Of a stretch of 64,000 nucleotides of DNA, positions 1 through 64,000 are shown one piece after another. The notes beneath the pieces are model-generated. The model had not been told where the DNA came from. It did not search any database and saw only the letters and a list, made by a program, of their open reading frames with translations. The DNA comes from a plasmid, in sequence record NZ_CP064874.1; one strand, given 5' to 3'. The translations under genes and the position numbers were made by a program. How positions within the stretch are numbered: the first letter of the stretch is position 1; every line of letters starts with the position of its first letter.

Positions 1-264
1 ACTTTGGCATGTCGAGCATGTCGAGCTCCTGTTCTGCCTCGCGCGTAGCGCGCTCGCGCGCCGCCTTTTCCAACTCGTCCTTGACGTAGTCCGGGATCTC
101 AAGCCCGGCCTGCTGTGAGACAGCCAGCGCAAGCCAGCTGCTGAGGGGATCCCAGACTCCGCAGCGAGGCGTTCGAGGATCGGGTCGTAGGCCTCCGGAT
201 ATCGAACCGTCCTGACGGCGCGAGGGCCGTATGAACGACGTCCTGGCTTCGCTCTGGCTGGCAT
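1..264 (-). CDS. Partial leftward gene running off the window, possible ribbon-helix-helix (CopG-like) protein. The reading frame appears to switch once near 130–170.
   Basis: Minus-strand ATG at 264..262, about 80 bp downstream of promoter-motif copy 1. The N-terminal part reads '...VRTVRYPEAYDPILERLAAESGIPSAAGLRWL' (beta-strand plus helix, RHH-like). The C-terminal part, in another frame, reads 'LALAVSQQAGLEIPDYVKDELEKAARERATREAEQELDMLDMPK'. Confidence 0.2.
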   Translation of the reverse strand, partial: MPARAKPGRRSYGPRAVRTVRYPEAYDPILERLAAESGIPSAAGLRWLSHSRPGLRSRTTSRTSWKRRRASALRARQNRSSTCSTCQS

Positions 265-345
265 GCCCTGTTTCTAGCACGTAGCTGATTCAGAATCACG
301 GATTGGTTCGGTGCGTCGCGCAGACGGCTCTGAGCTCTCATGCCA

Positions 346-382
346 GGTATAGGCCCAGCCTCGGACGCTTCGCGGACATCGG
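346..382 (-). promoter_or_regulatory. Copy 1 of the conserved 37-bp bipartite motif (CGATGTCCGCGAAG-N13-GCCTATACC), oriented leftward.
   Basis: Same 14-mer and 9-mer with identical 13-bp spacing as copies at 10918, 19103 and 28433, each 45–75 bp upstream of an operon start. Confidence 0.45.
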
Positions 383-408
383 TTCCCGAAAAAAGTTTGG
401 CTTCGCTG

Positions 409-609
409 TTGGTACACCTTTTACGCCTCGCGCGGGCGCGCATGTGTGAGGGCTGCCGCTGAAAAGGTGTACCAGGTGTACCAAACGCGATAAAAACACT
501 GATCAGAAGGCAAAAATGCTTGGTACACCTTGCGAATCGGCAGGTGTACCAGAGGTAATGAAACCCCAGGTCAGCGCTAATTTCGTTGGTACACCTCAAT
601 TGTGTACCA
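409..609. repeat. Array of seven copies of the 8-mer GGTGTACC / GGTACACC in both orientations, in an AT-richer non-coding stretch. Candidate iterons or operator array.
   Basis: Exact copies at 411-418(-), 466-473(+), 475-482(+), 522-529(-), 543-550(+) and 588-595(-), plus a 1-mismatch copy at 601-608. Two inverted pairs (522/543 and 588/601). Flanked by A-rich tracts ('gataaaaacact', 'caaaaatgc'). Confidence 0.6.
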
Positions 610-755
610 CTGCGCGCGAGTCGGGCTTTGCTGTTACAGCGACGTGCGAGCAATACTGCTGCGTCGACGAGGGTTGTGTGTCATCCGACGCTTCCTCGGA
701 GTGGATTCCTCGGGTGGTGTGGCCCGTCTTCGCTCGCTGAGCTCGGCGTGTCGCG

Positions 756-1799
756 CTAGATCTCTCGATCGGCGGGGATCTTCCAGACGCGGGTGGGTTC
801 TCCACCGATTCGCGCGGTCACGGTTCCGGTCTTGGTGCCGATCAGATGTAGCCGGCGCAGTGTCGTGGTGATCGCTTTGATGCTGAGGGTGGGGTCACCG
901 TGCGCGGCCCGGATGAAGGGCAGCGCTTCGGTGGGGCGGATATACAGGTAGCGGTGGTCGGTGCGTCCGATCACCCACTCCTTGGTCTGGCTGGCGTTGT
1001 CGGTGAGCTCGCCGCCGTTGGCGAGCAGGTATCTGACGGCCTCGCGTAGGGCCCAGATGATTTGGTCGTCCTCGCCGAGCCATGACGTCGCGGGCTGGGC
1101 GGGAGCATCGAGGCCGAGGGTGCTCAGGATCGTGTCGCCGAGGTAGAACGCGGCGTCGAGGCGCCGGGGCTTGGCGAAGTCGGGATGTCGGGCGATGTTG
1201 ATCCCATGAGGGTCGAGATCCAGGTGGGGCGCGTTCTGCTGCAGATAGCTCGCGATGATGCGTCGGCCGGCAGCGGCGGGTTCACTTCCCAGCGAGCGGA
1301 GCGGTTGAAGGCTGCGCGGACGCTGGGGAAGCTCGATGGTGATGGAGCGCTCGGCGCTGAGCGGCTGAATTGTCTGAGAGCTGGCGATGATCAGCGCGGA
1401 GGCCTTGCTGAGTGGGGTGGCGAATGAGACGAAGCTCTCGATCTCGATCTCGTCGAGCGCGCTGAGTGGTGCGCGGGGGCTGACGTGGGGGGCGCTGGTG
1501 AGGACCAGTGGCCTGCCGGGCACGACGGCACGTCGGACTCCTGCGAACGTGAGGGGGTCGATGTGTGGTCGTTCGATCTCGCCGGCGAGCTCGGCGAGTG
1601 CGTCGGCGAGCGCGTCTCGGGTTGTGGGGGTTCCCCCGATGATGAAGATCGGTGTCGGGAGGGGCTCGATGTAGGAGTACGCGATCGCGCGGACGAGCTT
1701 GTCGGCGTGGAGTGGGAACGCCTCACGCAGGGGCTCGATACCCGCAGCCCAGGCGCTTCGCGCGTGAGCTGCGGGTATCGAGTCTGCGAGTGTGCCCAT
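756..1799 (-). CDS. Hypothetical protein, 347 aa, with a possible C-terminal winged-helix. No family recognised.
   Basis: Long ORF, start ATG overlapping the stop of the upstream 50-aa ORF (ATGGTCA), and the last gene of the long leftward gene string. Confidence 0.55.
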   Translation of the reverse strand: MGTLADSIPAAHARSAWAAGIEPLREAFPLHADKLVRAIAYSYIEPLPTPIFIIGGTPTTRDALADALAELAGEIERPHIDPLTFAGVRRAVVPGRPLVLTSAPHVSPRAPLSALDEIEIESFVSFATPLSKASALIIASSQTIQPLSAERSITIELPQRPRSLQPLRSLGSEPAAAGRRIIASYLQQNAPHLDLDPHGINIARHPDFAKPRRLDAAFYLGDTILSTLGLDAPAQPATSWLGEDDQIIWALREAVRYLLANGGELTDNASQTKEWVIGRTDHRYLYIRPTEALPFIRAAHGDPTLSIKAITTTLRRLHLIGTKTGTVTARIGGEPTRVWKIPADREI

Positions 1800-1801
1800 G
1801 G

Positions 1802-1954
1802 TCAGCTGGCGTCGGTGTCGTCGGTGCGGATGGCGATGAGTTCGTGGCCTTCGGGGATCTGCGCTTCGAGCATCTCGCGCGCTTCCTGGTAGCTGCCGGC
1901 CTCGACGGTGATCCGCTCTGTGGCGGTGCTGCGGATGGTTCCGATGACGCGCAT
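1802..1954 (-). CDS. Small hypothetical protein, 50 aa (MRVIGTIRSTATERITVEAGSYQEAREMLEAQIPEGHELIAIRTDDTDAS).
   Basis: Not in the ORF track (<60 aa). ATG at 1954; stop TGA 1804-1802 overlaps the start of the 347-aa gene; clean acidic sequence. Confidence 0.35.
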   Translation of the reverse strand: MRVIGTIRSTATERITVEAGSYQEAREMLEAQIPEGHELIAIRTDDTDAS

Positions 1955-1992
1955 GGGCGGACCCTAGTGGTCGTCTCCGACATTCCCCGCTG

Positions 1993-2358
1993 TCATGCGC
2001 TGGCTTGCAGGTGCCGTTGCACGTACTCGTCGAGGGCGGCTCGGACGACGTCGGAGTCGGTCTTCATCCCCAGCTGCGCGCGCAGCTGGTCGACCTCGCG
2101 CTTGCGGGTCGGGGTGACGCGGGTGCGGATCGTCGGGGACGCGCCGGATCCCGCGGCCGTGCCGCCGACGCGGGGTCGTCCTCCGACGGCCCGTGCGACA
2201 GCCTGTGTGCTTCCGAGGGCCTCGAGGAGGAGCTGCTGCCCGATGGCTGCGGCGTCGGCGCCGTGGGCGCTATCCCCCGGCGTTGACGCGCCGGTGGGCT
2301 GCTCTTCGAGCGCGGCGAGGGTGGCGTAGCGCTCCTGGTCCTTCTTGCTGAGGGTCAT
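1993..2358 (-). CDS. brnA: BrnA-like antitoxin (C-terminal ribbon-helix-helix).
   Basis: 121 aa. C-terminal 'IRTRVTPTRKREVDQLRAQLGMKTDSDVVRAALDEYVQRH' fits strand-helix-helix. The start overlaps the toxin stop (ATGA), which is the BrnT-then-BrnA gene order. Confidence 0.5.
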   Translation of the reverse strand: MTLSKKDQERYATLAALEEQPTGASTPGDSAHGADAAAIGQQLLLEALGSTQAVARAVGGRPRVGGTAAGSGASPTIRTRVTPTRKREVDQLRAQLGMKTDSDVVRAALDEYVQRHLQASA

Positions 2359-2633
2359 TCGTTCTCCTCCTCCATCTGTCGGCGGTAGTAGGCGCCCAGC
2401 GGCATGACGTGGTAGACGACGAAGTTGCCGCCGGGCTTGAGTTCAATGAGCACTTCGATCAGCCGATCGGTCTGTGCGTGCTGTGGGCCGATGAAGACGC
2501 GACGCTGGTTGCGGGTGTCGCCGTCGTTGATCTTGACCTTGGTGCTCGTGTAGGTCGCGTTCTGCATTGCGTAGAGAGCGTCAGCGTGGGGGATGTCGTG
2601 CTTGTCAGCTGACTCCGGCCACTCGATTCCCAT
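2355..2633 (-). CDS. brnT: BrnT-like (DUF497) ribonuclease toxin, 92 aa from the internal Met.
   Basis: Sequence from 'MGIEWPESADKHDIPHADALYA...RRVFIGPQHAQTDRLIEVLIELKPGGNFVVYHVMP' resembles the BrnT fold pattern (W..E..K...KH.I.F.EA..V...R.I..R). The track ORF (2355..3017) is N-terminally over-extended into low-complexity sequence. Confidence 0.5.
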   Translation of the reverse strand: MGIEWPESADKHDIPHADALYAMQNATYTSTKVKINDGDTRNQRRVFIGPQHAQTDRLIEVLIELKPGGNFVVYHVMPLGAYYRRQMEEENE

Positions 2634-2893
2634 ATAGGTATTGTGCCACAAAACACCTGTCTGGGGAACGTGCTGTGGAGAAGTCGATGCTCGCGGCCGC
2701 GCGGGGGCGTAGCTTCGCAGGATGGTCCACGACTGGCTGGCAGCCGGCACCCAGCCGCATTGCTGCGGTGTGGTGATGCGCGATCGCCCTGCCGCGTTGG
2801 CGTGCGTGGTGTGCGGCCGTGAGGAGGCGCTGCCACAGGTGGCCTCTCCCCCGGTCTTCGTCGGCGCGAGCATCCACGGAGGATGACCCTCTG

Positions 2894-3775
2894 CTACCTC
2901 GAGCTGGTGATGACTTCGATGATCCGGGGGGCGATCGCGGCCGGCGCCGGCGTGATGGGGTGTTCGGCGAGCTTGGTCGGGTCGGCTTCGCGCCAGATGA
3001 TCCGCCGCTCGTTGCACCAGGTGCAGCTCGCCCCCCAGTGGTACGGGTCGGCGTCGTGCAGCCTGGTGCGCAGCGGCGCCGCATAGGGGCTCTGGATACC
3101 GGCACGCCAGCGGACGTGTGGGTGGAGGTCGGCCGCGGAGAGGTACAGGCGACGCCCGATGCCGAGACCCGCGTACAGCTCCCAGCGGTTGCCATCGTCG
3201 TGCGGGTTGTCCGGGTTGATCGACGGGATGTCGTAGGGCTTCGAGAACACGTCACCGAACCCGTCGAAGGGATCGACGGCGAATCGTCCACGCAGACCGC
3301 TCGCAGCGTGCTGCAGCACGGTCATCGGGTTCCCCTCTGGCGTCGTGGTGCGCAGCAGGTAGATGGTCGGGTCGTCCACCACGCGCCTCACCCGATCGAC
3401 GTTCTCACGCGCGAGCTGTTCCGCGGCCGCGGCGGTGAGCAGCGGGTGGAGCAACTCGTCGTCACCGGCCTGCAGCACAGCCTCGGCCGCGGCCTCCTCG
3501 GCGAGGCCCGGAAGGTGCTCGAGCAGTCGCGGATGCCACTCGTTGGAATGCCGGGAGGTCCGCGCCCAGGCGTTCGCGATCTCGGTCAGCAGCATCGAAC
3601 GCGCCCATCGCTGTGCTGCATCGTCGAGGCCGTCGCTCTCTTCGAGCTCACGGAGCTGGTCGCGTGCGCGTCTGCGGCCGAACCAGCCCGCGGCCGCGAC
3701 TTCGGTCCGCGCGCGCCTGCGCCGCAGCACGCGCCGTAGGTACTCCCCTTCGGGGCTGTAGTACTCGTCGGACAT
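2894..3775 (-). CDS. Hypothetical protein, 293 aa, no recognised domain.
   Basis: Long ORF abutting the tadV stop; clean non-repetitive sequence. Confidence 0.5.
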   Translation of the reverse strand: MSDEYYSPEGEYLRRVLRRRRARTEVAAAGWFGRRRARDQLRELEESDGLDDAAQRWARSMLLTEIANAWARTSRHSNEWHPRLLEHLPGLAEEAAAEAVLQAGDDELLHPLLTAAAAEQLARENVDRVRRVVDDPTIYLLRTTTPEGNPMTVLQHAASGLRGRFAVDPFDGFGDVFSKPYDIPSINPDNPHDDGNRWELYAGLGIGRRLYLSAADLHPHVRWRAGIQSPYAAPLRTRLHDADPYHWGASCTWCNERRIIWREADPTKLAEHPITPAPAAIAPRIIEVITSSR

Positions 3776-4387
3776 TCAGCTGGCGAGGGTGGCGAGGGTG
3801 GCGACGATCGCGACGACCAGGCCGGCGGCGATCATGTAGGGGCCGAACGGGAGGTCCGTGCTCTCGTGTCCGTGCTTGCGTCGCACCGCCGCGATGATCG
3901 CGTGGGGGAACGCGAGGACGTAGGCGACCGCGATTGCGATGAACGGGAAGTACCAGGTGTGCCACCCGGTGAGCAGCCCCACGCTGAGAGCGAGTTTCAC
4001 GTCACCGAAACCGACTTGCCCGAGCAGCCCGAACGCTGCCAGCAACACCGCGAGGCCGAGTGCGCCGCTGATTGCAGAGATCGCTGCACCGCCGGCGCCG
4101 GCAGTGATCGCGAGAGCGAGGACGGTGCCCGTCAGGAAGGCGGCGAGCGTGAGTGTGAGCGCGTCGGGCAGTCGACGCTCCTGCAGGTCCGTGCGCGCCA
4201 GGAGCGCCCCGTAGACGCTGTAGACGCTGATCATGACCCAACTGCCGACCGTGAGCCCGAGATCGGGGCTCAGGGGCGCTGTGATGGCCGCTGACAGAGC
4301 GAAGCCCCCCACAGCCGCGAGCGGGTACCGCAACGCCGGGAAACGTCCCGCGCGCGCGCTTTGGGGGGCCTCACGAGTTGTGGTCAT
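3776..4387 (-). CDS. tadV: Type IV prepilin peptidase, A24 family (TadV/CpaA-like).
   Basis: Polytopic membrane protein with 'GFGDVKL' and 'PFGPYM' motifs. Confidence 0.8.
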   Translation of the reverse strand: MTTTREAPQSARAGRFPALRYPLAAVGGFALSAAITAPLSPDLGLTVGSWVMISVYSVYGALLARTDLQERRLPDALTLTLAAFLTGTVLALAITAGAGGAAISAISGALGLAVLLAAFGLLGQVGFGDVKLALSVGLLTGWHTWYFPFIAIAVAYVLAFPHAIIAAVRRKHGHESTDLPFGPYMIAAGLVVAIVATLATLAS

Positions 4388-4390
4388 GGG

Positions 4391-7300
4391 TCAGCTGGCG
4401 ATCGCGTGGCGCTGTCGCAGCTGAGCGATGAGGGACTGCGTCTCGGTGTCGGGCTCGTAGTCCTCGTCGACGGCGGCAAGGTTCTGCTCGAGCTGCGTGA
4501 TCAGTCGCTCGACGCCGGCGTGGTCGCCTGCCTGGTGCTCGGCGCGCAGACCGTCACGCCAGAAGACCTCGTTGATGGGGTCGACCATGCGTCCGATCGC
4601 GGAGGCGAGGCGTGCGTGTCGGACCTTCCCTGTGGACAGGCTGCGGGTGGCTACCTCATGGGCGACGTCGCCAATGGTCGCGATCATTTCGTTGCGCAGC
4701 CGGTCGGCGAACACGTAGCGCTTGTCGGGGACGCCGCTGATGGGCTGTCCCTTGACGAGCTCGAGCGCAGCGAGCAGCCGGTCGGTGGGGGTGTCAGAGA
4801 TCTCGTCACCGATGAGACCGAGGAAGTCCTGCCAGTCGGAGCGGACGTCCTCGTGCAGCCGGTACTCCCCCGTCGTCACGAGCGGCACATAGAGCTCGCC
4901 GTCATCGTTCTGTCCGAGCCAGCGGCGAGTCTTGGAGGTCAGCCCGTTGCGGTCGTCGTTTGCCTTCTTGCCCGAGGCGATCTGGCCGGGCCAGAACACG
5001 GCGTGTACCTGCTCGGCGGTGGCGTTCGGGTTCACCGACAAGAACGCGACCAGCTCGGTCCCCTTGCGGATTGCCGATCGCCACTGCGCGGCGGTGTTCG
5101 GGTTCACCGGCGCCTCTCCACGCGCGCCGCGAACCTCGACGGGTCCGAGCAGCTGCAGGTACGGCCCACGGTGCAGCGGTGTGATCGCCGCGAGCGGCTC
5201 GTCGTGCTCGGCCGCGGCCTCCTCGTCGACCAGGTCGACCGTGACGGTCTCCGCCGGCTCCTCGTCGACGGCGGCGGGTGCTGCCTCGTCCGCCTCGGAG
5301 ATCTCCGCCTCCTTCTCGGCGGCGACAGGCTCGGAGATCTCGACGTCGGGCTCGTCGACGAGCGGGAGCTGCTCGGCTTCGACCTCGTCGGCTTCGACTG
5401 CAGCGGCGGGGATCTCGTCGAGCTCGAGTTCGTCGTCGAGCGCGACGCCGGTAGCGGCGCCCTCTGTGGCGACGTCGAACAGCGCGAGGATCTCGTTGTA
5501 CTCGCGCGTGCCGACAAGCTGCGGGGTGATCGGGATGGCGACGCCGGTGCCGGGGATCTCGAGCTGAGCTCGACGGTCCTCGGTGAGTGCCAGGTTCCAG
5601 CTGCCCGTCAGGTGGCCGGCGCTGACAGCTGCGATACCGACCCGCGGGATCCGGGTGACCAGCTCGCTGATGGCTTCACGGGTGGCTTCGTCCGGGTTGT
5701 CGCCGAGGATGATGATTTCCGGCGCCCAGGCCTCCGCATCCGCTCCGGTAGTACGTGCCTGCTCGAGCCCGTCGACGCCGAGCTCAGCGAGAGCAGCTTC
5801 GACCGCCGCGGCCTGTCCGTGCAGGTTGCGCAGCAGCGTGTCGGTGTCCTCGACGTGACGCACGCGGCCGCTGCCGAGCGCGAGCGGGAGGCGATCGCCG
5901 ACGCCGACGAGGGTGACCTGGACGTCCTCAGACCAGGTGTTCGCGGCGAGCTCGATCGCGATGGCGGTAAGCACGCCCTGGCGCAGCTCTCCGGTGGCGC
6001 CGGTGACGTTGAGCGCACCGATCCGTTCCAGGTCGACGAAGATGTGCCCGTTGTTGTCGTCGTGGCCGAGCATGACCAGCGCCGGGTACGGCGCGGACGG
6101 GACCGTGTCGAGAGGCTCGAGGTCGGTCAGCGCGACCATCCAAGCGAGCTTGTCTTCGGGGTCGTACTGGGTGAACGGTGCCGGAAGGTCGGTCGGCTCG
6201 TCGAGGTAGACGGCGACCGAGCTCTCATCGAGGCGGAGGGCGTACAGCGCGGGGAGCCGGCTGCCGGTTTCCTGCGCCCACACGGCCAGGTGGCGCAGGG
6301 CTGTGTCGACCGCCTCGGCGCCCAGCGGGTTCTCCACGGCGCGCAGCTCGAGCTCCACGGAGGACACCGTCTCGTCGGGCATCGCGATCCGCTGGCGGGG
6401 CTTGCGGTCGCGGCGCTGCTTGAGACGCCGCCACCCGAGGAGGGTGAGGAGACCGGCGGCGAGTGTGGCGCCGATGCCTCCGATGGTGGCGACCTGGAAG
6501 TAGTCCTCAATGCCGCTCGTGTCGTCCTCGTCGACGTCGACGGCCGCGGCCGGAGCTGCAGCCTCGTCGACGGGCGCCTCGTCGGCGGGCGCCTGGGTGG
6601 CATCCGTGGTGAACCCCAGACCGCTTGTGGCCTCGTCCTCGGCCGCGGCATCCGCACCCGACGCGCCAGCGCCTTCGTCGGCGCCGCCGCCAGCACCCGC
6701 GGCACCAGCACCCTCGTCTGCGTCGACGTCGACGGCGCCGGCAGCGCCCTCGTCCGTGTCGATCGAGCCAGTGCTGCCGGTGGTGCCCGCCGCGTCGTCG
6801 GTCGGAGCGATGGGGACGACGGTGGCCACGGGGATGTTGACCTGCTGGCCGGGGTAGATCCAGTTCGGATCGGTGATGGTGCCGCCGCCAGGCTGAACGA
6901 TGTCTTTCGAGGCCTCGAAGATCTCGGGGTAGCGGGTACCGTCGCCGAGCTCCTCGGCCGCGATGTCCCACAGGGTGTCGCCGGAGACGATGGCACGCTG
7001 CTCGTAGGTGATCTCGGTGACCGTCTCCGCCTCGGCGCTTGCAGGCGCTGCCGCGACATCCGCTGCGGCTGGCACGACGGCGTCTGCCGGCAGGGTGAGC
7101 ACCCATCCCTCCTGCAGCCATCCCGATGCGGTCAGCGCTCCCCCATCGGCCTGCTGCACACCGAGGTTGAGCGCGGAGATCTCTGCAGCGCGGCTGCGGT
7201 CGCCCAGCGTGCTCTCCGCGATCCGGGCGAGTGTGTCCGTACCCGTCACCACGTACTGCGGGCCTGCCTCGACGACAGGGGCCTCCTCAGTCGCAGCCTC

Positions 7301-7714
7301 GGTGGTCGCAACCGAGACGACAGAGGTGCTCATCGACACCGAAGGCTGTGTGGGTACCTCTGACGCAAACGCGGCCGCGGGCGAGAACAGTGCGATGACT
7401 GCGGCGAGCAGACCGCCCATGACCTTCTGCTGGACGCCGAGGCCAGGGATCCGCGGCCGCGGCACGCCGCGCAGCTGCGCGGGCAGCTCGGCGAGGAAGC
7501 CGACAGCGAAGGTCGCCCACGCGATCCACGCGACGATCGGCATGATCGTCCCGATCAGGAAGGATCCGGTGTAGTCGCGCATCGTGAACCCGGCCACGAG
7601 CTCGTCCCACGACGGCAGCGGGTTGCCGGCGAAGAACACGAGCCCGGCGGGGATACCGACCAGGAGCACGGCGAGCAGGATCAGCGACCCGAGGCCCTTT
7701 CCGATGCGGTTCAT
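4391..7714 (-). CDS. Large membrane protein, 1107 aa. Three N-terminal TM helices, two LysM domains and a long acidic/Ala-rich linker. A fourth TM helix precedes a ~650-aa cytoplasmic region ending in a SARP-type winged-helix plus BTAD DNA-binding module.
   Basis: LysM: 'GDTLWDIAAEELGDGTRYPEIFEASKDIVQPGGGTITDPNWIYPGQQVNIP' and 'GTDTLARIAESTLGDRSRAAEISALN'. TM4: 'VATIGGIGATLAAGLLTLLGWRRLKQRRDRK'. SARP wHTH: 'LQLLGPVEVRG...EQVHAVFWPG...YRLHEDVRSDWQDFLGLI', then a BTAD-like helical region. Confidence 0.75.
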   Translation of the reverse strand: MNRIGKGLGSLILLAVLLVGIPAGLVFFAGNPLPSWDELVAGFTMRDYTGSFLIGTIMPIVAWIAWATFAVGFLAELPAQLRGVPRPRIPGLGVQQKVMGGLLAAVIALFSPAAAFASEVPTQPSVSMSTSVVSVATTEAATEEAPVVEAGPQYVVTGTDTLARIAESTLGDRSRAAEISALNLGVQQADGGALTASGWLQEGWVLTLPADAVVPAAADVAAAPASAEAETVTEITYEQRAIVSGDTLWDIAAEELGDGTRYPEIFEASKDIVQPGGGTITDPNWIYPGQQVNIPVATVVPIAPTDDAAGTTGSTGSIDTDEGAAGAVDVDADEGAGAAGAGGGADEGAGASGADAAAEDEATSGLGFTTDATQAPADEAPVDEAAAPAAAVDVDEDDTSGIEDYFQVATIGGIGATLAAGLLTLLGWRRLKQRRDRKPRQRIAMPDETVSSVELELRAVENPLGAEAVDTALRHLAVWAQETGSRLPALYALRLDESSVAVYLDEPTDLPAPFTQYDPEDKLAWMVALTDLEPLDTVPSAPYPALVMLGHDDNNGHIFVDLERIGALNVTGATGELRQGVLTAIAIELAANTWSEDVQVTLVGVGDRLPLALGSGRVRHVEDTDTLLRNLHGQAAAVEAALAELGVDGLEQARTTGADAEAWAPEIIILGDNPDEATREAISELVTRIPRVGIAAVSAGHLTGSWNLALTEDRRAQLEIPGTGVAIPITPQLVGTREYNEILALFDVATEGAATGVALDDELELDEIPAAAVEADEVEAEQLPLVDEPDVEISEPVAAEKEAEISEADEAAPAAVDEEPAETVTVDLVDEEAAAEHDEPLAAITPLHRGPYLQLLGPVEVRGARGEAPVNPNTAAQWRSAIRKGTELVAFLSVNPNATAEQVHAVFWPGQIASGKKANDDRNGLTSKTRRWLGQNDDGELYVPLVTTGEYRLHEDVRSDWQDFLGLIGDEISDTPTDRLLAALELVKGQPISGVPDKRYVFADRLRNEMIATIGDVAHEVATRSLSTGKVRHARLASAIGRMVDPINEVFWRDGLRAEHQAGDHAGVERLITQLEQNLAAVDEDYEPDTETQSLIAQLRQRHAIAS

Positions 7715-7730
7715 GATGCCTCCTTGGGGG

Positions 7731-8747
7731 TCAGGGGACGATGACCGTCTGCAGCTCGTTGACCTCGAGGTCGACTGCGCTGTTGGTGGTCAGGTTGATG
7801 GTGCCGCCGGGGCCGGCGAGAGAGGTCCACGTCACGGTCCAGTTCGTCGTGGCCGTGACCGTGAAGCGATCGCCGGGGTTCCGGCTCGAGGTCGACGTGT
7901 ACTGGTAACCGCAGGTCGGCGACGTCGTCATGCCGTAGCCGACGTTGTACGGGGTGCCGGTGTTGCCGCAGGTCGTCGACGCGCCGTCGCCCATCTGCCA
8001 GCGAACGGACGTGGCCTGAGCGGTCGCCGTGATCGTCTGCCCACCCAGCGTCGCGGTCTCCGTATAGGGGCCCCAGGTCAGGGGCTCGGGGTTGTTGACC
8101 CAGAGCCAGATCGGCACCCCGACGTAGCCGCGACGGTGACCCCATTCCGGGTTGACCTCGGGAGCCATGCCGATGTCGATGCCGCGCAGGGCGAACGTGG
8201 AGATGAGCTGTTGAGCAGCGGCACCCGGAGTGAGCACCCGCAGCCCCGGCGGGACCGTCTCACCCCAGAAGTTGCTCTCCGTGCCCAGGCCCGGCGATCC
8301 ACCGGGCGTCGGGTTGAACATGATGCAGCCGTAGTAGCCGGCCTCCTGCGAGTAGCCCGGCGGGCGGGCCGGCCATACGCCGTCCTTCATAAAGACGTAG
8401 CACTGCCGCGTGTTCGACCAGTACGAGTCGGATCCACCGCAGTCGATGATCGCGTAGAAGCGCTGGTAGGTGCCGCCCTCGAACACTCGAATCTGATCCT
8501 CGGTCCAGCCCAGCTGCAGAAGGCCAGACTGCGAGTTCTCGTAGTAGCAGGTCGGTGCGCCAGGGGTCCACCCGTTGCTGTCCGGGTTCGGCGCCGGATC
8601 CGAAGGTATCGAGATCGTGAGGTAGCAACGCGAAGACTCCGGGTCACACCAAACACCACCGGCAGCATTAGCAGGCGCAGCCGTGGCCATCAAGGTGCCT
8701 GCGATCAAGGCGATCGAGGCAAGGGCGGTGACTAGTCGTTTCAGCAT
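7731..8747 (-). CDS. Secreted protein with signal peptide (ends 'AAPANA'), Cys-containing, function unknown.
   Basis: N-terminal signal peptide 'MLKRLVTALASIALIAGTLMATAAPANAAG'; sits in the Tad operon tail. Confidence 0.55.
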   Translation of the reverse strand: MLKRLVTALASIALIAGTLMATAAPANAAGGVWCDPESSRCYLTISIPSDPAPNPDSNGWTPGAPTCYYENSQSGLLQLGWTEDQIRVFEGGTYQRFYAIIDCGGSDSYWSNTRQCYVFMKDGVWPARPPGYSQEAGYYGCIMFNPTPGGSPGLGTESNFWGETVPPGLRVLTPGAAAQQLISTFALRGIDIGMAPEVNPEWGHRRGYVGVPIWLWVNNPEPLTWGPYTETATLGGQTITATAQATSVRWQMGDGASTTCGNTGTPYNVGYGMTTSPTCGYQYTSTSSRNPGDRFTVTATTNWTVTWTSLAGPGGTINLTTNSAVDLEVNELQTVIVP

Positions 8748-8766
8748 GCGATCTCCCGAGCTACGG

Positions 8767-9378
8767 TCAGCAGCTCTCCCCCAGACTGATCAGGTTGTAA
8801 ACCAGCCAGGTCTCGCTCTCGCTGTCGTAGACGACCTGGTAGTCGAAGGTGCTGCGAGCTTCGGGGCGCATGGCCTCCGACCCGTCGCTAGCCCAGACCT
8901 TGTACTCGCTCGCGTCCTGGCAGGCATTGATCGTGACAAGACCGTTCTCGATGCCTTCCCACTCCTGCCCGTAGGAAGCAACCGTTTCGTACTTGATCGC
9001 TCCCTCTGTGGTTGCGGGGCCTTCGACGTTCACCTGGTCGACGTTGAGAATCGGCCCCTCTGCGATGCCAGCTGCATCGTTGACAGCGACCTCGAGAGCT
9101 CGCCCGGTCGCCCACGCCTCAAGCGGCGCAGTATCGGTACCACCAGCTGCGTTGACCTCGCCCCGTGTGACGAAGTACTGGGTCAGCACGGTCTCCGCTG
9201 CGGTGATCGCCTCATCCTCGCTCGCCGGCGGCGGAACCTGTGCGTTGCTGGCGGTAGGCGTGGGGGTCGGGGTGTCTGTGGGGCTGGCGGTGGGGTTCTG
9301 GTTGCCGGTGCCCGTGCATGCGGTCAGCGTCAGTGCGGCGGCGATGATGCCGGCGATGGCGAGGCGCTTGATGCTCAT
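8767..9378 (-). CDS. Lipoprotein (lipobox LTAC), Thr/Pro-rich linker, function unknown.
   Basis: 'MSIKRLAIAGIIAAALTLTACTG' signal plus lipobox, then a PT-rich linker. Confidence 0.6.
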   Translation of the reverse strand: MSIKRLAIAGIIAAALTLTACTGTGNQNPTASPTDTPTPTPTASNAQVPPPASEDEAITAAETVLTQYFVTRGEVNAAGGTDTAPLEAWATGRALEVAVNDAAGIAEGPILNVDQVNVEGPATTEGAIKYETVASYGQEWEGIENGLVTINACQDASEYKVWASDGSEAMRPEARSTFDYQVVYDSESETWLVYNLISLGESC

Positions 9379-9388
9379 GGTGGGGCTC

Positions 9389-9799
9389 CTATTGGGTGAT
9401 CAGCTCTGCGGTGGCTGTGGCTTGGACGGGGAACGGCACGGGGAGGAAGGTTGCCGAGTAGTCGGTGTCGACGGTGACGGTGATGCGGTCGCCGCTGACG
9501 GCGACGCTTCCTCCGACGCCAGCGGCGGCGAGGTAGCCGTTGGCGGCGCTGACGGCTCGGTTGCTGTCGATCGCGGTGGTGCCGTCGATGATCGCTTGGC
9601 CGCTGACCGCGTTCGCTGCGGCTCGGGCGGCACTGGCTGCGGTGGTGTAGGCCTGCTGGTTGGCTTGCACCTTGCCGGCGCCGTCGACGACGAGTCCGAC
9701 GATCGCGAGGAACGCGACGGTCATGATGACGAAGTAGATCGTCGCGACGCCCTTGTCGTCACGGAACTTGGCTTGGAGCCTCTGGATCATGGTTTTCAT
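9389..9799 (-). CDS. TadE/TadG-like pseudopilin.
   Basis: N-terminal 'GVATIYFVIMTVAFLAIVGLVVDG' TadE-type hydrophobic segment; position after flp and tadE. Confidence 0.6.
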   Translation of the reverse strand: MKTMIQRLQAKFRDDKGVATIYFVIMTVAFLAIVGLVVDGAGKVQANQQAYTTAASAARAAANAVSGQAIIDGTTAIDSNRAVSAANGYLAAAGVGGSVAVSGDRITVTVDTDYSATFLPVPFPVQATATAELITQ

Positions 9800-10257
9800 C
9801 GCCGCTCCCTGTAGGCGTCGACCGGAGAAGCAGCGGTGCCTGTGAGGTCGCGGGTGCCGGGGAGGCCGATCATGGCGGCGTCGCTGAGTGCGACGGTGCA
9901 GGAGACGGTCGCACTGACTCGGCCGGTGGTCCCGATCGGGGCGCTCAGGCCAGAGGCGTCGATGTTGACGGAGAGGGTGGTGCAGTTGACGCCGGACTGT
10001 TCCATCGAGATCCGCGCCATGTCTTCGGCGGCTTCCTGCGCCTCGGCTGTGGTGCGCGCGAGCGAGGCTTCGCGAGCTGCGGCTGACGCTGCGGACTCGA
10101 CGGCATTGCCGGCCAGAGCGAGACGTCCGGAAGCTGCGAGCAGCACGAGCACGGCGGCGAGGGCCGGGGCGAGGATGGCGATCTCGAGGCCGGCGGAGCC
10201 GCGGTCGTCGCGGAGCTTGGCAATGAGGGTGCGGATGGTGCGCATCAGTTGACCCAC
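9796..10257 (-). CDS. tadE: TadE-like pseudopilin.
   Basis: 'RGSAGLEIAILAPALAAVLVLLAASGRLA' TadE N-terminal motif. Confidence 0.6.
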   Translation of the reverse strand: MGQLMRTIRTLIAKLRDDRGSAGLEIAILAPALAAVLVLLAASGRLALAGNAVESAASAAAREASLARTTAEAQEAAEDMARISMEQSGVNCTTLSVNIDASGLSAPIGTTGRVSATVSCTVALSDAAMIGLPGTRDLTGTAASPVDAYRERR

Positions 10258-10658
10258 CTTTCAGTGGGGCCGGTCACGGTGACGTCGATGTTGGTGGTCA
10301 GTCCGGGGACGAAGGAGGGGGCGTTGCCGGTGACGGTCACTGTCACGGTGTTGGCGCCGCGGTCGACCGCGACGGACGCGCCGCTGATCGGTGAGCCGGA
10401 CTGGTTCAGGACAGCGAGGCCGGCGGTGGAGCCGTCTGTTCCGCTGGCGTTGTAGGCGCGGGCGGCGTTGTAGGCGCTGGTGGCGGCGGCGTGGGCGAGG
10501 TTGTTGGCGTGAAGGATGATGCCCAGGTGCAGGAAGACCGCGAGGACGAGCAGCAGTACCGGGGCGATGATCGTGTTCTGCAGCGTGGCCGCACCCCGAT
10601 CACCGGCGAGCGCTTCTCTGAGGCGCTGCCGGTGACCGGGGTTGGTGGTGCGGACCAT
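10245..10658 (-). CDS. tadE: TadE-like pseudopilin.
   Basis: 'RGAATLQNTIIAPVLLLVLAVFLHLGIIL' TadE N-terminal motif. Confidence 0.6.
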   Translation of the reverse strand: MVRTTNPGHRQRLREALAGDRGAATLQNTIIAPVLLLVLAVFLHLGIILHANNLAHAAATSAYNAARAYNASGTDGSTAGLAVLNQSGSPISGASVAVDRGANTVTVTVTGNAPSFVPGLTTNIDVTVTGPTERWVN

Positions 10659-10673
10659 CTGCGGGTGGCTCTT

Positions 10674-10868
10674 TCAGCCGGTGGGGATCTGACCGGCGTA
10701 GGCGTTGATCGCGGTGACGATGATCGCCACGACGGCCACCGCGGCGAGCGCGATCCCGGCGGTCCAGATGACCTGCTCGAGGGTGATGGAGCCACGTTCG
10801 GGCTCTTCGGTGAAGCGAGCTGCCCGCCCGCGCATGCGGGACAGGAACTCTCGGCTCAGGGTCGACAT
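10674..10868 (-). CDS. flp: Flp/Fap-family type IVb pilin precursor.
   Basis: 64 aa. Charged leader, then 'ERG/SITLEQVIWTAGIALAAVAVVAIIV' (G/XXXXE processing motif plus hydrophobic helix). First gene after the promoter motif. Confidence 0.65.
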   Translation of the reverse strand: MSTLSREFLSRMRGRAARFTEEPERGSITLEQVIWTAGIALAAVAVVAIIVTAINAYAGQIPTG

Positions 10869-10917
10869 AGGATCCTGGTTCCTTTCTCTCTCTGGGTGGG
10901 TGGTGCTTGGTCTACTA

Positions 10918-10954
10918 GGTATAGGCCCCGGTTTGGAGCCTTCGCGGACATCGG
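10918..10954 (-). promoter_or_regulatory. Copy 2 of the conserved 37-bp bipartite motif, oriented leftward toward flp.
   Basis: On the minus strand: CCGATGTCCGCGAAG-N13-GCCTATACCT, about 50 bp upstream of the flp ATG. Confidence 0.5.
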
Positions 10955-10969
10955 TGGATAAACAACCTT

Positions 10970-11851
10970 TCAGAAGAAAGCGTTGAGAACGAACGGTGTG
11001 CCGAGGAGGAGCATGAAGAGGACGCCGGTGAGGGTCATCGGGATGGTCATCTTGTTGGTTGCTTTGTTCGCCTCCGTCACTTCGTCATTCAGAAGTCGGT
11101 CCCGGAGGTTCTGCCCCCGTGCCCTGAGTGTCTCATATACCGATGCTCCTTGCTCCCCTGAGAGCCTGATCACCTTGGCGATTTCACCCAGGTCGGGGAC
11201 GTTGATCTCGACGGAGAGCTGCTCGAGCGCGTCCCAGGGGGCGGTACCGGCGTAGCGGGCTTCGGTGAGGGTTTGGCGGATACGGACGAAGGCCCAGTTG
11301 CGTCCGACTTGGGCTGCGGACTCGAGGGCTTTGCCGGGAGGGGCGCCGCTGATGCGTTCGGATCCGACGAGCTCCATGTAGACGGCGACCGAGCGGGAGA
11401 ACTCCTTGCGGGCGGCTTCGGCTTGGTCGCGGACGAGCAGGTTGGGCAGGTACCAGCCGCCGATGGCGAGGGGGATGCCGAACAGTGCGGGGATGTAGAA
11501 CGCGGTCAGGCCGAGGACTTGGAAGATCAGTCCGATCGCGATGGGGGCGATGAGGCCGAGGCCGGCGGAGAGCACCTTCTGGTACAGGAACCGGTTGACG
11601 CTCATGCCGATCAGGCGCAGATCGCGGGTGGGGATCTTGAGCGAGGGGCTGTCGCCGACGCGACGGAGGACGGCTGAGCCTACCCGGTTCTCAAGGGTGG
11701 CGGCGTAGGCGGGGTCGGCGGCGACGGTGGTGGTGCCGATCCGATCGAGCGCTGCGGAGAGGCTGGGCTGGGTGGGCACCAGTGCGGCGATGACCAGCGC
11801 GAAGCCGAGCCCCAGGACGAGGCCAGGGAGGACGATTAGTGCGAGGTTCAC
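10970..11851 (-). CDS. tadC: Tad pilus inner-membrane platform protein TadC (T2SS F-like).
   Basis: Polytopic membrane protein following tadB. Contains one of the two copies of the 17-mer GAGTGTCTCATATACCG (11125-11141). Confidence 0.7.
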   Translation of the reverse strand: MNLALIVLPGLVLGLGFALVIAALVPTQPSLSAALDRIGTTTVAADPAYAATLENRVGSAVLRRVGDSPSLKIPTRDLRLIGMSVNRFLYQKVLSAGLGLIAPIAIGLIFQVLGLTAFYIPALFGIPLAIGGWYLPNLLVRDQAEAARKEFSRSVAVYMELVGSERISGAPPGKALESAAQVGRNWAFVRIRQTLTEARYAGTAPWDALEQLSVEINVPDLGEIAKVIRLSGEQGASVYETLRARGQNLRDRLLNDEVTEANKATNKMTIPMTLTGVLFMLLLGTPFVLNAFF

Positions 11852-12714
11852 TTCTCACCAGCTTTCTCGGAGGCAACGAGCAGACGGGGTGCCGGCACGC
11901 CGCGGCTGATGCGTCGCATCCACAGCAGTACGAGGGCGTAGCTGACGAGGTACGCGGCGAACAGGAGTTGACCGATCGGGGTGCCGTAGGGGGCGGAGTA
12001 CTGCTGGGCGAGGACCAGAAGTACGAGCAGCGCGACGGTGAAGTAGACGACGAACCTGGCCTCGTTGCGCGGGGTGGCGCGGTCGGCTTCGATCTGTCGG
12101 CGCATCTTGACCCGCTCGAAGATGCTCTTGGCGAGATCCTCGAGCGAGGCGGCGAGACCGGAGCCGCGGAGCTCGGCCTTGCGGAGAAGATGCATCACGA
12201 GCACGTCCGCGGTCTCGTCGTTGAGATCGTCGGCAAACGCCTGCAGCGCCGCGGTGGTGGTCCACCGGGCGTTGATGCGCGCGACGAGCTGCGTGACCTG
12301 TGGGCGGATCGCTTCGGGGCAGCTGCTCAGCGATGCGGCGATGGTGCGTTCGAGGCCGGCACCGGAGACGGTGAGGCCGGCGAGGCTGCGGGTCCAGGAC
12401 TCGAGGGCGTCGAGCTTGGCGATCGTGTTCTCCTCGGGGCCCTTCTGCAGCAGCCATGGCAGGCCGACAGCGGCGACGGGCACCGCGATCACGAGCAGCC
12501 ACCATCCGGTGATCAGCGCGAACACCAGACCGACCGCGGCGCCGCCGACGAGCTGGATCTGCTGCGTGCGGGTGAAGTCGCGTGTCGCCTTCCCGCGAAG
12601 TGCGCTGCGCGTGGGCAGCCCACTGGTGCTGGGCTTATGGGCGGCGCCGAGGATGACCAGGATCGCGCCGGCCACCGCGACGATGATGCACAGAGCGAGG
12701 GTTGCGGTAGTCAT
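11848..12714 (-). CDS. tadB: Tad pilus inner-membrane platform protein TadB.
   Basis: Polytopic membrane protein between tadA and tadC; start overlaps the tadA stop. Confidence 0.7.
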   Translation of the reverse strand: MTTATLALCIIVAVAGAILVILGAAHKPSTSGLPTRSALRGKATRDFTRTQQIQLVGGAAVGLVFALITGWWLLVIAVPVAAVGLPWLLQKGPEENTIAKLDALESWTRSLAGLTVSGAGLERTIAASLSSCPEAIRPQVTQLVARINARWTTTAALQAFADDLNDETADVLVMHLLRKAELRGSGLAASLEDLAKSIFERVKMRRQIEADRATPRNEARFVVYFTVALLVLLVLAQQYSAPYGTPIGQLLFAAYLVSYALVLLWMRRISRGVPAPRLLVASEKAGEK

Positions 12715-12715
12715 C

Positions 12716-14341
12716 TCACACTCCCAGGTTCGCGGGATCGAAGCCGTAGAACTTGAGCTCCTCGAGGAGCCGCGGCGATGGCATGTCAGCGGTGATGAGG
12801 CTGCCGGTGGATCGGTCGAAGCGGAACACCTGAGAAGCCACAGGGCGGGAGTTGTTCTGCTCCTCGCCGGGCAGGATCTCGGCGATCTCGGTGACGACGC
12901 GGCGGGGCTTGCCGGTAGCGGGGTCGATGATCTTCGAGATCTGCACCACGATCTTGATGTTCTGCTCGATCATCCGGTAGGCGTACACGGGGGTCGTGTT
13001 GTTGCCGCGCGACAGCATCAGCGCCGACATGCGGTCGATCGAGTCGTCTGCGCTGGCGGCGTGCAGAGTGGACAGCGACCCGACACCGGACTGCATGGCC
13101 TGCATCATGGCGTAGATCTCAGGCCCGCGGACCTCACCAACGATGAAGCGCTGCGTGTCCAGTCGGAGGGTGTCGTAGACCAGGTCTTCGGGGGTGATCT
13201 CACCAGGCAGCCGCCCATCGGCGCCACGCTCCCCCTCCCCCGGCTTCGCCTCGAGCGAGACCACTCGAGGGTGGCGGTCGTTGATCTTGTGAAGGTAGAG
13301 CTCACGCTCCATCTCGATTGTGACGATCTTCTCCTCGGCCGGGATGCAGTCGGCGAGCGCGCGCAGCAGTGTGGTCTTGCCTGCGCCGGGGAAGCCGCTG
13401 GTGACGACGGAGACCCCGGCGATGACGGCCGCGCGGAGGAAGGCTGCCGCCTGGCGGGTGATGGTGCCGCGCTCCACGAGCTGGTCGAGGGTGACGTCGA
13501 CGAGGCGGTGGATACGGATGACGATCGTGGGGCGGGTGGCGACGGGTTCGGCGATCGCTGCCAGGCGCGCTCCGCCGGGCAGGTCCATGTGCAGTCGCGG
13601 CCGGGCGCTCGTGAACGATCGTCCGCCCTCACCCGAGCGGGCGGCGAGCAGGTTGATCTCTCGCTCGAGCTCACGGTCATTCTCGGCGATCGGGTACTGG
13701 TACTTGACCACGCGGCCGTCCGCGTAGGAGATCCAGACGTCGTCGAACCCGTTGATGTGGATGTTCTCAACGTCGGGCTCGTCGACGAGCGGCTGCAGCC
13801 GACCCAGGCGGAACAGCTGGTCGAAGACGGCCTGCCGGATCGCGGTCTGCATCGGCGCCGGCCAGCGGCCCTCGCCGGGGCGTCGGGTCTGGTCGTCGAC
13901 GCGAGCTCGGACCCGGTCAACGATGTGGTCCTGCGCTGTCTGCTCGCGCTGCTCGGCAGTGATGTCCATGGACTCGCTGAATACCGCGGCGAGCTCACGG
14001 GAGACCTCGTCGCGAATGGCGGCGATGTCGGCCCAGGGCAGATCGCTGCGCGCGTCGAGGGTGGTTTGCGGAGTGACCTCGGGTGCAGGCCGTTCGGGGG
14101 TGGAGGGCGGTGTCGGCACGATCGGAGCAGCAGGTGTCGTGGGGGCGGCTTCGGCCGGAGCGTTCCGCTGCGCCGCACGGGTCAGGTGCGCGGCGGCGTG
14201 TCCCAGGTTGCGCAGGCCCGTGTCGGCCGGTGCGGTCGTTGGTGCCTGCGGTGTTGCCGGTGCCGGCGCGGTGGCCGGTGCTGGCGCGGTGAAGAACGGG
14301 ATGTTGCCCAGGTCTGCAGGGTCGGGCGTGGAGTCGCTCAC
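12716..14341 (-). CDS. tadA: TadA/CpaF secretion ATPase with a Pro/Ala-rich N-terminal extension.
   Basis: Walker A 'SGFPGAGKTT' and T2SS-E-like core. The track ORF extends to 14638 and overlaps tadZ. Proposed start is GTG 14341..14339, overlapping the tadZ stop (GTGA). Confidence 0.85.
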   Translation of the reverse strand: MSDSTPDPADLGNIPFFTAPAPATAPAPATPQAPTTAPADTGLRNLGHAAAHLTRAAQRNAPAEAAPTTPAAPIVPTPPSTPERPAPEVTPQTTLDARSDLPWADIAAIRDEVSRELAAVFSESMDITAEQREQTAQDHIVDRVRARVDDQTRRPGEGRWPAPMQTAIRQAVFDQLFRLGRLQPLVDEPDVENIHINGFDDVWISYADGRVVKYQYPIAENDRELEREINLLAARSGEGGRSFTSARPRLHMDLPGGARLAAIAEPVATRPTIVIRIHRLVDVTLDQLVERGTITRQAAAFLRAAVIAGVSVVTSGFPGAGKTTLLRALADCIPAEEKIVTIEMERELYLHKINDRHPRVVSLEAKPGEGERGADGRLPGEITPEDLVYDTLRLDTQRFIVGEVRGPEIYAMMQAMQSGVGSLSTLHAASADDSIDRMSALMLSRGNNTTPVYAYRMIEQNIKIVVQISKIIDPATGKPRRVVTEIAEILPGEEQNNSRPVASQVFRFDRSTGSLITADMPSPRLLEELKFYGFDPANLGV

Positions 14342-15165
14342 TGCTGTCCCTCCCAGTCGGTGGTTGTGTATGTGCGGGTGTTGAGGACATCGCTGTAGCT
14401 GTGCAGCAGTGCGCCGATGGCCCGCGAGTAGGGGGTGCGCTGGGCACCGAGGGTGGGTGCGCCGACCGAGTAGATAGCGGCGCCCTTCGGATCCCAGGGG
14501 ATGGTGCCCAGCAGGTTCATGCCGATCTGCTTGGTGACGGTCTTGAGAGGCCAGGTCTCCTGCGTGGTGGAGCGTTCGGTAACGAGGAGATCCACGTAGC
14601 TGGCGTGCCCGATCTCGTTGAGCGTGTTCAGCAGCCACTCGGGGACGGTGTTGCGGTTCTCGTCGAGGGATCGCCAGTGTGCGAGCACGGCTGCCACGGA
14701 GGGCAACGTGCGATCGGTGAACAGGGTGATGCTGTCCGCCTCGCGCAGTAGCGGGAGACGAGGGTCGTTGACGTGGAGGCGCCCGCCGTCGACGAGGATG
14801 TCGTAACCGGCGGACTCGTAGGGTCGCAGCGCGTCGAGCAGTGCCCGCCAGAAGTGGGGGCCCGCGCCGGCGGCGCCCTGCAGGCTCTTGAAGCCGGGGA
14901 TGAGCACTGAGCGGGGGCTGAGCTCGACGGTCTGCTCCCAGAGCTTGTCAGGGGTCAGAGCGCCGTACTGGTCTGCGACGGCCGCTTCGGTCAGTCCGGT
15001 GCTGTGGTAGACCTGCCCGCGGATGAGTCCGGGGATGATGCTGCTGGTCTTGGTGGTGTCAGCCTCGACGAGGATCACGGGCTTGGACCAGTTGAGGGCC
15101 AGGGCGCCGGCGGCGGTGGTCACGCCGGGGGCGCCGGACGCGCTGGCAAGGAAGATGATCGCCAT
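14338..15165 (-). CDS. tadZ: TadZ/CpaE-like ParA/MinD-family pilus localisation protein.
   Basis: Positioned between cpaB and tadA; degenerate P-loop region near the N-terminus. Confidence 0.6.
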   Translation of the reverse strand: MAIIFLASASGAPGVTTAAGALALNWSKPVILVEADTTKTSSIIPGLIRGQVYHSTGLTEAAVADQYGALTPDKLWEQTVELSPRSVLIPGFKSLQGAAGAGPHFWRALLDALRPYESAGYDILVDGGRLHVNDPRLPLLREADSITLFTDRTLPSVAAVLAHWRSLDENRNTVPEWLLNTLNEIGHASYVDLLVTERSTTQETWPLKTVTKQIGMNLLGTIPWDPKGAAIYSVGAPTLGAQRTPYSRAIGALLHSYSDVLNTRTYTTTDWEGQQ

Positions 15166-15171
15166 GCGGGG

Positions 15172-15864
15172 TCACTCCCCCGTCGAGTCGATGACCAGCG
15201 CGACACGGCCGGTGGCGGCACGAGCGGCGATGTCGGGTGCTTCACGGTTCGGCACGACCAGGTCGACAACCCACACCTGGGTCTCAGTGTCGTAGGTGGC
15301 GGTGAACACCGTGGCGTCGAAGCTCTTGGGGGTTTCGACGGGCGGGTCGCCCTGAGTGACGGGGGTCTCGACGACACGGACGTTGTCGCCTGCTGCGAGC
15401 TGGTAGCCGGGCATCTGCGCCTGGGTGAGCGTGACGCCCACGATCGAGGAGCCGGACGGCACCGCGAGGGTGTCGCCGGTGTTGGCCGACGTGATGAGGG
15501 TGCCAGCGGGCAGGTCGACCAGCGCGGTGGTTCCGACGAGGTCGGCGGCATCCGCGGCGGAGACGGCGTCGACCTGCTGCCCGCCGGCGAGCTGGATGGT
15601 CGTGAGGTCGTCTGTGGTGATCGTCTCCCCGCGTGAGACATCGACGCTGGTCGCCATGACGCTGACGGTGCGGGTGAGGTTCGTGGTGACCCACCACACG
15701 CCGATTCCGCCGAGGAGGACAAGCGCGATGCCGAGGGCGATGATCGCGGGGCGCCGGCGAGACTTCGTCGGCTGCAGGACTGCAGGAGTGAGTCCTTGCT
15801 TCTGCTCGCCCTGCTCGGTGGTGTCTTTCGTGCGCTTGCTCTTGCGGTCAGTGGTGGTGGTCAT
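15172..15864 (-). CDS. cpaB: Flp pilus assembly protein CpaB/RcpC (N-terminal TM plus SAF-like domain).
   Basis: Basic N-terminus, one TM helix, then beta-rich 'VDVSRGETITTDDLTTIQL...'. First gene of the tad ATPase operon. Confidence 0.7.
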   Translation of the reverse strand: MTTTTDRKSKRTKDTTEQGEQKQGLTPAVLQPTKSRRRPAIIALGIALVLLGGIGVWWVTTNLTRTVSVMATSVDVSRGETITTDDLTTIQLAGGQQVDAVSAADAADLVGTTALVDLPAGTLITSANTGDTLAVPSGSSIVGVTLTQAQMPGYQLAAGDNVRVVETPVTQGDPPVETPKSFDATVFTATYDTETQVWVVDLVVPNREAPDIAARAATGRVALVIDSTGE

Positions 15865-15982
15865 TGGAAGTCAGTCCTTCAACGTGGGCGGATGTGGCGT
15901 AGGTGTCTAAGCAGTTCGGTGAGTGTCTCATATACCGCTGTCGCGACAGCTGGTCTTCTGCTGTAGCTGGACACCGCACCGT

Positions 15983-16582
15983 CTATTCGAGAGGCGGAAG
16001 GAATGCCTCGTAGGCGGTGATGATGACGAAGTTCCGGGAGGGAGCATCGAGTTCAGCGGTGACGCGATCGAGGATCGCGCGGTACGACGGGGCAACGCGC
16101 ACGGTGTGCTTGACGCGAGGCCCCGCATCAGTGACGGGGGCGGGACGCTTCTGCCGGTTGAACAGATCCGTCCAGTCCTCGTCAGTCTCTTCTCCGCCGG
16201 CGGTGGCCTGGCGGATCAGTTCAGGAAGACGCTTATAGGTGGCCGAGACGGCGTCCAGGAGGACCGTCTGGTGGCTCTTGCGCGTCTTGGCCATGTACGC
16301 CTGCAGTCGGTCGTTCAGCGGGACCGGAAGGTGGACAGGGACGCCCTTGGTCGCGGTCTCCCGCTCCTCCCCCTCTCCCCCGTCTTCGTCCTCCGCGCGG
16401 GTCGTGCGAGTCGGCTGCTTGCGCGGCGCCTGCTTCTTCGCAGGAGCGGCCGCAGGTTCGACCGCCGCTGCAGGGACGGGCTCGGTGGGCGGAGCCTGGT
16501 CGACGGTGGGCTCCACGGGTTCTGCGGGAGCCGGCGTCGGCACGGCGCGGCGGGTGAGTTTTCCGAGATCCTGGCGTGCCAC
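15983..16582 (-). CDS. ParG-like centromere-binding protein. Long Pro/Ala/Glu-rich disordered N-terminus and C-terminal RHH.
   Basis: C-terminal 'GVPVHLPVPLNDRLQAYMAKTRKSHQTVLLDAVSATYKRL' fits strand-helix-helix. Immediately downstream of parA. Confidence 0.5.
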   Translation of the reverse strand: MARQDLGKLTRRAVPTPAPAEPVEPTVDQAPPTEPVPAAAVEPAAAPAKKQAPRKQPTRTTRAEDEDGGEGEERETATKGVPVHLPVPLNDRLQAYMAKTRKSHQTVLLDAVSATYKRLPELIRQATAGGEETDEDWTDLFNRQKRPAPVTDAGPRVKHTVRVAPSYRAILDRVTAELDAPSRNFVIITAYEAFLPPLE

Positions 16583-16583
16583 G

Positions 16584-17258
16584 TCAGGCCTCCTTCATCT
16601 GGTTGGCCCACAGCGATGTGAGCTCCAACGCGACACTGGTGTAGTCGGAGATCGCTGCTTGGTTCTTGCGGGAATCGGTGTACTGCGTGACGACCTTGCC
16701 GTCGTAGGGAGCGTCCTCGATGCTCGCGGACAGGCGGATGTGACGCTGGAACCGCGGGAGTCCGATCTGTCCTTCGATGAACTCGACGGTGTCGAGCTGC
16801 TCTTCCCAGTCCTCGAGTCGCCGCCCGCCTCGGCGGGTGTCGATCTTGTTCAGCAGGAGTCGGTAGGGCACCCCAGTCGGGATGATGTGCTCGGCGAGCG
16901 TGTCCGCGACGGACTCGATGGCCATGGTGGCCGCTTCGAGCGGCAGGACGATGAAGTCGGCGACCTGCAGGACTGCGGTGAGAACGCCGGTGTTCTCATG
17001 GCTGCCAGGTGTGTCGACGAGGACGATGTCGTATCCGTCGAGGTCACGCAATCCCATGATGTTGTTGGGGTCGACGTCGGCGGCGAAGTCGAACGGAAGG
17101 TCATCCCCCGCGCGCTCGGCCCAGCGTGCTGCGGACTGCTGCGGGTCGACGTCGACCACGAGCACATTGTTAGCGCGGGACAGCGCGGCCGCGAGGTTCA
17201 TGACGGTGGTGGTCTTGCCCACCCCGCCCTTCTGGTTGCAGACGCCGATGATTCTCAC
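16584..17258 (-). CDS. parA: ParA-family partition ATPase.
   Basis: Deviant Walker A '[12 protein letters not shown]', 224 aa. Confidence 0.85.
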
Positions 17259-17289
17259 GATCGGCCTCCACGGCTGAGGGCGTTGGCAG

Positions 17290-17870
17290 CGGTCGCGCCA
17301 GTCGAGCGCGCGGTGTGCGGATGTGTGGCGCGGGTATGGGGCAACTGTGGCGGGTTCATGGGCGCCAGTATAGCGTCACATTCACGCCTATATGCAACAA
17401 CAATCGCGCGTGTCTGGCGCGACACATGCGCTAGAGCATGTGGAGCTACGGCGCTAGAACTGTGCGATGAACGCGCTCTGTCGGTGCAAGAACAACGCAA
17501 GCAGAGCGCTTGACAGTGCGCATCATCTAAAACAAGACCCGCGCCATAGTGGCTACATACGGGCACAAGCAATGCGCAAGTAAGGGGCCGTACAGGCGAC
17601 AGCCGGGCGCTCGTAATGCGCACGTTAGAGCGCAACAGCATGCGCGGGTAGGGCGATGTAATAGCGCGAATATTGCAGTTGATATTGCGGATGGCTGGCG
17701 CGGGTATGGCGCGGGGGTTGCTCAGCGTATCGCGCAAGTGATGCGGTGATCTGGCGGGGGAGTGGCGGAGGCTATCGCGGTGTTGCTGCGAGGGTACAGC
17801 GCAGAGCATGGCGGCGGGGTGGCGCGTGTGTAGCGCGGCGCTGGCGATGGTGGGGTGCGCGGTGTCGCGA
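17290..17870. repeat. Repeat-dense non-coding region upstream of parA. More than 25 GCGC-core boxes at ~11–12-bp phasing with AT-richer spacers; candidate partition centromere or iteron origin.
   Basis: TGCGCA palindromic core at least 3 times exactly (17572, 17627, 17517) plus many ATGCGC/AGCGC variants. The 13-mer GGCGCGGGTATGG occurs exactly twice (17328, 17697). No credible ORF across 17259-18114. Confidence 0.5.
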
Positions 17871-18114
17871 GGGCTGGTCATGGAGTCGTGGTGGGGCATC
17901 CAAACGATGGATGCGGGCGTAGACGGGCCTGTGCGGCCTGCTGAGGCGATTTCGGCCATGAGGAGGGCTCCGAGTGAGGCGGAGGGGAAGACAGGGCCCC
18001 TGGGGGCCATCCAGAGGCCCTGTCTGTCTGGGGGGGCGGAGCGGGAGTGTTGCTCCGGCCTGTGGGGAGCGCTCGACTCGTCGACTGCGCTTGCCCCCTG
18101 GATGGCGGGTTGGC

Positions 18115-18879
18115 TCAGCTGCGGCGCGGGGCGTAGGAGACCTTGGCCTCCATGTCGCCGCTGACGGCCTGCATGAGCTTGGTGCGGATTCGGCACACTC
18201 GGCGGTTGAGCGTCTCCCGGCTGACGCCGAGCTCGACAGCTGCTTCCTCACGCGCCACACCGGGATCACCCTCCGCGAGCTCGATGCGAGCAAGCAGCTG
18301 GACCTCGTCGCGGCGGAGGGTGCCGGAGTCGATCGCCCAGGTGAGGATCGTCACCAGATCCCGGAAGACGTCATCGCTCTCGTCGGGGCCTGCGATCTTC
18401 TCGAGCAGCTCGTCTTCGACCGGCATTGCGTCGACGCTGTGCTCGCTGCCGAACCAGACTCCGAGGTTCTTGATCGTCTCGAGGCGGATGTTTCCGGAGA
18501 CGGAGTGGACCCGCTCGAGCGGGTAGGTGTGAATGACCTCCCAGAGCACGCCGATCGTCGCGGTACGGGCGTCGGCGGGGGAGTGCTGCCACAGGCTGCG
18601 CATGCTGCTGCAGCTGCTCGGCAGCCGCAGCGCGAGCGGCATGAACGACTTGAGCAGGACGCGGCCGGCGATGGTATCGCCGGCGTGCTCGAGGGTGAGC
18701 AGCTCGAGCAGGAGCGCGTCGCGCTGTTCGGGAGCTTGCGGCTGCCGGATGAGGTTCACGGCCTCATCGCCAGTCAGCTCGCCGAGCGTTCCGAAGTGGT
18801 GAGTGGTGTGGGAGTGGAAGCTGTTCCACTCATCGAACAGCTGGTCGGCAAGAGGTGATGTCTTCGCCCAAGCAGTCAT
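18115..18879 (-). CDS. Regulator with a sigma-70 region-4-like C-terminal HTH. Possible divergent ECF-like sigma factor or activator.
   Basis: C-terminal 'AREEAAVELGVSRETLNRRVCRIRTKLMQAV' resembles sigma region 4.2. The N-terminal 200 aa have no clear sigma region-2 motif. Confidence 0.45.
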   Translation of the reverse strand: MTAWAKTSPLADQLFDEWNSFHSHTTHHFGTLGELTGDEAVNLIRQPQAPEQRDALLLELLTLEHAGDTIAGRVLLKSFMPLALRLPSSCSSMRSLWQHSPADARTATIGVLWEVIHTYPLERVHSVSGNIRLETIKNLGVWFGSEHSVDAMPVEDELLEKIAGPDESDDVFRDLVTILTWAIDSGTLRRDEVQLLARIELAEGDPGVAREEAAVELGVSRETLNRRVCRIRTKLMQAVSGDMEAKVSYAPRRS

Positions 18880-19102
18880 GAGAAATGGCCCTTCGTCGTG
18901 ACGTCGGTTGACGAAGGGCCACGTTCCTCAGCACCCCTGGTTCAGATCCTGGAAAGTTCCGGCCGGGCAGGAGAGCGCCCGATCGGCGGATGCTGGCTTC
19001 GGTGGATCTGAGTTGCGATCCGATGCTGTAAATACCTGTTCAGGGGCGGTTTCCATGCCTCGCTGCATGGGCGCAATATCCACGCAAGATTTCTTCGATC
19101 CG

Positions 19103-19139
19103 CGATGTCCGCGAAGGGCCGAAAACCCGGCCTATACAG
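19103..19139 (+). promoter_or_regulatory. Copy 3 of the conserved 37-bp bipartite motif, oriented rightward toward the conjugation operon.
   Basis: CGATGTCCGCGAAG-N13-GCCTATACAG, about 50 bp upstream of GTG 19192. Confidence 0.5.
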
Positions 19140-19191
19140 ATATGCCCCCGTTGGTCGGGAGGCATCAGGACTCCGCGGAAGGGACAGAAAC

Positions 19192-19428
19192 GTGAGCGAG
19201 AGCAGCACCGCAGACAGCGCCGACGACGCCATGTGGGAAGGATTCAAGCCCGACGCTGCACGCGCGATCCGTGCGCGCCAGGGGTTCGAGGAAGCAGTGG
19301 CGAGCACTCTCGACGCACCCTTCGACCCCTCCACGCATGGTCGCGTGGTGAAGGCGGTTGAGGAGCTTTCGGCAGCGGTGCCGGCAGCTCTGCGGGTGGC
19401 GCAGCTGCGAGTGGGAGGAGCTGCATAA
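19192..19428 (+). CDS. Small acidic hypothetical protein (~78 aa), first gene of the conjugation operon.
   Basis: GTG start preceded by 'GGAAGGGA' SD; the stop overlaps the next ATG (TAATG). Confidence 0.35.
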   Translation: MSESSTADSADDAMWEGFKPDAARAIRARQGFEEAVASTLDAPFDPSTHGRVVKAVEELSAAVPAALRVAQLRVGGAA

Positions 19429-20417
19429 TGGCGCGTCGTGAGAAGACGTCGAAGCCGGCCAAGGAGACGAAGACCGTCCCGGCACAGGGGAGCAGCTGGA
19501 CCCATGGTCGGCAGCTGGGCGGCAAGCTGCTGTCCGCGCTTCTGTTCGCCGCGATCGCGTGTGGGCCTATCGCGCTCTTCGCCGCGGCCGCACGTCCGGC
19601 GCCCGTCGTCGCCGCAGCGCCCGAGGCGCAGGCAGCGGGACTGAGCACGCAGCAGCAGGCTGCCGGCGGTTACGCGGAGGGCTTCGTCTCCTCGTGGCTG
19701 AGCGCGACGAAGGACGCACCGGGCGACCTGGCTACCTACGTCGACCTGGCGGCGCTGCGGCAGCTGTCGGTCACGGCCTGGGAGTACCGCGACCTGTCCG
19801 TGGTCTCCATCACGCCCGTCGACGGCTCGGACTTCGTCAACGTCGTCGTCGCGGCGAACATCAAGGAGCTGTCGGTGACGGACTCCGACGACACCAGCAC
19901 GACGAGCTGGCCGCGCCGCTACTTCCAGGTGGCGATCGCGGTCAACGGGGACACGGTGAGGGCAGTCGGTCTCCCGGCCCAGATCTCCGCTCCCGTCCAG
20001 GGCGAGACAACGTCGCTGGTCTACAAGCAGACCATCGGATCCTCTGACCCGTCCGCGGAGACAGTGTCGGCGTTCCTCGGCGCGTACCTTGCCGGCTCGG
20101 GTGACCTGTCCCGATACAGCGCCCCGGACACATCTTTCGTGGCGATCTCGCCCGCCCCCTACGTGATGGTCAACGTCGAGGAGATGCGGTCAGACCTGAC
20201 GCCTACGGAGTCCCCGAGCGATGGCGACACCCTCAAGGTGCTCGCGACCGTCTCACTGCTGAGCCCGCTGGACCAGCAAGTGACCTCGACGTACACGCTC
20301 ACCCTCACCGCGCGTGCCTCCCGCTGGGAGGTCAGCGCCATTGATCTTGCACCGCAAGCGGTCTCCGACAAGGGATCGACAACCCCCACGCCGACACCGT
20401 CCGGTAACGGCAACTAA
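19428..20417 (+). CDS. Membrane-anchored conjugation protein (one N-terminal TM plus large extracytoplasmic domain); TcpC/VirB8-like candidate.
   Basis: 'LLSALLFAAIACGPIALFAAAA' TM helix, then a 280-aa soluble domain; sits next to virB4. Confidence 0.5.
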   Translation: MARREKTSKPAKETKTVPAQGSSWTHGRQLGGKLLSALLFAAIACGPIALFAAAARPAPVVAAAPEAQAAGLSTQQQAAGGYAEGFVSSWLSATKDAPGDLATYVDLAALRQLSVTAWEYRDLSVVSITPVDGSDFVNVVVAANIKELSVTDSDDTSTTSWPRRYFQVAIAVNGDTVRAVGLPAQISAPVQGETTSLVYKQTIGSSDPSAETVSAFLGAYLAGSGDLSRYSAPDTSFVAISPAPYVMVNVEEMRSDLTPTESPSDGDTLKVLATVSLLSPLDQQVTSTYTLTLTARASRWEVSAIDLAPQAVSDKGSTTPTPTPSGNGN

Positions 20418-20433
20418 GGAAGGAACACCAACC

Positions 20434-20757
20434 ATGTTCGATTGGATCAACGGGATCACCGCTGATGCGACGACTGCTTTCCGGGCGGTCGTGTTTCTCG
20501 CAGCAGCAGTGATCTTCTTCGTCGTCGCCGCCAAGGTGCGGTTCGCCATGGCGACGACCATCATCACCGGCATCGCGTGCGGCCTGGCCATGTTCCTCGC
20601 CGCCGGCGGTGGCGAGTGGGTCATGGGCCTCATCCAGACCGAGACCGTCGACGCCATCGGAGTCACGATCCATCAGATCGCAGCTCCGGCGGACGCCCTG
20701 GTGCTCAACGAGACCACCACCGCGGCCGGCGACACGGTCTACCGGCTGGTCGCGTAA
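20434..20757 (+). CDS. Small membrane protein, two to three TM helices (VirB3/ConD-like position).
   Basis: ATG 20434 with 'AAGGAAGGAAC' SD. The track ORF 20314..20757 is over-extended. Confidence 0.5.
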   Translation: MFDWINGITADATTAFRAVVFLAAAVIFFVVAAKVRFAMATTIITGIACGLAMFLAAGGGEWVMGLIQTETVDAIGVTIHQIAAPADALVLNETTTAAGDTVYRLVA

Positions 20758-20940
20758 AGGGGCGAACGTGGCCGATCGCGACGAAGAGAGAGAGGTTGCG
20801 CGCTTCTACACGCGCAGCCGCCGGTTCCCAAAGTTCATCGGCCGTCTCCACGACGGCACGAAGATCCCCGGGGCCCCTACACGCTGACGCAGGGCGTCGT
20901 CCTGGCGATCGTCCTGGTCGTCGCCCTGCTGACGCAGAGC

Positions 20941-21342
20941 GTGTGGGGGACTGGCTCTCCGATCGTCGATATCCCCGTCGCTGCCTTCGTGTCCTGGGGA
21001 GCAGCGTGGGGAGCCGGAAGGATCCCGGCCACACGCCGGAACCTGCTGAGCATCATCACCAGCGGCCTGTCCGCGATGACCCGCCCCGCAGCCGGCCGCT
21101 ACCGCGGAGTGACCATGCGGGTTCGCCCGCCCCACTTCGCAGGCGGCGGAACAACGATCGCCGAGCCGGTCGGAGCCACGCTCACCACCCCGGATAGCGA
21201 GACCACCGCACCCGCACCGGAAGCGCCCGTCGTGGCGCAGCCGGTCCTGCAGCCGCGCTCGACGCCGCTGCCGGCGCACGCACCCGCACACGCGGTCAGC
21301 GGCGTCGAGCGCCTGCTGCAGCAAGCCCGAGGAGGCAACTGA
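20941..21342 (+). CDS. Hypothetical protein (GTG start) with a hydrophobic N-terminus. Gene structure of 20760-21345 is unresolved.
   Basis: A short frame-2 ORF (20768-20887) precedes it; there may be a frameshift or two small genes. Confidence 0.3.
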   Translation: MWGTGSPIVDIPVAAFVSWGAAWGAGRIPATRRNLLSIITSGLSAMTRPAAGRYRGVTMRVRPPHFAGGGTTIAEPVGATLTTPDSETTAPAPEAPVVAQPVLQPRSTPLPAHAPAHAVSGVERLLQQARGGN

Positions 21343-21344
21343 CC

Positions 21345-21560
21345 ATGAACAACACCGACATCCCGCTCGGCATCATCGGCCGAGGCCGCGGCTACGTCAT
21401 CAAGACCCTCGTGGTCAAGGCGGAGACCGCGCGTGGGCCGATCTGTGCGGACCCCGCTACCACGAGCTACGCAGCCCTCCTCCCCATCCTCGGCGGCACG
21501 CCGATCACGGCACCCCTCAGCGGCGGTCGCGATCTGCTGCTGGCCACGCCGACCGACTGA
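21345..21560 (+). CDS. Small hypothetical protein, 71 aa.
   Basis: ATG with 'GAGGAGG' SD; stop 14 bp before virB4. Confidence 0.45.
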   Translation: MNNTDIPLGIIGRGRGYVIKTLVVKAETARGPICADPATTSYAALLPILGGTPITAPLSGGRDLLLATPTD

Positions 21561-21574
21561 GAAACGAGACGACG

Positions 21575-24097
21575 ATGCAGATTCCGGCAACAGCGATGAC
21601 GAGCAACCTGATGTGGACCCGCTCGGGCGTGGTCTGGGCTACGTGGCGGCTGCAGCCGCTCCCGTATGCCTACGCCACCACGGCGGCAAAGCAGCTCGTC
21701 AAGGCGCACCACCAGGCGCTCTTCCAGGCGCACCGGGGCGAGGGACTGCTGCTGGGGCTGTGCGCTGACCTGGATCCGGTGTCTGTCGTGGAGCGGATGC
21801 TGGACGGTGTTCGCATCGACGAGTGTCCGGACTGGGCGCGCGAGGTCGAGCTGACCCTGGACGCGCTCGAGCAGATCCCGCTTGGAACGCGCGCGTTCTG
21901 GTTCTCGGTCCCGCTCGCGGCCGGTTCGATGAAGGCTCGCGCGAGGTCGGCAGTGCGCGCCGCCGACACCAAGCTGCGCGACACGTTGGCTCTTCCCCGT
22001 CAGCTGCCTACCGACTCCGAGATCGCTGCGGCCGCGCGGATGGCCAAGGAGATCGAGGTTCGCATCCCGGCCGCGTTCCAGCCGACCCGTGCAACGCCGG
22101 CCGAGCAGATCTGGATCGCCCTTCACTCGCAGCAGCGCGGCCTCTCCGCAGATCTCGCCGCCCCTGTCCCGCCCGCCGAGGGTACCGAGGACGGATTCGG
22201 CGTCGACGAGCTCGCGCACTTCCAGATGCCCTCCGCGATGCCGAACCCATGGCTCGACGAAGGCGGACAGAGCGACCTTCCCAAGGGGCAGCAGTTCCTC
22301 CCGTTCAAGCGCCGCTACCTCAAGGTGCACAGCCCCTACGCGGACGAGACGTCGTCCTACCAGGTGGTGCAGGCCATGGTCGCCGCACCCAAGGCCGGCT
22401 GGGTTTCGCCCGGCGTCGAGTGGATCTCACACGTCGACCAGTTCCCCCTTGACGTCGACTGGGGGATCCGTTTCACCGTCACCGGCGCCGACGAGGTCAA
22501 GCGTCGCAACAAGAAGGCCGAAACCGCCCTCGAGGAGCAGTACAAGCACCAGGAGGGCACCGCGACGATCACCGGCGGCGGATCCGACCTCGGAGAGATC
22601 GCGGAGACGCTGGCCGCCTACCACGCCTCCCTCAACCGCTCCGATAAGGAGGTCGAGGTTCAGGCGACGGTGCTGTTCGCTGTGGGGGCAGATACCGCCG
22701 ATCTCGCGAAGGCTAAGGGCCGGTTCGTGGCAGACGAGTACAAGCGCGCTGACTTCCTCCTCGAGGCTCCCCTGGGAGGTCAGGAGGAGCTTTGGTGGGC
22801 GATGATCCCCGGCACGCCCACCGGGCGCATCGTCCGTGAGCTCACCCAGATCACGACGGGCCGGGAGTTCGCGACCGGCGTTCCGCTTTCCAGCAACGAG
22901 CTCGGAGACGAGAAGGGCGCCCGCTTCGGCGAGAACATCAGCACCGCCCGGCACACCCCGATCCTCCGCGACGCGGACGGCAGTATCCAGGCCGACACCA
23001 GCGCCAGCTTCGGCGTGGTCGCCGAGCTCGGCGCCGGCAAGAGCGTGCTGCTCAAGGGAGACATGGGCGACACGGTCGACCGCAACGGCCGCGTCGTCGC
23101 GATCGACCGCACAGAGGCCAAGGAGTACGCGGTTTTCGCGCAGAGCCTCCGGCCGGACACCACGACGATCGTTGACCTGATGACCCCGGAGTACTCGCTG
23201 GACCCGCTGCGGGTGTTCGGCCCTCTCGTCGGCGCACGCATGGTGCAGTCGCTCTTCGCGGTGATGCTCGGCATCCGGGCCCGCGACTCCCGAGGCGTCG
23301 CCCTGTCCCGCCTCCTCGAGCCGGAGTACGTCGCCGCGCACGACATCACCAGCCTCGGTCGCCTGCGGGCGCACCTCAAGACGATCTCCTCGGCGGAGAG
23401 CGATGAGCTGTCGGGCCTGATCAACCTGGTCGCGTCGAAGGACATCGGCGAGGTTCTCTTCAATGACGGGCTGACCGCTGTCGACCTGAAATCGCGTGCC
23501 CTGGTCTTCCTCACCCATGGGCTGTCGCTGCCAGACAAGACCGAGCTCGAGCACGCGCACCTGTTCGAGGAGATGCCCCTGGAAAAGATCTACGGCCGCG
23601 CCATGTACGCGATGCTCATGGGGATCTCCCGCGAGGTCTGCTTCATGAACCCCGGCGAGCTCGCCGGCGCCTACTTCGACGAGTGCCACCACATCACCCA
23701 GTCACCGGAGGGAGAGCGCGACCTGCGCATCGGCATCCGCGACGGTCGCAAGCACCGCGCGTTCTTCGCCCTCGGCTCGCACGACCCCGCCGACTTCGGA
23801 GAAACCCAGACCCGAGGCCTGCTCAAGACCCGCTACGTGATGCGCCAGACCGACAAGGAGCTCGCTCGCCGCGCGATCGAGTGGCTGACCGGCGAGCCCG
23901 CGGACCCGGCGATGGTCCAGGTGGTCACCGAAGACCTGTCCCCGCTCGGGGCGGACGGAAAGGTCGCCCCGGAGCGGCGCGGCGAGGGACTGATCCGTGA
24001 CCAGCGCGGTCGAATCGGGAAGTTCCGCAAGACGCTGCCCGAGCGCCCCGACCGCCGCGAAGCCGTGCTGTCGACCCCGTCTCTGGTGACACCATGA
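21575..24097 (+). CDS. virB4: VirB4/TraE/ConE-family conjugative ATPase.
   Basis: 840 aa; Walker A 'ELGAGKSVLLKGDMGDT'; size and position typical. Confidence 0.85.
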   Translation: MQIPATAMTSNLMWTRSGVVWATWRLQPLPYAYATTAAKQLVKAHHQALFQAHRGEGLLLGLCADLDPVSVVERMLDGVRIDECPDWAREVELTLDALEQIPLGTRAFWFSVPLAAGSMKARARSAVRAADTKLRDTLALPRQLPTDSEIAAAARMAKEIEVRIPAAFQPTRATPAEQIWIALHSQQRGLSADLAAPVPPAEGTEDGFGVDELAHFQMPSAMPNPWLDEGGQSDLPKGQQFLPFKRRYLKVHSPYADETSSYQVVQAMVAAPKAGWVSPGVEWISHVDQFPLDVDWGIRFTVTGADEVKRRNKKAETALEEQYKHQEGTATITGGGSDLGEIAETLAAYHASLNRSDKEVEVQATVLFAVGADTADLAKAKGRFVADEYKRADFLLEAPLGGQEELWWAMIPGTPTGRIVRELTQITTGREFATGVPLSSNELGDEKGARFGENISTARHTPILRDADGSIQADTSASFGVVAELGAGKSVLLKGDMGDTVDRNGRVVAIDRTEAKEYAVFAQSLRPDTTTIVDLMTPEYSLDPLRVFGPLVGARMVQSLFAVMLGIRARDSRGVALSRLLEPEYVAAHDITSLGRLRAHLKTISSAESDELSGLINLVASKDIGEVLFNDGLTAVDLKSRALVFLTHGLSLPDKTELEHAHLFEEMPLEKIYGRAMYAMLMGISREVCFMNPGELAGAYFDECHHITQSPEGERDLRIGIRDGRKHRAFFALGSHDPADFGETQTRGLLKTRYVMRQTDKELARRAIEWLTGEPADPAMVQVVTEDLSPLGADGKVAPERRGEGLIRDQRGRIGKFRKTLPERPDRREAVLSTPSLVTP

Positions 24098-26124
24098 TCA
24101 CCTTCTACCGGCACACCTTCGAGACTCTGGGCGGCGCGTTCTGGCGGGTCCGTTTCTGGGCGCACGATCACCCGCGGTGGAGCAAGGTCATCGCCGTCGT
24201 CCTGATCGACCTGTTCCTGGTCCTGTTCGGCAACACGTACTGGGCCTTCGCCGCTGACGGCGGCGGCTCGTCCCCGTTCATGCTCGGCGGCGACATCACT
24301 GACAGCGACGGCGTCCCGCTGACCAACTACACGGTGCTTCCACTGGACCGCGGCGATGTGTTCACGATGGGGAAGTTCTTCATCTCCATGTGGATCGACC
24401 CGATCTGGACCGGGCATCTGGGTCTGGTGTCGTGGATGATCTGGTTCTGCAACTGGCTGCTCTCCTTCGAGTGGGTCGACATCGTCGCGGCACCGTTCGG
24501 CGCGCTGGCCGACCTCTTGCAGGACTTCCTCGGCGAGATCGCATGGATCCCGTTCGCGCTGACGATCGCCGGCGGTGTCGCGGGCCTGGCGATCATGCTC
24601 GGCCGGCACTCCACCGGGTGGGCGGAGTTGTTCATCTCTGCGTGCTGTGCGGTGCTGGCGACCGGTCTGCTCGCTAACCCGATCGCCTCGCTCACCGCCG
24701 CAGGCGGAGCATTCGACACCGCCCAGGAGTACGGCGGTCAGATCGCTGCCGTCGTCGTCACCGACGACATCAACAGCACGGAGCTCGACTCCGAGAACCT
24801 GCTGTCAGCTGCGGTCACGTCGCAGCTGGTCGACATCTTCGTGAAGATCCCTGCGCAGACGATCGCGTTCGGCCACGCCCTCGAGGGGCAGTGCGCCGCG
24901 ACGTTCACCGACACGATGACCAACTCGGCGCCCATCCAGACCGGCGGCAACGAGGTCCGTGACGCGGTCGGCGGGTGCGACGAGGCGGCGAAGACGTTCA
25001 ACCAGAATCCGAACTTCGGCCAGGTGCTCACGGCCGTCACGATGACCCCCGGAGCGCTCACCCTGTTCATCCTGCCGATGGCCTTCGGGGTGCTGTTCCT
25101 AGTCACGGTTCTCGGCTTCCTGATCTCCGCACTCAAGACCATGTGGAACGTCTACATCGGGATCCTCCCGGTCAACCGATACCCGCTGTGGAAGTCCCTC
25201 GCCGACACCTTCATGGGCCTGGTCGCCATCGTCTTCATGGCAGTCGTCATGGCGGCCGTCCTCAAGCTCACCGTCGCAGCGATCACCGGGCTCAGCAGCC
25301 TGGGAATCCCGCTCGTCGCGCAGATGACCTTTGCGACGCTGGTGATGATCGTGCTGCTGTTCCTCATCATCCGAGCGCGTCGCATTGCCAAGAAGACCGG
25401 CCGGTCGATCGCCGAGCAGCTCTCCAAGTACGGCATCGGCAAGGGCGCGCCGGCGCAGCGCGACGGGGTCAAGACCGTCGCGGCGATGAGCGCCGTATCC
25501 ACCGTCGCGGCCGCGGCGCTGCGTCGCCCTGACAACAAGGTCGACGCGCGCTCCATCAACTTCGGCGCGGGGGCTGCGCAGGACATCGGCACAATGACCG
25601 CTACACGCCCGCCCGCGGCTCCCAAGCCGCCCTCGACGCCCTCTGGCGGCTCACCGAGCCGTCCCGCCCTCCCGTCGCCTCAGATGGGCTCTGGGGGCGG
25701 CGCTGGCGCGGGTGCTGCCGCCAAGGCCTCGAAGACCGCGGACCTGGTCTTCACGGCCGCGCGGATCGGCAAGGGTGCCGCAGCGGGCGGTGTGGCCGGC
25801 GCCGCCGGCGCCGCGGCGCTCGAGGTCGGTGGCCGAGTCGCGAGCAAGGGAGCGTCGAAGGCTGTCTCCGCGGCCGCGGCAGGCGCGAGCAAGCCGCGAG
25901 CTGCGGGCGACCCGAAGGTGGTCTCGATGGTCGTCGACCAGGGCCCGGCGCCCACGCGCACCCCGGACGGTCCTCGACGGATCGTCGTCGACTCCTCGGG
26001 CATGGGACACATCGAACGGCGCCCCTCGTCAGGTGTCGTCGACATCTCGTCCCTGCCGGCGCGCGCGCCTCGCTCTCCGCGCAGCGGTGAGATGCGCGCC
26101 CGGCTCGCGATCGCACAGAAGTAA
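24094..26124 (+). CDS. Polytopic conjugation membrane protein (VirB6/TrbL/ConG-like) with Gly/Ala-rich low-complexity C-terminus.
   Basis: At least six TM segments; start overlaps the virB4 stop. Confidence 0.6.
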   Translation: MITFYRHTFETLGGAFWRVRFWAHDHPRWSKVIAVVLIDLFLVLFGNTYWAFAADGGGSSPFMLGGDITDSDGVPLTNYTVLPLDRGDVFTMGKFFISMWIDPIWTGHLGLVSWMIWFCNWLLSFEWVDIVAAPFGALADLLQDFLGEIAWIPFALTIAGGVAGLAIMLGRHSTGWAELFISACCAVLATGLLANPIASLTAAGGAFDTAQEYGGQIAAVVVTDDINSTELDSENLLSAAVTSQLVDIFVKIPAQTIAFGHALEGQCAATFTDTMTNSAPIQTGGNEVRDAVGGCDEAAKTFNQNPNFGQVLTAVTMTPGALTLFILPMAFGVLFLVTVLGFLISALKTMWNVYIGILPVNRYPLWKSLADTFMGLVAIVFMAVVMAAVLKLTVAAITGLSSLGIPLVAQMTFATLVMIVLLFLIIRARRIAKKTGRSIAEQLSKYGIGKGAPAQRDGVKTVAAMSAVSTVAAAALRRPDNKVDARSINFGAGAAQDIGTMTATRPPAAPKPPSTPSGGSPSRPALPSPQMGSGGGAGAGAAAKASKTADLVFTAARIGKGAAAGGVAGAAGAAALEVGGRVASKGASKAVSAAAAGASKPRAAGDPKVVSMVVDQGPAPTRTPDGPRRIVVDSSGMGHIERRPSSGVVDISSLPARAPRSPRSGEMRARLAIAQK

Positions 26125-26130
26125 CCCCGC

Positions 26131-27378
26131 ATGTCCGCATCGGGAGTACTCGAGCGCTCTGCCGACGTCGCCGGCGCCGTCAATGGGGGAGACGACGGGG
26201 ACGGTGGTGGTTCGCGCAAGGTCGTCCTCTGGGTGATCGCGCTCGTGCTGGTGCCGGTGGTGCTCTTCGCCGGCTACACGATGTTCCTGATGATGGCGAT
26301 CGCCGGCGCCTCCGGCGGTGGGTCGTCGCAGTGCACCGCGGGGTCGCTGACCACCGACAAGCTCGAGGTCCAGACCACAGGAGGATCGACCCGCACCCTC
26401 GGTGCGACGGAGCTCGGCCACGCGGCCACCATCCTCTCGGTCGCCCGCTCACTGGGCGTGTCCGCGCGGGGCCAGCAGATCGCGATCATGACCGCGCTGC
26501 AGGAGTCCGGCTTGAAGATGTACGCCAACTCCTCCGTGCCTGAGTCCCTCGATTACCCGCACGACGCGGTCGGCAGCGACCACGACTCCGTCAACTACTT
26601 CCAGCAGCGTGTGTCGGGCTGGGGCACCGTCGAGGAGCTCATGGACCCCCTCTACGCAGCCAAGGCGTTCTTCGGCGGCGAGGAGGGCCCCAACGGCGGA
26701 TCGCCGCGTGGGCTGCTCGACATCCCCGGCTGGGAGGACATGGGGCTGGGGGAGGCCGCGCAGACCGTGCAGGTCTCCGCATACCCGACCGCTTACGACA
26801 AGTGGGAGCCCGCAGCACAGCAGATCATCACCGCGGTCGGCGGGTCGATCAGCTGCGACAGCAGCACTGTCGTCGGGCAGGCCGCTTTCCCCCTTGCGGC
26901 CGGCTACCAGATGACCTCCGGCTACGGGCCGCGCGACATCACCGTTCCGGGTGCGTCGAGTTGGCATGTCGGAATCGACCTGCAGCGCTGGCCAAACCCG
27001 TGCGGCGACCCTGTCTACGCGGTCCTGCCGGGCACGGTGACTCTCAGCAGCTCACTGTGGTTGTCGATCAAGCACCCCGATGGGTTCGTGGTGTCCTACC
27101 TGCATATGTACAAGAGCGAGCGGCTCGTCGACGTCGGAGACACCGTCACCGCCGGCCAGCAGATCGGTGTCGTCGGGAACGTGCCGCCCAGTGGGGGATG
27201 CCACCTGCACCTGGCCGTCAACAAGAACGGGACGACGAATCAGGCCGTCGCCGGGCTGCAGGAGGCGACTGCACTCGGTGCCCCCTCGCAGTACGCCGGC
27301 TACGTGAACCCCGAAGAGTTCCTCCGCCTGTATGGCATCGAGATCTGTCCCACAGACGGCACTTGCCGACGCCTCTGA
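26131..27378 (+). CDS. Conjugation-associated cell-wall hydrolase (N-terminal TM, lysozyme-like region, C-terminal M23 peptidase).
   Basis: M23 motifs 'WHVGIDL' and 'GGCHLHLAVNKNG'; CwlT-like position after the VirB6-like gene. Confidence 0.8.
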   Translation: MSASGVLERSADVAGAVNGGDDGDGGGSRKVVLWVIALVLVPVVLFAGYTMFLMMAIAGASGGGSSQCTAGSLTTDKLEVQTTGGSTRTLGATELGHAATILSVARSLGVSARGQQIAIMTALQESGLKMYANSSVPESLDYPHDAVGSDHDSVNYFQQRVSGWGTVEELMDPLYAAKAFFGGEEGPNGGSPRGLLDIPGWEDMGLGEAAQTVQVSAYPTAYDKWEPAAQQIITAVGGSISCDSSTVVGQAAFPLAAGYQMTSGYGPRDITVPGASSWHVGIDLQRWPNPCGDPVYAVLPGTVTLSSSLWLSIKHPDGFVVSYLHMYKSERLVDVGDTVTAGQQIGVVGNVPPSGGCHLHLAVNKNGTTNQAVAGLQEATALGAPSQYAGYVNPEEFLRLYGIEICPTDGTCRRL

Positions 27379-27504
27379 CCCCCCTGGAAAACCGAGTCAA
27401 CTCGCGGCATGTAACCCTCCTGACGGCCTGGAAACCGGCCTGTAGGCTGGGGGCAGCCCCGGCCCGAAACGGGGCCGAAGCCTCTCCCACCCAGACGGTG
27501 ACTC

Positions 27505-28098
27505 GTGCCCTCAACAGATGTCAACGCCGCTGGTGACACCGACCGACCCGCCGGGTCAGTGTCGGCCACCGGCTACCGCTCGATCGCATACTTCCTGCCG
27601 GTCGCGCTGCATGCACGGCTCAAGGCTGCGTGGTGGTCGACGAGGGATGAGCCGGAGGGTGCGCCCGCGCTGGCCGGTCTCGTCGAGGTCGCCATCGGCC
27701 GCGAGACCAACCGCCTCGAGCAGCTCTACAACGCCGGCTCCCCTTTCCCTCCTGCCCCCGACCGTGCCCAGGGTGTGAACCCAAGAGGAGCCGCGGGATA
27801 CCGCCATCAGACCTACTACCTGCCGGTCGCGCTGCACGCGCGCCTCAAGGCTGCGTGGTGGTCGACGAGGGATGAGCCGGAGGGTGCGCCCGCGCTGGCC
27901 GGTCTCGTCGAGGTCGCCTTCATGCGGGAAGCCGACCGCCTTGAGCAGCTCTACAACGAGGGTGCCCCGTTCCCGCCGGCGCCGGCCAAGGCGCGAGGGA
28001 TCAGCCGCGCTGCAGCACAACGACAGGGCGAATGGCTGCGAGGCGAGTGGGAGCGCCGGCGACAGGCGCAGACCCCGCCGACCGACTCCAACGACTGA
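27505..28098 (+). CDS. Protein with two tandem ribbon-helix-helix units in one chain (single-chain RHH pseudodimer).
   Basis: Two 75-aa units: 'YFLPVALHARLKAAWWSTRDEPEGAPALAGLVEVAIGRETNRLEQLYN' and 'YYLPVALHARLKAAWWSTRDEPEGAPALAGLVEVAFMREADRLEQLYN'. Confidence 0.6.
   Translation: MPSTDVNAAGDTDRPAGSVSATGYRSIAYFLPVALHARLKAAWWSTRDEPEGAPALAGLVEVAIGRETNRLEQLYNAGSPFPPAPDRAQGVNPRGAAGYRHQTYYLPVALHARLKAAWWSTRDEPEGAPALAGLVEVAFMREADRLEQLYNEGAPFPPAPAKARGISRAAAQRQGEWLRGEWERRRQAQTPPTDSND
27571..28020 (+). repeat. 225-bp tandem duplication inside the RHH gene, with a 75-bp 100% identical core (27619-27693 and 27844-27918).
   Basis: Direct nucleotide comparison. Period 225 bp, in-frame. Confidence 0.85.
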
Positions 28099-28432
28099 CC
28101 CGACTCCGCGCCACGGCGACGTGTTGCACCGGGTGTGCGGTGCAGTATGCCGCCGATGTGCGGCGCAGTATTGCGCCATAACTGCGCGGGTGTGCCTGCT
28201 GGAAATATTTCCCAGGGGGAGGGGTTCAAGCTCGATTCGACAACCGTGCCTGCGGCAGAACGCCGATCGGGCTTGATCCTATCACCCGTGTCAAGCGCGG
28301 GTGTGGCGGAGGTATTGCGCTGGTCTGCGCCGCGATGTGGCGCAATAACCCTTTCCAGCCGCCGTGGCGATCTCCTCGAGCACACTCTTGCACAGGGGAC
28401 ATCACGAGTGCGTCAGACGCGGGGAGAATCCG

Positions 28433-28469
28433 CGATGTCCGCGAAGGAGCAGATCTCCGGCCTATACCT
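28433..28469 (+). promoter_or_regulatory. Copy 4 of the conserved 37-bp bipartite motif, upstream of the coupling-protein gene.
   Basis: CGATGTCCGCGAAG-N13-GCCTATACCT, 44 bp upstream of ATG 28513 (SD 'CAGGAGG'). Confidence 0.5.
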
Positions 28470-28512
28470 CGCAAGAGGGTCGTGAAGTACTCGGCCCACT
28501 CAGGAGGCTCGA

Positions 28513-30624
28513 ATGGCAACGACAACTCGTGTGGCATCTCGTCCGCCGGCGCGCCCACCTGCACCGGCGACGGTGGCTCTGGGTGTTCTTCCTCGGCGTC
28601 AGCTGACCGGGATCATCCCGGCGCTGCTGTGCATCGCACTGGCGACCGCCGCCACCGGGTTGAACGCGGTGCGCCCGTTCACCGATCTGATCCCGCTGGT
28701 GTGGGTCGTGGCCGTGTTGCTCGCCGCCGGCGCGGTCGCATCCGGCGTGCGGACCTTCCAACGGGAAGGGCGGATGGACCCGGCGATCGAGGCGGTCCTT
28801 CCGATGCTCGGTGCGGCACAGCCAACCCGTGCTCTCGTCGTGCCGGTGAAGTGGACTCGTGGATGGGTGGGCCTCCCGGAGCGCATCAAGATCCGGTACG
28901 CCTCGCACGTCGATGACACCGACCCCCGCTTCGTCGACCAGATCCTCGCAGGCCTTGCACGCAGGCTTGGTGCCGAGTACCGGGTACGCAAGCACAACTC
29001 GAGGCGGTGCGTGCTCGTCGTCGAGCTCGCACCCGTGAGTGATCCGGTCTCCCGTGAGCAGCAGCGCGCGATCGAGGTCGTCAAGCTGGTCATCGACCCG
29101 ACCGCGAGCGTCTCGGTGAAGAGTGCCGATGACGGCTCGGTCTCGAAGATCGACGTCAAGCACAACGTGGGACCGAAGATGGCGATCGCGGCGCGGCGCT
29201 CCCAGGTCGAGAAGGTGGTCTCCTCGATGCTCCCTGGCCGGTGGCGTGCGCACTGGGATCTCGAGGGCGACAAGATCACGTTCGAGGTCCGACCGACGAT
29301 GCCCGACATGGTCCTGCACGAAGTGGAGCCCGCGGCCGCACTCACCCACGCCGCCTACAAGGCGTTCAAGATCCCGATCGGTCCTGACGAAGACGGTCAG
29401 ATCCAGTCGTGGCATCCGGCGGTCTCCCCGCATTGCCTCGTCATCGGTGGAACCGGATCGGGAAAGACCAGCTTCCAGCACACGGTGCTCACCCATCTCG
29501 CGCACGCTCACTGGCGGGTGTGGGTACTCGATGGGAAGCGGATCGAGTTCGCCGGATTCCGGGACTGGCCCAACGTCGAGCTCGTCGGCGCGCGGGTGGA
29601 GCACCAGGTGCGGATGCTGCACGCTGCGCACGAGCTCATGGAGGAGCGGTACTCGCAGCTCGAGAACGGCACGGCCCGGCTCGAGGACTTCGACCCCCTC
29701 GCGTTGATCATCGACGAGTACGCGACGTTCAAGGCGCGCGTGCAGCGCTGGTACAAGACGGTGAAGCCGAAGGGTGCGCCGGCGCAGGCCCCCGTTCTCG
29801 ATCTGCTCTCCGATCTCGCGCGACTGGCACGGTCGGCGAAGATCCACATCCTGCTCGGTCTGCAGCGCCCCGACGTCGAGTTCCTCGGCGGTGAGATGCG
29901 AGACAACTTCGGCGCCCGCGTCAGCTTCGGTCGTCTCTCCCCGCAGGGCGCCAACATGATGTGGGACAGCTTCGCGGTCGGTGTCGCGATCCCTCGCAAC
30001 AAGCGTGGCCGCGGTGTCACTCTGAACGCCGAATCTCAGCCCGTCGAGATTCAGGCGTTCTACACCCCCGACCCCGCCAAGCTCGACTCCACCGACAAGG
30101 CGGACTGGGATCACCTGGCGGCGCTGCGTCCCGACGCTGCCGACTACGAGCGGATGATGGTGCGCGACCCGGAAGCGGAGCTCACCGACGACGGCGAGGG
30201 GGAGGAGCTCGAGCCCGACTACTTCCAGTGGTCCTCGGCCGAGATTGTCGCTTGGGATGCATCGGTACCGTCGACGACCAAGCACGACGCGCTTCGACCC
30301 TCCAATGTCACCCCACTGGACTCTCGTGAACGGGTCCGGTTCGTGCCCGAAGTCGACGACGATGCACCGGACGTCGACGCGGCCGCTGACGGCGACGGAT
30401 ACGGCGAATCCCTCGAGGGCCCCGCGGTGGAGCTCGAGGTCGGAGATCTCCTGCTCGTCGACGCGACTCTGGGGCTGTGGGGAGTGGTCGAAGGAGTGGA
30501 GCCCGACGTCGTCGACGACGAGTACCTCGCGATCGAATACCGCGACCTCGACAGCGGTGAGGACGGGCTGCTGACGCTCTTCGACAACTCGGTGATCAGC
30601 TACCGCCGACCCGAAGCAGCCTGA
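28513..30624 (+). CDS. FtsK/SpoIIIE-family type IV coupling protein (TcpA/ConQ-like), two N-terminal TM helices.
   Basis: Walker A 'LVIGGTGSGKTS'; 703 aa; acidic C-terminal tail. Confidence 0.85.
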   Translation: MATTTRVASRPPARPPAPATVALGVLPRRQLTGIIPALLCIALATAATGLNAVRPFTDLIPLVWVVAVLLAAGAVASGVRTFQREGRMDPAIEAVLPMLGAAQPTRALVVPVKWTRGWVGLPERIKIRYASHVDDTDPRFVDQILAGLARRLGAEYRVRKHNSRRCVLVVELAPVSDPVSREQQRAIEVVKLVIDPTASVSVKSADDGSVSKIDVKHNVGPKMAIAARRSQVEKVVSSMLPGRWRAHWDLEGDKITFEVRPTMPDMVLHEVEPAAALTHAAYKAFKIPIGPDEDGQIQSWHPAVSPHCLVIGGTGSGKTSFQHTVLTHLAHAHWRVWVLDGKRIEFAGFRDWPNVELVGARVEHQVRMLHAAHELMEERYSQLENGTARLEDFDPLALIIDEYATFKARVQRWYKTVKPKGAPAQAPVLDLLSDLARLARSAKIHILLGLQRPDVEFLGGEMRDNFGARVSFGRLSPQGANMMWDSFAVGVAIPRNKRGRGVTLNAESQPVEIQAFYTPDPAKLDSTDKADWDHLAALRPDAADYERMMVRDPEAELTDDGEGEELEPDYFQWSSAEIVAWDASVPSTTKHDALRPSNVTPLDSRERVRFVPEVDDDAPDVDAAADGDGYGESLEGPAVELEVGDLLLVDATLGLWGVVEGVEPDVVDDEYLAIEYRDLDSGEDGLLTLFDNSVISYRRPEAA

Positions 30625-30673
30625 TCGTCGTGGCCGTCATGATGCTGCGGGCCTACCGGCCCCGAGAGAAGGG

Positions 30674-30961
30674 ATGAATCGCGTGTCGAACCAGAGCGTG
30701 TCGGAAGACGACTGGATCTCGCTGCTGCTGATCGCCGTGCTCGTCCTGGCCAGTGGCGCAGTGTCGCTGGGGATGTTCCTCGATCCGCTGCGCGCGTGGA
30801 TGTTGAAGTACCACTTGCTCGAGCAGGGTGAAACCGTGGCGATCCCCGTCGTCGACGGCGTCGGCCTCGGCTGGGGACAGATCCTCGTCATCCTCGCGAT
30901 CCTGATCGGTGCGATCGCGCTCATCGTGTGGCTCAAGCGCCGCGCGGCTGCCCGTGTCTGA
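30674..30961 (+). CDS. Small membrane protein (2 TM).
   Basis: 95 aa with two hydrophobic helices. Confidence 0.45.
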   Translation: MNRVSNQSVSEDDWISLLLIAVLVLASGAVSLGMFLDPLRAWMLKYHLLEQGETVAIPVVDGVGLGWGQILVILAILIGAIALIVWLKRRAAARV

Positions 30962-31012
30962 GCTGCCCGCCATGCTCAGCAAACGAGACCCAGGAAGGAG
31001 GAGAGATCACCC

Positions 31013-31273
31013 ATGACAACCACACTGACGAACGGCGACAAGACGATCACGCTGTTCACCAAGAAATCATGCGTACAGTGCGTCGCGACACACCGCGCGC
31101 TCGATGCTAAGGGAATCGAGTACGACGTCGTCGACCTCAGCGAAGACGCCGCAGCGCTCGAACAGGTCAAGTCGCTCGGCTACCTGCAGGCACCGGTCGT
31201 CATCACGGATGAGGATCACTGGTCGGGCTTCCGTCCCGACAAGATCGACGAGCTCGCGCAACGGCTCGCGTGA
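31013..31273 (+). CDS. nrdH: NrdH-redoxin (glutaredoxin-like).
   Basis: 86 aa with the 'CVQC' active site in a thioredoxin-fold context; SD 'GGAAGGAGGAG'. Confidence 0.8.
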   Translation: MTTTLTNGDKTITLFTKKSCVQCVATHRALDAKGIEYDVVDLSEDAAALEQVKSLGYLQAPVVITDEDHWSGFRPDKIDELAQRLA

Positions 31274-31282
31274 TTGACGACA

Positions 31283-31318
31283 GAGGCCCCACCGGCAGCT
31301 CTTCGCCGGTGGGGCCTC
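31283..31318. terminator. Bidirectional intrinsic-terminator hairpin between convergent genes.
   Basis: Perfect 14-bp stem GAGGCCCCACCGGC / GCCGGTGGGGCCTC with an 8-nt loop, between the nrdH stop and the 31343 (-) gene stop. Confidence 0.55.
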
Positions 31319-31342
31319 TGCTCTGCTCATCGGAGCGGGACA

Positions 31343-31576
31343 TCATCTGTGCGGCATGTGCGCCGCTGCCCACCGCTGCAGCAGCTGCTCCCGCAGAGGC
31401 CCGTTCCGCTCGAGCATCATCCGAACCCCTGCCGGCGCCGCGCCTGCCGGCGCACCGGCCTCGAGGGTGCGCAGCCCGAGATGCTCGCATGCCCAGTCGG
31501 CGAGCTCGTCGAGCTCCACAGTGACGGTGGCGGTGACGTCGACGCGCTGCTGCCATTGGACCTTGTAGGCGGGCAT
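31343..31576 (-). CDS. Hypothetical protein, 77 aa.
   Basis: ORF in the leftward operon downstream of the small membrane gene. Confidence 0.4.
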   Translation of the reverse strand: MPAYKVQWQQRVDVTATVTVELDELADWACEHLGLRTLEAGAPAGAAPAGVRMMLERNGPLREQLLQRWAAAHMPHR

Positions 31577-31583
31577 CGGACGC

Positions 31584-31805
31584 TCAATCTGGGTTGCTGA
31601 AGAAGTCGATCACGAGCGCGATGGTGATGGGGACGAGGATCACCGCCGCGGCGGTGACGATGATGCGATCGAGGATCGGCGCGGCGAGGATCCCGAGCCA
31701 CCCAGAGAGGACCGCGGCTGCGATGTACAGCAGCGCGATTACGAGACGGCGGAGCCAACGAGTCGTGGGCTCCGGGATCGTGCGGGGGCGGGCGGCGATG
31801 GTCAT
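31584..31805 (-). CDS. Small membrane protein (~73 aa, 2 TM).
   Basis: ATG 31805 overlaps the DUF3560 stop (ATGA). The track ORF is over-extended. Confidence 0.45.
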   Translation of the reverse strand: MTIAARPRTIPEPTTRWLRRLVIALLYIAAAVLSGWLGILAAPILDRIIVTAAAVILVPITIALVIDFFSNPD

Positions 31806-32755
31806 GAGATCGCTCCGCTCTGGCCGGCACGGTGCTCGCGGATGTGCGTGTAAGGGACTGTGCCGCGGTGGCCGTAGGCGTCGACGATGGTGGCGCTCTT
31901 CGGGTTGGTGCGGGTTACGGTGCACCAGGCGCCGAAGTACTTGATCTGGTCGCCGACGCTGATGGTGTCCTTGCTGTGGTCGGTGGCCGCGCCGGTCGCG
32001 ACCTGCTCGGCGCGGACCTCCTGCCAGTAGGTGAGCTGATCGTCGGTCGCGGCCAGCTCCCTCTCGAGCCGTTCGGCGTAGGCGCCGGTGGCTGCAGCCG
32101 TGACCTCGACATACCCGCCAGGAAGGGTGCGGCTTGACCCGTCGAGACGTCGACGGATGCCGGCGCGATCTGCGCGGAGCTTCTCGATCCGGTTCGCCAC
32201 GGTGATCGGCGCATACCGTGCATCGGTCGCCGCGGCCGCGACGTCGGCACGCACCTGGGCGCGCCGTGCCGCCGCGTCGGCGTCGATGGAGCGGCGGATC
32301 GCCGCGTCCGCCTTGCCGATCGCTCGGCGGTGGCCGGCCTCCGAGTGGTGTCCGACCTTGATGGGCTCGCCACCTTCGGGGAGGCGTCGCAGCGCGCGGG
32401 CCGCGCGCTCTGCCTCTTCGGTGGCGTCCTGGTGTCGTCGATCTGCGCGCACCGCCAGGGCGGCAGCGCGATCGTTCCTGCGGTCGACCAGGTCAGCCTC
32501 GACGACGGCCGCGGCCCGGCGTTCATAGTCGATCGAGATCTCGACGACGAACCCGGCAGCGGTGAGCTGCTCGGCGGTGCGGTTGATGATCGCGATCTTC
32601 GGTTCGCGGTCGCGGGAGTGGGGGATGTACCAAGATCCGAGCGCCCGGCTCCACCGCCAGCCGTTGGCCTTGAGAGTATCGGCCGTGCCGTCGCCCCGGC
32701 TGGTCCCTTCGATGAGGGTGCCTTCCGCGGCCGCGTGGATGATCGTGAGCATCAT
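31802..32755 (-). CDS. DUF3560-like protein, common on actinobacterial plasmids and ICEs.
   Basis: N-terminal 'MMLTIIHAAAEGTLIEGTSRGDGTADTLKANGWRWSRALGSWYIPHSRDR' pattern; family recalled from memory. Confidence 0.55.
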   Translation of the reverse strand: MMLTIIHAAAEGTLIEGTSRGDGTADTLKANGWRWSRALGSWYIPHSRDREPKIAIINRTAEQLTAAGFVVEISIDYERRAAAVVEADLVDRRNDRAAALAVRADRRHQDATEEAERAARALRRLPEGGEPIKVGHHSEAGHRRAIGKADAAIRRSIDADAAARRAQVRADVAAAATDARYAPITVANRIEKLRADRAGIRRRLDGSSRTLPGGYVEVTAAATGAYAERLERELAATDDQLTYWQEVRAEQVATGAATDHSKDTISVGDQIKYFGAWCTVTRTNPKSATIVDAYGHRGTVPYTHIREHRAGQSGAIS

Positions 32756-33267
32756 GGCCGGCTCCCTTCCCGCGCGGCCGCGTCGTGCGTGAGAGGGTGG
32801 CGGAATCCGATCTCCCGTTCCCAGACCTCGGCGGCGCGATGCAGGCCCTCATACTCCTTCACGCCCAGGTGGTCCGGGGAGTCGACGAGCGGGCGGTGAG
32901 CGAACCGTCGCGCGATCGCGTCGCCGAGGCGTTCGACGAGGTCACGCGCAGGGGACTGATCCCATCCGGGGTGATGGCAGGAGACTTCGGCGAGCAGTAG
33001 ACGGCTGCGCTCGATCTGCAACGCCTGCTCGTCATCGGCATGGGGGACGATCTCGGCGACCGGCTGCCATTCGTAGCGCGGTGCGGCGATGTGCTGCTTG
33101 ATCGCGTAGCTGACGCTCGCGTAGTTCTCATCCCAGAGGCTCTGACCCATCCGGTCGGCGTTCTCGGCGAGCTCGCGCGGAGTGCTGCTGCGGTAGGCGG
33201 GTGTGGAAATGTAGGCGGCGGTGACCAACAGGTCGATGGTGTCGCGGTTCACGGGAAACGCGCGCAT
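32752..33267 (-). CDS. Hypothetical protein (~171 aa from 'MRAFPVNRD').
   Basis: First gene of the leftward four-gene operon. Confidence 0.45.
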   Translation of the reverse strand: MRAFPVNRDTIDLLVTAAYISTPAYRSSTPRELAENADRMGQSLWDENYASVSYAIKQHIAAPRYEWQPVAEIVPHADDEQALQIERSRLLLAEVSCHHPGWDQSPARDLVERLGDAIARRFAHRPLVDSPDHLGVKEYEGLHRAAEVWEREIGFRHPLTHDAAAREGSRP

Positions 33268-33443
33268 GATGACCCCCTCAGGTGGTGAATGTGACATTCA
33301 CTACCCTAGAATCAGTCGGCGCTCATGTCAAGACGTCGTCGTCGTCGTCGTCGCTGTGGTGGTGGCGCCAAGCAGCCGCCACGCTGCGGACGGAGGTCGG
33401 GTAGTACCGGGTGCGAGTGGTCTGGCCGGATAGCGTTGGGATC

Positions 33444-34541
33444 GTGCCGAAGTCGTTGTCGATGAATGAGATCCGAGCCCGCGCTGCGCAGTTCACCCGT
33501 GACTGGCAGGACGAGCCCGGCGACGAGCGACAGCAAGCGCAGTCCTTCGTCCGGGATCTGCTCGGCGTGTACGGGATAACCCAGACCCGCGCGGCGTTCT
33601 ACGAGAAGCGTGTCAAGCGCTCGTCGACCGGCTCGCGCGGATACATCGACGCGCTGATCCCTGGTCTCGCGCTGATCGAAATGAAGTCCGCCGGCAAGGA
33701 TCTCGTCGCGGCTGAGCAGCAGGCGCTCGACTACATTGACGACCTTCCTGACCCGGAGGTTCCTCGGTGGGTAATCACGAGCGACTTCCGCCGGTTCCGT
33801 CTGCTCGATCTCCACGCTGAGAGCGAGGGTGTGCAGGAGTTCGCCCTGACCCAGATGCGGGATCGCGCTGACGTGCTCGCCTTCCTCGCCGGGTACGGTG
33901 AGCGCACCTTCGGATCGAAGGCGCAGGAGTCTGCGTCGATCAAAGCGGCAAAGCTGATGGCGTCCCTCTACGAGGCCCTCGAGGGGTCTGGGTACGACGA
34001 TCACGAGGCGTCGGTGTTCCTGGTGCGCACCTTGTTCGCCCTCTACGCCGATGACGCCGGAGTGTGGGATCGCGATCTGTTCCTCGAGTTCCTCGAGACC
34101 CGCACCGCGACGGATGGTTCCGACCTCGGGCCTCAGCTGTCGTTGCTGTACCAGGTCATGGGACGTGAGCCGTCTCGTCGGCAGTCAAACCTCGACGAGC
34201 TAATCTCGCGATTCCCCTACGTCAACGGTGGAGTCTTCGAGGAATCGGTGTCGATCCCGTCGTTCGACGCAGGCATGCGTGACCGGCTGATCGCGGCTGC
34301 AATGTTCAACTGGTCGGCGATCTCGCCGGCCATCTTCGGCAGCCTCTTCCAGGCCGTCAAAGACAAGACCGCTCGGCGTGAGCTCGGCGAGCACTACACC
34401 ACCGAGACCAACATCATGAAGGTCATCGGCCCGATGTTCCTCGATGAGCTGCGGCAGCGGTTCACGGACGGGTACCACGACACCGCCAAGCTCAAGAAGC
34501 TGCGTGCGGACATGGGGCTGATGCGATTCCTTGATCCAGCG
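33444..34541 (+). pseudogene. MmeI-family Type IIL restriction-modification enzyme, N-terminal ~365 aa only. Truncated immediately before methyltransferase motif I.
   Basis: Near-collinear match to the MmeI N-terminus ('LSMNEIRARAAQF...GYIDALIPGLALIEMKSAGKDL...RWVITSDFRRFRL...SPAIFGSLFQAV...LGEHYTTETNIMKVIGPMFLDEL...FLDPA'). Where 'CGSGNFL' is expected the frame degenerates into 'FMRKSGVSRDSG...'. Confidence 0.8.
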
Positions 34542-34639
34542 TTTATGCGCAAGTCGGGTGTCTCACGAGACAGCGGAAGATCGGCCATCAACTCGGGTGG
34601 GCTGGGGGCTCACGATAGCGGCGGTAAGCCATCCGGCTT

Positions 34640-34889
34640 CTACGACAATTCGGGAGTAGCGCGTTCAGCAGCAGCTGCTGCGACCGCGCGTGCAGTTACG
34701 GCGGTTGCCAGCAGGTGACTCTTGGCCGCCCGATCGGGTTGCCACGAATTGTCTGCAGCCACCGTACCCAGCTCTTCCAACACAACTGCGAGGGCGGCCT
34801 TGACATCATCCTCGCCGATCGCGAGTGGCGCCTGCGCAAGCTGCGTGAGTTGCGTCGGGTTGAACACCTGTGCCCCGAGCGCTTTCGTC
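34640..34889 (-). pseudogene. C-terminal fragment (83 aa) of an unidentified gene, cut at its 5' side by the IS5-family end.
   Basis: ORF runs exactly to the IS inverted repeat at 34890; no family recognised. Confidence 0.3.
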
Positions 34890-35150
34890 ACTAGGGCGTG
34901 TTGATCAAGAGGTTCAGGCTCAGGATCGGCGAGTCTCGATGGTGTGACGCGTCAGGAGATCTCGGATGAGGTGTGGGCTGTTCTGGAGCCGCTGATGCCG
35001 GTGCCGGTTGGCAGGTCGCGGCCGTGGACGGATCATCGTCTCGCGGTCGAGGGCATGGCCTGGAAGTACCGCACGGGGGCGCCCTGGCGGGATGTGCCGG
35101 AGCGGTTCGGGAAGTGGAACTCGATCTACAAGCGGTTCGCGCGCGCCCTA
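34890..35150 (+). mobile_element. IS5-family (IS427-group-like) left-end remnant: CTAG, a 21-bp terminal IR and a transposase N-terminal (DUF4096-like) fragment.
   Basis: IR GGCGTGTTGATCAAGAGGTTC at 34894-34914. Perfect inverted partner at 40305-40325; both are flanked by CTAG. Transposase fragment 'MTRQEISDEVWAVLEPLMPVPVGRSRPWTDHRLAVEGMAWKYRTGAPWRDVPERFGKWNSIYKRFAR' from GTG 34944. Confidence 0.6.
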
Positions 35151-35163
35151 CAAGCTGTCCGAG

Positions 35164-35616
35164 GTGGAGAACCGAACTCTCAAGTCCGAGCACCCTCAGG
35201 AGAACCGATGCTCCTTCTGCGTCGGCCAGAAGAACTACACCTGGTACCCCGTCGAGGACATCACGGTCGTACGCCGCTGGACCGCGAGTAGCGTCTACTG
35301 GCCAGACCGCGGAGGTAGAGAATCGGGCGGCTGGTACTCATGGAGATGCCCCAGCCACCCCTTTGATGGCAAGCCCTCGCCGCGGGTACACGATGCCCCC
35401 GATCATCTTCGCCCGAAGTACACCGCGCGATGTCGCATTGTGGAGCTGGGGCGCGCCTGCGGCGAACCCGCAGTCGGCCGCTTCGATAGCGCGTGGCTTT
35501 GCGAACGTCATGCCAGGCCAGTCCTCCTCAGTCAGCGAGACGAGGGGCTGCTGCGAGATGACGACCTTCAGATCAGCGACCCGAACGAAGCGCCTGACGG
35601 CCCAGCCGAGAGATAG
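35164..35616 (+). CDS. Cys/His-rich hypothetical protein (possible zinc-ribbon), start uncertain (GTG 35164).
   Basis: 'CSFCVGQ...WRCPSHP...CRIVELGRACGEP...WLCERH'; contains no Met, so a non-ATG start is required. Confidence 0.3.
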   Translation: MENRTLKSEHPQENRCSFCVGQKNYTWYPVEDITVVRRWTASSVYWPDRGGRESGGWYSWRCPSHPFDGKPSPRVHDAPDHLRPKYTARCRIVELGRACGEPAVGRFDSAWLCERHARPVLLSQRDEGLLRDDDLQISDPNEAPDGPAER

Positions 35617-36037
35617 AGGGGGCCCGGGGGTTCGCGGCGGCGGTGCCCCGACGGGAAAACCGCGTATCGGTTACAGGAAACGCAGGAACAGCACCACGCC
35701 CCGATCCGCACCAGGACAGGTTGTGCCAACAGCCCACCATCGTCGTGTCTGCTGACCCGGAAAGTTCGCGCGTTCACGCGGCCGTAACGCGGACGCAATC
35801 GTCCCGACGCGGACGTGCGTAACTCTTACTGTGATCACAAATCACAAGAGCGGAGCACGTATGGAAGCGCAGCTGTCAACCTCGCCGCACCGTCCTGGTC
35901 GACCGTCGTGGCCGGGCTCGCCGTCTCGGCGGTCGCGTACCTCGCGCTCAGCATGCTGACCCGCACAGCCTCTCGCACCCCGGCTGTCACGACGGCCGCC
36001 TGAACCAGACGACCTCCCTCCCGAAAGGAATCCGCTG

Positions 36038-37492
36038 ATGCCCCAGAACCACAACGTCGAAGAGCTCACCATCGCTCGCTTCCACGAAGGGATACGCACG
36101 GGGCAGCTGACCTCGCGCGCGCTCACCCAGTGGTACCTCGACCGCATCGCGGCACACAACGTCGACGGGGCCGCGATCAACGCCGTGGTCACGGTCAATC
36201 CGTCGGCGCTCGCCGAGGCGGAGGCGCGGGACGCCGCGTTCTCCGCCTCGGGGCAGCTCACCGGCCCGCTCCACGGCGTCCCGATCCTGGTGAAGGATCA
36301 GGCCGAGACGGCGGGCATCGCCACGTCGTTCGGATCGGCCGCCTTCGCCGATTACATCCCCGAGGCCGACGCGCGGGTCGTCGCGCTGCTGCGCGCGGCC
36401 GGCGCGGTTATCCTCGCCAAGACGGCCATGTGCGACTTCGCGGCCGGCTGGTTCTCGTCGTCGTCGCGGACGGGCCACACGCGCAACGCGTACGACCCGG
36501 CGCGCGACTCGGGCGGGTCCAGCGCAGGCACCGGCGCGGGTGTCTCGGCCGACTTCGGCCTCGTGGGCGTGGGCGAAGACACCGGCGGCTCTATCCGCAT
36601 CCCCGCGTCGTTCAACAACATCTACGGTCTGCGGGTGACGACCGGCCTGATCAGCCGCACCGGGTTCTCGCCGCTCGTCCACTTCCAGGACACCCCCGGT
36701 CCGATGGCGCGCACGGTCGAGGACCTCGCGACGCTCCTCGAGGTGATGGTGGGGTACGACCCCGCCGACGAGTACACGGCGGTGGCCGCCACGGAGCCGT
36801 CGGTCGGCGGATACGCCGCGGCCGTCGTCGACGCGCCGCCCATGTCGCAGTGGTGTGTCGGGGTGCTCGAGACCGCGTTCGGCAGTGGGGGCGACGCCGA
36901 AGAGGTCAACCGGGTGGTGCGCGACGCGATCGCGGCGATGGCGGATGCGGGTGCGACGATCGTCGAGGGCCTCGAGATCGACGGCCTGCCGGAGTGGATC
37001 TCCGACACGTCGGTCTACAGGCAGTCGCGGAGCGACCTGAACCGCTTCCTCGGGTCACGGAAAGGCCCCGTCTCCTCTTTCGATGAGCTGAACGACCTCA
37101 TCCCCGCGATCGCAGCCGGGCCTGAACAGGTCGAGGGCGATGCCGAGGTGACACGCCTCCGCCTCAACCAGGAGCACTTCCGCCGCCTGCTGCGCACGCT
37201 CTTCGCCGACTCGGGTGCCGCCCTGATCGTCTATCCCACCGTGCAGGTGCCGGCGCCGACGCATGACGGGCTCCGCTCGGGCGAGTACACCGCCCTCACG
37301 TTCCCCACCAACACGGTCATCGCCTCGCAAGCGGGCTTCCCCGCCGTCTCGATCCCGGTCGGGTTCACCGAGAGCGGGCTCGCGGTCGGGCTCGAAGTGC
37401 TGGGCACGCCGTTCACCGAGCAGCGCCTGCTGCAGTTCGCGGCTGCCCTCGCCCCGCTCGTCGACGCGCGTCGGGCGCCGGTCCTTGGCTGA
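36038..37492 (+). CDS. Amidase-signature family amidase.
   Basis: 'GGSSAGTGAGV' signature and conserved Ser-cisSer-Lys context; 484 aa. Confidence 0.85.
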   Translation: MPQNHNVEELTIARFHEGIRTGQLTSRALTQWYLDRIAAHNVDGAAINAVVTVNPSALAEAEARDAAFSASGQLTGPLHGVPILVKDQAETAGIATSFGSAAFADYIPEADARVVALLRAAGAVILAKTAMCDFAAGWFSSSSRTGHTRNAYDPARDSGGSSAGTGAGVSADFGLVGVGEDTGGSIRIPASFNNIYGLRVTTGLISRTGFSPLVHFQDTPGPMARTVEDLATLLEVMVGYDPADEYTAVAATEPSVGGYAAAVVDAPPMSQWCVGVLETAFGSGGDAEEVNRVVRDAIAAMADAGATIVEGLEIDGLPEWISDTSVYRQSRSDLNRFLGSRKGPVSSFDELNDLIPAIAAGPEQVEGDAEVTRLRLNQEHFRRLLRTLFADSGAALIVYPTVQVPAPTHDGLRSGEYTALTFPTNTVIASQAGFPAVSIPVGFTESGLAVGLEVLGTPFTEQRLLQFAAALAPLVDARRAPVLG

Positions 37493-37544
37493 CGCGCGGC
37501 CGATGCAGGGGTCGGCGCCGCTCGCACGGCCCGCCCCGCGGAGG

Positions 37545-38282
37545 ATGGACATCAACGCCGATCTCGGCGAGAGCTTCGGCGCGTACCGGTATGGCAACGA
37601 TGACGAGCTGATGCCGCTCATCACGTCCGCCAACATCGCGTGCGGGTTTCACGCGGGCGACCCGGCGAGCATGCGCGAGGCAGTGCGGAGCGCGATCGAG
37701 CACGGGGTAGCGATCGGAGCGCACGTGGGCCTTCCCGACCGGCTCGGCTTCGGCCGACGCGAGATCGACATCAGCGTTGCAGACGCGTACGACTACACCC
37801 TGTACCAGTTGGCCGCGCTCGACGGGTTCGTACGGGCGGCCGGAGCTCGGATGCGCCACGTCAAGCCGCACGGCGCGCTCTACATGATGGCGTCGAAGAG
37901 CCCCGATCTTGCGGAGGGGATCAGTGCGGCCGTCCGCGACTTCGACCCCACGCTGGCGATGTACGTGCTGCCCGGTTCCCACGCCGAGCACGCCGCGGAG
38001 AGCGCCGGGCTTGCCGTACGGCGGGAGTTCTTTGCGGACCGCCCGTACGAGGGCAGCGACGTCGTCATGTTCGGGTGGACCTACGATCAACTCGGCGGTG
38101 AGCAGGGTGCTGCCTCCCGCGTCGCAGCGATGCTGGGCAACCGCGCCTTCGGATCCGTCGAGACGATCTGTGTGCACAGCGATACGGACGAAGCCCCGGA
38201 GCTTGTGCGAGCTGTCCGATCTGCTTTGCGTCACCGGCAGGTCGCGGTCGGGCTGTCCGCACCTCGAGCGGAGGGCGAGTAG
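37545..38282 (+). CDS. pxpA: LamB/YcsF-family 5-oxoprolinase subunit A (PxpA), with no adjacent pxpB/pxpC.
   Basis: 'MDINADLGESFGAYRYGNDDELMPLITSANIACGFHAGDP' N-terminus; ATG 37545 with SD 'GCGGAGG'. Confidence 0.8.
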   Translation: MDINADLGESFGAYRYGNDDELMPLITSANIACGFHAGDPASMREAVRSAIEHGVAIGAHVGLPDRLGFGRREIDISVADAYDYTLYQLAALDGFVRAAGARMRHVKPHGALYMMASKSPDLAEGISAAVRDFDPTLAMYVLPGSHAEHAAESAGLAVRREFFADRPYEGSDVVMFGWTYDQLGGEQGAASRVAAMLGNRAFGSVETICVHSDTDEAPELVRAVRSALRHRQVAVGLSAPRAEGE

Positions 38283-38484
38283 GAGTAACCACAGCGCTCG
38301 ATCCGTCGTTCAGCCGCGTTCCTTTAGCCCACTGGCGCGCAAGAGGCCCGGAATTTCCACTGTCATCTCGCAGGACATCGGTGACACTTCTCGCGGTCTT
38401 GGTGGTAACACTTCGGCCGGTCGTATTGGTAAGTGACCCCTTCTGAGCCTGTTGATTCTCGTGTTCGTCTCGCCATCACGCAGT

Positions 38485-39962
38485 GGCCCGATAACGGGCT
38501 CTTCGGACATTCGGTGGGGGTCATGGGGTGAGTCCGCCGGCGGCGAGGAGCATGCGGAGCCGGTAGTTGTCGCGGTTGCGGAAGCCGCGGGCGAGGCGGC
38601 GGTGCAGCTCGATGATCCCGTTCACGGCCTCAGTGCCGCCGTTCGATGATCGTCCGGTCGTGAAGTAGGCCAGGAACGCGGCTCGCCAGCGGCGGAGGGT
38701 GCGGCCGAGGCGGGCGATCTCGGGGATCGGGCAGGTGTGGAATGTGTCGACGACCTTCTCCGCGATCTGGCGGCCCTCGGCGAGGTCCTTCTGGTGGTAG
38801 GCGGAACGCAGTTGCTGGGCGCACTGCCATGCGACGAACACCTCGTCGTGCGCGGGGTCGGCCTCGATCGCTGCCGCGAGCCTGGTCCGCTGCTTCTCGG
38901 TGAGGTTCTCGGCGCCGGCGCGGAGGATGGTCTGGATCCCGTAGAGCGGGTCGCCGGTCCGACCGCGATGCCCGAGGGTGTCCTGCTGGACGCGGCGGCG
39001 GACCTCGTCGACGGCGGCGGTGCCGAGCTTGACGACGTGGAATGCGTCCAGCACGGCCGTGGCGTCTTCGAGCTGGTCGTCGATCGCGGTCTTGTAGCCG
39101 GCGAACGGGTCAAGAGCCGCGACTTTCACGTTCTGCCGGAACGCTTCGCCGCGTTCGGCGAGCCAGGACGCGTAGGCCTTCCCGGAGCGGCCCGGCACCA
39201 GGTCGAGCAGCCTGGCCCGCGTCTTCCCGTCCGCGTCGCGGCTCAGATCGACCATCCCGGTAAGCTCCTTCGGACCGCGCTTGCGGGGGTCGACGTGATG
39301 CCAGATGTGCTCATCGACACCGAGCGTGGTGACGTTCTCGAATCGGGACTCGTCGGCCGCGAGCCGCTCCAACTCAGGCTCGACAGCGCGCCACACCGTC
39401 TTCCACGACGTGCCGAGCTGACGGGCGATACCGTGCACGGTGGCGTGCTCGCGGCGCAGCTGCCCGATCGCCCAGCCGACGGCGCGCGTGGTGATCGACC
39501 CGCGCCGGGCGACCAGACCCGGGAGCTGCTCCACGAACGTCCGCCGCGCGCATCCCACCTCGTCGCACCGCCAGACCCGCTGCCGCCATACGATCCGCAC
39601 CCGCGTCGTCGCGGGCACATCATGAAGCACCCGTCGACGGCGTCCGCGGCCGGTCGCGACGACCCCACACGAGGGGCAGCCGGTCGGCGCCGCTGGCGTC
39701 GAGACCGTCACCACCAGCAGCCCGTCGCGACGGTCGACGCGCTCGACATGGACATCGGGAAGACCCAGCAGAACGTCGCAGCGGGAACACGGATCAGCGG
39801 CAGAGCGCGCGGAAGCGCACCCCGAAGTAGGGTGAAGCACGTCGAGGTCCTCGTGAAGATCAGACAGTTAGCGCTACTGATCCTCGGGGACCTCGACCCC
39901 TACCCGCCGAACCCCACCCGGCAAGCCTCACCCCCACCGAATGTCCGAAGAGCCCGATAACG
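38485..39962 (-). mobile_element. ISL3-family insertion sequence (~1.48 kb) with 26-bp perfect terminal IRs.
   Basis: IR core CGGGCTCTTCGGACATTCGGTGGGGG (38495-38520) and CCCCCACCGAATGTCCGAAGAGCCCG (39931-39956). Confidence 0.85.
38521..39840 (-). CDS. ISL3-family transposase.
   Basis: 439 aa; N-terminal zinc-finger 'CPSCG', typical ISL3 core. Confidence 0.85.
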   Translation of the reverse strand: MLHPTSGCASARSAADPCSRCDVLLGLPDVHVERVDRRDGLLVVTVSTPAAPTGCPSCGVVATGRGRRRRVLHDVPATTRVRIVWRQRVWRCDEVGCARRTFVEQLPGLVARRGSITTRAVGWAIGQLRREHATVHGIARQLGTSWKTVWRAVEPELERLAADESRFENVTTLGVDEHIWHHVDPRKRGPKELTGMVDLSRDADGKTRARLLDLVPGRSGKAYASWLAERGEAFRQNVKVAALDPFAGYKTAIDDQLEDATAVLDAFHVVKLGTAAVDEVRRRVQQDTLGHRGRTGDPLYGIQTILRAGAENLTEKQRTRLAAAIEADPAHDEVFVAWQCAQQLRSAYHQKDLAEGRQIAEKVVDTFHTCPIPEIARLGRTLRRWRAAFLAYFTTGRSSNGGTEAVNGIIELHRRLARGFRNRDNYRLRMLLAAGGLTP

Positions 39963-40260
39963 CGCCGCGCGGGGCGGTGAGCACGTTCTGTGTCGAGCAC
40001 GGGATCTCCCGCAAGACGTTCTACGCGATCCGTAAGCGCGTCGCCGAGGAAGGGCCTGCCGCGGCGCTCGAGCCGAGGTCGCGTCGTCCGAAGTCGAGCC
40101 CGTCGAAGCTGAGCGACGAGGTCAAACGGCAGGCAATCGGTGTGCCGGCGGCGTTGGAGCAGTCCGGGCTGGACCACGGTCCGATCAGCGTGCACGACAG
40201 GATGCGCACGCTGAGGATGGACCCTGTGCCGTCGACGGCGTCGCTGGCGCGGATCTCCTC
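39941..40260 (+). pseudogene. IS481-family transposase N-terminal fragment (HTH region only), displaced by ISL3 at its 5' end and cut by the IS5-type MITE at its 3' end.
   Basis: 'FCVEHGISRKTFYAIRKRVAEEGPAAALEPRSRRPKSSPSKLSDEVKRQAIGV...GLDHGPISVHDRMRTL'. The apparent ATG lies inside the ISL3 IR. Confidence 0.55.
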
Positions 40261-40329
40261 TAGGCCGTGTTGATCATGAGGGTTCACTCACCCACCGAGG
40301 AGCGGAACCTCTTGATCAACACGCCCTAG
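40260..40329. mobile_element. 62-bp MITE-like IS5-family remnant (both IRs, no interior) flanked by CTAG.
   Basis: GGCCGTGTTGATCATGAGGGTTC ...19 bp... GAACCTCTTGATCAACACGCC, with CTAG at 40260-63 and 40326-29. Confidence 0.55.
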
Positions 40330-41835
40330 GAAGCTGCTGACGTAAAAGCGTGTGTTCGTTCGAGTAGAGGCATCGGCGGCAACTGCTTCGGTCAAGAGAG
40401 CCGAATCGACTCTACGCTGAACGGTTGCTACCCAAAGGTATACGTCCAGACTCAGAGATGGGTTGAAGACCGCTGCATAGTCTGCCTCGTTGTTGAGCAA
40501 TGTCGACGGGCGTGCACGCGCATCATCAGGTCGGCTCAGTCCAATCGCCATCACGGCCTGCCCGAGTGTGGCGATGCTGATGATCTTGTCGGCTGGCTTT
40601 CCGGCGTTCTTGTAGAAGTTCTTTCGGCGGTCGTAGTACCAGCCCTTCGCGGCGAAGTGCGACTCGATCTGGCGGTGGAGATCCTCGGTCGCATGCAGCG
40701 ACGCGTCTGGAACCTTCGTTTGACTGTTGGTCGCTCGGATCACGTCGTCACGAGTGGCCTCGTCGAGGGTCTTGATTACTCTGACCTGGACAGATCGCCG
40801 CTTGTGGCGCTCAAGGTCGACGCCGGTCGCGGTAAGGACATCGTGGATGGCATGCGAGGTCTGCATGCCATTGACGATCTGCACACCCGACAGAGTGAAG
40901 GTCTTCTCCCCGCCGATATTCACCCCTGAACACAGGATCGTTACCCCGTTGTTTAGCCACCAGAAGTCTCGCTCATCGTCGGCTTCGAGAGTTGCCTGCA
41001 TCTGCCTGTTCACGGTGACTGCGCCCTGGAAGTCGCGAACGTTCCAATCGAACAAATGACCGCGGAGTGCCCCCGACTCGTCAGAAAGGAATCGGAAGTA
41101 CTCGGGTAGCGAGACGAGACCGGCATAGGAGTCGCCTTCCGAGATGTAGTCCCGGAACCGGAGCTGGAGGTCATACTCAGGCGTGGCGCTCGCCATCGCC
41201 CACAGCTCCCTCGCGCCCACGAGGCGCGCCTCGACATCTGACCCAATGACCAGCGAGGAGAGCGCCGCGCGGGTGTCGGCGACCTTCTGTGTAACACCCG
41301 CTGACGCGCTCGTGGTGTCGCCGCGTGACACATATGCGAACGTGATCGAGATGCGTGGCGACCGGATACTGAGCAACGTCCACGCCCTGGTAAACAAGCG
41401 AACACGCGCGATGACATCGGCCGAATAGATCCCAGCCAGCTGCTCGTCGGTGAAGTTCAGGTCGAGCAGCTTCTTCGTGCTCGCGTTCACCTTGTCGAAT
41501 GCGTCCTCGCCGAATCCCTCCGAGCGCTTCGCCTGGATGAGCCACAGGGAAATCTCGGCGCCCTTTCTCACTTCGCTCGGCTTGAAGCCGTCCTCAAACA
41601 CGTCAGAGTCCTCGCTGAGGAGGCGGCCGTCGAGGAAGGTGTAGACGGCGTCAAGCCCGCCGTCCAGTCCTCCGCCGATCCTGCCCGCTTCGATCTCCTC
41701 GTCGCTGAGGTTCTGCCCGCTAAGGACCGTCGCAGCAGCGAACACTTCGAACGCAACGTCATCGGGCAGGGGCGTATCTCGACTGTCCTGCGCCGCCTTG
41801 AGGAACTGATCGACAAGGACAACCTCATTGCTCAT
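40288..41835 (-). CDS. AIPR-family abortive-infection protein; the 3' end runs into the MITE-like remnant and may be C-terminally altered.
   Basis: N-terminal 'FLKAAQDSRDT...DDVAFEVFAAATVL...EEIEAGRIGGGLDGGLDAVY' and 'VQIVNGMQT' are AIPR hallmarks. 515 aa; the last ~12 codons lie inside the IS remnant. Confidence 0.75.
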   Translation of the reverse strand: MSNEVVLVDQFLKAAQDSRDTPLPDDVAFEVFAAATVLSGQNLSDEEIEAGRIGGGLDGGLDAVYTFLDGRLLSEDSDVFEDGFKPSEVRKGAEISLWLIQAKRSEGFGEDAFDKVNASTKKLLDLNFTDEQLAGIYSADVIARVRLFTRAWTLLSIRSPRISITFAYVSRGDTTSASAGVTQKVADTRAALSSLVIGSDVEARLVGARELWAMASATPEYDLQLRFRDYISEGDSYAGLVSLPEYFRFLSDESGALRGHLFDWNVRDFQGAVTVNRQMQATLEADDERDFWWLNNGVTILCSGVNIGGEKTFTLSGVQIVNGMQTSHAIHDVLTATGVDLERHKRRSVQVRVIKTLDEATRDDVIRATNSQTKVPDASLHATEDLHRQIESHFAAKGWYYDRRKNFYKNAGKPADKIISIATLGQAVMAIGLSRPDDARARPSTLLNNEADYAAVFNPSLSLDVYLWVATVQRRVDSALLTEAVAADASTRTNTRFYVSSFLGRVDQEVPLLGG

Positions 41836-41895
41836 CGAAGATTCCCGCTTCCTGGTCGCGCTCGACCATCGACACGTTCAGCCAACCTAGCTGTT

Positions 41896-42858
41896 TCACG
41901 ACTCGTCTCTATTCACAGTGTCGGGGCCGAACCACTCGGGCGGGACGCCATCTGCCCACTGCTCCAGGGCCGAGTCGTCGATCGCGTAGTAGCCAGCAAC
42001 AAGGTGGCACGCCTTGTAGAAGATCAGGCAAGCGAGACGCACCTGCCAGGCCACCACGCCACGACCGACGGTCCAGGGTCGACGGGCTACACCGTCAATC
42101 TCTATCGGGATCGACTGCTTGTCGACGGTGAGCAGGGACGGGTGCGAGTAGTCCGAGAGCGAGTCGTAGAGAACCTTTGTCTTTCCCTCGAAGCACAGGT
42201 CTGCGAACGATGCAGCCGCGCCACCAAGGCTCGCCATCCCCTGTCCGGCCACAGTCCAGGTCTCGATCAGATCGGGAGAGGACAGGTCGATCTCAACGGC
42301 GGTCTCGCCGAAGATTGCCCTGGCCTCAGCGATCTTGGTGTCGCGGAGCACCTTCGCACGATTCCCGTGCCCTCTATCGAACTTGCCTGCTGTATACCGC
42401 TCTCGCCGTAGCGAGGAGATCGCCTCCAGGTATAGGCGGGCGACCCGCACCTCGCCGGCTTCCACCTGGACGCGCGGATCGAGCAGCCATGCGGCTCGTC
42501 CCGCGAACTCGAGTTCCGCGCGCACGAGCGGCCATAGCGCCACCGCAACTCGCCGCGCACGGAGCAGCGCCTCGACGGCGAGAAGCTGCTGGCTGATTGC
42601 ATCCACGTACAGCCCGGCGCGCTGACCTGCACCATGTTCGACATTAGCTGGAGCGTCCGGCTTCGCTTCACGAAACTGCCGGGCCTCGGTCGCCGCTGGC
42701 GAGCCGTTGGCGGGGAGTACCGCGAGTCCGCGCGCCATCTCCATCCACGCGAGCACAAGGTGGTGGCAGAGGTCGGCGTACGTATCCAACTCCGCGGCCA
42801 ACTCATCCGGCACGTCAACCCACGCGGTATCATTCTCTATCTCGGGTCCCTGGCTCAT
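41896..42858 (-). CDS. Hypothetical protein, 320 aa; a candidate accessory component of either neighbouring defence system.
   Basis: Clean ORF 7 bp downstream of the DUF499 stop; no domain recognised. Confidence 0.5.
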   Translation of the reverse strand: MSQGPEIENDTAWVDVPDELAAELDTYADLCHHLVLAWMEMARGLAVLPANGSPAATEARQFREAKPDAPANVEHGAGQRAGLYVDAISQQLLAVEALLRARRVAVALWPLVRAELEFAGRAAWLLDPRVQVEAGEVRVARLYLEAISSLRRERYTAGKFDRGHGNRAKVLRDTKIAEARAIFGETAVEIDLSSPDLIETWTVAGQGMASLGGAAASFADLCFEGKTKVLYDSLSDYSHPSLLTVDKQSIPIEIDGVARRPWTVGRGVVAWQVRLACLIFYKACHLVAGYYAIDDSALEQWADGVPPEWFGPDTVNRDES

Positions 42859-42864
42859 CGACCG

Positions 42865-45800
42865 TCAGTCCATCGACCAGTCGTCGTCGCCGAAGCCGAG
42901 GGTCTTGAGGTTCTCGCGGATCGCCGAGCGCTGGTCGTCGCTGAGCTTGGCGAGCTGCTCGGACTCGATGTCGATCGAGACGCGCACCGGGACGCCGGCC
43001 GTGACGAAGTGCGACACGATCTCCTCGTAGATCTGCCCGGCGTCGCGCACGACGCGGTTCACGGTGAGGTTCTTCGTCGCGTGGAATCGCGTTGGCGCGG
43101 TGGCCGCTGCACGCCCGCCCCCCGAACTCGTCGTCGTTCCCGGCGCTCCTGAATCCGTGCCGGGCGACGACGTTCCCGATCCGCCCGTCGCAGTGCCCGT
43201 CCCGCCTTGCTCGCCTTCGCCACTCTGACCCTCGGTGACCCTAGTGTCAGCTTCGATCTGATGGGTCGCGATAACAGGGTCGACGAGCAGCCCTCCTTGC
43301 CGTACAGCAGCAGGAGCCTTCATGGTCAGGCCGCTGAATCTGCCGTCCTCGTACGAGTCGGCGTAGGCGAAGCCGTCGAGTTCCACGACGAGGGCGTCGT
43401 CAAGGTGCCACACGGCGTCGATGACGACCTTCGGCTGCACGACCTTCGGCATGTAGACGTACTGGCTGAAGTACCCGACCAAGACGTCGAGTGGCACGTA
43501 CGGCTTCTCGCGCCACAGGTTCAGCCGGTTGATCTGCATACGGAGAAGTGACGGCGAGAAAGTGCGAACGACGAACTCGCCTGCGTCGGCCTTCTTGGTC
43601 ACGCGCGCAGCGAGTGTGCCGTCGCCGTTCATTAGAATCGACTCCAGCTCGATCTCGGCGGCGCCGGGCTCCTGAGTCGGAACGAGAATCCAGCGGTAGG
43701 CCTCGCGGATCGCGTCCTTCACCGTCTGCTTCTGCTGGGCAACGCGTGACTCGGCGACTTTGATGTTGTGCTGGTCGAGGTTCAGCGAATCGCGGTTCTC
43801 GAGTATGTACTCCCATGCCATCCGCTGGCGCACGGCATTGAGCAGGATGTCGATGCGGTCGACCTCGGGAGCGAGGAAGACGAGAGAGTTCTTGTGGATG
43901 CGCGCGTTGGTGCCGCGCTTCGTCAGGAACTCGATCGCCGCGTCCTCAGCCACGGAGCGCCCGCGCTTCGAGAAGGGACGGTCGGGTCCGAAGATCACGA
44001 GACCGATGCCCGGGTCGTCCTCGACGTCGATGCTGCCGTGCGGCAATCGATGCACGCGCTCGAACAGGCCCTTATCGGTCTCCTGGCGGACGACCTGCGC
44101 CAGCTCGTCGAACACCTGCTCCTCGTGGTAGGAGTCGGCGCGCTCCTGCACGATCTGCGCGACGGTCTGCTGCAGCGACAGCCAGTACCGGTCCTGGTCC
44201 CGGTTCATGTACTTGCCGAGGTCGCCGAGTCGTCGCAAACCGTCAGCGACGTGCGCGGGGTTGTCGCCCGGGTAGGTCGAACCGAGCACTACGCGCTTCT
44301 GTTCGATACCGCGGATGGTCGCGGCGCTGCCGTCGCGATTGCGGAGGTTGGCCATCGGAGCGGTGCCGAGGAACACACAACGAGCGGCGCGTTTGGTCGC
44401 CATGGACCGGCCGAGGATCTTGATGTCGCTGTCCACGATGTTGGCCGTCGAGGTCTCGCCTGCGACGTCAGCGTCCACGATCGGTTTCCAGGAGTCGTCG
44501 AGATGGTTGGCCAACTCGTCGAAGACCTTCGCGTTGTCGAGCGGGATCGAAGCGGGGAGGATCATCGGTGATCGGTCACCGCTCGTCCAGAGGGCGTAGA
44601 CGACCGTCGCCATGAGGCGCAGTACGCCGCGGGTGCGCTGGAAGCGCTCCAGGGTCGACCAGTCCTTGTAGAGCCGATCGAACAGCTCCGGGTGGATCGG
44701 GTAGGCGGTGCGCATCGATGCGCGGTAGCCGGGCTGCATGACCTCGCTTGGCACATCCGAGCCGTAGCGCACGTAGTGGTCCATGTACTTGTGAACGACG
44801 AGGTCGCGCGCGGCGTCTTGTTCTCGTCCGAACGGCTTGAAGATGCGCCGCCTGACGATCTCGAACGACTCCTCGATCGTCGCCGGCTGCCAGGCAGACT
44901 CCAGACGGTGGATCACGGAGCGGAGGTGTCGCAATGCCTCCAGGCCCGCGGTGCCGCCAACCTCGTGCTCGTTCTCGGTCGGCGTCTCGGCTCCCTGCAT
45001 GTCGCGGACGACGTCGGACGCCGGGAGCGAGACTACGAGGAGCGCGGTCGGGACGGCCTTCACTGCCTCGGTCAGCGACTGCACGAAGGTCATGTGGCCG
45101 TCGAACGTCCCGGCGGGCGCGACCTTCTCACGTGACCAGAGCTGGCGCAGATACGCTACCCACTCGTCGATGAGGATGATGCACGGCCCGTACTTCTCGA
45201 AGAGGTCGGCTAACGCGGTGGTCGTTGGTGGCACCGACTGCTCGTCGTACCGCTTCAGGAGTTCGTACCCGTCGACGCCCCCGAGCTGGTACGCCAGCTC
45301 GCCCCACAGTGTGTTGACGGTGATGCCCTCGGGCTTTGGCATCCCCAGGATTGAGAGGTCGTTGCCGACAAGGACCGCACGATTGACGCTGGCGGGAAGC
45401 TCCGCGACGCCAATGCCGTCGAGCAGCTCCCGCATCCCCAGCAGCTGCTCAGCGGGTACTCCTGCTGCTGCGTGGTAGACGGCCAGCAGCGAGTGCGTCT
45501 TGCCGCCACCGAAGGTCGTCATCAGGTCGATGACCGGTTCTCCACCTCCGCCACTGAGGCGCTTGATCGCCTGCTCTAGAAGGTAGCGCAGGCCGCGAGT
45601 GAGGTAGGTGCGACCGAAGAACTCCACAGGGTCGCCGTACTCGGGGCCGGCCACGCCCTGGTGCACCTGACGCAGGTCTGCGGCGAACTGGGCCAACTCG
45701 AACGTGCCGCGGGCGACATCGTCGTGAGGTTCAATGACGTCGCGCCATGCGGGGAGACCAGTCGAGTCGACTTGCACTGAGAGGGCCCGCTCCTGGGCGC

Positions 45801-46251
45801 GCTGGAGCCGCTTCTGGTCCTCCTCGAACATGAGTCGGCGGAACTCTCGACGCATCTCATCGGCCTTGTCCGCGTGCTGAGCAGCACCGATCGACCGGAG
45901 GATGTGCTCGCCGTCCATGAGCACCCGCTCGGTGCGCTCCGACGAGATTCGCTCTCCGTGCGCCCACTCCTTGCGGGCATCCCACAGTGCAGAGATCACT
46001 CGTTTGTCCTCGAAAGTGAGCTGCTCCTTGAAGACCTGATGCCACTGCTTGTCGAAAACCCAGAACAGGTACGCGGGGTCTGTGGGACTCGGTGAGCCGT
46101 CACGCCCGGTGAGGCCAGCCGTTCGCCCGACCTCGGCGGCCCAGCTGCCGCCGTGCTTGGCTTCAAGGAGCCCGATCATCCACGGGCCGAGCCCTTCAAC
46201 CACGAGGTCGAGTACCCGTCCAACGCGTTCCTTGTTTGAAAGTGCCGCCAT
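42865..46251 (-). CDS. DUF499-family AAA ATPase (HEPN-like N-terminus) of the DUF1156/DUF499/helicase defence module.
   Basis: Walker A 'TTFGGGKTHSLLAV'; ~1128 aa from Met-18. The track start 46302 would overlap the methylase 3' end by 50 nt. Confidence 0.75.
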   Translation of the reverse strand: MAALSNKERVGRVLDLVVEGLGPWMIGLLEAKHGGSWAAEVGRTAGLTGRDGSPSPTDPAYLFWVFDKQWHQVFKEQLTFEDKRVISALWDARKEWAHGERISSERTERVLMDGEHILRSIGAAQHADKADEMRREFRRLMFEEDQKRLQRAQERALSVQVDSTGLPAWRDVIEPHDDVARGTFELAQFAADLRQVHQGVAGPEYGDPVEFFGRTYLTRGLRYLLEQAIKRLSGGGGEPVIDLMTTFGGGKTHSLLAVYHAAAGVPAEQLLGMRELLDGIGVAELPASVNRAVLVGNDLSILGMPKPEGITVNTLWGELAYQLGGVDGYELLKRYDEQSVPPTTTALADLFEKYGPCIILIDEWVAYLRQLWSREKVAPAGTFDGHMTFVQSLTEAVKAVPTALLVVSLPASDVVRDMQGAETPTENEHEVGGTAGLEALRHLRSVIHRLESAWQPATIEESFEIVRRRIFKPFGREQDAARDLVVHKYMDHYVRYGSDVPSEVMQPGYRASMRTAYPIHPELFDRLYKDWSTLERFQRTRGVLRLMATVVYALWTSGDRSPMILPASIPLDNAKVFDELANHLDDSWKPIVDADVAGETSTANIVDSDIKILGRSMATKRAARCVFLGTAPMANLRNRDGSAATIRGIEQKRVVLGSTYPGDNPAHVADGLRRLGDLGKYMNRDQDRYWLSLQQTVAQIVQERADSYHEEQVFDELAQVVRQETDKGLFERVHRLPHGSIDVEDDPGIGLVIFGPDRPFSKRGRSVAEDAAIEFLTKRGTNARIHKNSLVFLAPEVDRIDILLNAVRQRMAWEYILENRDSLNLDQHNIKVAESRVAQQKQTVKDAIREAYRWILVPTQEPGAAEIELESILMNGDGTLAARVTKKADAGEFVVRTFSPSLLRMQINRLNLWREKPYVPLDVLVGYFSQYVYMPKVVQPKVVIDAVWHLDDALVVELDGFAYADSYEDGRFSGLTMKAPAAVRQGGLLVDPVIATHQIEADTRVTEGQSGEGEQGGTGTATGGSGTSSPGTDSGAPGTTTSSGGGRAAATAPTRFHATKNLTVNRVVRDAGQIYEEIVSHFVTAGVPVRVSIDIESEQLAKLSDDQRSAIRENLKTLGFGDDDWSMD

Positions 46252-46252
46252 G

Positions 46253-48927
46253 TCAGAAGAGCCCTTCCGCAGTCGTGCGTCCGTCCCCGCTGAGCCGAAC
46301 AAGTTCAGCCCAGGAGTTGATCAGCGCGTTGTACCGTTCCTGATCTGTGGTTCGACCTTTGCGTGCAGCAATATCGTGCAATCGGTAGGCCAGCGCCATC
46401 GCCGGGTCGTGTAGGTCGGACAACCGAGCCATCAACTTGGCCGAGGCGAGTTCGCCGCCACCGTCGATCAGGCGGTCGGCAAGGTGATGCACAGCCTCCC
46501 ACGCCGTCGGTCGCGAATCGTTCGCCGGACTCCACTGCCTGTCCAAGCCACCATTTCCGAGAAGTTGCACCTTATTGGCCTGGCTTGTTGCCACTTGAGC
46601 ACGAACGACGTCATCAACACTTATTCCCAGAGGGCGCACAGCCTTATCAGCCTCGCCGAATGCTGCCGGCGCCCAACCGTGGCTCTCCCACCAACGAACT
46701 GCGAACCGCGATTCCGGATCGAGATCGCCTTCCTGCTCGTCGAGGACCTCGGCGAGTGCTTGATTGATCATCCGAAGCGCTTGGTCCACCTGAACGCGCT
46801 GGCCTGCTTGGTCAAGGACCGCCCTGTAGCGGGAGAAGATCTGCATTCCCGGGCCCATGGCGGCCTGAGCGAGGTCGACGGGGAGTATCGATGCCGCCTG
46901 AAGGTCGCGGACGGCGGTCGACAGCTCACGCCGTAGGGCACGGTTGAAATCGCTGAGCGAGCACGTGAGTGATTCGACACCCCTGGGCCGGCAGACCATG
47001 ACGATGTATGAAGCCACGGCGTTGGTGCCCGCGGAGACCATACGTGCTTCTGTAGTTCCGCGGATCGGCCATGAACCAGTGATCTCGAGGTCGGCGGCGA
47101 TCATGGCGGAGAGGATTGCCGACCACCGAGTCTCCTCGCCCTTTCCCGCCTTTTGCTCTTTTGAGGCATAGACCACAAGCATCGGAAGGCCCGGTGCCGA
47201 CGACCTTTCGAGGTTCCCGAAGGTCTCGGTAAACCCCTGAACGAAGTAGTTCGTCGCTTCCTGCTTGCTGTTGCCATGCCGCGAAGCGACTGCAGTTAGC
47301 TCGCCTGCCTTCGGGGCGGCAACAGTCGAGTAGAGGTCGGGGTGCACCTTTCGTAGCGCTCTCCGATGCCAAACATAGAAGAAGTCCGAGATATCCGCGT
47401 ACCCAATCGCGTCGAAGTACGGCGGATCCGTGGCGACAAGTCCCGGTTGGTCAAGTGTTGCGACTCGAGCGTCCGCCCTGCGAACGGCGGCGGGCGCGCC
47501 GCCGAGCGCTGCGTACGGCAACGCTCGGAGCATGGTCTTGACCATACCGAGCCAATCCCCGACCGATCCTCCAAACACGTTGACCTCAGGAAAATCCCAG
47601 GTCATCGGTAGGTTGTGTGTTGAAAGCGCTGCTTCAGCCTTTGCCTGCGGTTGAACGCGCCAAATGGCCATTGACGAGGAGAACTGCGCCATCTTGCCGA
47701 CAGCGAGACCGAGCAGCGATGTGACTGCCGTCGCCCACTCGTGGTCACCGCCGTCCGCCAGGATCCGGTCGTAAACCCCGGCAACCAGGTCCGCGAATGT
47801 CGCGAGCGTCAACTCCTGGCGGGGTTCATCAGCGAGCTCCACGTTTCCATCCCATAGAGGCCGACGCGGATGCTCTGCCCCTCGGTGTTGATCGGTACGT
47901 CGTCCGACTCGACCCGTGACGCGATCGAGGCGATCGCATCCATCTCTTCCGCCAGCGGTTCCCGATACACACGCCTCTTGCCGCGCATCGTTACGACCGC
48001 TGTCATCCGAAGGCCTAGTCGCCCTGCCTTGCCTTCTCCGCGGAGATAAGGTCCGTCGAGGGTCGAACCGCAGTTAGCGCATGAGAAGACGCCATCGCCG
48101 ATCTTCAGCGAGCTAGCAGGGCCCCCACCCGTCTGGCCGGAGACCACCTTGAGCTGGATGGAGCCAGATTCAGCGCGAATGTCGTACCAGGCCAGGTCCC
48201 CGCCCTTCTTGGAGATCCAGTTCGACGTGAGTAGCGGTGTCGTCGCCCCGCAGGCGGGGCTCGGACATGCCGCCGTGCGTGCCCATAGCCATGCGATCGG
48301 TGTTTCGCCCGCCGGCCACGAGTAGGCCGAGCCAAGGCGCTCGAGAGCCCGCTGCTCAATCTCCTTCGCGTAGAACGTCACATCATCAACTAGACCTTGC
48401 AGCGGATGTCCCGTTCCAAGGCTAAAGAGTCCATCGCTGACCGCCTCAGCAATGCCCTGCCGCCCGGCCATCGCCGGAACTATAGAGGCAATTGTTCGTG
48501 AGATGAGCACCGGAACCGGATTGAGATCGGAGCCGTACGCCGGGAGGCCGAGTCGCTGTGCCTCTATGAGCGTGGAGCCGCCTCCACAGAAAGGATCCAG
48601 AACGGGTGGGACGCCGTTCGGGAACTGTCGCGCGAGCACGCGGCGCGCCTCAGACAGGTCGGTGTCGCCAGGGACGTCTGCGCCGCTGCTCACCATCCGT
48701 TTGATCAGATCCAAGAGATACACCCGCTGATTGTCGTCTTCCGGATCATCGACCAGTGCGGCGAAGAGAAGAGCGCGCCACGCGGGAAGAGGCATAGGCG
48801 CGAACCACTTATGCAGGTTGCGGATAGTCCCCGTCTTGCGGTCCTTGTCCGCCTTGCAAGCCGCGTTGATCTCGTCGAGGGGCAGCGCGACCTCGATCAG
48901 CTTCTTCTTTCGGGCTGTCTCGGTCAC
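46253..48927 (-). pseudogene. DUF1156-family N6-adenine DNA methyltransferase, split into two overlapping ORFs (47809..48927 and 46253..47842), indicating a frameshift.
   Basis: N-terminal half: 'KLIEVALPLDEINAACKADKDRKTGTIRNLHKWFA' and 'VLDPFCGGGSTLIEAQRLG'. C-terminal half: 'VATDPPYFDAIGYADISDFFYVW' (DPPY). The two ORFs overlap by 34 nt in different frames. Confidence 0.7.
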
Positions 48928-51900
48928 TGCTGGCTCATCTCCGTTGCGTCGTTCCAGAAGGGCTCCCAGTCGTATTCGACGCGCGCCGCGCGAGGATCGA
49001 TGGGCTGATCTATGGGGTGCCTCAGGTAGCGCACTGTCGTCGTGTCATCCTCCGCTACCTGGACGAGCGCGAGCACCGAGTGGTCGGCCTTGTTCAGCGC
49101 AGTGACCGCTTCCTGCCGGGTGAGCACGAAAGTGCGGCCGCCGACGACGCGGCCCTTCACCTCGATGAAGTCGAGACTCCGCCCGGTGTCGGACTCGATG
49201 TCGTAGCCGGGGTTGTTGTGGTGCATCTCTGTCGGATCGTGCCCGAGCGCGTGCTCGACTCGGAGAACGGCATCGACGGCCAGACGCTCCACCCGCGTTG
49301 TCTCCCTGGCACGGTCAGCTGCGCCTTCCGGGTCAGTCTGAGCATCCAGCCATCCCTGCGTGACGACTAGACAAGCGCCGGTCACCCGAGGCGGGCGAAC
49401 CGAGATGTCACGTTCTTGCTCAAGTTCTCGTAGCCGTCGGTCGAGTCGACGGGCCAGGGCCTCGGCCCGTTCCTGCATTTGAGATGCCGGGAGGCGGGTC
49501 TTCCTGCCCGCTCGCTCCTGTTCGCTCAGCTCGAAGGCACGGCGGTCCCAATAGTTGATCTCGCGAGTAAGGCGCTCGCGAACGAGGCGCTCGGTCTTGT
49601 CAACGCGCTCGATGGTGCGTCGGCTGACTTCGTCAGCGTGCTGCCGAGCGATCGTGACCGATGCCTCGCGAATGACGCGACGGTCTAGATCGGCTGCCTG
49701 TGCCCAAGGCTCACCGAGCAGCGGTTGGCTTGCCTCCACTTCCTCGTCAGTGGGGACCTCGAAGTTCGGGATCGGCGAGCCAGTGAGAGGCGTGATGGTT
49801 CCGTCTTCGTCGATACGGGCGTACTGGGCGCGACGCGACACGACACGAGGCTGCCCATCCTGCGCGATGCGTCCGTCGGTGACGTCGTGTTCGAGGAGGC
49901 TGACAACGTAAGGCTGAGTCGTCAGGTCAGAGCGGTCGACGAGGACCGCTCCGCGACGGAGCGCGTCGATGTAGCGGTCGGAGACGACGCTCATCGTGGC
50001 CGACATCAGCGGGTGGCCCGGGTGTAGGAGCGTCGCGAGGCGGTTGTTGCCGTCTACTCGGACGTACTTCGGGTCGAAGGTGACGCGGTAGTACTCGTCG
50101 ACCACGGGCTGGCCGTAGCCGGTAATGCGGTCGCGCTCCTTGATCTCGCCAGGCACTCGCTTGATCTCGAAGCGGTGGCTCTCGCGCATGCGGAGCTGCC
50201 CGCCCACGTCAGCGAACGCACGGTGAAAGAACGCCTCGACGTGGTGGGGCTGGAGGCGGGCCGCCTCGGCTCGCTCCATCTCACGTCTCATGTCGTCGAC
50301 CTCAGTGTCGCTCATCGCGCCGGGCACAAGCTGGTTCGCCTTCAGCAGCTCGGGGATGCCGTCGGCGATCTTGGGGTCGACGACCTCGGTGAGGTAGCGC
50401 TCGCGCTCCGGCCTGTTTGCCTCGCGGATAGCGGCGATCATCAGGTCGCGCAGTGCGTTGCCCTGGAAGAGCTGACCGAGGACGTCGTAAACGCGCCCGC
50501 CGAGCGTGGCGCGCTGCTCCTCGAGCTTCTCCAGCAGCCGCGTGTACACATCGCCCTCGCGGGTGTCATCGGCGACGAGCGACCACATGAAGCACGTGTT
50601 GGGCTGACCAATACGGTGCACCCGCCCGAAGCGCTGTTCGATGCGGTTGGGGTTCCACGGCAGGTCGTAGTTGATCAGCAGGTGGGCGTTCTTATGGAGG
50701 TTCACGCCTTCGCCCGCAGCATCGGTGGCGATGAGGAACACACAACGCTCGTTCTGCTCGAAAGTCTCCTTCGCCTTCTTGCGGTCTTCCCGCTTGGTAC
50801 CTCCGTGGATGGTGATCACGGCGTCGTCTCGGCCGAGGTGCTGAGTCAGACGCATAACCAGGTCGTCGAGGGTGTCCTTGTGCTCGGTGAAGATGATCAC
50901 CTTGCGACGCGCACCGGTGTCATCGCGCATCTCGTCGGTGTCGTCCAAGGTGTCGCGCAGGGCATCCCACTTGGCGTAGGTGGGTGACGATTTCACAGCA
51001 GACGACTTCACGAGGAGCCGATCGACGACGAGGATCTCGGTCTCGAGTTCCTCCGGCGTGCGTGCGGTCGTGGCTCCAGCGATCGCCTGGTCTTCGAGCG
51101 CCTCGCGTTCCTCGTCGGTGAGGTCTTCCAGGTCGTCCCAGTCCTCGGGCACATCGGGGGTGTCCGACTTCACTGCGGCGTACATGCGCGCTTCGCGCAG
51201 CTCGGACTCAAGGCGTGCCTTGCGGCGTTCGAGGGAGCGGTGGATCGCCGCGGGTGATGAAGCAAGGCGACGCTGGAGCGTCGTGAGCGCGAACCCGACG
51301 GCAGTCCGACGACGATTGTCACCCTCGATCGCATCGGCGCGGTTCATCTCGTCACGGACATAGTCGGTGACGGCGACGTAGAGGTCCTTCTCGGCCTGGG
51401 ACAGCTCGTACTTGACCGTGAACGCGAAACGCTCGGGGAACAGTCGCGTGCCCTCGAACGTACGAAGCTCCTCCTTGACCAGACGGCGCATGAGATCCGA
51501 GACGTCGACCTTGCGGCTTCCCTCCCGGGCGACGCCCTCGAAGCGGTCGGAGTCGAGCAGCGCCATGAAGAGCTGGAACTGCTCCTCTTTCCCGGAGTGG
51601 GGCGTCGCGGTCATCATCAACAGATTGCGCGCGTGTTTCCCCAGCTCCTCGGCCATCTGGTAACGCTTGGTCTTCTTGACCTCGTTGCCCCAGACCGTGG
51701 CCGACATCTTGTGGGCTTCGTCGAAGATGATCAGGTCCCAGTCGACCTCACGGGCCTTGTCGAGGATGCCTTCGCTGTTCCGCGCGAGGACGTCGAGTCG
51801 TGCTAGCCAGAGCCCGCCTCGTGCGAAGGGGTTGCCCTCGTGAAGGATCTTGTCGCGAGTGAGGCTCTCGAACTCCAGGTCGAACTTCTCCCGCATCTCC

Positions 51901-52412
51901 TCGTCCCACTGATCGACGAGCACCCCTGGCGAGACGACCATGACATTCGCCGCATCGCCACGGAGCAGGAGTTCCTTGATGAGCAGGCCCGCCATGACCG
52001 TCTTGCCGGCACCCGGATCGTCGGCCAGAACGTAGCGCAGCGGCTGCTTGTGGAGCATGATCTCGTAGACCGCGCGCAGCTGATGCGGCAGCGGCTGCAC
52101 GTCGCTGGTGCCGAGGGCGGCCTGCGGATCGAAGAGGTACGCGAGCTTCATCCGACGCGCCTCAGCGGCCAGGAGGAACGAGTTGGGGTCCGCATCGAAG
52201 CTGAATACTTGGCCGGCCACGACCTCGCGCACCTGCGAGATCGCGTTGGCGAAGACGATCTTCTCGCCAAGCCCGGTGTCGGTACGATATGCCACGTTCG
52301 CCGAGTCGTCAGTGAGGCGCTCGACGGCAACGATCTTCACCGGATCAGGCCCTGCGAGGCCGGTCACGGTCGCGCCAACACGGACGAGATCAAACATCGA
52401 TGAGGTCGTCAC
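48924..52412 (-). CDS. SNF2-family helicase with a C-terminal DUF3883-like domain; helicase partner of the DUF1156/DUF499 module.
   Basis: 'LADDPGAGKTVMAG' (motif I), 'LIIFDEAHKM' (DEAH), helicase-C region. C-terminal '...DIESDTGRSLDFIEVKGR...' block. Confidence 0.85.
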   Translation of the reverse strand: MTTSSMFDLVRVGATVTGLAGPDPVKIVAVERLTDDSANVAYRTDTGLGEKIVFANAISQVREVVAGQVFSFDADPNSFLLAAEARRMKLAYLFDPQAALGTSDVQPLPHQLRAVYEIMLHKQPLRYVLADDPGAGKTVMAGLLIKELLLRGDAANVMVVSPGVLVDQWDEEMREKFDLEFESLTRDKILHEGNPFARGGLWLARLDVLARNSEGILDKAREVDWDLIIFDEAHKMSATVWGNEVKKTKRYQMAEELGKHARNLLMMTATPHSGKEEQFQLFMALLDSDRFEGVAREGSRKVDVSDLMRRLVKEELRTFEGTRLFPERFAFTVKYELSQAEKDLYVAVTDYVRDEMNRADAIEGDNRRRTAVGFALTTLQRRLASSPAAIHRSLERRKARLESELREARMYAAVKSDTPDVPEDWDDLEDLTDEEREALEDQAIAGATTARTPEELETEILVVDRLLVKSSAVKSSPTYAKWDALRDTLDDTDEMRDDTGARRKVIIFTEHKDTLDDLVMRLTQHLGRDDAVITIHGGTKREDRKKAKETFEQNERCVFLIATDAAGEGVNLHKNAHLLINYDLPWNPNRIEQRFGRVHRIGQPNTCFMWSLVADDTREGDVYTRLLEKLEEQRATLGGRVYDVLGQLFQGNALRDLMIAAIREANRPERERYLTEVVDPKIADGIPELLKANQLVPGAMSDTEVDDMRREMERAEAARLQPHHVEAFFHRAFADVGGQLRMRESHRFEIKRVPGEIKERDRITGYGQPVVDEYYRVTFDPKYVRVDGNNRLATLLHPGHPLMSATMSVVSDRYIDALRRGAVLVDRSDLTTQPYVVSLLEHDVTDGRIAQDGQPRVVSRRAQYARIDEDGTITPLTGSPIPNFEVPTDEEVEASQPLLGEPWAQAADLDRRVIREASVTIARQHADEVSRRTIERVDKTERLVRERLTREINYWDRRAFELSEQERAGRKTRLPASQMQERAEALARRLDRRLRELEQERDISVRPPRVTGACLVVTQGWLDAQTDPEGAADRARETTRVERLAVDAVLRVEHALGHDPTEMHHNNPGYDIESDTGRSLDFIEVKGRVVGGRTFVLTRQEAVTALNKADHSVLALVQVAEDDTTTVRYLRHPIDQPIDPRAARVEYDWEPFWNDATEMSQQ

Positions 52413-52486
52413 GACTCTCGTTCACTCCCTCGGTTGGCAAGTTGATCAGGATACGTTGGGCCGGCGACATTGCGGCCGATCGGGGG

Positions 52487-52669
52487 CTAGTCTGTGGCGC
52501 CGGCATCCCCTCGACGCACCCAGTCGTCGACCTCGCTCGCCTGGAACTTCCACAGGCGCCCGACCTTGTGCGCCGGCATCCCCTTGTCGGAGATCCAGGC
52601 ATAAATCGTGTCTTTCGTCACACCCAAGTGCTCAGCGATGTCGTCGGCAGAGAGCCATGGTTCGGACAT
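52487..52669 (-). CDS. xis: Excisionase/AlpA-family HTH DNA-binding protein.
   Basis: 60 aa; 'LSADDIAEHLGVTKDTIYAWISDKGMPAHKVGRLWKF'. Confidence 0.75.
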   Translation of the reverse strand: MSEPWLSADDIAEHLGVTKDTIYAWISDKGMPAHKVGRLWKFQASEVDDWVRRGDAGATD

Positions 52670-52717
52670 TCACGCCCCTATGCAGATTGAGCCGGAAGTT
52701 TCCGGGTATGACCGAGC

Positions 52718-53539
52718 CTACCCCGAGCGCTCGGTATCCGAGCCATCGCCATTCGCCCTTGTCGTGCCCTCGCCGCCAATCACCTCGAGAAGCTCCTCGA
52801 GCTGTAGGTGAAGGACGTCGTAGGCCTGCATGTAGAACATGTGATCCATGGCTGACGGCGGTGTGTCGTCGAGGTCCGCGAGTACCTCTCGAGCCTCGCG
52901 GATCGCTGTCTGCAGCCGGGTCTCGATTCCGGGCAGGCTCTGGATCCAGGCGTCGATCACGCTGAACGGGATCGGTGCGAAGCCGTAGGCGTCGACGCCG
53001 ACATGGAACTGGTGGCCGTTGGGGCCGTGGTCGCGGGCATGCGTGTGCCCGTGGAGAAGCGGGATGCCGTCGTCCCAGCGCGGGCGATGCGACGTGTGTC
53101 GATCCTGTTCCTGGCTGTCACCGCCGTACGGGTAGTGCGAGGCAATGATCCTGTACCCGTGGCGCGTCCCTTCGATCACCTCTGGGAGGATCTCCCACCC
53201 CGCCGCTTCGTACATGGGCGTGAATCTCTCGATCGCCCGTTTCGACTGGGTTGCGGGCGAGACGCGATCGTGGTTCCCAGGCACGAGTAGCTTGCGCCCG
53301 TTGAGCCGCGCGGTGAGCCCGATCGATTCCTCGATCGGACCGAGTGCTACGTCACCAAGGTGCAGGACGACGCTGCCTGGTGAGACCGTGTCGTTCCACC
53401 GGCGCACAAGGTCGTCGTTCATCTCGTCGACCGTGGAGTATGGCCGACCGGCCAGCTCGCTGATGCGGGCGTGGCTGAAGTGGGTGTCGGAGGTGACGAA
53501 GTCGACCTGGTCGAAGTCAAACCACGGATATTCACGCAT
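52718..53539 (-). CDS. Calcineurin-like metallophosphoesterase.
   Basis: 'DTHFSH', 'LHLGDV', 'GNHD' and 'GHTH' metal-binding motifs. Start taken at the internal 'MREYPWFDF'. Confidence 0.7.
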   Translation of the reverse strand: MREYPWFDFDQVDFVTSDTHFSHARISELAGRPYSTVDEMNDDLVRRWNDTVSPGSVVLHLGDVALGPIEESIGLTARLNGRKLLVPGNHDRVSPATQSKRAIERFTPMYEAAGWEILPEVIEGTRHGYRIIASHYPYGGDSQEQDRHTSHRPRWDDGIPLLHGHTHARDHGPNGHQFHVGVDAYGFAPIPFSVIDAWIQSLPGIETRLQTAIREAREVLADLDDTPPSAMDHMFYMQAYDVLHLQLEELLEVIGGEGTTRANGDGSDTERSG

Positions 53540-53945
53540 CGCCGACTGAAGCTCCGGACTCAGTTTCGTTGAGGCCGAACGCCCGCCGGAGCGTGCGCTC
53601 CGCGTCGCCTGCGGGCTCGGGAGGCAGCTGGGCGATCTCGCTCTGCAGCTGCTCCCGCGCATCTTCGATCAGTCCCCGGTTCTCGTCGCGCCACTCCCGA
53701 ACGCCAGAGTCGCGCAGAAGCCCATGCCCTGCACTGCCGTCGTATCCGAGTAGTAGCTCTGTGCCGAGGGCGGACGCCATGACGCGTGCATCGACGGTGC
53801 GGCTCGCGCGCAGGATGGACAGCGTCGTTGCGGCATCCGCGCCCGACACGTCGACGCGGTAGTTCTGGATGTCGCCGTGCTCGGTTGTCTCGGTGCCGAC
53901 ATGAGTGACGACGATGGTGCGATCGCCGATGATGATCTCGCGCAT
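53532..53945 (-). CDS. Hypothetical protein (~137 aa).
   Basis: ORF tightly coupled to the phosphoesterase gene; start is one of two nearby Met codons. Confidence 0.4.
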   Translation of the reverse strand: MREIIIGDRTIVVTHVGTETTEHGDIQNYRVDVSGADAATTLSILRASRTVDARVMASALGTELLLGYDGSAGHGLLRDSGVREWRDENRGLIEDAREQLQSEIAQLPPEPAGDAERTLRRAFGLNETESGASVGDA

Positions 53946-53976
53946 GCGACCTCCTGACATCGAGCCGGCCAAGCTA

Positions 53977-54360
53977 TCAGCAGTTGACGCCGGCGCGGCC
54001 GTGGATACGCCCTGGCCGAACGACGTCGTCGTGTCCCGGAATGTAGGCAATCGCGCCGAGTCGGGACCAGTAGCTGATCAGCCAACGGTGCAAGAGATCG
54101 GTCTGCTCGCGGCGTTCGAGCAAGGTGCGGTCCGGGTCTTCGATGATGTCGTCCCAATCGGGGCTCGAGAACACGGCATCGATCAGCTCGGCGCACGATG
54201 GGCCGGTACCGTGTCGATCCCACCACGCGAGAGTCAGTCGCCCTGCTTGGGTTGCGTTCGTGGAGCCCCCGGGTTCTTCGATGGTCCCGATGAGTGCGCT
54301 GAGGTAGGGATCTTCGGCGGCCAGGACGAAGGAATCTTGGTTCAGTTCCGCCGCGCTCAT
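53977..54360 (-). CDS. Hypothetical protein (127 aa, 'MSAAELNQDSFVLAAEDPYLSALIG...').
   Basis: ATG 54360. The longer track ORF reads through the IS end and is rejected. Confidence 0.45.
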   Translation of the reverse strand: MSAAELNQDSFVLAAEDPYLSALIGTIEEPGGSTNATQAGRLTLAWWDRHGTGPSCAELIDAVFSSPDWDDIIEDPDRTLLERREQTDLLHRWLISYWSRLGAIAYIPGHDDVVRPGRIHGRAGVNC

Positions 54361-54432
54361 ACAGTGCAGAATGCCATACGGATTAGGGCGTGTCTGACAA
54401 AGGTTGAGGGGATCGGTTGAGACGCTGGAGCG

Positions 54433-54828
54433 GTGACGCGGTTTCGGTTGCTTACGGATGCTCAGTGGTCTCTGATCGATGGGATGTTGCCGAGGCCGAC
54501 GGGTCGCCCGGGTCGGAAGTTCTCGGACGCGCGGACGATGCTGGAAGGGATCATTTACCGGTATCGGTGCGGGATCGCGTGGCGCGATCTTCCTGCAGTG
54601 TTCGGCCCGTGGCAGACCGTGTGGACCTGGCATCGCAGGCTCGCGACCGAAGGCACCTGGGACTCGATCGTGCAGTCGCTGATCGCGCAGGCCGACGCCG
54701 AGGGGCTGGTGGACTGGTCGGTATCGGTGGATTCGACGATCACGCGGGCGCATCAGCACGCGACGAACACGAGTCGCCCCACAGGGGGCTGTATCGAATT
54801 ACACGAATCCGGGCGTCGAGCCGCCTGA
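54433..54828 (+). CDS. IS5-family transposase orfA (DUF4096-like).
   Basis: 'MTRFRLLTDAQWSLIDGMLPRPTGRPGRKFSDARTMLEGIIYRYRCGIAWRDLP'. Confidence 0.85.
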   Translation: MTRFRLLTDAQWSLIDGMLPRPTGRPGRKFSDARTMLEGIIYRYRCGIAWRDLPAVFGPWQTVWTWHRRLATEGTWDSIVQSLIAQADAEGLVDWSVSVDSTITRAHQHATNTSRPTGGCIELHESGRRAA

Positions 54829-54910
54829 TCATGCTATCGGCCGCTCCCGGGGCGGCCTGTCGACGAAGATCCACCAGCTCGTTGACGGGAAGGGGCTGCC
54901 GCTGGTCACG

Positions 54911-55327
54911 GTGATCACCCCCGGACAGGCCGGTGATTCGCCGATGCTGCTGCCCTTGCTGGATCAGCTTCGCGTGGGTCGCCCCGTCGGTCGCCCTCGC
55001 ACCCGCCCGGACGCGGTCCGGGGCGACAAGGCGTACTCGTCCCGCGCGATCCGGTCACGCTTGCGGGGGCGTGGGATCAAAGCCGTGATCCCCGAGCCCC
55101 GCGACCAGCAGGGGCACCGGAAGCGTCGCGGTTCACGAGGCGGAAGGCCTGTCGGGCTCGACACCGACGACTACAAGAACCGCAACGTGATCGAACGCCG
55201 GTTCTGCCACGCCAAGCAATGGCGAGGCCTCGCGACCCGCTACGACAAACACGCGATCACCTACCGCGCCGCCGTCCTCATCCACGCCGCCATCGCCTGG
55301 ACCAGAACGCTGTCAGACGCACCCTAG
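54911..55327 (+). CDS. IS5-family transposase orfB (DDE domain). Its frame extends upstream ('RSRGGLSTKIHQLVDGKGLPLVTV...'), consistent with a frameshift-fused transposase.
   Basis: 'GDKAYSSRAIRSRLRGRGIKAVIPEPRDQ...NRNVIERRFCHAKQWRGLATRYDK'. Confidence 0.85.
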   Translation: MITPGQAGDSPMLLPLLDQLRVGRPVGRPRTRPDAVRGDKAYSSRAIRSRLRGRGIKAVIPEPRDQQGHRKRRGSRGGRPVGLDTDDYKNRNVIERRFCHAKQWRGLATRYDKHAITYRAAVLIHAAIAWTRTLSDAP

Positions 55328-55439
55328 CCGGCTGGCCCTGAGTCCGATGAGACGTCGCACAACCGAAGGGATACGAGGCGGTCGCCCTGTCATGGTTCAC
55401 TCGGCGGCGCGCCGGGCGCCGCCTGGCGGAGCCGCCCTC

Positions 55440-57995
55440 TCAGCGGACGGGTTCGTCGGCGTGCCGGACGTCGTCCGACGACGCATCCCCGGCTTCCGTC
55501 GCCGCCCCGTGGATCGGATGGCTTCGCTCGAGCGCGGCGCCCTCGACGTCGACGTTCGGGAGGATCCGATCGAGCCAGCGCGGCAGCCACCACGCCTTCT
55601 CGCCGAGCAGGTGCATGAGCGCGGGGATCAGCAACAGCCGCACCACGAACGCATCGAACAGCACGCCGATCGCGAGGCCGAAGCCGAGCGGTCGCACGAG
55701 CGCCAGGTGCGAGAAGATGAACCCGCCGAACACCGACACCATGATGATGGCCGCCGCGGTGACCACCGCTCGCCCGTTCCGTAGCCCGGCGACAACCGCC
55801 GTCCGGGCCGGCACCCCGTGCACGAACGCCTCTCGCATTCCGGTCACCAGGAAGAGCTGGTAATCCATCGCGAGACCGAACAGCACGCCGATGAGGATGA
55901 TCGGTGCGAAGTTCAGCACCGGTCCGGGGGTGTGGACGCCGAACACCGGCCCGAGCCATCCCCACTGGTAGATCGCCACCACGGCTCCGAGTGCGGCGAA
56001 CAGCGACAGCACGAACCCGGCTGTCGCGATCAGCGGCACGAGGATCGAGCGGAACACCAGCACGAGGATGAGCAGCGACAGCCCCACGACCAGCGCGAGG
56101 TACACCGGCAGCACGCCGGCGAGTTTCTCGGAGATGTCGATGTTGCCGCTGGCCTGGCCTGCCACCCCGAGCTCGATGTCTCCGATCGGCGAGAGCTCGC
56201 GCAGGTCGTGCACGAGCTGCTCGGTCGATTCGGTGGACGGTCCGCCGATCGGCACGACCTGGAAGGCGAGGAAGTCGCGGTCCTCGGACACTCCGACCGG
56301 CGCGACCGCGACCACGCCGCCCTGCTCGAGCAGCTGACCGGCTAGGTCGGCCTGTACCGCGACGACGTCGTCCTCATCGATCGGGGCCGGCAGCGCGGCG
56401 GTGACGAGCAGCGGTCCGTTCTGGCCGGCTCCGAATGCCTCGGCCGCGGACGTGTAGGCCCGGTACTGGCTGGAGTCGACGGGCTCGGATGACCCGTCGG
56501 GCATGCCGAGCCGCATGGAGAGCGCCGGGATCGCGATGATGAGCAGCGCGCCGACGGCGAGTGCGGCGCGCGCGAACGCACGCGAGGTCTTCATGGGCTT
56601 CAGCTCGGGGCGAGCGTGCGATTCGTGGCCGATCTGGCCGCGAGCCCGCCGATTGACGATCCGGAGGCCGATGATCCCGAGCATCGCAGGCGTCAGGGTC
56701 ACCGACAGGAGTACCGCGACCAGCACGCATCCGGCCGCGACCGTTCCCATGACGCCGACGAAGGGGATGCCGGTCACGTTCAGGGCGAGCAGTGCGACGA
56801 GCACCGTCGAGCCTGCGAAGACCACGGCGTTGCCCGACGTGCCGTTCGCGAGGGCGATGGATTCGTGCACGTCGACACCGGCGAGCACTTGCCGTCGATG
56901 GCGGTTGATGATGAACAGCGCGTAGTCGATGCCCACGGCCAGTCCGAGCATCATGCCGAGCACGGGGGTGGCCGACGACATGTCCACGACGCCCGAGAAG
57001 GCCAGCGACCCGGCGACGCCGACGCCGACGCCGACGAGTGATGAGACGATCGGCAGCAGCGCCGGCAGCAGCGCGCGGAACATGATGACGAGCGTGAGCA
57101 GCGCGAGCGCGACGCCGACGATCTCGCCGATGCCGATGAGTCCCTCGACCGCGGTGGCGATCGTCGCCGAGTAGTAGTCGACCTGCACCCCGTCGATTTC
57201 GGCCTGGTCGAGTTCGTCCGAGACCGCTTCCACGACCTCGGACGGGACGGAGAACACGTCGTCCTCGAACATCACCACGCCGATCGCAGTGGCACCGTCC
57301 TCGGACACGGTTCGGATCTCCGAGGCGGCATCCATGAGCACCCGCGCGTCATCGAGCTGAGCGCGCTGCTCGGCGAGTTCGCCGGCACCGGCGTCCAGCT
57401 CGCCGCGGCGATCCTCGAGCTGAGCGGCACCGGCATCGAGCTCGGCCTGCTGCGCGGCGAACTGCGCCGCTGCGAGCGCGTACGTCCCCGCGGACTTCGC
57501 TTCAGCGATGGCCGCGTCGAGTTGCGCCTGAGCGGCCTCGAGCTGGGTTCGCGCAGCCTCGATCTGAGTGGAGCCCTCGTCGAGCTGGCGCTGCGCTTCG
57601 TCGAGCTGGGCCGCGCCGGCTTCGAGCTGCTGCTCCTGTTCGGCGCGATCGGACGTCGCGACGAAGGGGTCGACCACATCGGCCACGCCGTCGATTCCGT
57701 CGATCTCGGCCAACATCGCGGAGATATCCCCCTGCTGGGCCTCGGTGAAGTCGGATCCGTCCTCCGTCCGGAACACGATGGTGCCGGTTCCGCCCCCGAG
57801 TTCCCCCAGTTCTTCGGTGAGCCGCTCGGTGACGCGCTCGGTCTCGGTGCCCGGGATGCTCATGCTCGACGTCAGCGTGCCGCCGAAGGAGACGAAGGCT
57901 CCGACAGCCAGGGCGAGTGCGGCGATCCAACCGGCGACCACGGCCCACGGTCGGCGCGCGGCGAATCGTCCGACACGGTAGAGGAGTTCTGCCAC
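55440..57995 (-). CDS. MMPL-family (RND-like) membrane transporter.
   Basis: 851 aa, two 6-TM bundles separated by soluble/coiled-coil loops; typical MMPL N-terminus. Confidence 0.85.
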   Translation of the reverse strand: MAELLYRVGRFAARRPWAVVAGWIAALALAVGAFVSFGGTLTSSMSIPGTETERVTERLTEELGELGGGTGTIVFRTEDGSDFTEAQQGDISAMLAEIDGIDGVADVVDPFVATSDRAEQEQQLEAGAAQLDEAQRQLDEGSTQIEAARTQLEAAQAQLDAAIAEAKSAGTYALAAAQFAAQQAELDAGAAQLEDRRGELDAGAGELAEQRAQLDDARVLMDAASEIRTVSEDGATAIGVVMFEDDVFSVPSEVVEAVSDELDQAEIDGVQVDYYSATIATAVEGLIGIGEIVGVALALLTLVIMFRALLPALLPIVSSLVGVGVGVAGSLAFSGVVDMSSATPVLGMMLGLAVGIDYALFIINRHRRQVLAGVDVHESIALANGTSGNAVVFAGSTVLVALLALNVTGIPFVGVMGTVAAGCVLVAVLLSVTLTPAMLGIIGLRIVNRRARGQIGHESHARPELKPMKTSRAFARAALAVGALLIIAIPALSMRLGMPDGSSEPVDSSQYRAYTSAAEAFGAGQNGPLLVTAALPAPIDEDDVVAVQADLAGQLLEQGGVVAVAPVGVSEDRDFLAFQVVPIGGPSTESTEQLVHDLRELSPIGDIELGVAGQASGNIDISEKLAGVLPVYLALVVGLSLLILVLVFRSILVPLIATAGFVLSLFAALGAVVAIYQWGWLGPVFGVHTPGPVLNFAPIILIGVLFGLAMDYQLFLVTGMREAFVHGVPARTAVVAGLRNGRAVVTAAAIIMVSVFGGFIFSHLALVRPLGFGLAIGVLFDAFVVRLLLIPALMHLLGEKAWWLPRWLDRILPNVDVEGAALERSHPIHGAATEAGDASSDDVRHADEPVR

Positions 57996-58129
57996 GCGAG
58001 AGGCCTTTCATGAGGAGACGAGACGAGGGCGCACCTACGAGCCACCACCGAGGATAGCCGACATTTGTCGGAAATCGGAGCGGCTGGGTTCTGCGTGGCG
58101 TCTCCCCATCCCGCTGGCACAATCGACGC

Positions 58130-58696
58130 ATGGATGCCCGCGTCGTCCGCACCCGACGGTCCCTGCAGGAGTCGCTGTTCGCCTTGGCTCGCGAGCGGCC
58201 GCTCGAGGAACTCACCGTCGCCGACATCGTGCAGCGGGCAGGAGTGAATCGGAGCAGCTTCTATCAGCATTACGCCGACAAGGACACCCTTCTCGCCGAT
58301 GCCATCGACACGGCGGTCGAGCAGGCAGGGACCTTCCTGCCTGAAACGATCACCGCACCGGACGGCCCGCAACGCGCGCTCCTCGCCTACCTGCGACACA
58401 TCGACGAGCATGTGGCGGTCTATCAGCGCGTGCTCGGACGCCACGGCTCGGCCGCGGTGGCGTTCAGGTTGCGTGATCGCATCGAGGCCGTTGCCCGCGA
58501 GGGCCTCGGGCGAATGGGCACGCACGCATTCGAAGGGATCCCCCTCGACGTCGTCAGTGCCGGCATCGCCGGCTCAGCACTCGGCGTCATCGAGGCGTGG
58601 CTCGCGCGCGACCCCCGACCGCGAGTCGAGACCGCTGCGGACTGGGTATGGCGTGTGCTCGTCGGCGTCGGCGATGCAATGGAGGAGGGGCGCTGA
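58130..58696 (+). CDS. TetR-family transcriptional regulator, divergent from the MMPL gene.
   Basis: 'LTVADIVQRAGVNRSSFYQHYADKDTLL' HTH. Confidence 0.85.
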   Translation: MDARVVRTRRSLQESLFALARERPLEELTVADIVQRAGVNRSSFYQHYADKDTLLADAIDTAVEQAGTFLPETITAPDGPQRALLAYLRHIDEHVAVYQRVLGRHGSAAVAFRLRDRIEAVAREGLGRMGTHAFEGIPLDVVSAGIAGSALGVIEAWLARDPRPRVETAADWVWRVLVGVGDAMEEGR

Positions 58697-58719
58697 CGGT
58701 ACGCCCCGTCCACAGCCGG

Positions 58720-59664
58720 CTAGGGTGCGTCTGACAGCGTTCTGGTCCAGGCGATGGCGGCGTGGATGAGGACGGCGGCGCGGTAGGTGATCGCGTGTTT
58801 GTCGTAGCGGGTCGCGAGGCCTCGCCATTGCTTGGCGTGGCAGAACCGGCGTTCGATCACGTTGCGGTTCTTGTAGTCGTCGGTGTCGAGCCCGACAGGC
58901 CTTCCGCCTCGTGAACCGCGACGCTTCCGGTGCCCCTGCTGGTCGCGGGGCTCGGGGATCACGGCTTTGATCCCACGCCCCCGCAAGCGTGACCGGATCG
59001 CGCGGGACGAGTACGCCTTGTCGCCCCGGACCGCGTCCGGGCGGGTGCGAGGGCGACCGACGGGGCGACCCACGCGAAGCTGATCCAGCAAGGGCAGCAG
59101 CATCGGCGAATCACCGGCCTGTCCGGGGGTGATCACCGTGACCAGCGGCAGCCCCTTCCCGTCAACGAGCTGGTGGATCTTCGTCGACAGGCCGCCCCGG
59201 GAGCGGCCGATAGCATGATCAGGCGGCTCGACGCCCGGATTCGTGTAATTCGATACAGCCCCCTGTGGGGCGACTCGTGTTCGTCGCGTGCTGATGCGCC
59301 CGCGTGATCGTCGAATCCACCGATACCGACCAGTCCACCAGCCCCTCGGCGTCGGCCTGCGCGATCAGCGACTGCACGATCGAGTCCCAGGTGCCTTCGG
59401 TCGCGAGCCTGCGATGCCAGGTCCACACGGTCTGCCACGGGCCGAACACTGCAGGAAGATCGCGCCACGCGATCCCGCACCGATACCGGTAAATGATCCC
59501 TTCCAGCATCGTCCGCGCGTCCGAGAACTTCCGACCCGGGCGACCCGTCGGCCTCGGCAACATCCCATCGATCAGAGACCACTGAGCATCCGTAAGCAAC
59601 CGAAACCGCGTCACCGCTCCAGCGTCTCAACCGATCCCCTCAACCTTTGTCAGACACGCCCTAG
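58720..59664 (-). mobile_element. IS5-family (IS427-group) insertion sequence, copy 2, identical to copy 1 and inverted.
   Basis: orfB (58720..59136) and orfA (59219..59614) proteins are identical to copy 1. Ends CTAGGGTGCGTCTGACAGC ... CCTTTGTCAGACACGCCCTAG. Confidence 0.85.
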
Positions 59665-59709
59665 GCCTCATGCGGTAGTGGGTGGTGCCTCGACTCTCCG
59701 GTGTTGGAA

Positions 59710-60021
59710 TCAGCGGATCGTGAGATCAGGAGTATCGGCTGGCAGGAGGTCGCCAATCTCCACGTCGAGCACCTGCGCCACGGCCAACAGCGTCCTGACT
59801 GACGGGTTCGCGGGAGTGCCTGGCCGAGACTCGCCCTTCTCGAGCTTCTGATACGTGTAGCGACTGAGGTTCGCCTCGTACGCGACACGATCTTGGCTGT
59901 AGCCGACGCGCGCCCGCTCGCGCTGAATGTTCTGACCAAGCTCGCGGGCGTATTGTTCCCAGGCGGTCGGTGGAGTCGCGTGGGAGGGCACGCACCCAGG
60001 CTTCCGATTAGGCCTTCGCAA
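59710..60021 (-). CDS. XRE-family HTH transcriptional regulator.
   Basis: 'ELGQNIQRERARVGYSQDRVAYEANLSRYTYQKLEKGES...LLAVAQVLDVEIGDLL'. Confidence 0.7.
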   Translation of the reverse strand: MRRPNRKPGCVPSHATPPTAWEQYARELGQNIQRERARVGYSQDRVAYEANLSRYTYQKLEKGESRPGTPANPSVRTLLAVAQVLDVEIGDLLPADTPDLTIR

Positions 60022-60080
60022 GTAGGCCTAATCGGTATGGCAATCTCGGCCTGCAGCGGGAGTCCCGGCGCGTGAAGCGA

Positions 60081-60500
60081 TCAGCTGCCGCGAGGCGTGG
60101 GTGTGGGGGAACGCTTCATCGGAGTGACGTTGCGCGTTGGGTCTTCACCGCGGAGCAGCTGATTCTCGACGTGCAGCTCGGCCACCGCGGTCGCTGCGAT
60201 CGTGAGTTGCGCCTCGAGTTCGCGAATTCGCGCGCGGAGGCCCGCGATCTGTGTCCCACGGTCCGCGAGTGATCGGTTGAGCGCTTCGAGTTCACGATCG
60301 CGCGGCTGGGTTCCGCCTGCCCGCAATGCCCACTCTTCGAGCACGGACTTCGCGCGGTTCATCGTCGCGCGGCTGACACCGGCTTCGCGGTAGAGGTTCT
60401 CCTTGATGAGACGGCCGTCGGTGCGCACTGCTGTGCCAGCGAAGAGCCGCTCCATCGCATCGCGGAGCTTGCGTTCCGACGTGCTGATGGGTTCAGGCAT
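60081..60500 (-). CDS. TnpC-like small protein (HTH plus coiled coil), third gene of the recombinase trio.
   Basis: ATG 60500 overlaps the upstream recombinase stop by 8 nt. 'LYREAGVSRATMNRAKSVLEEW' HTH, then a heptad-like Leu/Glu-rich tail. Confidence 0.5.
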   Translation of the reverse strand: MPEPISTSERKLRDAMERLFAGTAVRTDGRLIKENLYREAGVSRATMNRAKSVLEEWALRAGGTQPRDRELEALNRSLADRGTQIAGLRARIRELEAQLTIAATAVAELHVENQLLRGEDPTRNVTPMKRSPTPTPRGS

Positions 60501-62598
60501 CCGTGAATCTCCTCGTGATCTTGCGTACGTCTTTGAGTTCGGCCTCGAGCTGCTCGCGATTGTGCGACGCCATGCTGCGGTCGCGGAGCTTTGCCACCAG
60601 ATCGCGCTCTTCGGCGACCCACACGGGCGCGTGTTCATCGGTCACGACCGAATTGCCGCAGGTGGTCGGCTTGCACCGGTTGGGGATCACACCGCTTGCG
60701 GCAGCCTCGGCAGACAGACCTTTGAGGCAGGCCGCCTGTTCCGGATCGCCGAGGCAGTGGTTGATCGTTCCCCACCGCAGCGTGCTGAAGCGGTCACGCA
60801 GCAGAGTGCGCAGGGTCCGCTCATCTCCGACCTTCACTGCGATGTCGACCTCGGCGGTGGCGTTCACGAGCTCGTCTCGGAAGCGTTGTGCGCCTGCGCC
60901 GGCGAGCTTGATGTCGTCGACAGAGTCGGACGACCACATGCCGACGAGGCGTGAGGCGACGGCCTCCTGCAGTTCGTGCTCGAACTCGGCGGCCCACTCG
61001 GGCGTTTCGCTCGCATACCCAGACGTTGTGCCGTTCGCTACGGCCCGACGCGCTGCGTGCTTCAGCTGGATACCGAGCGCGACTTCGCCATCCGGTTGTT
61101 GGGCAGTGATGACGGCCATCGTGCGTCGAAACATGTGCGGGGCGAGATGGAAGTGTGGGATCGGCTCGAAGCCGGCCTCTCGCCCAATGTCGTTGAGCTG
61201 GGGTATGAGCTTCTTCAACTCGTCGTGCCGGTCGAAGGTCACCAGTTGGCCTTCGCTCTTCTGGCTGCGTCGACTCGATCCGAAGACGGCTTCGCCCACC
61301 GCGAGCCGCTCGGCGACGCTGATCGCCTGTGCTACCGGCTCGATGATCCACCAGTTGCGGCGATGCGTTCCGCGCTTGCCTTTCCGTAACTGGGATGCGA
61401 CCGCGGGCGCACCGTAGAAGGTCGTGAGCGCTCCCTTCTTGATGCTCAGCAGCTCGGAGTCGCGCATCATCGAAAGTGCCGCACAGAAGACGTAGCACGC
61501 GTTGCGAAGAACCTTGAGTTGAACTCGAATCGTGGCCGGATCGAAGCCATCGATCCAAGGGCCGGTGGAGCCGTCGGCCTTCCGCACGTCCGTGATCTTC
61601 GAGCGCAGGCCACCGCGCGCAGTGGAGATCTCGCCGGCGTCGATGGCTCTGGCGATTCGTTCGCGTCGGCGCCGCACCTCACTCCGTGATGTCTCGGCGA
61701 ATAGGTGTTTGCTGTGGCCATCGGAAACGAGCAGCGATAGGAGAGTCCAGTGGATCTCACCTTCCGTGAAGCGGCCGGCGGACATGCGATGGAGGGGAAC
61801 AGTCGACCCGGCGGCGACGAGCCAGGTCTCGATTGCGTCGTCGGGATCGCGGACAGCACGGCGTTCCTCGGGTGGACGCTCGAGAGTCGACCATTTGTCG
61901 GCGGCCGCGAAGATGTCGTGCGAGAAGACATCGATGTACTGCCAGCAGGCGCGAAGTAGCGGCCACCAGACGTGAGGTGGGATGACGGGCGTGCTCAGCT
62001 CCTCGCTGAACTTCTGCCCGCTCAGCGCGATCGTGGTCGCCTCACCCCACGGGCGGAACGGGATCCCTCCACCTGTGATGACCCGGTCGTACTGGTGGAG
62101 CGCACGGACGGACTCAATCGCTGCGCGCGTGGAGGACGGGGGAATGCTCGGCTTGATGTCACCAAGGAAGCAGTCGAGATCCGCTTGGTGGAGCTCATTC
62201 AGGGGGACACTGTCGAGGTGCTCGGCATGCCAGGACGCGAATCTCTTGAGTCCGTCGAGTCTTGTGCGGATCGTCTTGGTCTGCGCGGGCGCGGCGGTCA
62301 GGTAGAGGCTCTGATCACGAAGGACCTGGTGTCCCGGATTGAGCATGGCCATCGCGATCTCGCGGGCGCGAAGATTCCAGTCTCCGGTGAACGCGCCGAA
62401 GAGCAGCACCGCTGAGTGGCGCCCCGCCGCGGGGTTCCAACCGAGTGCGCGCAAGTCCCAGCGGGAGTCGTCACCGAACGAAGAGACGGGGTACGACTCC
62501 TCTCGATAGTGATGAGGGAGCACAGATTGCTGGGCGCGCCAGTAGGTGCTGGCGGGGGCGAGTCTCGAGGCATGGCGTGCGGCAGAATCAAGACTCAC
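60493..62598 (-). CDS. Large tyrosine recombinase (Tn554 TnpB-like), 701 aa.
   Basis: Catalytic-region motifs 'MRDSELLSI', 'HLAPHMFRRTMA' (HxxR) and 'NGTTSGYAS' (Tyr). Start overlaps the upstream recombinase stop (ATGA). Confidence 0.8.
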   Translation of the reverse strand: MSLDSAARHASRLAPASTYWRAQQSVLPHHYREESYPVSSFGDDSRWDLRALGWNPAAGRHSAVLLFGAFTGDWNLRAREIAMAMLNPGHQVLRDQSLYLTAAPAQTKTIRTRLDGLKRFASWHAEHLDSVPLNELHQADLDCFLGDIKPSIPPSSTRAAIESVRALHQYDRVITGGGIPFRPWGEATTIALSGQKFSEELSTPVIPPHVWWPLLRACWQYIDVFSHDIFAAADKWSTLERPPEERRAVRDPDDAIETWLVAAGSTVPLHRMSAGRFTEGEIHWTLLSLLVSDGHSKHLFAETSRSEVRRRRERIARAIDAGEISTARGGLRSKITDVRKADGSTGPWIDGFDPATIRVQLKVLRNACYVFCAALSMMRDSELLSIKKGALTTFYGAPAVASQLRKGKRGTHRRNWWIIEPVAQAISVAERLAVGEAVFGSSRRSQKSEGQLVTFDRHDELKKLIPQLNDIGREAGFEPIPHFHLAPHMFRRTMAVITAQQPDGEVALGIQLKHAARRAVANGTTSGYASETPEWAAEFEHELQEAVASRLVGMWSSDSVDDIKLAGAGAQRFRDELVNATAEVDIAVKVGDERTLRTLLRDRFSTLRWGTINHCLGDPEQAACLKGLSAEAAASGVIPNRCKPTTCGNSVVTDEHAPVWVAEERDLVAKLRDRSMASHNREQLEAELKDVRKITRRFTDA

Positions 62599-63989
62599 AG
62601 GTGGACTCCTCGCTGAGCGATGGGGACGTGGACGACTGCGTCGAGATCGTGGGAGCGTTGGGCTCGCTCTCGCTCCGCCGGAGTGAACTCATCCAGGATG
62701 CGCTCGATGTTCCTGAGCTGCTGTCCATGGGTTGCCGCGAACTGGGCGGGCTCCATCTCGTTCTGGTGTCCGCGAAGGATCTCGCGATAGGCGAGGATTC
62801 GAGGCAGGTGGTCGGTGAACACGATCGCGTTGGGGCACGCGAAGCACATCGATGGCCGATGCTCGCATAGACGCCCGCTTCGGCCGTAGGGAGAGTCGTA
62901 CGGTGAGCTGCAGTGCGCGACGTTCATGGCTCGATCCGTCGACGTCGACTCCAACTCGGCTACCGCAGCCACCGCAAGCTCGGGTCGCTCACCAGCCCGG
63001 ATCGACGCAGCACTGGCCTTCACGAACACTGGGCCGCTGACACGGTCGAAGACCTGCTGTTGAGCTGCGTTGACCGCTGCGCCGGCCAGCACGTGAACTG
63101 TCGTCGTCTGCGCGTAGTGGCGCTGGTAGACGGCGATGCTGTGGTCATCGCCTGCCGCAATGTCGGCGCTTCGGAGCACCGCCGCTCGCACACTCTTGAC
63201 TGTCTTTCGCAGTCGGCGCGCGTCGTGAGGTCTGGAGATGGCAGGTGTGATCGACGTCAGAAGGGACGAGAACGAATTCGAGAACGAATCTGGGCGTACC
63301 TCAAGGCGTCTTGACGAAGTTCGGAACACGCTCAAGAACAGGGCGTCATGCACCGGCGACGGGCTGGCTTCCCTCAGTTCCCTCGCCCTGGAAGTCGCAG
63401 CGAGAACCCGCTCGATGAGATCGCCCGACTTCCATCCGCTGCCGCTGGCAGATCCGGACGTGGCGCAGCGTACGATCCGGCTGCGGTGGGCGCGGGCCTT
63501 GTACAGACGGACGCGTAGCGTGTCGGGGTCTGAGATGTCGATGTCGCTCAGCGAGACGTTCGACCACTCCTCGGGAGCGGCGCCCGTCTCGAGCTGCAGC
63601 AGCGTCCTGAACGCGACCAGGTCGTCGCTCGAGGGATAGAGATATGACAGCAATCGCCTGACAACCCGGCCGGAGCCTCCATACGTCGTCGCGTGTTCGG
63701 TTTCGAACGCCTCGTGCAGGTCGTTGAGGACGCCTCGGTCGCACGCCAGCATGGCCTCGCGCTCCACCATGATGCCGTCCGTCCGTCCCAGGTGGTGGAT
63801 GCCCCAGAGGATATCTTCCGCGCGTGACCACCCGTCACCGCGAGGATCGCGCCCGACCTCGAGCAGTTGATGTCCGATCGAGAGTCGCTCCTCCAGCTCT
63901 CGGATGCGGCTGCGGCAGGTATCACGAATCGCAAGACGCTCGGCATTCGAGAACTCGTCGAGAGGCGTCGCGCCGCCGCCCTGATGCAA
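62595..63989 (-). CDS. Large tyrosine recombinase (Tn554 TnpA-like) with Cys-rich C-terminal extension; 5' end probably beyond the window.
   Basis: 'RPHDARRLRKT' (HxxR) and 'HSIAVYQRHYAQ' (Tyr). 'CSSPYDSPYGRSGRLCEHRPSMCFACP' zinc-ribbon-like tail. ORF touches the window edge. Confidence 0.75.
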   Translation of the reverse strand: MHQGGGATPLDEFSNAERLAIRDTCRSRIRELEERLSIGHQLLEVGRDPRGDGWSRAEDILWGIHHLGRTDGIMVEREAMLACDRGVLNDLHEAFETEHATTYGGSGRVVRRLLSYLYPSSDDLVAFRTLLQLETGAAPEEWSNVSLSDIDISDPDTLRVRLYKARAHRSRIVRCATSGSASGSGWKSGDLIERVLAATSRARELREASPSPVHDALFLSVFRTSSRRLEVRPDSFSNSFSSLLTSITPAISRPHDARRLRKTVKSVRAAVLRSADIAAGDDHSIAVYQRHYAQTTTVHVLAGAAVNAAQQQVFDRVSGPVFVKASAASIRAGERPELAVAAVAELESTSTDRAMNVAHCSSPYDSPYGRSGRLCEHRPSMCFACPNAIVFTDHLPRILAYREILRGHQNEMEPAQFAATHGQQLRNIERILDEFTPAERERAQRSHDLDAVVHVPIAQRGVHL

Positions 63990-64000
63990 GACCTGCCCGT

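Follow-up and report, generated by a model that had tools for sequence, protein, structure and literature searches.

A Microbacterium plasmid (NZ_CP064874.1), of which we analysed a stretch of 64,000 nucleotides (the window), encodes a 1107-residue membrane protein within a Tad pilus operon and near conjugation genes. We tentatively favour the reading that this protein is a conserved accessory part of the Tad/Flp pilus system of monoderms (that of Actinobacteria, mostly encoded on plasmids or ICEs) and acts as a membrane-tethered, machine-associated transcription activator of the SARP type. Considering that its LysM domains are predicted to lie outside the membrane and a dead FtsK-like domain and a SARP-type domain inside, and that its gene belongs to the tad operon, the protein probably links the pilus machine to gene control. 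Gram-positive Tad pili are poorly understood. In Actinobacteria, nearly every plasmid-type tad operon contains a member of the family to which the protein belongs as an additional gene, whose annotation goes no further than "LysM protein".

Domain architecture and predicted topology

Hydropathy analysis identified four transmembrane (TM) segments, three of them close to the N-terminus (Table 1). Lysine and arginine counts fit an N-in orientation, with four such residues in the loop at 76-97 and nine at 421-445 (RRLKQRRDRKPRQR). Based on this charge distribution, residues 118-407 would be outside and residues 428-1107 (~680 residues) inside. The positive-inside rule thus predicts two LysM domains on the outer face and the SARP module in the cytoplasm, consistent with the domain order and topology proposed in the initial annotation. 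The fourth TM helix with its positive-inside stretch and the long acidic linker described there were also recovered, and a second acidic linker was found further downstream. The N-terminal TM bundle is conserved to the same degree as the folded domains, with invariant G7, G20, P22, L25, W63 and W66, while R430 and R437 are invariant in the juxtamembrane stretch.

Table 1 Positions of the protein's segments and of the neighbouring operon genes in the window
Feature	Residues	Position	Strand	Basis or remarks
Target ORF	1-1107	4391-7714	minus	1107 aa; conserved distal gene of the actinobacterial tad operon
N-terminal three-TM bundle (8-29, 52-75, 98-117)	1-120	7355-7714	minus	hydropathy, positive-inside rule, conservation
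LysM1, predicted extracytoplasmic, degenerate	~151-210	7085-7264	minus	family profile
LysM2, predicted extracytoplasmic	~238-297	6824-7003	minus	Pfam, NCBIfam, profile
Acidic linker rich in Ala/Glu/Asp/Gly, predicted extracytoplasmic	298-405	6500-6823	minus	net charge -27; poorly conserved
TM4 (408-427) and basic juxtamembrane stretch	406-445	6380-6499	minus	
FtsK/EccC/TcpA-like RecA-fold domain, predicted cytoplasmic	446-760	5435-6379	minus	pseudo-ATPase
Acidic linker, predicted cytoplasmic	761-850	5165-5434	minus	net charge -30; poorly conserved; low pLDDT
OmpR-type winged-helix domain of SARP module	851-960	4835-5164	minus	AF2 topology, Foldseek, conservation, charge
BTAD (TPR-like helical domain) and C-terminal helix	961-1107	4394-4834	minus	Pfam, Foldseek
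Prepilin peptidase (Peptidase_A24)		3776-4387	minus	next gene downstream
Secreted Cys-rich protein		7731-8747	minus	338 aa; signal peptide; directly upstream of target
Putative lipoprotein		8767-9378	minus	203 aa; weak NTF2-like match
Three TadE/TadG-like minor pilins		9389-9799, 9796-10257, 10245-10658 (9389-10658)	minus	
Flp-type pilin		10674-10868	minus	64 aa (...ERG/SITLEQV...); read from sequence
TadC		10970-11851	minus	
TadB		11848-12714	minus	
TadA/CpaF ATPase (ORF)		12716-14638	minus	
TadZ-position protein		14338-15165	minus	
SAF/RcpC-CpaB-like protein		15172-15864	minus	

The two LysM domains claimed at the outset differ in how they were detected. LysM2 (243-295) passes the Pfam LysM model (E 7e-5, or 1e-6 when the N-terminal third was scanned alone) and is matched by the NCBIfam PRK11198 LysM model (E 3e-14) and, in a profile search, by the LysM domain of Kbp/YgaU (E 2e-9). 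LysM1 (about 153-209) received no Pfam call in the target sequence; it was seen through the family profile, which spans both LysM units of the two-LysM structures LytE (over 145-249) and Ecp6 (over 155-292).

The cytoplasmic part had been described as a linker followed by a SARP module alone. This was not borne out, as about 320 of its 650 residues form an FtsK/EccC-like pseudo-ATPase domain that had been overlooked. The domain at 446-760 has the RecA-like FtsK-type fold of the FtsK motor, pCW3 TcpA and EccC/EssC, in particular of the EccC DUF domain. In contrast to FtsK, SpoIIIE and EccC, its P-loop (GATGELRQ, 572-579) and Walker B motif (EIIILGDNPD, 666-675) are degenerate: GK[ST] occurs at the P-loop position in 0 of 48 aligned relatives and the DE of Walker B is absent from all members. 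Nor was there a Pfam FtsK_SpoIIIE match for residues 441-761 at E <= 10. Judged by these motifs, the domain cannot bind or hydrolyse ATP canonically and, with both Walker motifs degenerate throughout the 48 members, would be unable to act as a motor. A further difference from the FtsK/EccC ATPases is that the protein has one FtsK-fold domain with no active ATPase domain beside it. The presence of this conserved domain changes the mechanistic picture.

The proposed SARP fold of the C-terminus is supported by its predicted structure. In the AF2 model of residues 845-1107 (pLDDT 92.9), a domain with the topology of an OmpR-type winged helix (wHTH; strands, three helices and a hairpin) is followed at once by a BTAD, the same module as in the SARPs ActII-ORF4, DnrI, AfsR and EmbR. 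All six Foldseek matches of this model in the PDB at E <= 1e-3 were SARP domains, namely those of AfsR (8k60/8hvr) and EmbR (2fez/2ff4), with E values of 1e-6 to 5e-5, 267-273 aligned columns and TM scores of 0.57-0.62. Sequence models recovered less of the module. The target taken alone fails the SARP/BTAD HMMs, with 18.0 bits (E 0.004) against a cut-off of 22.1 bits for Pfam BTAD (PF03704) and no Trans_reg_C match at E <= 10, and the assignment is rescued at the level of the family and the fold only. Fourteen of 22 relatives did match BTAD (E <= 0.01, best 1e-8), which also exists as a precomputed annotation for several homologues; furthermore, a regulator of Mycolicibacterium annotated with BTAD is linked to residues 869-1082 by tblastn (E 7e-6).

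The wHTH was matched by Trans_reg_C in 0 of the 22 relatives at E <= 0.01 and was not detected in a profile search against PDB sequences. Alignment with the DNA-binding domains (DBDs) of PhoB and OmpR by hhalign gave the expected register with non-significant E values (0.44 and 0.034, respectively). As these Trans_reg_C and PDB-sequence searches miss the wHTH, DNA binding by the target rests on the predicted fold. The conservation of the wHTH (0.56) is on par with that of the other folded domains, compared to 0.29-0.32 for the linkers, and its recognition-helix region (RNGLTSKTRRWLG) has a net charge of +3 to +5 in most relatives, whereas the rest of the protein is very acidic. In a Cryobacterium clade, the BTAD is truncated and the wHTH retained.

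Unlike in SARPs, which are soluble and carry the module N-terminally, the module of the target lies at 851-1107, past four TM helices, and is tethered to a protein with predicted extracytoplasmic LysM domains. Its DBD is missed by the Trans_reg_C HMM, and its context is a pilus operon instead of a biosynthetic cluster. AfsR also has the module fused to a P-loop-fold domain; that of the target is of the dead FtsK/EccC type, not a STAND NB-ARC.

Operon context and family distribution

Pfam matches of the neighbouring genes confirmed that the gene lies within a Tad pilus operon, as first annotated, and the Tad core genes (10970-15864) have the same order as in pYJNG. The ORF is preceded by a strong ribosome-binding site (AAGGAGG, 5 nt ahead of the ATG) and is closely packed between its neighbours, with the stop of the secreted-protein gene at 7731 and the ATG of the prepilin peptidase gene 3 nt past the target stop. 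The Cys-rich secreted protein encoded upstream is kept in 71 of 86 related loci, and a 63-aa gene occupies the position of the Flp pilin in related loci.

The family comprises 552 clusters at E <= 1e-30. Its hosts include Microbacterium and Micrococcus, and relatives were found on 232 plasmids, among them plasmids of Streptomyces and Rhodococcus and the Flp-pilus plasmids of Cutibacterium acnes that are tied to acne and prostate isolates. A membrane-tethered SARP is indeed unusual, as the initial annotation held, but given the size of the family the arrangement is not unique to the window. The anticipated linkage of homologues to tad loci in Actinobacteria proved to be very tight: of 80 genome loci, 68 have TadA inside their 10-kb flanks, and in nearly all of them the core tad set is directly upstream on the same strand, most exceptions being short contigs. 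The same gene order, with the homologue placed behind the minor pilins and facing the same way, recurs in Cryobacterium, a Microbacterium-type MAG, Antribacter, C. acnes and Streptomyces plasmids. By tblastn (30% identity over 446-1090, E 1e-19), WP_003527384.1 of plasmid p11-79 belongs to the family, and its gene occupies the equivalent place in the operon.

PAGK_2369 of the P. acnes plasmid pIMPLE-HL096PA1, which we liken to the target by position and Pfam listing, holds the matching place in a Tad-locus table from 2013. It is listed there with the Pfam domains "LysM, BTAD" and labelled a TadB homologue without analysis; topology, pseudo-ATPase domain and family-wide conservation are not described (PMC3666418). 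No functional study was found in the literature.

A proposed tethered activator and alternative roles

If the protein is a tethered activator, its LysM domains would anchor it in the peptidoglycan where the pilus sits. Its conserved TM bundle and its pseudo-ATPase domain could contact a component of the Tad platform (TadB/C, TadA, the TadZ-like protein or membrane prepilin) or could oligomerise in the way of FtsK/EccC domains. The state of the platform or oligomer would control the pairing of the tethered SARP modules on direct repeats in promoters and the recruitment of RNA polymerase in the manner of AfsR. Pilus assembly or envelope state would in this way be coupled to how the tad genes, and possibly the transfer genes nearby, are expressed. 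In the known SARP mechanism, two DBDs dimerise on direct repeats that overlap the -35 element of the promoter, and RNA polymerase is contacted through the BTAD (PMC11301090).

The wHTH and BTAD fold, the BTAD matches among relatives, the link to the Mycolicibacterium regulator, the basic recognition helix, the retention of the wHTH in Cryobacterium and the synteny all argue for a regulator. Against it stand the truncation in one clade of the BTAD, which is required for activation in classical SARPs, and the strict operon membership beside structural genes, which is more typical of a machine part. BTAD/TPR-like and pseudo-ATPase domains often serve protein-protein interaction. A further point against the regulator is that no DNA target was found among the repeats and upstream regions examined. 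The GTGTCT/AGACAC repeats suggested as a target (15903-15928) consist of two hexamers, spaced 20 nt apart, within an intergenic stretch of ~118 nt. This stretch is without counterpart in most aligned Microbacterium relatives, in which the upstream gene ends ~2-30 nt from the start of the SAF gene; the repeats are not a conserved operator. SARP targets are direct (heptamer) repeats phased at 11 nt. In pooled upstream regions, repeats showed no periodicity of 11 or 22 nt, a search upstream of the operon yielded no conserved repeat, and an 11-nt tandem in a conserved block was present in Promicromonospora loci only.

Precedents for membrane-bound OmpR-type control of pilus operons are, among others, V. 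cholerae TcpP/ToxR and Yersinia PsaE, and some regulators of the ToxR/TcpP/CadC/PsaE type control pilus or fimbrial genes. The target shares with these proteins the logic of an OmpR-type wHTH held at the membrane together with an extracytoplasmic domain in one polypeptide; the likeness is one of tethering logic only. ToxR/CadC-type proteins begin with the wHTH, cross the membrane once and end in a periplasmic sensor, whereas the target is reversed, has four TM helices, and contains a pseudo-ATPase domain and a BTAD in addition. A regulatory role would extend SARPs beyond soluble antibiotic-pathway activators and would provide a Gram-positive counterpart to the ToxR/TcpP-style control of a type IVb-like pilus.

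A serious rival, which we consider somewhat unlikely, gives the protein a purely structural role in the monoderm Tad machine, as its scaffold or anchor. In this case, the LysM domains would tie the machine to the thick peptidoglycan, the TM bundle and a pseudo-ATPase ring would form or stabilise the cytoplasmic base, a role like that of the EccC DUF domain in type VII secretion, and the SARP fold would be co-opted for protein binding with no role in transcription. The invariant operon position between minor pilins and prepilin peptidase is consistent with such a part, as are the conservation of the TM bundle to the level of the soluble domains, the truncated BTAD in Cryobacterium and the lack of an operator in the regions examined. 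Moreover, since monoderm tad loci are known to lack secretin, TadD and RcpB, the wall must be handled by another component. The family LysM profile also matches the type IV pilus protein TsaP (3jc8, E 9e-6), and the protein could be a functional analogue of TsaP or of FimV/HubP. FimV also brings together LysM, a TM segment, strongly acidic regions and a TPR-like domain in the cytoplasm. Like the target, these proteins carry LysM within a pilus system, but no homology outside LysM was found, and they are diderm type IVa proteins without a wHTH or an FtsK-fold domain. What speaks against a scaffold is that the wHTH retains the SARP/OmpR topology in the model, with a recognition helix that is basic and conserved family-wide, and that the long flexible acidic tether fits a domain reaching away from the membrane. 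Moreover, a complete wHTH and BTAD module is not known to serve only structurally. Should the protein be structural, it would join EccC as the second case of a pilus or secretion machine with an FtsK-fold pseudo-ATPase close to the membrane; either reading offers a concrete handle on whether Tad pili and conjugative transfer are functionally linked in Actinobacteria.

A more specific form of the activator reading is, in our view, unlikely. Here, the protein would represent a class of machine-integrated regulators not recognised so far: a peptidoglycan-anchored base subunit of the Gram-positive Tad machine whose pseudo-ATPase ring reads the motor state or the membrane pilin pool and directly gates the tethered SARP, which would bind plasmid DNA at the membrane. 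In actinobacterial plasmids and ICEs, it would thereby couple pilus assembly with the transcription of the adjacent conjugative transfer genes, or with the recruitment of DNA for them.

We regard as improbable a role as DNA-docking accessory for conjugation or DNA uptake, in which an FtsK/TraB-like protein that has lost its motor would bind plasmid repeats through the wHTH and hold the DNA at the Tad pilus or type IV secretion system (T4SS), or pass it to an active FtsK-like coupling protein. The domain order does parallel that of FtsK/SpoIIIE/TraB, in which N-terminal TM segments, a linker and an FtsK-fold domain precede a C-terminal winged helix. The window also contains TcpC, a VirB4-like ATPase, an M23 peptidase and an active FtsK_SpoIIIE protein, the separate, intact FtsK-like coupling protein at 28513-30624 (Pfam FtsK_SpoIIIE, E 1e-13). 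In at least 26 of the 80 genome loci, the 10-kb flanks contain TcpC or another T4SS marker, and the many plasmids with relatives fit this picture. C. acnes Flp plasmids show the same combination, and the authors who described them raised the question of a link between pili and conjugation (PMC5696575); transformation of Micrococcus luteus requires Tad pili (PMC4322843). However, the degenerate Walker motifs leave no motor role, and the wHTH is of the SARP/OmpR class and is joined to a BTAD, making a transcription-activation module rather than an FtsK-gamma domain. Among the 68 tad-linked loci, 44 have no T4SS marker inside the 10-kb flanks, several of them on chromosome-sized contigs, which is weak evidence because the flanks are short. 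Repeat arrays are present upstream of parA (17543-17711) and could serve as docking sites, but are more simply explained as a partition site.

It is likewise improbable that, in a strict version of the initial proposal, the LysM domains act as an extracellular sensor of free muropeptides or of a recipient cell wall and switch on the SARP across the membrane: the predicted LysM-out, SARP-in topology would allow it, and plant LysM receptor kinases signal by this route, but a monoderm LysM domain embedded in the cell's own peptidoglycan would be constitutively saturated, so that anchoring is the simpler reading, and the LysM region is the least constant part of the family, with several relatives, some possibly fragments, matching only from ~440 onward or measuring ~650-720 aa.

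The LysM gene within actinobacterial tad operons

The LysM gene is preceded by an AAGGAGG ribosome-binding site 5 nt ahead of its ATG. Only 16 nt separate this start codon from the stop of the preceding gene, and the prepilin peptidase gene starts 3 nt past the LysM stop codon. Because the gaps to both neighbours are tiny, the LysM gene is internal to a tightly packed operon, whose members are listed in the table together with the other features of the region. The window belongs to a Microbacterium plasmid; pYJNG of Microbacterium sp. YJN-G is 93.5% identical to the window over the first 20 kb, and the counterpart there is annotated as "LysM peptidoglycan-binding domain-containing protein".

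A protein search returned 315 relatives of the LysM protein, and an exhaustive search with its cytoplasmic part gave 552 clusters at E ≤ 1e-30; among the best 150 of these 552, overall length and layout were alike in nearly all. Scanning one genome per species yielded 182 stretches encoding relatives, in Microbacterium, Arthrobacter, Cellulomonas, Isoptericola, Promicromonospora, Jiangella, Nostocoides, Actinopolymorpha, Microlunatus, Nocardioides, Klenkia and Propionibacteriaceae, among others. The initial annotation had placed the gene inside a Tad pilus operon, and the survey of homologues upholds this linkage: TadA was encoded within the 10-kb flanks in 68 of 80 fetched genome loci, with the core tad set directly upstream on the same strand in nearly all of the 68. 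Loci without TadA in these flanks were mostly short contigs, and two Arthrobacter loci had the peptidase alone nearby. At least 26 loci had markers of type IV secretion (T4SS) no more than 10 kb away, a lower bound because the window's own TcpC gene lies beyond 10 kb of the LysM gene. Relatives were also detected by tblastn on 232 plasmids (Streptomyces 149, Rhodococcus 29, Curtobacterium 8, Micrococcus 6, Cutibacterium 6, and others), and C. acnes p11-79 and Streptomyces pRVR1 have the same gene order as the window. The LysM-protein family is thus a widespread, near-constant part of actinobacterial tad operons.

Our full-text literature search found no functional study of this family. The sole mention was a table entry for a P. 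acnes plasmid, in which PAGK_2369 of the Tad locus carries the Pfam domains "LysM, BTAD" and is labelled a TadB homologue without comment (Table 2 of PMC3666418). Some family members are annotated at JGI as "YgaU / DNA-binding SARP family transcriptional activator".

Features of the LysM-gene region, its plasmid neighbourhood and related loci (L-numbers denote loci of related genomes)
Feature	Position	Strand	Remark
A24 prepilin peptidase gene			operon; downstream of LysM gene
LysM gene	4391..7714	-	operon; 1107 aa
Secreted Cys-rich protein gene	7731-8747	-	operon; 338 aa; just upstream of LysM gene
Lipoprotein gene		-	operon; upstream of LysM gene
Three TadE/TadG-like minor pilin genes		-	operon; upstream of LysM gene
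Flp pilin gene		-	operon; 64 aa; upstream of LysM gene
TadA, TadB, TadC and TadZ-position genes		-	operon; upstream of LysM gene
SAF gene (RcpC/CpaB-like)	15172-15864	-	operon; upstream of LysM gene
parA	16584-17258	-
Direct-repeat cluster	17543-17711	+	upstream of parA
TcpC gene	19428-20417	+	divergent from tad operon
VirB4-like AAA_10 ATPase gene	21575-24097	+	divergent from tad operon
676-aa protein gene	24094-26124	+	divergent from tad operon
M23 peptidase gene	26131-27378	+	divergent from tad operon
Intact FtsK_SpoIIIE coupling-type protein gene	28513-30624	+	divergent from tad operon; Walker A GGTGSGKT
HEPN_Swt1 + DUF499 protein gene	42865-46302	-	1145 aa
SNF2/ResIII helicase gene with NOV_C domain	48924-52412	-	1162 aa
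127-nt block	L043 2846-2972		equivalent positions in L042, L045-L053, L057-L059, L064, L065, L070, L072, L083; partly L005, L066

Membrane topology and domain architecture of the LysM protein

Hydropathy places four TM helices at residues 8-29, 52-75, 98-117 and 408-427. K/R residues cluster at three sites, namely the N-terminus, loop 76-97 and the stretch behind TM4, where 421-445 contain nine; loop 118-407 holds 53 D/E against 6 K/R. Charge and hydropathy together fit an N-in protein with 118-407 predicted outside and 428-1107 inside, which bears out the topology read initially. The acidic linker between LysM2 and TM4, also part of the initial reading, is little conserved and has a net charge of -27. 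The reading of two LysM domains held firmly for LysM2 (243-295), which passes both Pfam and NCBIfam. LysM1 (about 153-209) received no domain call in the window's own protein sequence and is supported by the family profile, which in LytE and Ecp6, structures with two LysM units each, aligns over the pair.

Residues 441-800, modelled from a 48-sequence alignment (pLDDT 83, core >90), matched FtsK motor domains (E 5e-11), the TcpA coupling protein of pCW3 (2e-9) and EccC/EssC (1e-6) in Foldseek; the Pfam FtsK_SpoIIIE model did not match this middle domain. The sequence is GATGELRQ where a P-loop would be expected and EIIILGDNPD where Walker B would be. GK[ST] is absent from all 48 aligned relatives at the P-loop position, which is variable and often acidic. 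By its predicted structure, the middle domain is a pseudo-ATPase that shares the fold of FtsK/EccC ATPases; as the Walker motifs were searched for and not found, the LysM protein falls outside the FtsK ATPases as an enzyme. We also reject it as the coupling protein, given its dead Walker motifs and the presence of an intact FtsK_SpoIIIE gene elsewhere on the plasmid. BLASTP of the middle domain against this FtsK-like protein gave E 0.27, and we therefore reject a recent paralogy between the two; their P-loop registers do coincide. The initial annotation had missed the pseudo-ATPase domain. A second linker follows (761-850; net charge -30, low pLDDT).

The C-terminal part had been read as an OmpR-type winged helix (wHTH) plus BTAD; we place these at 851-960 and 961-1107. 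Residues 845-1107 model with a pLDDT of 92.9 as strands, three helices and a hairpin, followed by a helical repeat domain. All six PDB matches to this model at E ≤ 1e-3 are SARP domains, from AfsR (two transcription complexes) and EmbR, and span essentially its full length; after them come only generic TPR proteins at E > 0.1. By sequence, BTAD scored 18 bits in the window's LysM protein, under the 22.1 cut-off, and was found in 14 of 22 diverse relatives (best 1e-8); Trans_reg_C matched neither the window's protein nor any of the 22. Profile searches of PDB sequences with the whole-family and C-terminal alignments recovered LysM proteins and no SARP, so sequence alone does not reach the SARPs; we attribute a weak match to KorB (E 0.003, profile positions 588-633) to chance. 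An hhalign comparison with the PhoB and OmpR DNA-binding domains was not significant; in it, helix 1, the recognition helix (RNGLTSKTRRWLG vs RTVDVHIRRLRKAL) and the wing fall in the expected register. The recognition-helix region of this very acidic protein carries a net charge of +3 to +5 in most relatives; R930 and G934 do not vary, and R922 and W932 hardly do.

We therefore regard the C-terminal part as a divergent SARP module. Homology to BTAD has statistical support at the family level, and support for the wHTH is confined to its predicted fold and motif register, while for the window's own protein the SARP call is weak by sequence. The LysM protein shares this module with SARPs but differs as an atypical, membrane-tethered carrier. 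In Cryobacterium-type chromosomal members (related proteins P0097, P0098, P0111 and P0115, 939-967 aa; e.g., L002 10001-12820), the wHTH is kept and BTAD is cut off or replaced past about two helices. Such natural variants offer a way to tell apart what each half of the SARP module does.

Search for a DNA target

The GTGTCT repeats (AGACAC on the operon strand) that the initial annotation offered as a target are two hexamers 20 nt apart at 15903-15928. They lie in an intergenic stretch of ~118 nt (15865-15982) between a par-associated 199-aa gene and the SAF gene. Most Microbacterium relatives aligned have no counterpart of this stretch, the SAF gene standing ~2-30 nt from the par-associated gene, and we rejected the repeats as a conserved SARP operator. 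Pooled 7-mer autocorrelation of the 180 nt preceding the SAF gene, taken from 40 non-redundant loci, gave no peak at 11 or 22 nt and showed 3-nt (coding) periodicity alone, a result of limited weight, since coding sequence makes up many of the "upstream" stretches compared. A promoter and terminator consensus scan of 3500-19500 gave nothing over shuffled expectation.

Given how near the SAF gene lies to the par-associated gene in most Microbacterium relatives, the tad-operon promoter may be situated ahead of parA, in a region with repeat arrays; the tad operon is preceded by parA together with a small partner gene. The direct-repeat cluster there comprises a 42-nt unit present twice (44-nt spacing), a 14-nt unit present twice (56 nt) and a 12-nt tandem (ATATTGCAGTTG/ATATTGCGGATG). 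This cluster is probably a partition site or an operator, a partition site being the simpler explanation, and could hold a promoter that serves parA and its partner as well as the tad operon. A lineage-restricted candidate operator or promoter was suggested by sequence conservation in Promicromonospora, in which a 127-nt non-coding block, situated ~200 nt ahead of the SAF gene, is 89-98% identical while its upstream flank diverges. The block contains an 11-nt tandem (TTGAAGTCTCC/TTGACCTAGCG) and is partly conserved in Antribacter. Rfam returned no RNA family in the window or in L043, including the block.

Candidate roles and plasmid neighbourhood

We rank first, tentatively and at somewhat under even chances, a machine-associated, membrane-tethered activator. 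In this reading the LysM domains would serve as a wall anchor, the conserved TM bundle and pseudo-ATPase domain would contact the Tad platform or oligomerise, and the tethered SARP module would bind DNA and recruit RNA polymerase in the manner of AfsR, the model for both activities (PMC11301090). The observation first made on this gene is confirmed and extended, and its interpretation as a signalling device supported in part.

The main rival, which we consider rather unlikely, is a purely structural scaffold, analogous to FimV/TsaP outside the membrane and to an EccC DUF domain inside; the strict structural-gene context, the unsuccessful operator search and the truncated BTAD of the Cryobacterium clade speak for it. 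DNA docking for conjugation or uptake would suit both the plasmid setting and a layout like that of FtsK/TraB, but the motor is dead and the C-terminal module is of the transcription type, making this role improbable. Strict sensing of cell-wall material through LysM, as originally proposed, seems very improbable, since in a monoderm these domains are embedded in the wall of the cell that makes them, and no part of the family varies more than the LysM region.

Divergent from the tad operon, the genes from TcpC to the FtsK_SpoIIIE protein look like transfer genes of a Gram-positive-type conjugation system. FtsK-like, VirB4 and TcpC genes were noted in a later paper on the P. acnes plasmid family, whose authors left the link of Flp pili to conjugation open (PMC5696575). 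Of 86 loci, 71 retain the secreted Cys-rich protein, which may be a pilus-associated adhesin or partner protein; Promicromonospora carries the gene for it not upstream but several kb downstream of the LysM gene. Farther along the plasmid, the HEPN_Swt1/DUF499 protein and the SNF2/ResIII helicase may together form a defence island. Among the related loci, a WXG100 gene lies just upstream of the tad locus in L006 (1200-1493), and in the Cryobacterium locus L002 (16571-20511) genes for a PP2C phosphatase, an FHA protein and a Ser/Thr kinase follow a few kb downstream.

Follow-up and report, generated by a model that had tools for sequence, protein, structure and literature searches.

A 5,276-bp segment at positions 54386 to 59661 of the window (the whole 64,000-nucleotide stretch of plasmid record NZ_CP064874.1 that we analysed) is very probably a composite (compound) transposon, in which an inverted pair of IS5-family insertion sequences encloses a two-gene cargo; from the sequence evidence we put the probability of this reading at about 0.88. 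The segment is bounded by an inverted repeat (54384-55334 and 58713-59663) of 951 bp, and a base-by-base comparison of the two arms gave 0 mismatches. A perfect repeat of this length cannot have arisen by chance. Within each arm, terminal inverted repeats delimit an IS proper of 939 bp: IS-L (54386-55324) on the plus strand and its identical, inverted copy IS-R (58723-59661) on the minus strand. The rest of the identical run consists of an outer and an inner TA and of 8 bp, GCCGGCTG, on the inner side. These are the only two copies of the IS in the 64-kb window. Each encodes orfA (131 aa, DUF4096) and orfB (138 aa, DDE_Tnp_1) and is transcribed towards the cargo, with orfB ending inward. The 3,378 bp between the repeat arms hold only two genes, one for an 851-aa MMPL transporter (55440-57995, minus strand) and a divergent one for a 188-aa TetR-family regulator (58130-58696, plus strand; PF00440, 39 bits). 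The initial annotation had described identical inverted IS copies facing inward around a 3.4-kb MMPL and TetR segment. The alignment over 951 bp without a mismatch bears out the identity of the copies, and the open reading frames and Pfam matches bear out their arrangement. The copy length (945 bp) and limits (54383-59664) given at that stage were essentially right, and are refined here to 939 bp and 54386-59661.

The ends of the IS were fixed by comparison with three solo relatives (L107, L109 and L111), which end in CC followed by TA. In IS-L, the left terminal repeat (IRL, 54386-54399) reads GGGCGTGTCTGACA and the right one (IRR, 55311-55324) reads, as its reverse complement, GGGTGCGTCTGACA; 12 of the 14 positions match. 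The same tips, together with TA duplications in CTAG, are found in solo relatives from a Kocuria plasmid and from Microbacterium and Glutamicibacter genomes. orfA of IS-L (54433-54828, plus strand; PF13340, 86.5 bits) covers the N-terminal part of the transposase and orfB (54911-55327, plus strand; PF01609 and PF13586) its catalytic part. The orfB frame runs past the end of the IS to its stop codon, TAG (55325-55327), which combines the target TA with a following G. Frame analysis points to a putative +1 frameshift site, GGG-C-GTC (54811-54817, plus strand), where a shift would join orfA to the orfB frame and give a protein of 297 aa; public gene calls in contigs L001 and L002 (895 nt) also have 297 aa. 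This fused protein scores 250.9 bits against the NCBIfam model NF033580 (cut-off 110). Given this score, the three Pfam matches, the short terminal repeats and the TA duplication, the IS is, by sequence, a member of the IS5 family, IS427 type.

Elements of the IS427 type, with two transposase CDSs, have been mentioned for mycobacteria, Rhodococcus and Arthrobacter (PMC9241763). Our IS resembles such actinomycete elements in its combination of DUF4096 and DDE_Tnp_1, its size of about 0.94 kb, its 14-bp inverted repeats and its TA duplication at CTAG. It differs from them in that its nearest stand-alone relatives reach 85% protein identity, and the exact IS was seen only within the composite. 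None of the 24 contigs read held a solo copy, the cargo being attached in all 24, and a scan of JGI metagenomes for solo copies only recovered site E of the unit again. The exact 297-aa transposase forms no separate cluster in the protein database, where its best relative is 85% identical.

The insertion site of the window also exists in an empty state. Three contigs (L102, L103 and L105), found via a 701-aa protein neighbouring the transposon, carry the genomic island of the window (99.9% identical) but have just one TA at the junction (CATACGGAT-TA-GGCCTCATG), where the window has one TA to the left (54384-54385) and one to the right (59662-59663) of the element. With the element (5,276 bp) and one of the two TA taken out, the window aligns gap-free across the junction to L102 (8,723 bp, 99.9%), and likewise to L103 and L105. 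An exact look-up of the neighbouring XRE protein gave no record.

The IS-MMPL-TetR-IS unit could also be found elsewhere with short duplications, as the initial annotation had anticipated. In genomes of Microbacterium and contigs from marine metagenomes it occupies, counting the window, no fewer than six different loci, and the duplications are of 2 bp (TA). The complete unit lies between differing flanks in CP014313.1 (Microbacterium sp. PAMC 28756), PABQ01000049.1 and SJYZ01000021.1, while two more sites, in marine metagenome contigs, are defined by half-junctions. The copies are at least 99.95% identical across sites, with four substitutions overall. At the four fully resolved sites, TA is present at both outer ends and the shared sequence ends precisely at the IS tips. 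The copy in CP014313.1 interrupts a serine-recombinase gene, and taking it out in silico restores an open reading frame of 439 codons. The TA at each site stands in a C-TA-G context, and inspection of 16 half-sites revealed no consensus extending further. Neither the PLSDB plasmids, where we found distant relatives of the IS only, nor the species-representative genomes, where the best MMPL match is 76%, contained the unit. The empty site, the several insertion sites and the near-zero divergence argue for recent transfer between Microbacterium genomes; judging from these sequence comparisons, the unit has moved recently, and in its entirety, to six or more places in them. The identical copies, the loci with TA duplications and the empty site thus support the composite transposon proposed initially.

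Could the same structure have arisen without transposition of the whole? Two independent IS insertions might have flanked a resident chromosomal MMPL-TetR pair, the segment itself never moving as a unit. Relatives do carry the divergent pair natively without IS, and each IS copy is flanked by TA on both sides, so that the TA duplication alone cannot separate the two histories. However, in the contigs with the empty site the cargo and the two IS copies are missing jointly and a single TA is left, which already refutes independent insertion; the identical 5.28-kb unit at five or more other loci and the foreign character of the cargo (see below) likewise make this history highly improbable. That the unit spreads through homologous recombination, or is carried along in larger islands, rather than through its own IS ends, is only marginally easier to defend. 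Such spread would fit the location of the window copy, inside a mobile defence island that also has recombinase genes, and that of the copy in CP014313.1, amid recombinase and transposase genes, but neither mode would predict that similarity ends at the IS tips with TA on both sides at all four resolved sites. In addition, the flanks are unrelated between sites and include housekeeping regions, such as that of AhpC, RsgA and EPSP synthase, and the island occurs without the unit (L102, L103 and L105). The least credible alternative, to which we give practically no weight, is an assembly artefact in which a repeat was collapsed or duplicated into an inverted pair. Short-read metagenome contigs show the cargo both ways round beside one flank (L012 versus L016, L004 versus L007), which counts in its favour inasmuch as assemblers yield such contigs around inverted repeats. 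Yet a complete 3.54-Mb chromosome (CP014313.1) and several independent assemblies show this structure too, and many contigs of 3,378 bp correspond exactly to the unique interior, which is what a genuine 951-bp repeat to either side of it would produce.

We thus favour transposition of the composite as a whole. A +1 frameshift between orfA and orfB would produce the 297-aa transposase, which would work on the two outermost IS ends, both of them IRL; acting there, it would move the entire 5,276 bp as one element. Insertion would take place at C/T-TA-G, with duplication of the TA.

The cargo differs from its surroundings. The G+C content of the unit is 68-70%, versus 63-65% in the flanks, and the identities of MMPL homologs fall from 100% directly to at most 78%, the closest being that of Agromyces and the orthologs of Microbacterium itself lying at 62-66%. 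Both differences, in G+C and in protein identity, identify the cargo as foreign to its hosts. Single-copy native loci of the module, with varying neighbours, are widespread in Microbacteriaceae and their relatives. The initial annotation had held that an MMPL-TetR pair conserved in relatives lacking the IS would speak against a mobile cassette. Such IS-free divergent pairs do exist, in Agromyces, Demequina and others, but they do not refute mobility, because they are at most 78% identical and represent the type of native locus from which the cargo came. A further MMPL homolog (P0012, on short contigs only) was considered as a second captured module and rejected, its context being native and without IS. 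Models of defence systems gave no match for the cargo.

The first cargo gene encodes an MMPL-family (RND-superfamily) transporter with, according to structure prediction, an MmpL fold. The protein matches PF03176 with 232.5 bits, above the Pfam threshold, and a hydropathy scan predicts 12 transmembrane segments. Its AlphaFold model has a pLDDT of 84.5, and Foldseek relates the model to MmpL3, MmpL4 and MmpL5 with a probability of 1.0 and a TM-score of about 0.68; sequence matches are to MmpL3/4/5 chains as well, with about 19% identity to characterised MmpL proteins. A long helical hairpin (residues 110-223, about 115 aa) is predicted in the first extracytoplasmic domain (PD1). In MmpL5, a 196-aa coiled-coil insertion in PD2 forms a long antiparallel helical hairpin (PMC12501195). 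Both proteins would share a long helical hairpin inserted in an extracytoplasmic porter domain, although that of our transporter would be shorter, in PD1 instead of PD2, and in a bacterium without a mycomembrane. An ortholog of MmpL3, the trehalose monomycolate exporter, was rejected (NF052608, 160 bits versus a cut-off of 1400), and the protein falls below every NCBIfam equivalog cut-off. With these cut-offs all missed and an identity of about 19%, drug or toxin efflux is only one among several roles that the protein might have.

The TetR and MMPL genes are separated by a divergent promoter region of 134 bp (57996-58129). An inverted-repeat search located in it an operator-like palindrome, TCCGACA-AA-TGTCGG in the MMPL orientation (58053-58076). 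Native orthologs have kept the motif CCGACA-N2-3-TGTCGG in their upstream region, as two tandem copies, versus a single palindrome in the transposon. A simple scan for sigma-70-like promoters detected none. A TetR_N domain, a divergent pump gene and a candidate operator palindrome between them are thus all present, and this sequence layout suggests a TetR-repressed exporter. Two of the four substitutions among the unit copies hit either the repressor (L19S) or a conserved base of the candidate operator (G58071A); L19 is an invariant residue of the repressor DNA-binding domain, and the changes were found in independent copies.

TetR-controlled MmpL pumps are known from Mycobacterium abscessus, where MAB_4384 governs the efflux pump MmpS5-MmpL5 (PMC5895659); a second TetR-MmpL example is MAB_2885 with its MmpS-MmpL pair (PMC12136459). 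In both systems the repressor binds a palindrome upstream of the MmpL pump, and point mutations in its DNA-binding domain lift the repression of the pump and make the cells more drug-resistant (PMC5895659, PMC12136459). Unlike these mycobacterial systems, our module has no MmpS partner, its pump has about 19% identity to MmpL, and it resides on a transposon.

The cargo may form a self-contained regulatory module, with TetR bound to the palindromic operator in the divergent promoter region and keeping the exporter, presumably driven by the proton-motive force, silent as long as no hydrophobic or amphiphilic ligand dislodges the repressor. The derepressed pump would then export the compound that served as ligand. 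We infer the frameshift, the transposition chemistry (cut-and-paste or replicative), repression by TetR, the direction of transport and the substrate, and the initial label of 'resistance or envelope-remodelling cassette' would likewise be a possible reading of the cargo. Is the substrate perhaps a constituent of the cell itself? The cargo might export a lipid, glycolipid or other envelope component, as MmpL3 and HpnN do, and the transposon would then spread an envelope trait. We consider this somewhat unlikely, though a serious candidate. The lipid transporter MmpL3 is among the closest solved relatives, there is weak similarity to the lipid transporters HpnN and BstA, and a single-copy native locus widely conserved in Microbacteriaceae is what a physiological function would predict. 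However, inducible efflux systems classically pair a divergent TetR repressor with a stand-alone pump, as here, the unit carries no biosynthetic genes and native neighbours vary, and the two substitutions in repressor or operator recall efflux-mediated resistance (PMC5895659, PMC12136459).

The type of element is known and was to be expected; the example is new. Tn903 consists of inverted copies of IS903, also of the IS5 family, flanking aphA1, and makes a 9-bp duplication. Like Tn903, and more loosely Tn5 and Tn10, our element consists of inverted copies of one DDE-transposase IS around a short passenger, and the whole would move, as in Tn903, by its outermost IS ends and duplicate the target in the way usual for its IS. 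Unlike Tn903, it has an IS427-type IS with two ORFs and a putative frameshift, and duplicates 2 bp (TA) versus 9. It also differs from Tn903, Tn5 and Tn10 in its high-G+C Gram-positive host and in its cargo of a regulator and an RND/MMPL pump, instead of an antibiotic-modifying enzyme or tetA.

Knowledge of composite transposons is extensive for Proteobacteria and far thinner for high-G+C Gram-positives, and MMPL/RND pumps are usually held to be fixed chromosomal genes. Our literature search found no composite transposon with MMPL cargo in Microbacterium. The unit provides base-level evidence that a regulator-plus-MMPL module moves between Microbacterium genomes. It could also offer a tractable natural system for studying export by a widespread actinobacterial MMPL clade and mobilisation of passengers by IS427-type elements. 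We suggest, as a speculation that we ourselves regard as doubtful, that this is the first transposon-borne MmpL-type efflux determinant, spreading among Microbacterium strains and maybe selected for derepression; if true, Actinomycetes would have in it a mobile cassette for tolerance to biocides or antibiotics. The idea of derepression derives from the L19S or operator-base change and from the one operator left of two. The carrier Microbacterium strains, PAMC 28756 and UMB0228 among them, come from very different sources.

The inner junctions bear on how the composite was formed. On the MMPL side (55325-55334), the IS is followed by TA and GCCGGCTG; the TetR side (58713-58722) carries the reverse complement, CAGCCGGC followed by TA, so that both junctions share 8 bp past the IS end (10 bp, inverted, with the TA). 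Joining the cargo ends would give the palindrome CAGCCGGC-TA-GCCGGCTG. The 8 bp do not belong to the IS, whose solo relatives stop at CCC followed by TA with unrelated sequence after it. We also rejected a repeated palindrome as target of both inner insertions: GCCGGCTAGCCGGC is absent from the window at up to 2 mismatches, and no exact copy of this 18-mer occurs in 101 loci. No CTAG-centred palindrome is found downstream of TetR or MMPL in native loci. Capture by two simple, independent insertions does not account for the shared 8-bp inner sequence. As a less likely course, one event may have brought both inner IS ends into the same site.

The repeat finder returned a single inverted pair in 50-64 kb of the window. 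Base-by-base comparison of 54384-55334 with 58713-59663 showed identity at all 951 positions, in agreement with the initial annotation, which had described the IS5-family copies as identical, and outside these limits identity collapses at once. The terminal inverted repeats, GGGCGTGTCTGACA and GGGTGCGTCTGACA, set the limits of the IS itself at 939 bp (54386-55324 and 58723-59661), and these are the only two copies in the window. The orfB (IRR) ends of both copies face inward, which leaves an IRL at each outer end of the composite. Solo relatives of this IS, found on a Kocuria plasmid and in Microbacterium and Glutamicibacter genomes, show DNA identities of 76-83% and have exactly the same end tips, each flanked by TA within C-TA-G.

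Other copies of the unit were located by exact look-up of the MMPL protein, which occurs on contigs from 92 blocks of the collection. The same TetR gene and the same IS accompany it in every locus read, where the 5,280-bp unit is 99.95-100% identical (BLAST), and the outer flanks vary from locus to locus: the window (site A, flanks GGAT-TA and TA-GGCC); a serine-recombinase gene in CP014313.1 of Microbacterium sp. PAMC 28756 (site B); the interval between AhpC and an NmrA-like gene in PABQ01000049.1 and several marine contigs (site C); the TAG stop codon of an enoyl-CoA hydratase gene in SJYZ01000021.1 (site D); and positions adjoining an isocitrate/isopropylmalate dehydrogenase gene (site E) and a WhiB-containing region (site F). 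TA is present at the IS tips at all sites, and the target is C-TA-G at five of the six. With the unit and one TA taken out, CP014313.1 again has an uninterrupted 439-codon resolvase/recombinase ORF. The gene for a 701-aa protein that neighbours the window transposon also lies on three contigs lacking the unit, L102, L103 and L105. The window minus the 5,276-bp element and one TA aligns to all three with no gap (8,723 bp at 99.9% for L102), and their junction reads CATACGGAT-TA-GGCCTCATG in each; a further contig, L104, is occupied like the window. This empty site with its single TA is decisive evidence that the unit moves as one piece and, together with the recurrence of the same unit at sites A to F, it establishes the composite transposon that had been proposed. 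The window insertion is recent: the rest of the island is 99.9% identical with and without the unit. Contig L106 (1-30) has a different sequence (...CTCATAGCGTC) directly beside the TA at which the window insertion lies, perhaps another element that went into this position.

In kind, the unit is a classical composite transposon, and its nearest known analogue is Tn903, which has inverted copies of IS903, also of the IS5 family. What is new is the IS427-type IS as vehicle, the Microbacterium host and the MMPL/TetR cargo; a literature search found no description of such an IS427-type/MMPL-TetR composite in Microbacterium. According to Wagner's analysis, cooperative IS pairs of the composite-transposon type are short-lived (PMC1676026), which fits the zero divergence here. 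Interest in the unit could rise through its substrate, its regulatory substitutions and its palindromic inner junction.

The IS5-family DDE transposase would most likely bind both outer IRL tips and insert the whole segment at YTAG sites, a 2-bp staggered cut giving the TA duplication. CTAG, the target that the IS prefers, occurs at 0.37 per kb in the 1.66 Mb formed by all fetched loci and the window, against about 3 per kb by our estimate from base composition, and its rarity leaves the IS fewer available targets. Each IS copy encodes orfA (131 aa, DUF4096) and orfB (138 aa, DDE_Tnp_1 and DDE_Tnp_1_2). A one-base skip at GGG-C-GTC (54811-54817) could fuse the two frames into a predicted 297-aa protein, which scores 250.9 bits against NCBIfam NF033580, 'IS5 family transposase' (cut-off 110); public annotation of CP014313.1 and of a second copy (L002) carries a matching product of 895 nt and 297 aa. 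The IS itself contains no stop for the transposase ORF; the TAG that ends this ORF consists of the duplicated target TA and the next G (55322-55327, 58720-58725, and likewise in the solo relatives L107, L109 and L111), so that insertion at TA-G or TA-A always supplies the stop.

How did the two inner junctions arise? At both (55325-55334 and 58713-58722), the 8 bp past the TA are identical, GCCGGCTG, and comparison with the solo relatives shows that they are not IS sequence; we estimate the chance of such a match at this base composition at about 1e-4. With one TA between them, the joined cargo ends read CAGCCGGC-TA-GCCGGCTG, an 18-bp palindrome without a mismatch that has the IS target CTAG at its centre. 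These identical junctions do not fit the simplest story of the unit. Possibly a single event brought both inner ends into one palindromic site, for which the cargo would have had to be circular or duplicated in tandem. Alternatively, a repeated palindrome may have received one insertion in each of two copies, but a search of the window and 101 loci found no other copy of it. Another possibility is that the IS was copied along with 10 bp of adjoining sequence, as might happen in repair synthesis.

The cargo between the repeat arms, 3,378 bp, consists of two genes and is free of other gene fragments. The MMPL gene (55440-57995, minus strand; 851 aa; PF03176, 232 bits) and the TetR-family gene (58130-58696, plus strand; 188 aa; PF00440) are divergent across a 134-bp spacer, and their stop codons lie 113 and 24 bp, respectively, from the IS tips. 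No identical copy of the MMPL protein was found among species-representative genomes, where the closest proteins are from Agromyces (73-76%); in a collection of 5.8 billion proteins, identities fall from 100% directly to 78% or less, and Microbacterium's own orthologs share 62-66%. In Agromyces, Demequina, several Microbacteriaceae MAGs and other relatives, a divergent TetR partner, 44-67% identical, lies beside the MMPL gene; the remaining neighbours vary, and none of the 80 loci has an IS5-type transposase within 8 kb. The cargo is thus a conserved, self-contained two-gene module, taken from an unsampled donor that is closer to Agromyces than it is to the hosts of today. The initial annotation would have counted the pair's presence in relatives lacking the IS against a transposon; such relatives exist, but they describe the source of the cargo and leave the composite standing. 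The unit has a G+C content of 68-70%, against 63-65% in the flanking island.

The 12 hydrophobic segments of the MMPL protein follow the RND pattern 1+5 / 1+5, and the protein's confident structure model (pLDDT 84.5) superposes on MmpL3, MmpL4 and MmpL5 with a TM-score of about 0.68. The protein reaches only 160 bits against the MmpL3 model (cut-off 1400) and 148 against the actII model (cut-off 875), and is thus orthologous to no characterised member. Residues 110-223 (window ~57327-57668) form a confidently modelled antiparallel helical hairpin of two 52-59-residue helices, conserved among orthologs; it is analogous to the MmpL5 PD2 coiled-coil (PMC12501195), but lies in the first extracytoplasmic domain instead of PD2. 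Native orthologs conserve the upstream motif CCGACA-N2-3-TGTCGG in two tandem copies, whereas the intergenic region of the transposon (58040-58090) retains only the MMPL-proximal palindrome intact, TCCGACA-AA-TGTCGG at 58053-58076. The arrangement matches that of a TetR-repressed, ligand-induced exporter, a system which experiments in M. abscessus established for MAB_4384 and MmpS5/MmpL5 (PMC5895659). A role in lipid or envelope physiology, as for MmpL3, is a serious alternative.

Only four substitutions separate all copies examined: TetR L19S (58185, codon 19), carried by PAMC 28756 at a position that does not vary among 14 orthologs; a G-to-A change at a conserved base of an operator half-site (58071) in all Tara and PABQ01 copies (L002, L004, L006-L010); a synonymous substitution in the MMPL gene; and one substitution in an IS. 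As two of the four fall within the ~165 bp of regulatory target, they may reflect selection for derepression, although four are too few for a firm claim. Derepression is a feature of published MmpL-mediated resistance (PMC5895659, PMC12136459).

The identical proteins bear the source names Microbacterium sp. PAMC 28756, UMB0228 and NFH-22A-Y and 'MULTISPECIES Microbacteriaceae', with a Herbiconiux-labelled TetR variant and many Tara Oceans assemblies besides; annotation places the island protein of the window in M. paraoxydans and two Microbacterium sp. strains. The unit was absent from PLSDB plasmids. Many contigs measure exactly 3,378 bp, the unique interior of the unit, and are what short-read assemblers yield around a real 951-bp repeat. 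The Tara Oceans assemblies carrying the unit come from different stations, with sites C, E and F and one common SNP (L004-L010, L012-L016, L121), and could all reflect a single Microbacterium strain, either widespread or a contaminant, that has several copies. In short-read assemblies the cargo appears in both orientations beside one flank (L012 and L016; L004 and L007; L002 and L006), either because the inverted IS copies recombine and truly flip it or because the assembly is ambiguous. Among individual variants, SJYZ01000021.1 (8689-8750) has a 31-bp tandem duplication in one IS copy (unit positions 388-418) that disrupts orfA, another locus (L017) has a ~50-bp deletion within the MMPL gene, and a third (L018) has unrelated DNA joined to the IS at position 555.

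The transposon adjoins a defence island (40288-52412) comprising AbiU (40288-41835) and an Hma system, with HmaA at 48924-52412 and HmaC at 42865-46302. A 1-nt deletion near 47820, within a run of C, divides the methylase HmaB between ORFs 47809-48927 and 46253-47842; in the transposon-free L102 HmaB is intact (891 aa). An ISL3-family transposase gene lies at 38521-39840. By the gene call in L102, the insertion point (54360-54385; L102 12928-12938) falls in codon 4 of a 138-aa gene; with an alternative start, giving 127 aa, it lies 22 bp upstream of that start; the transposon therefore either truncates this gene or parts it and the downstream genes from the XRE-side promoter. To the right of the transposon (60493-63989; L102 6694-12106), three tyrosine-recombinase-like genes in a row (497/470, 606 and 701 aa) resemble a 'recombinase in trio' element.
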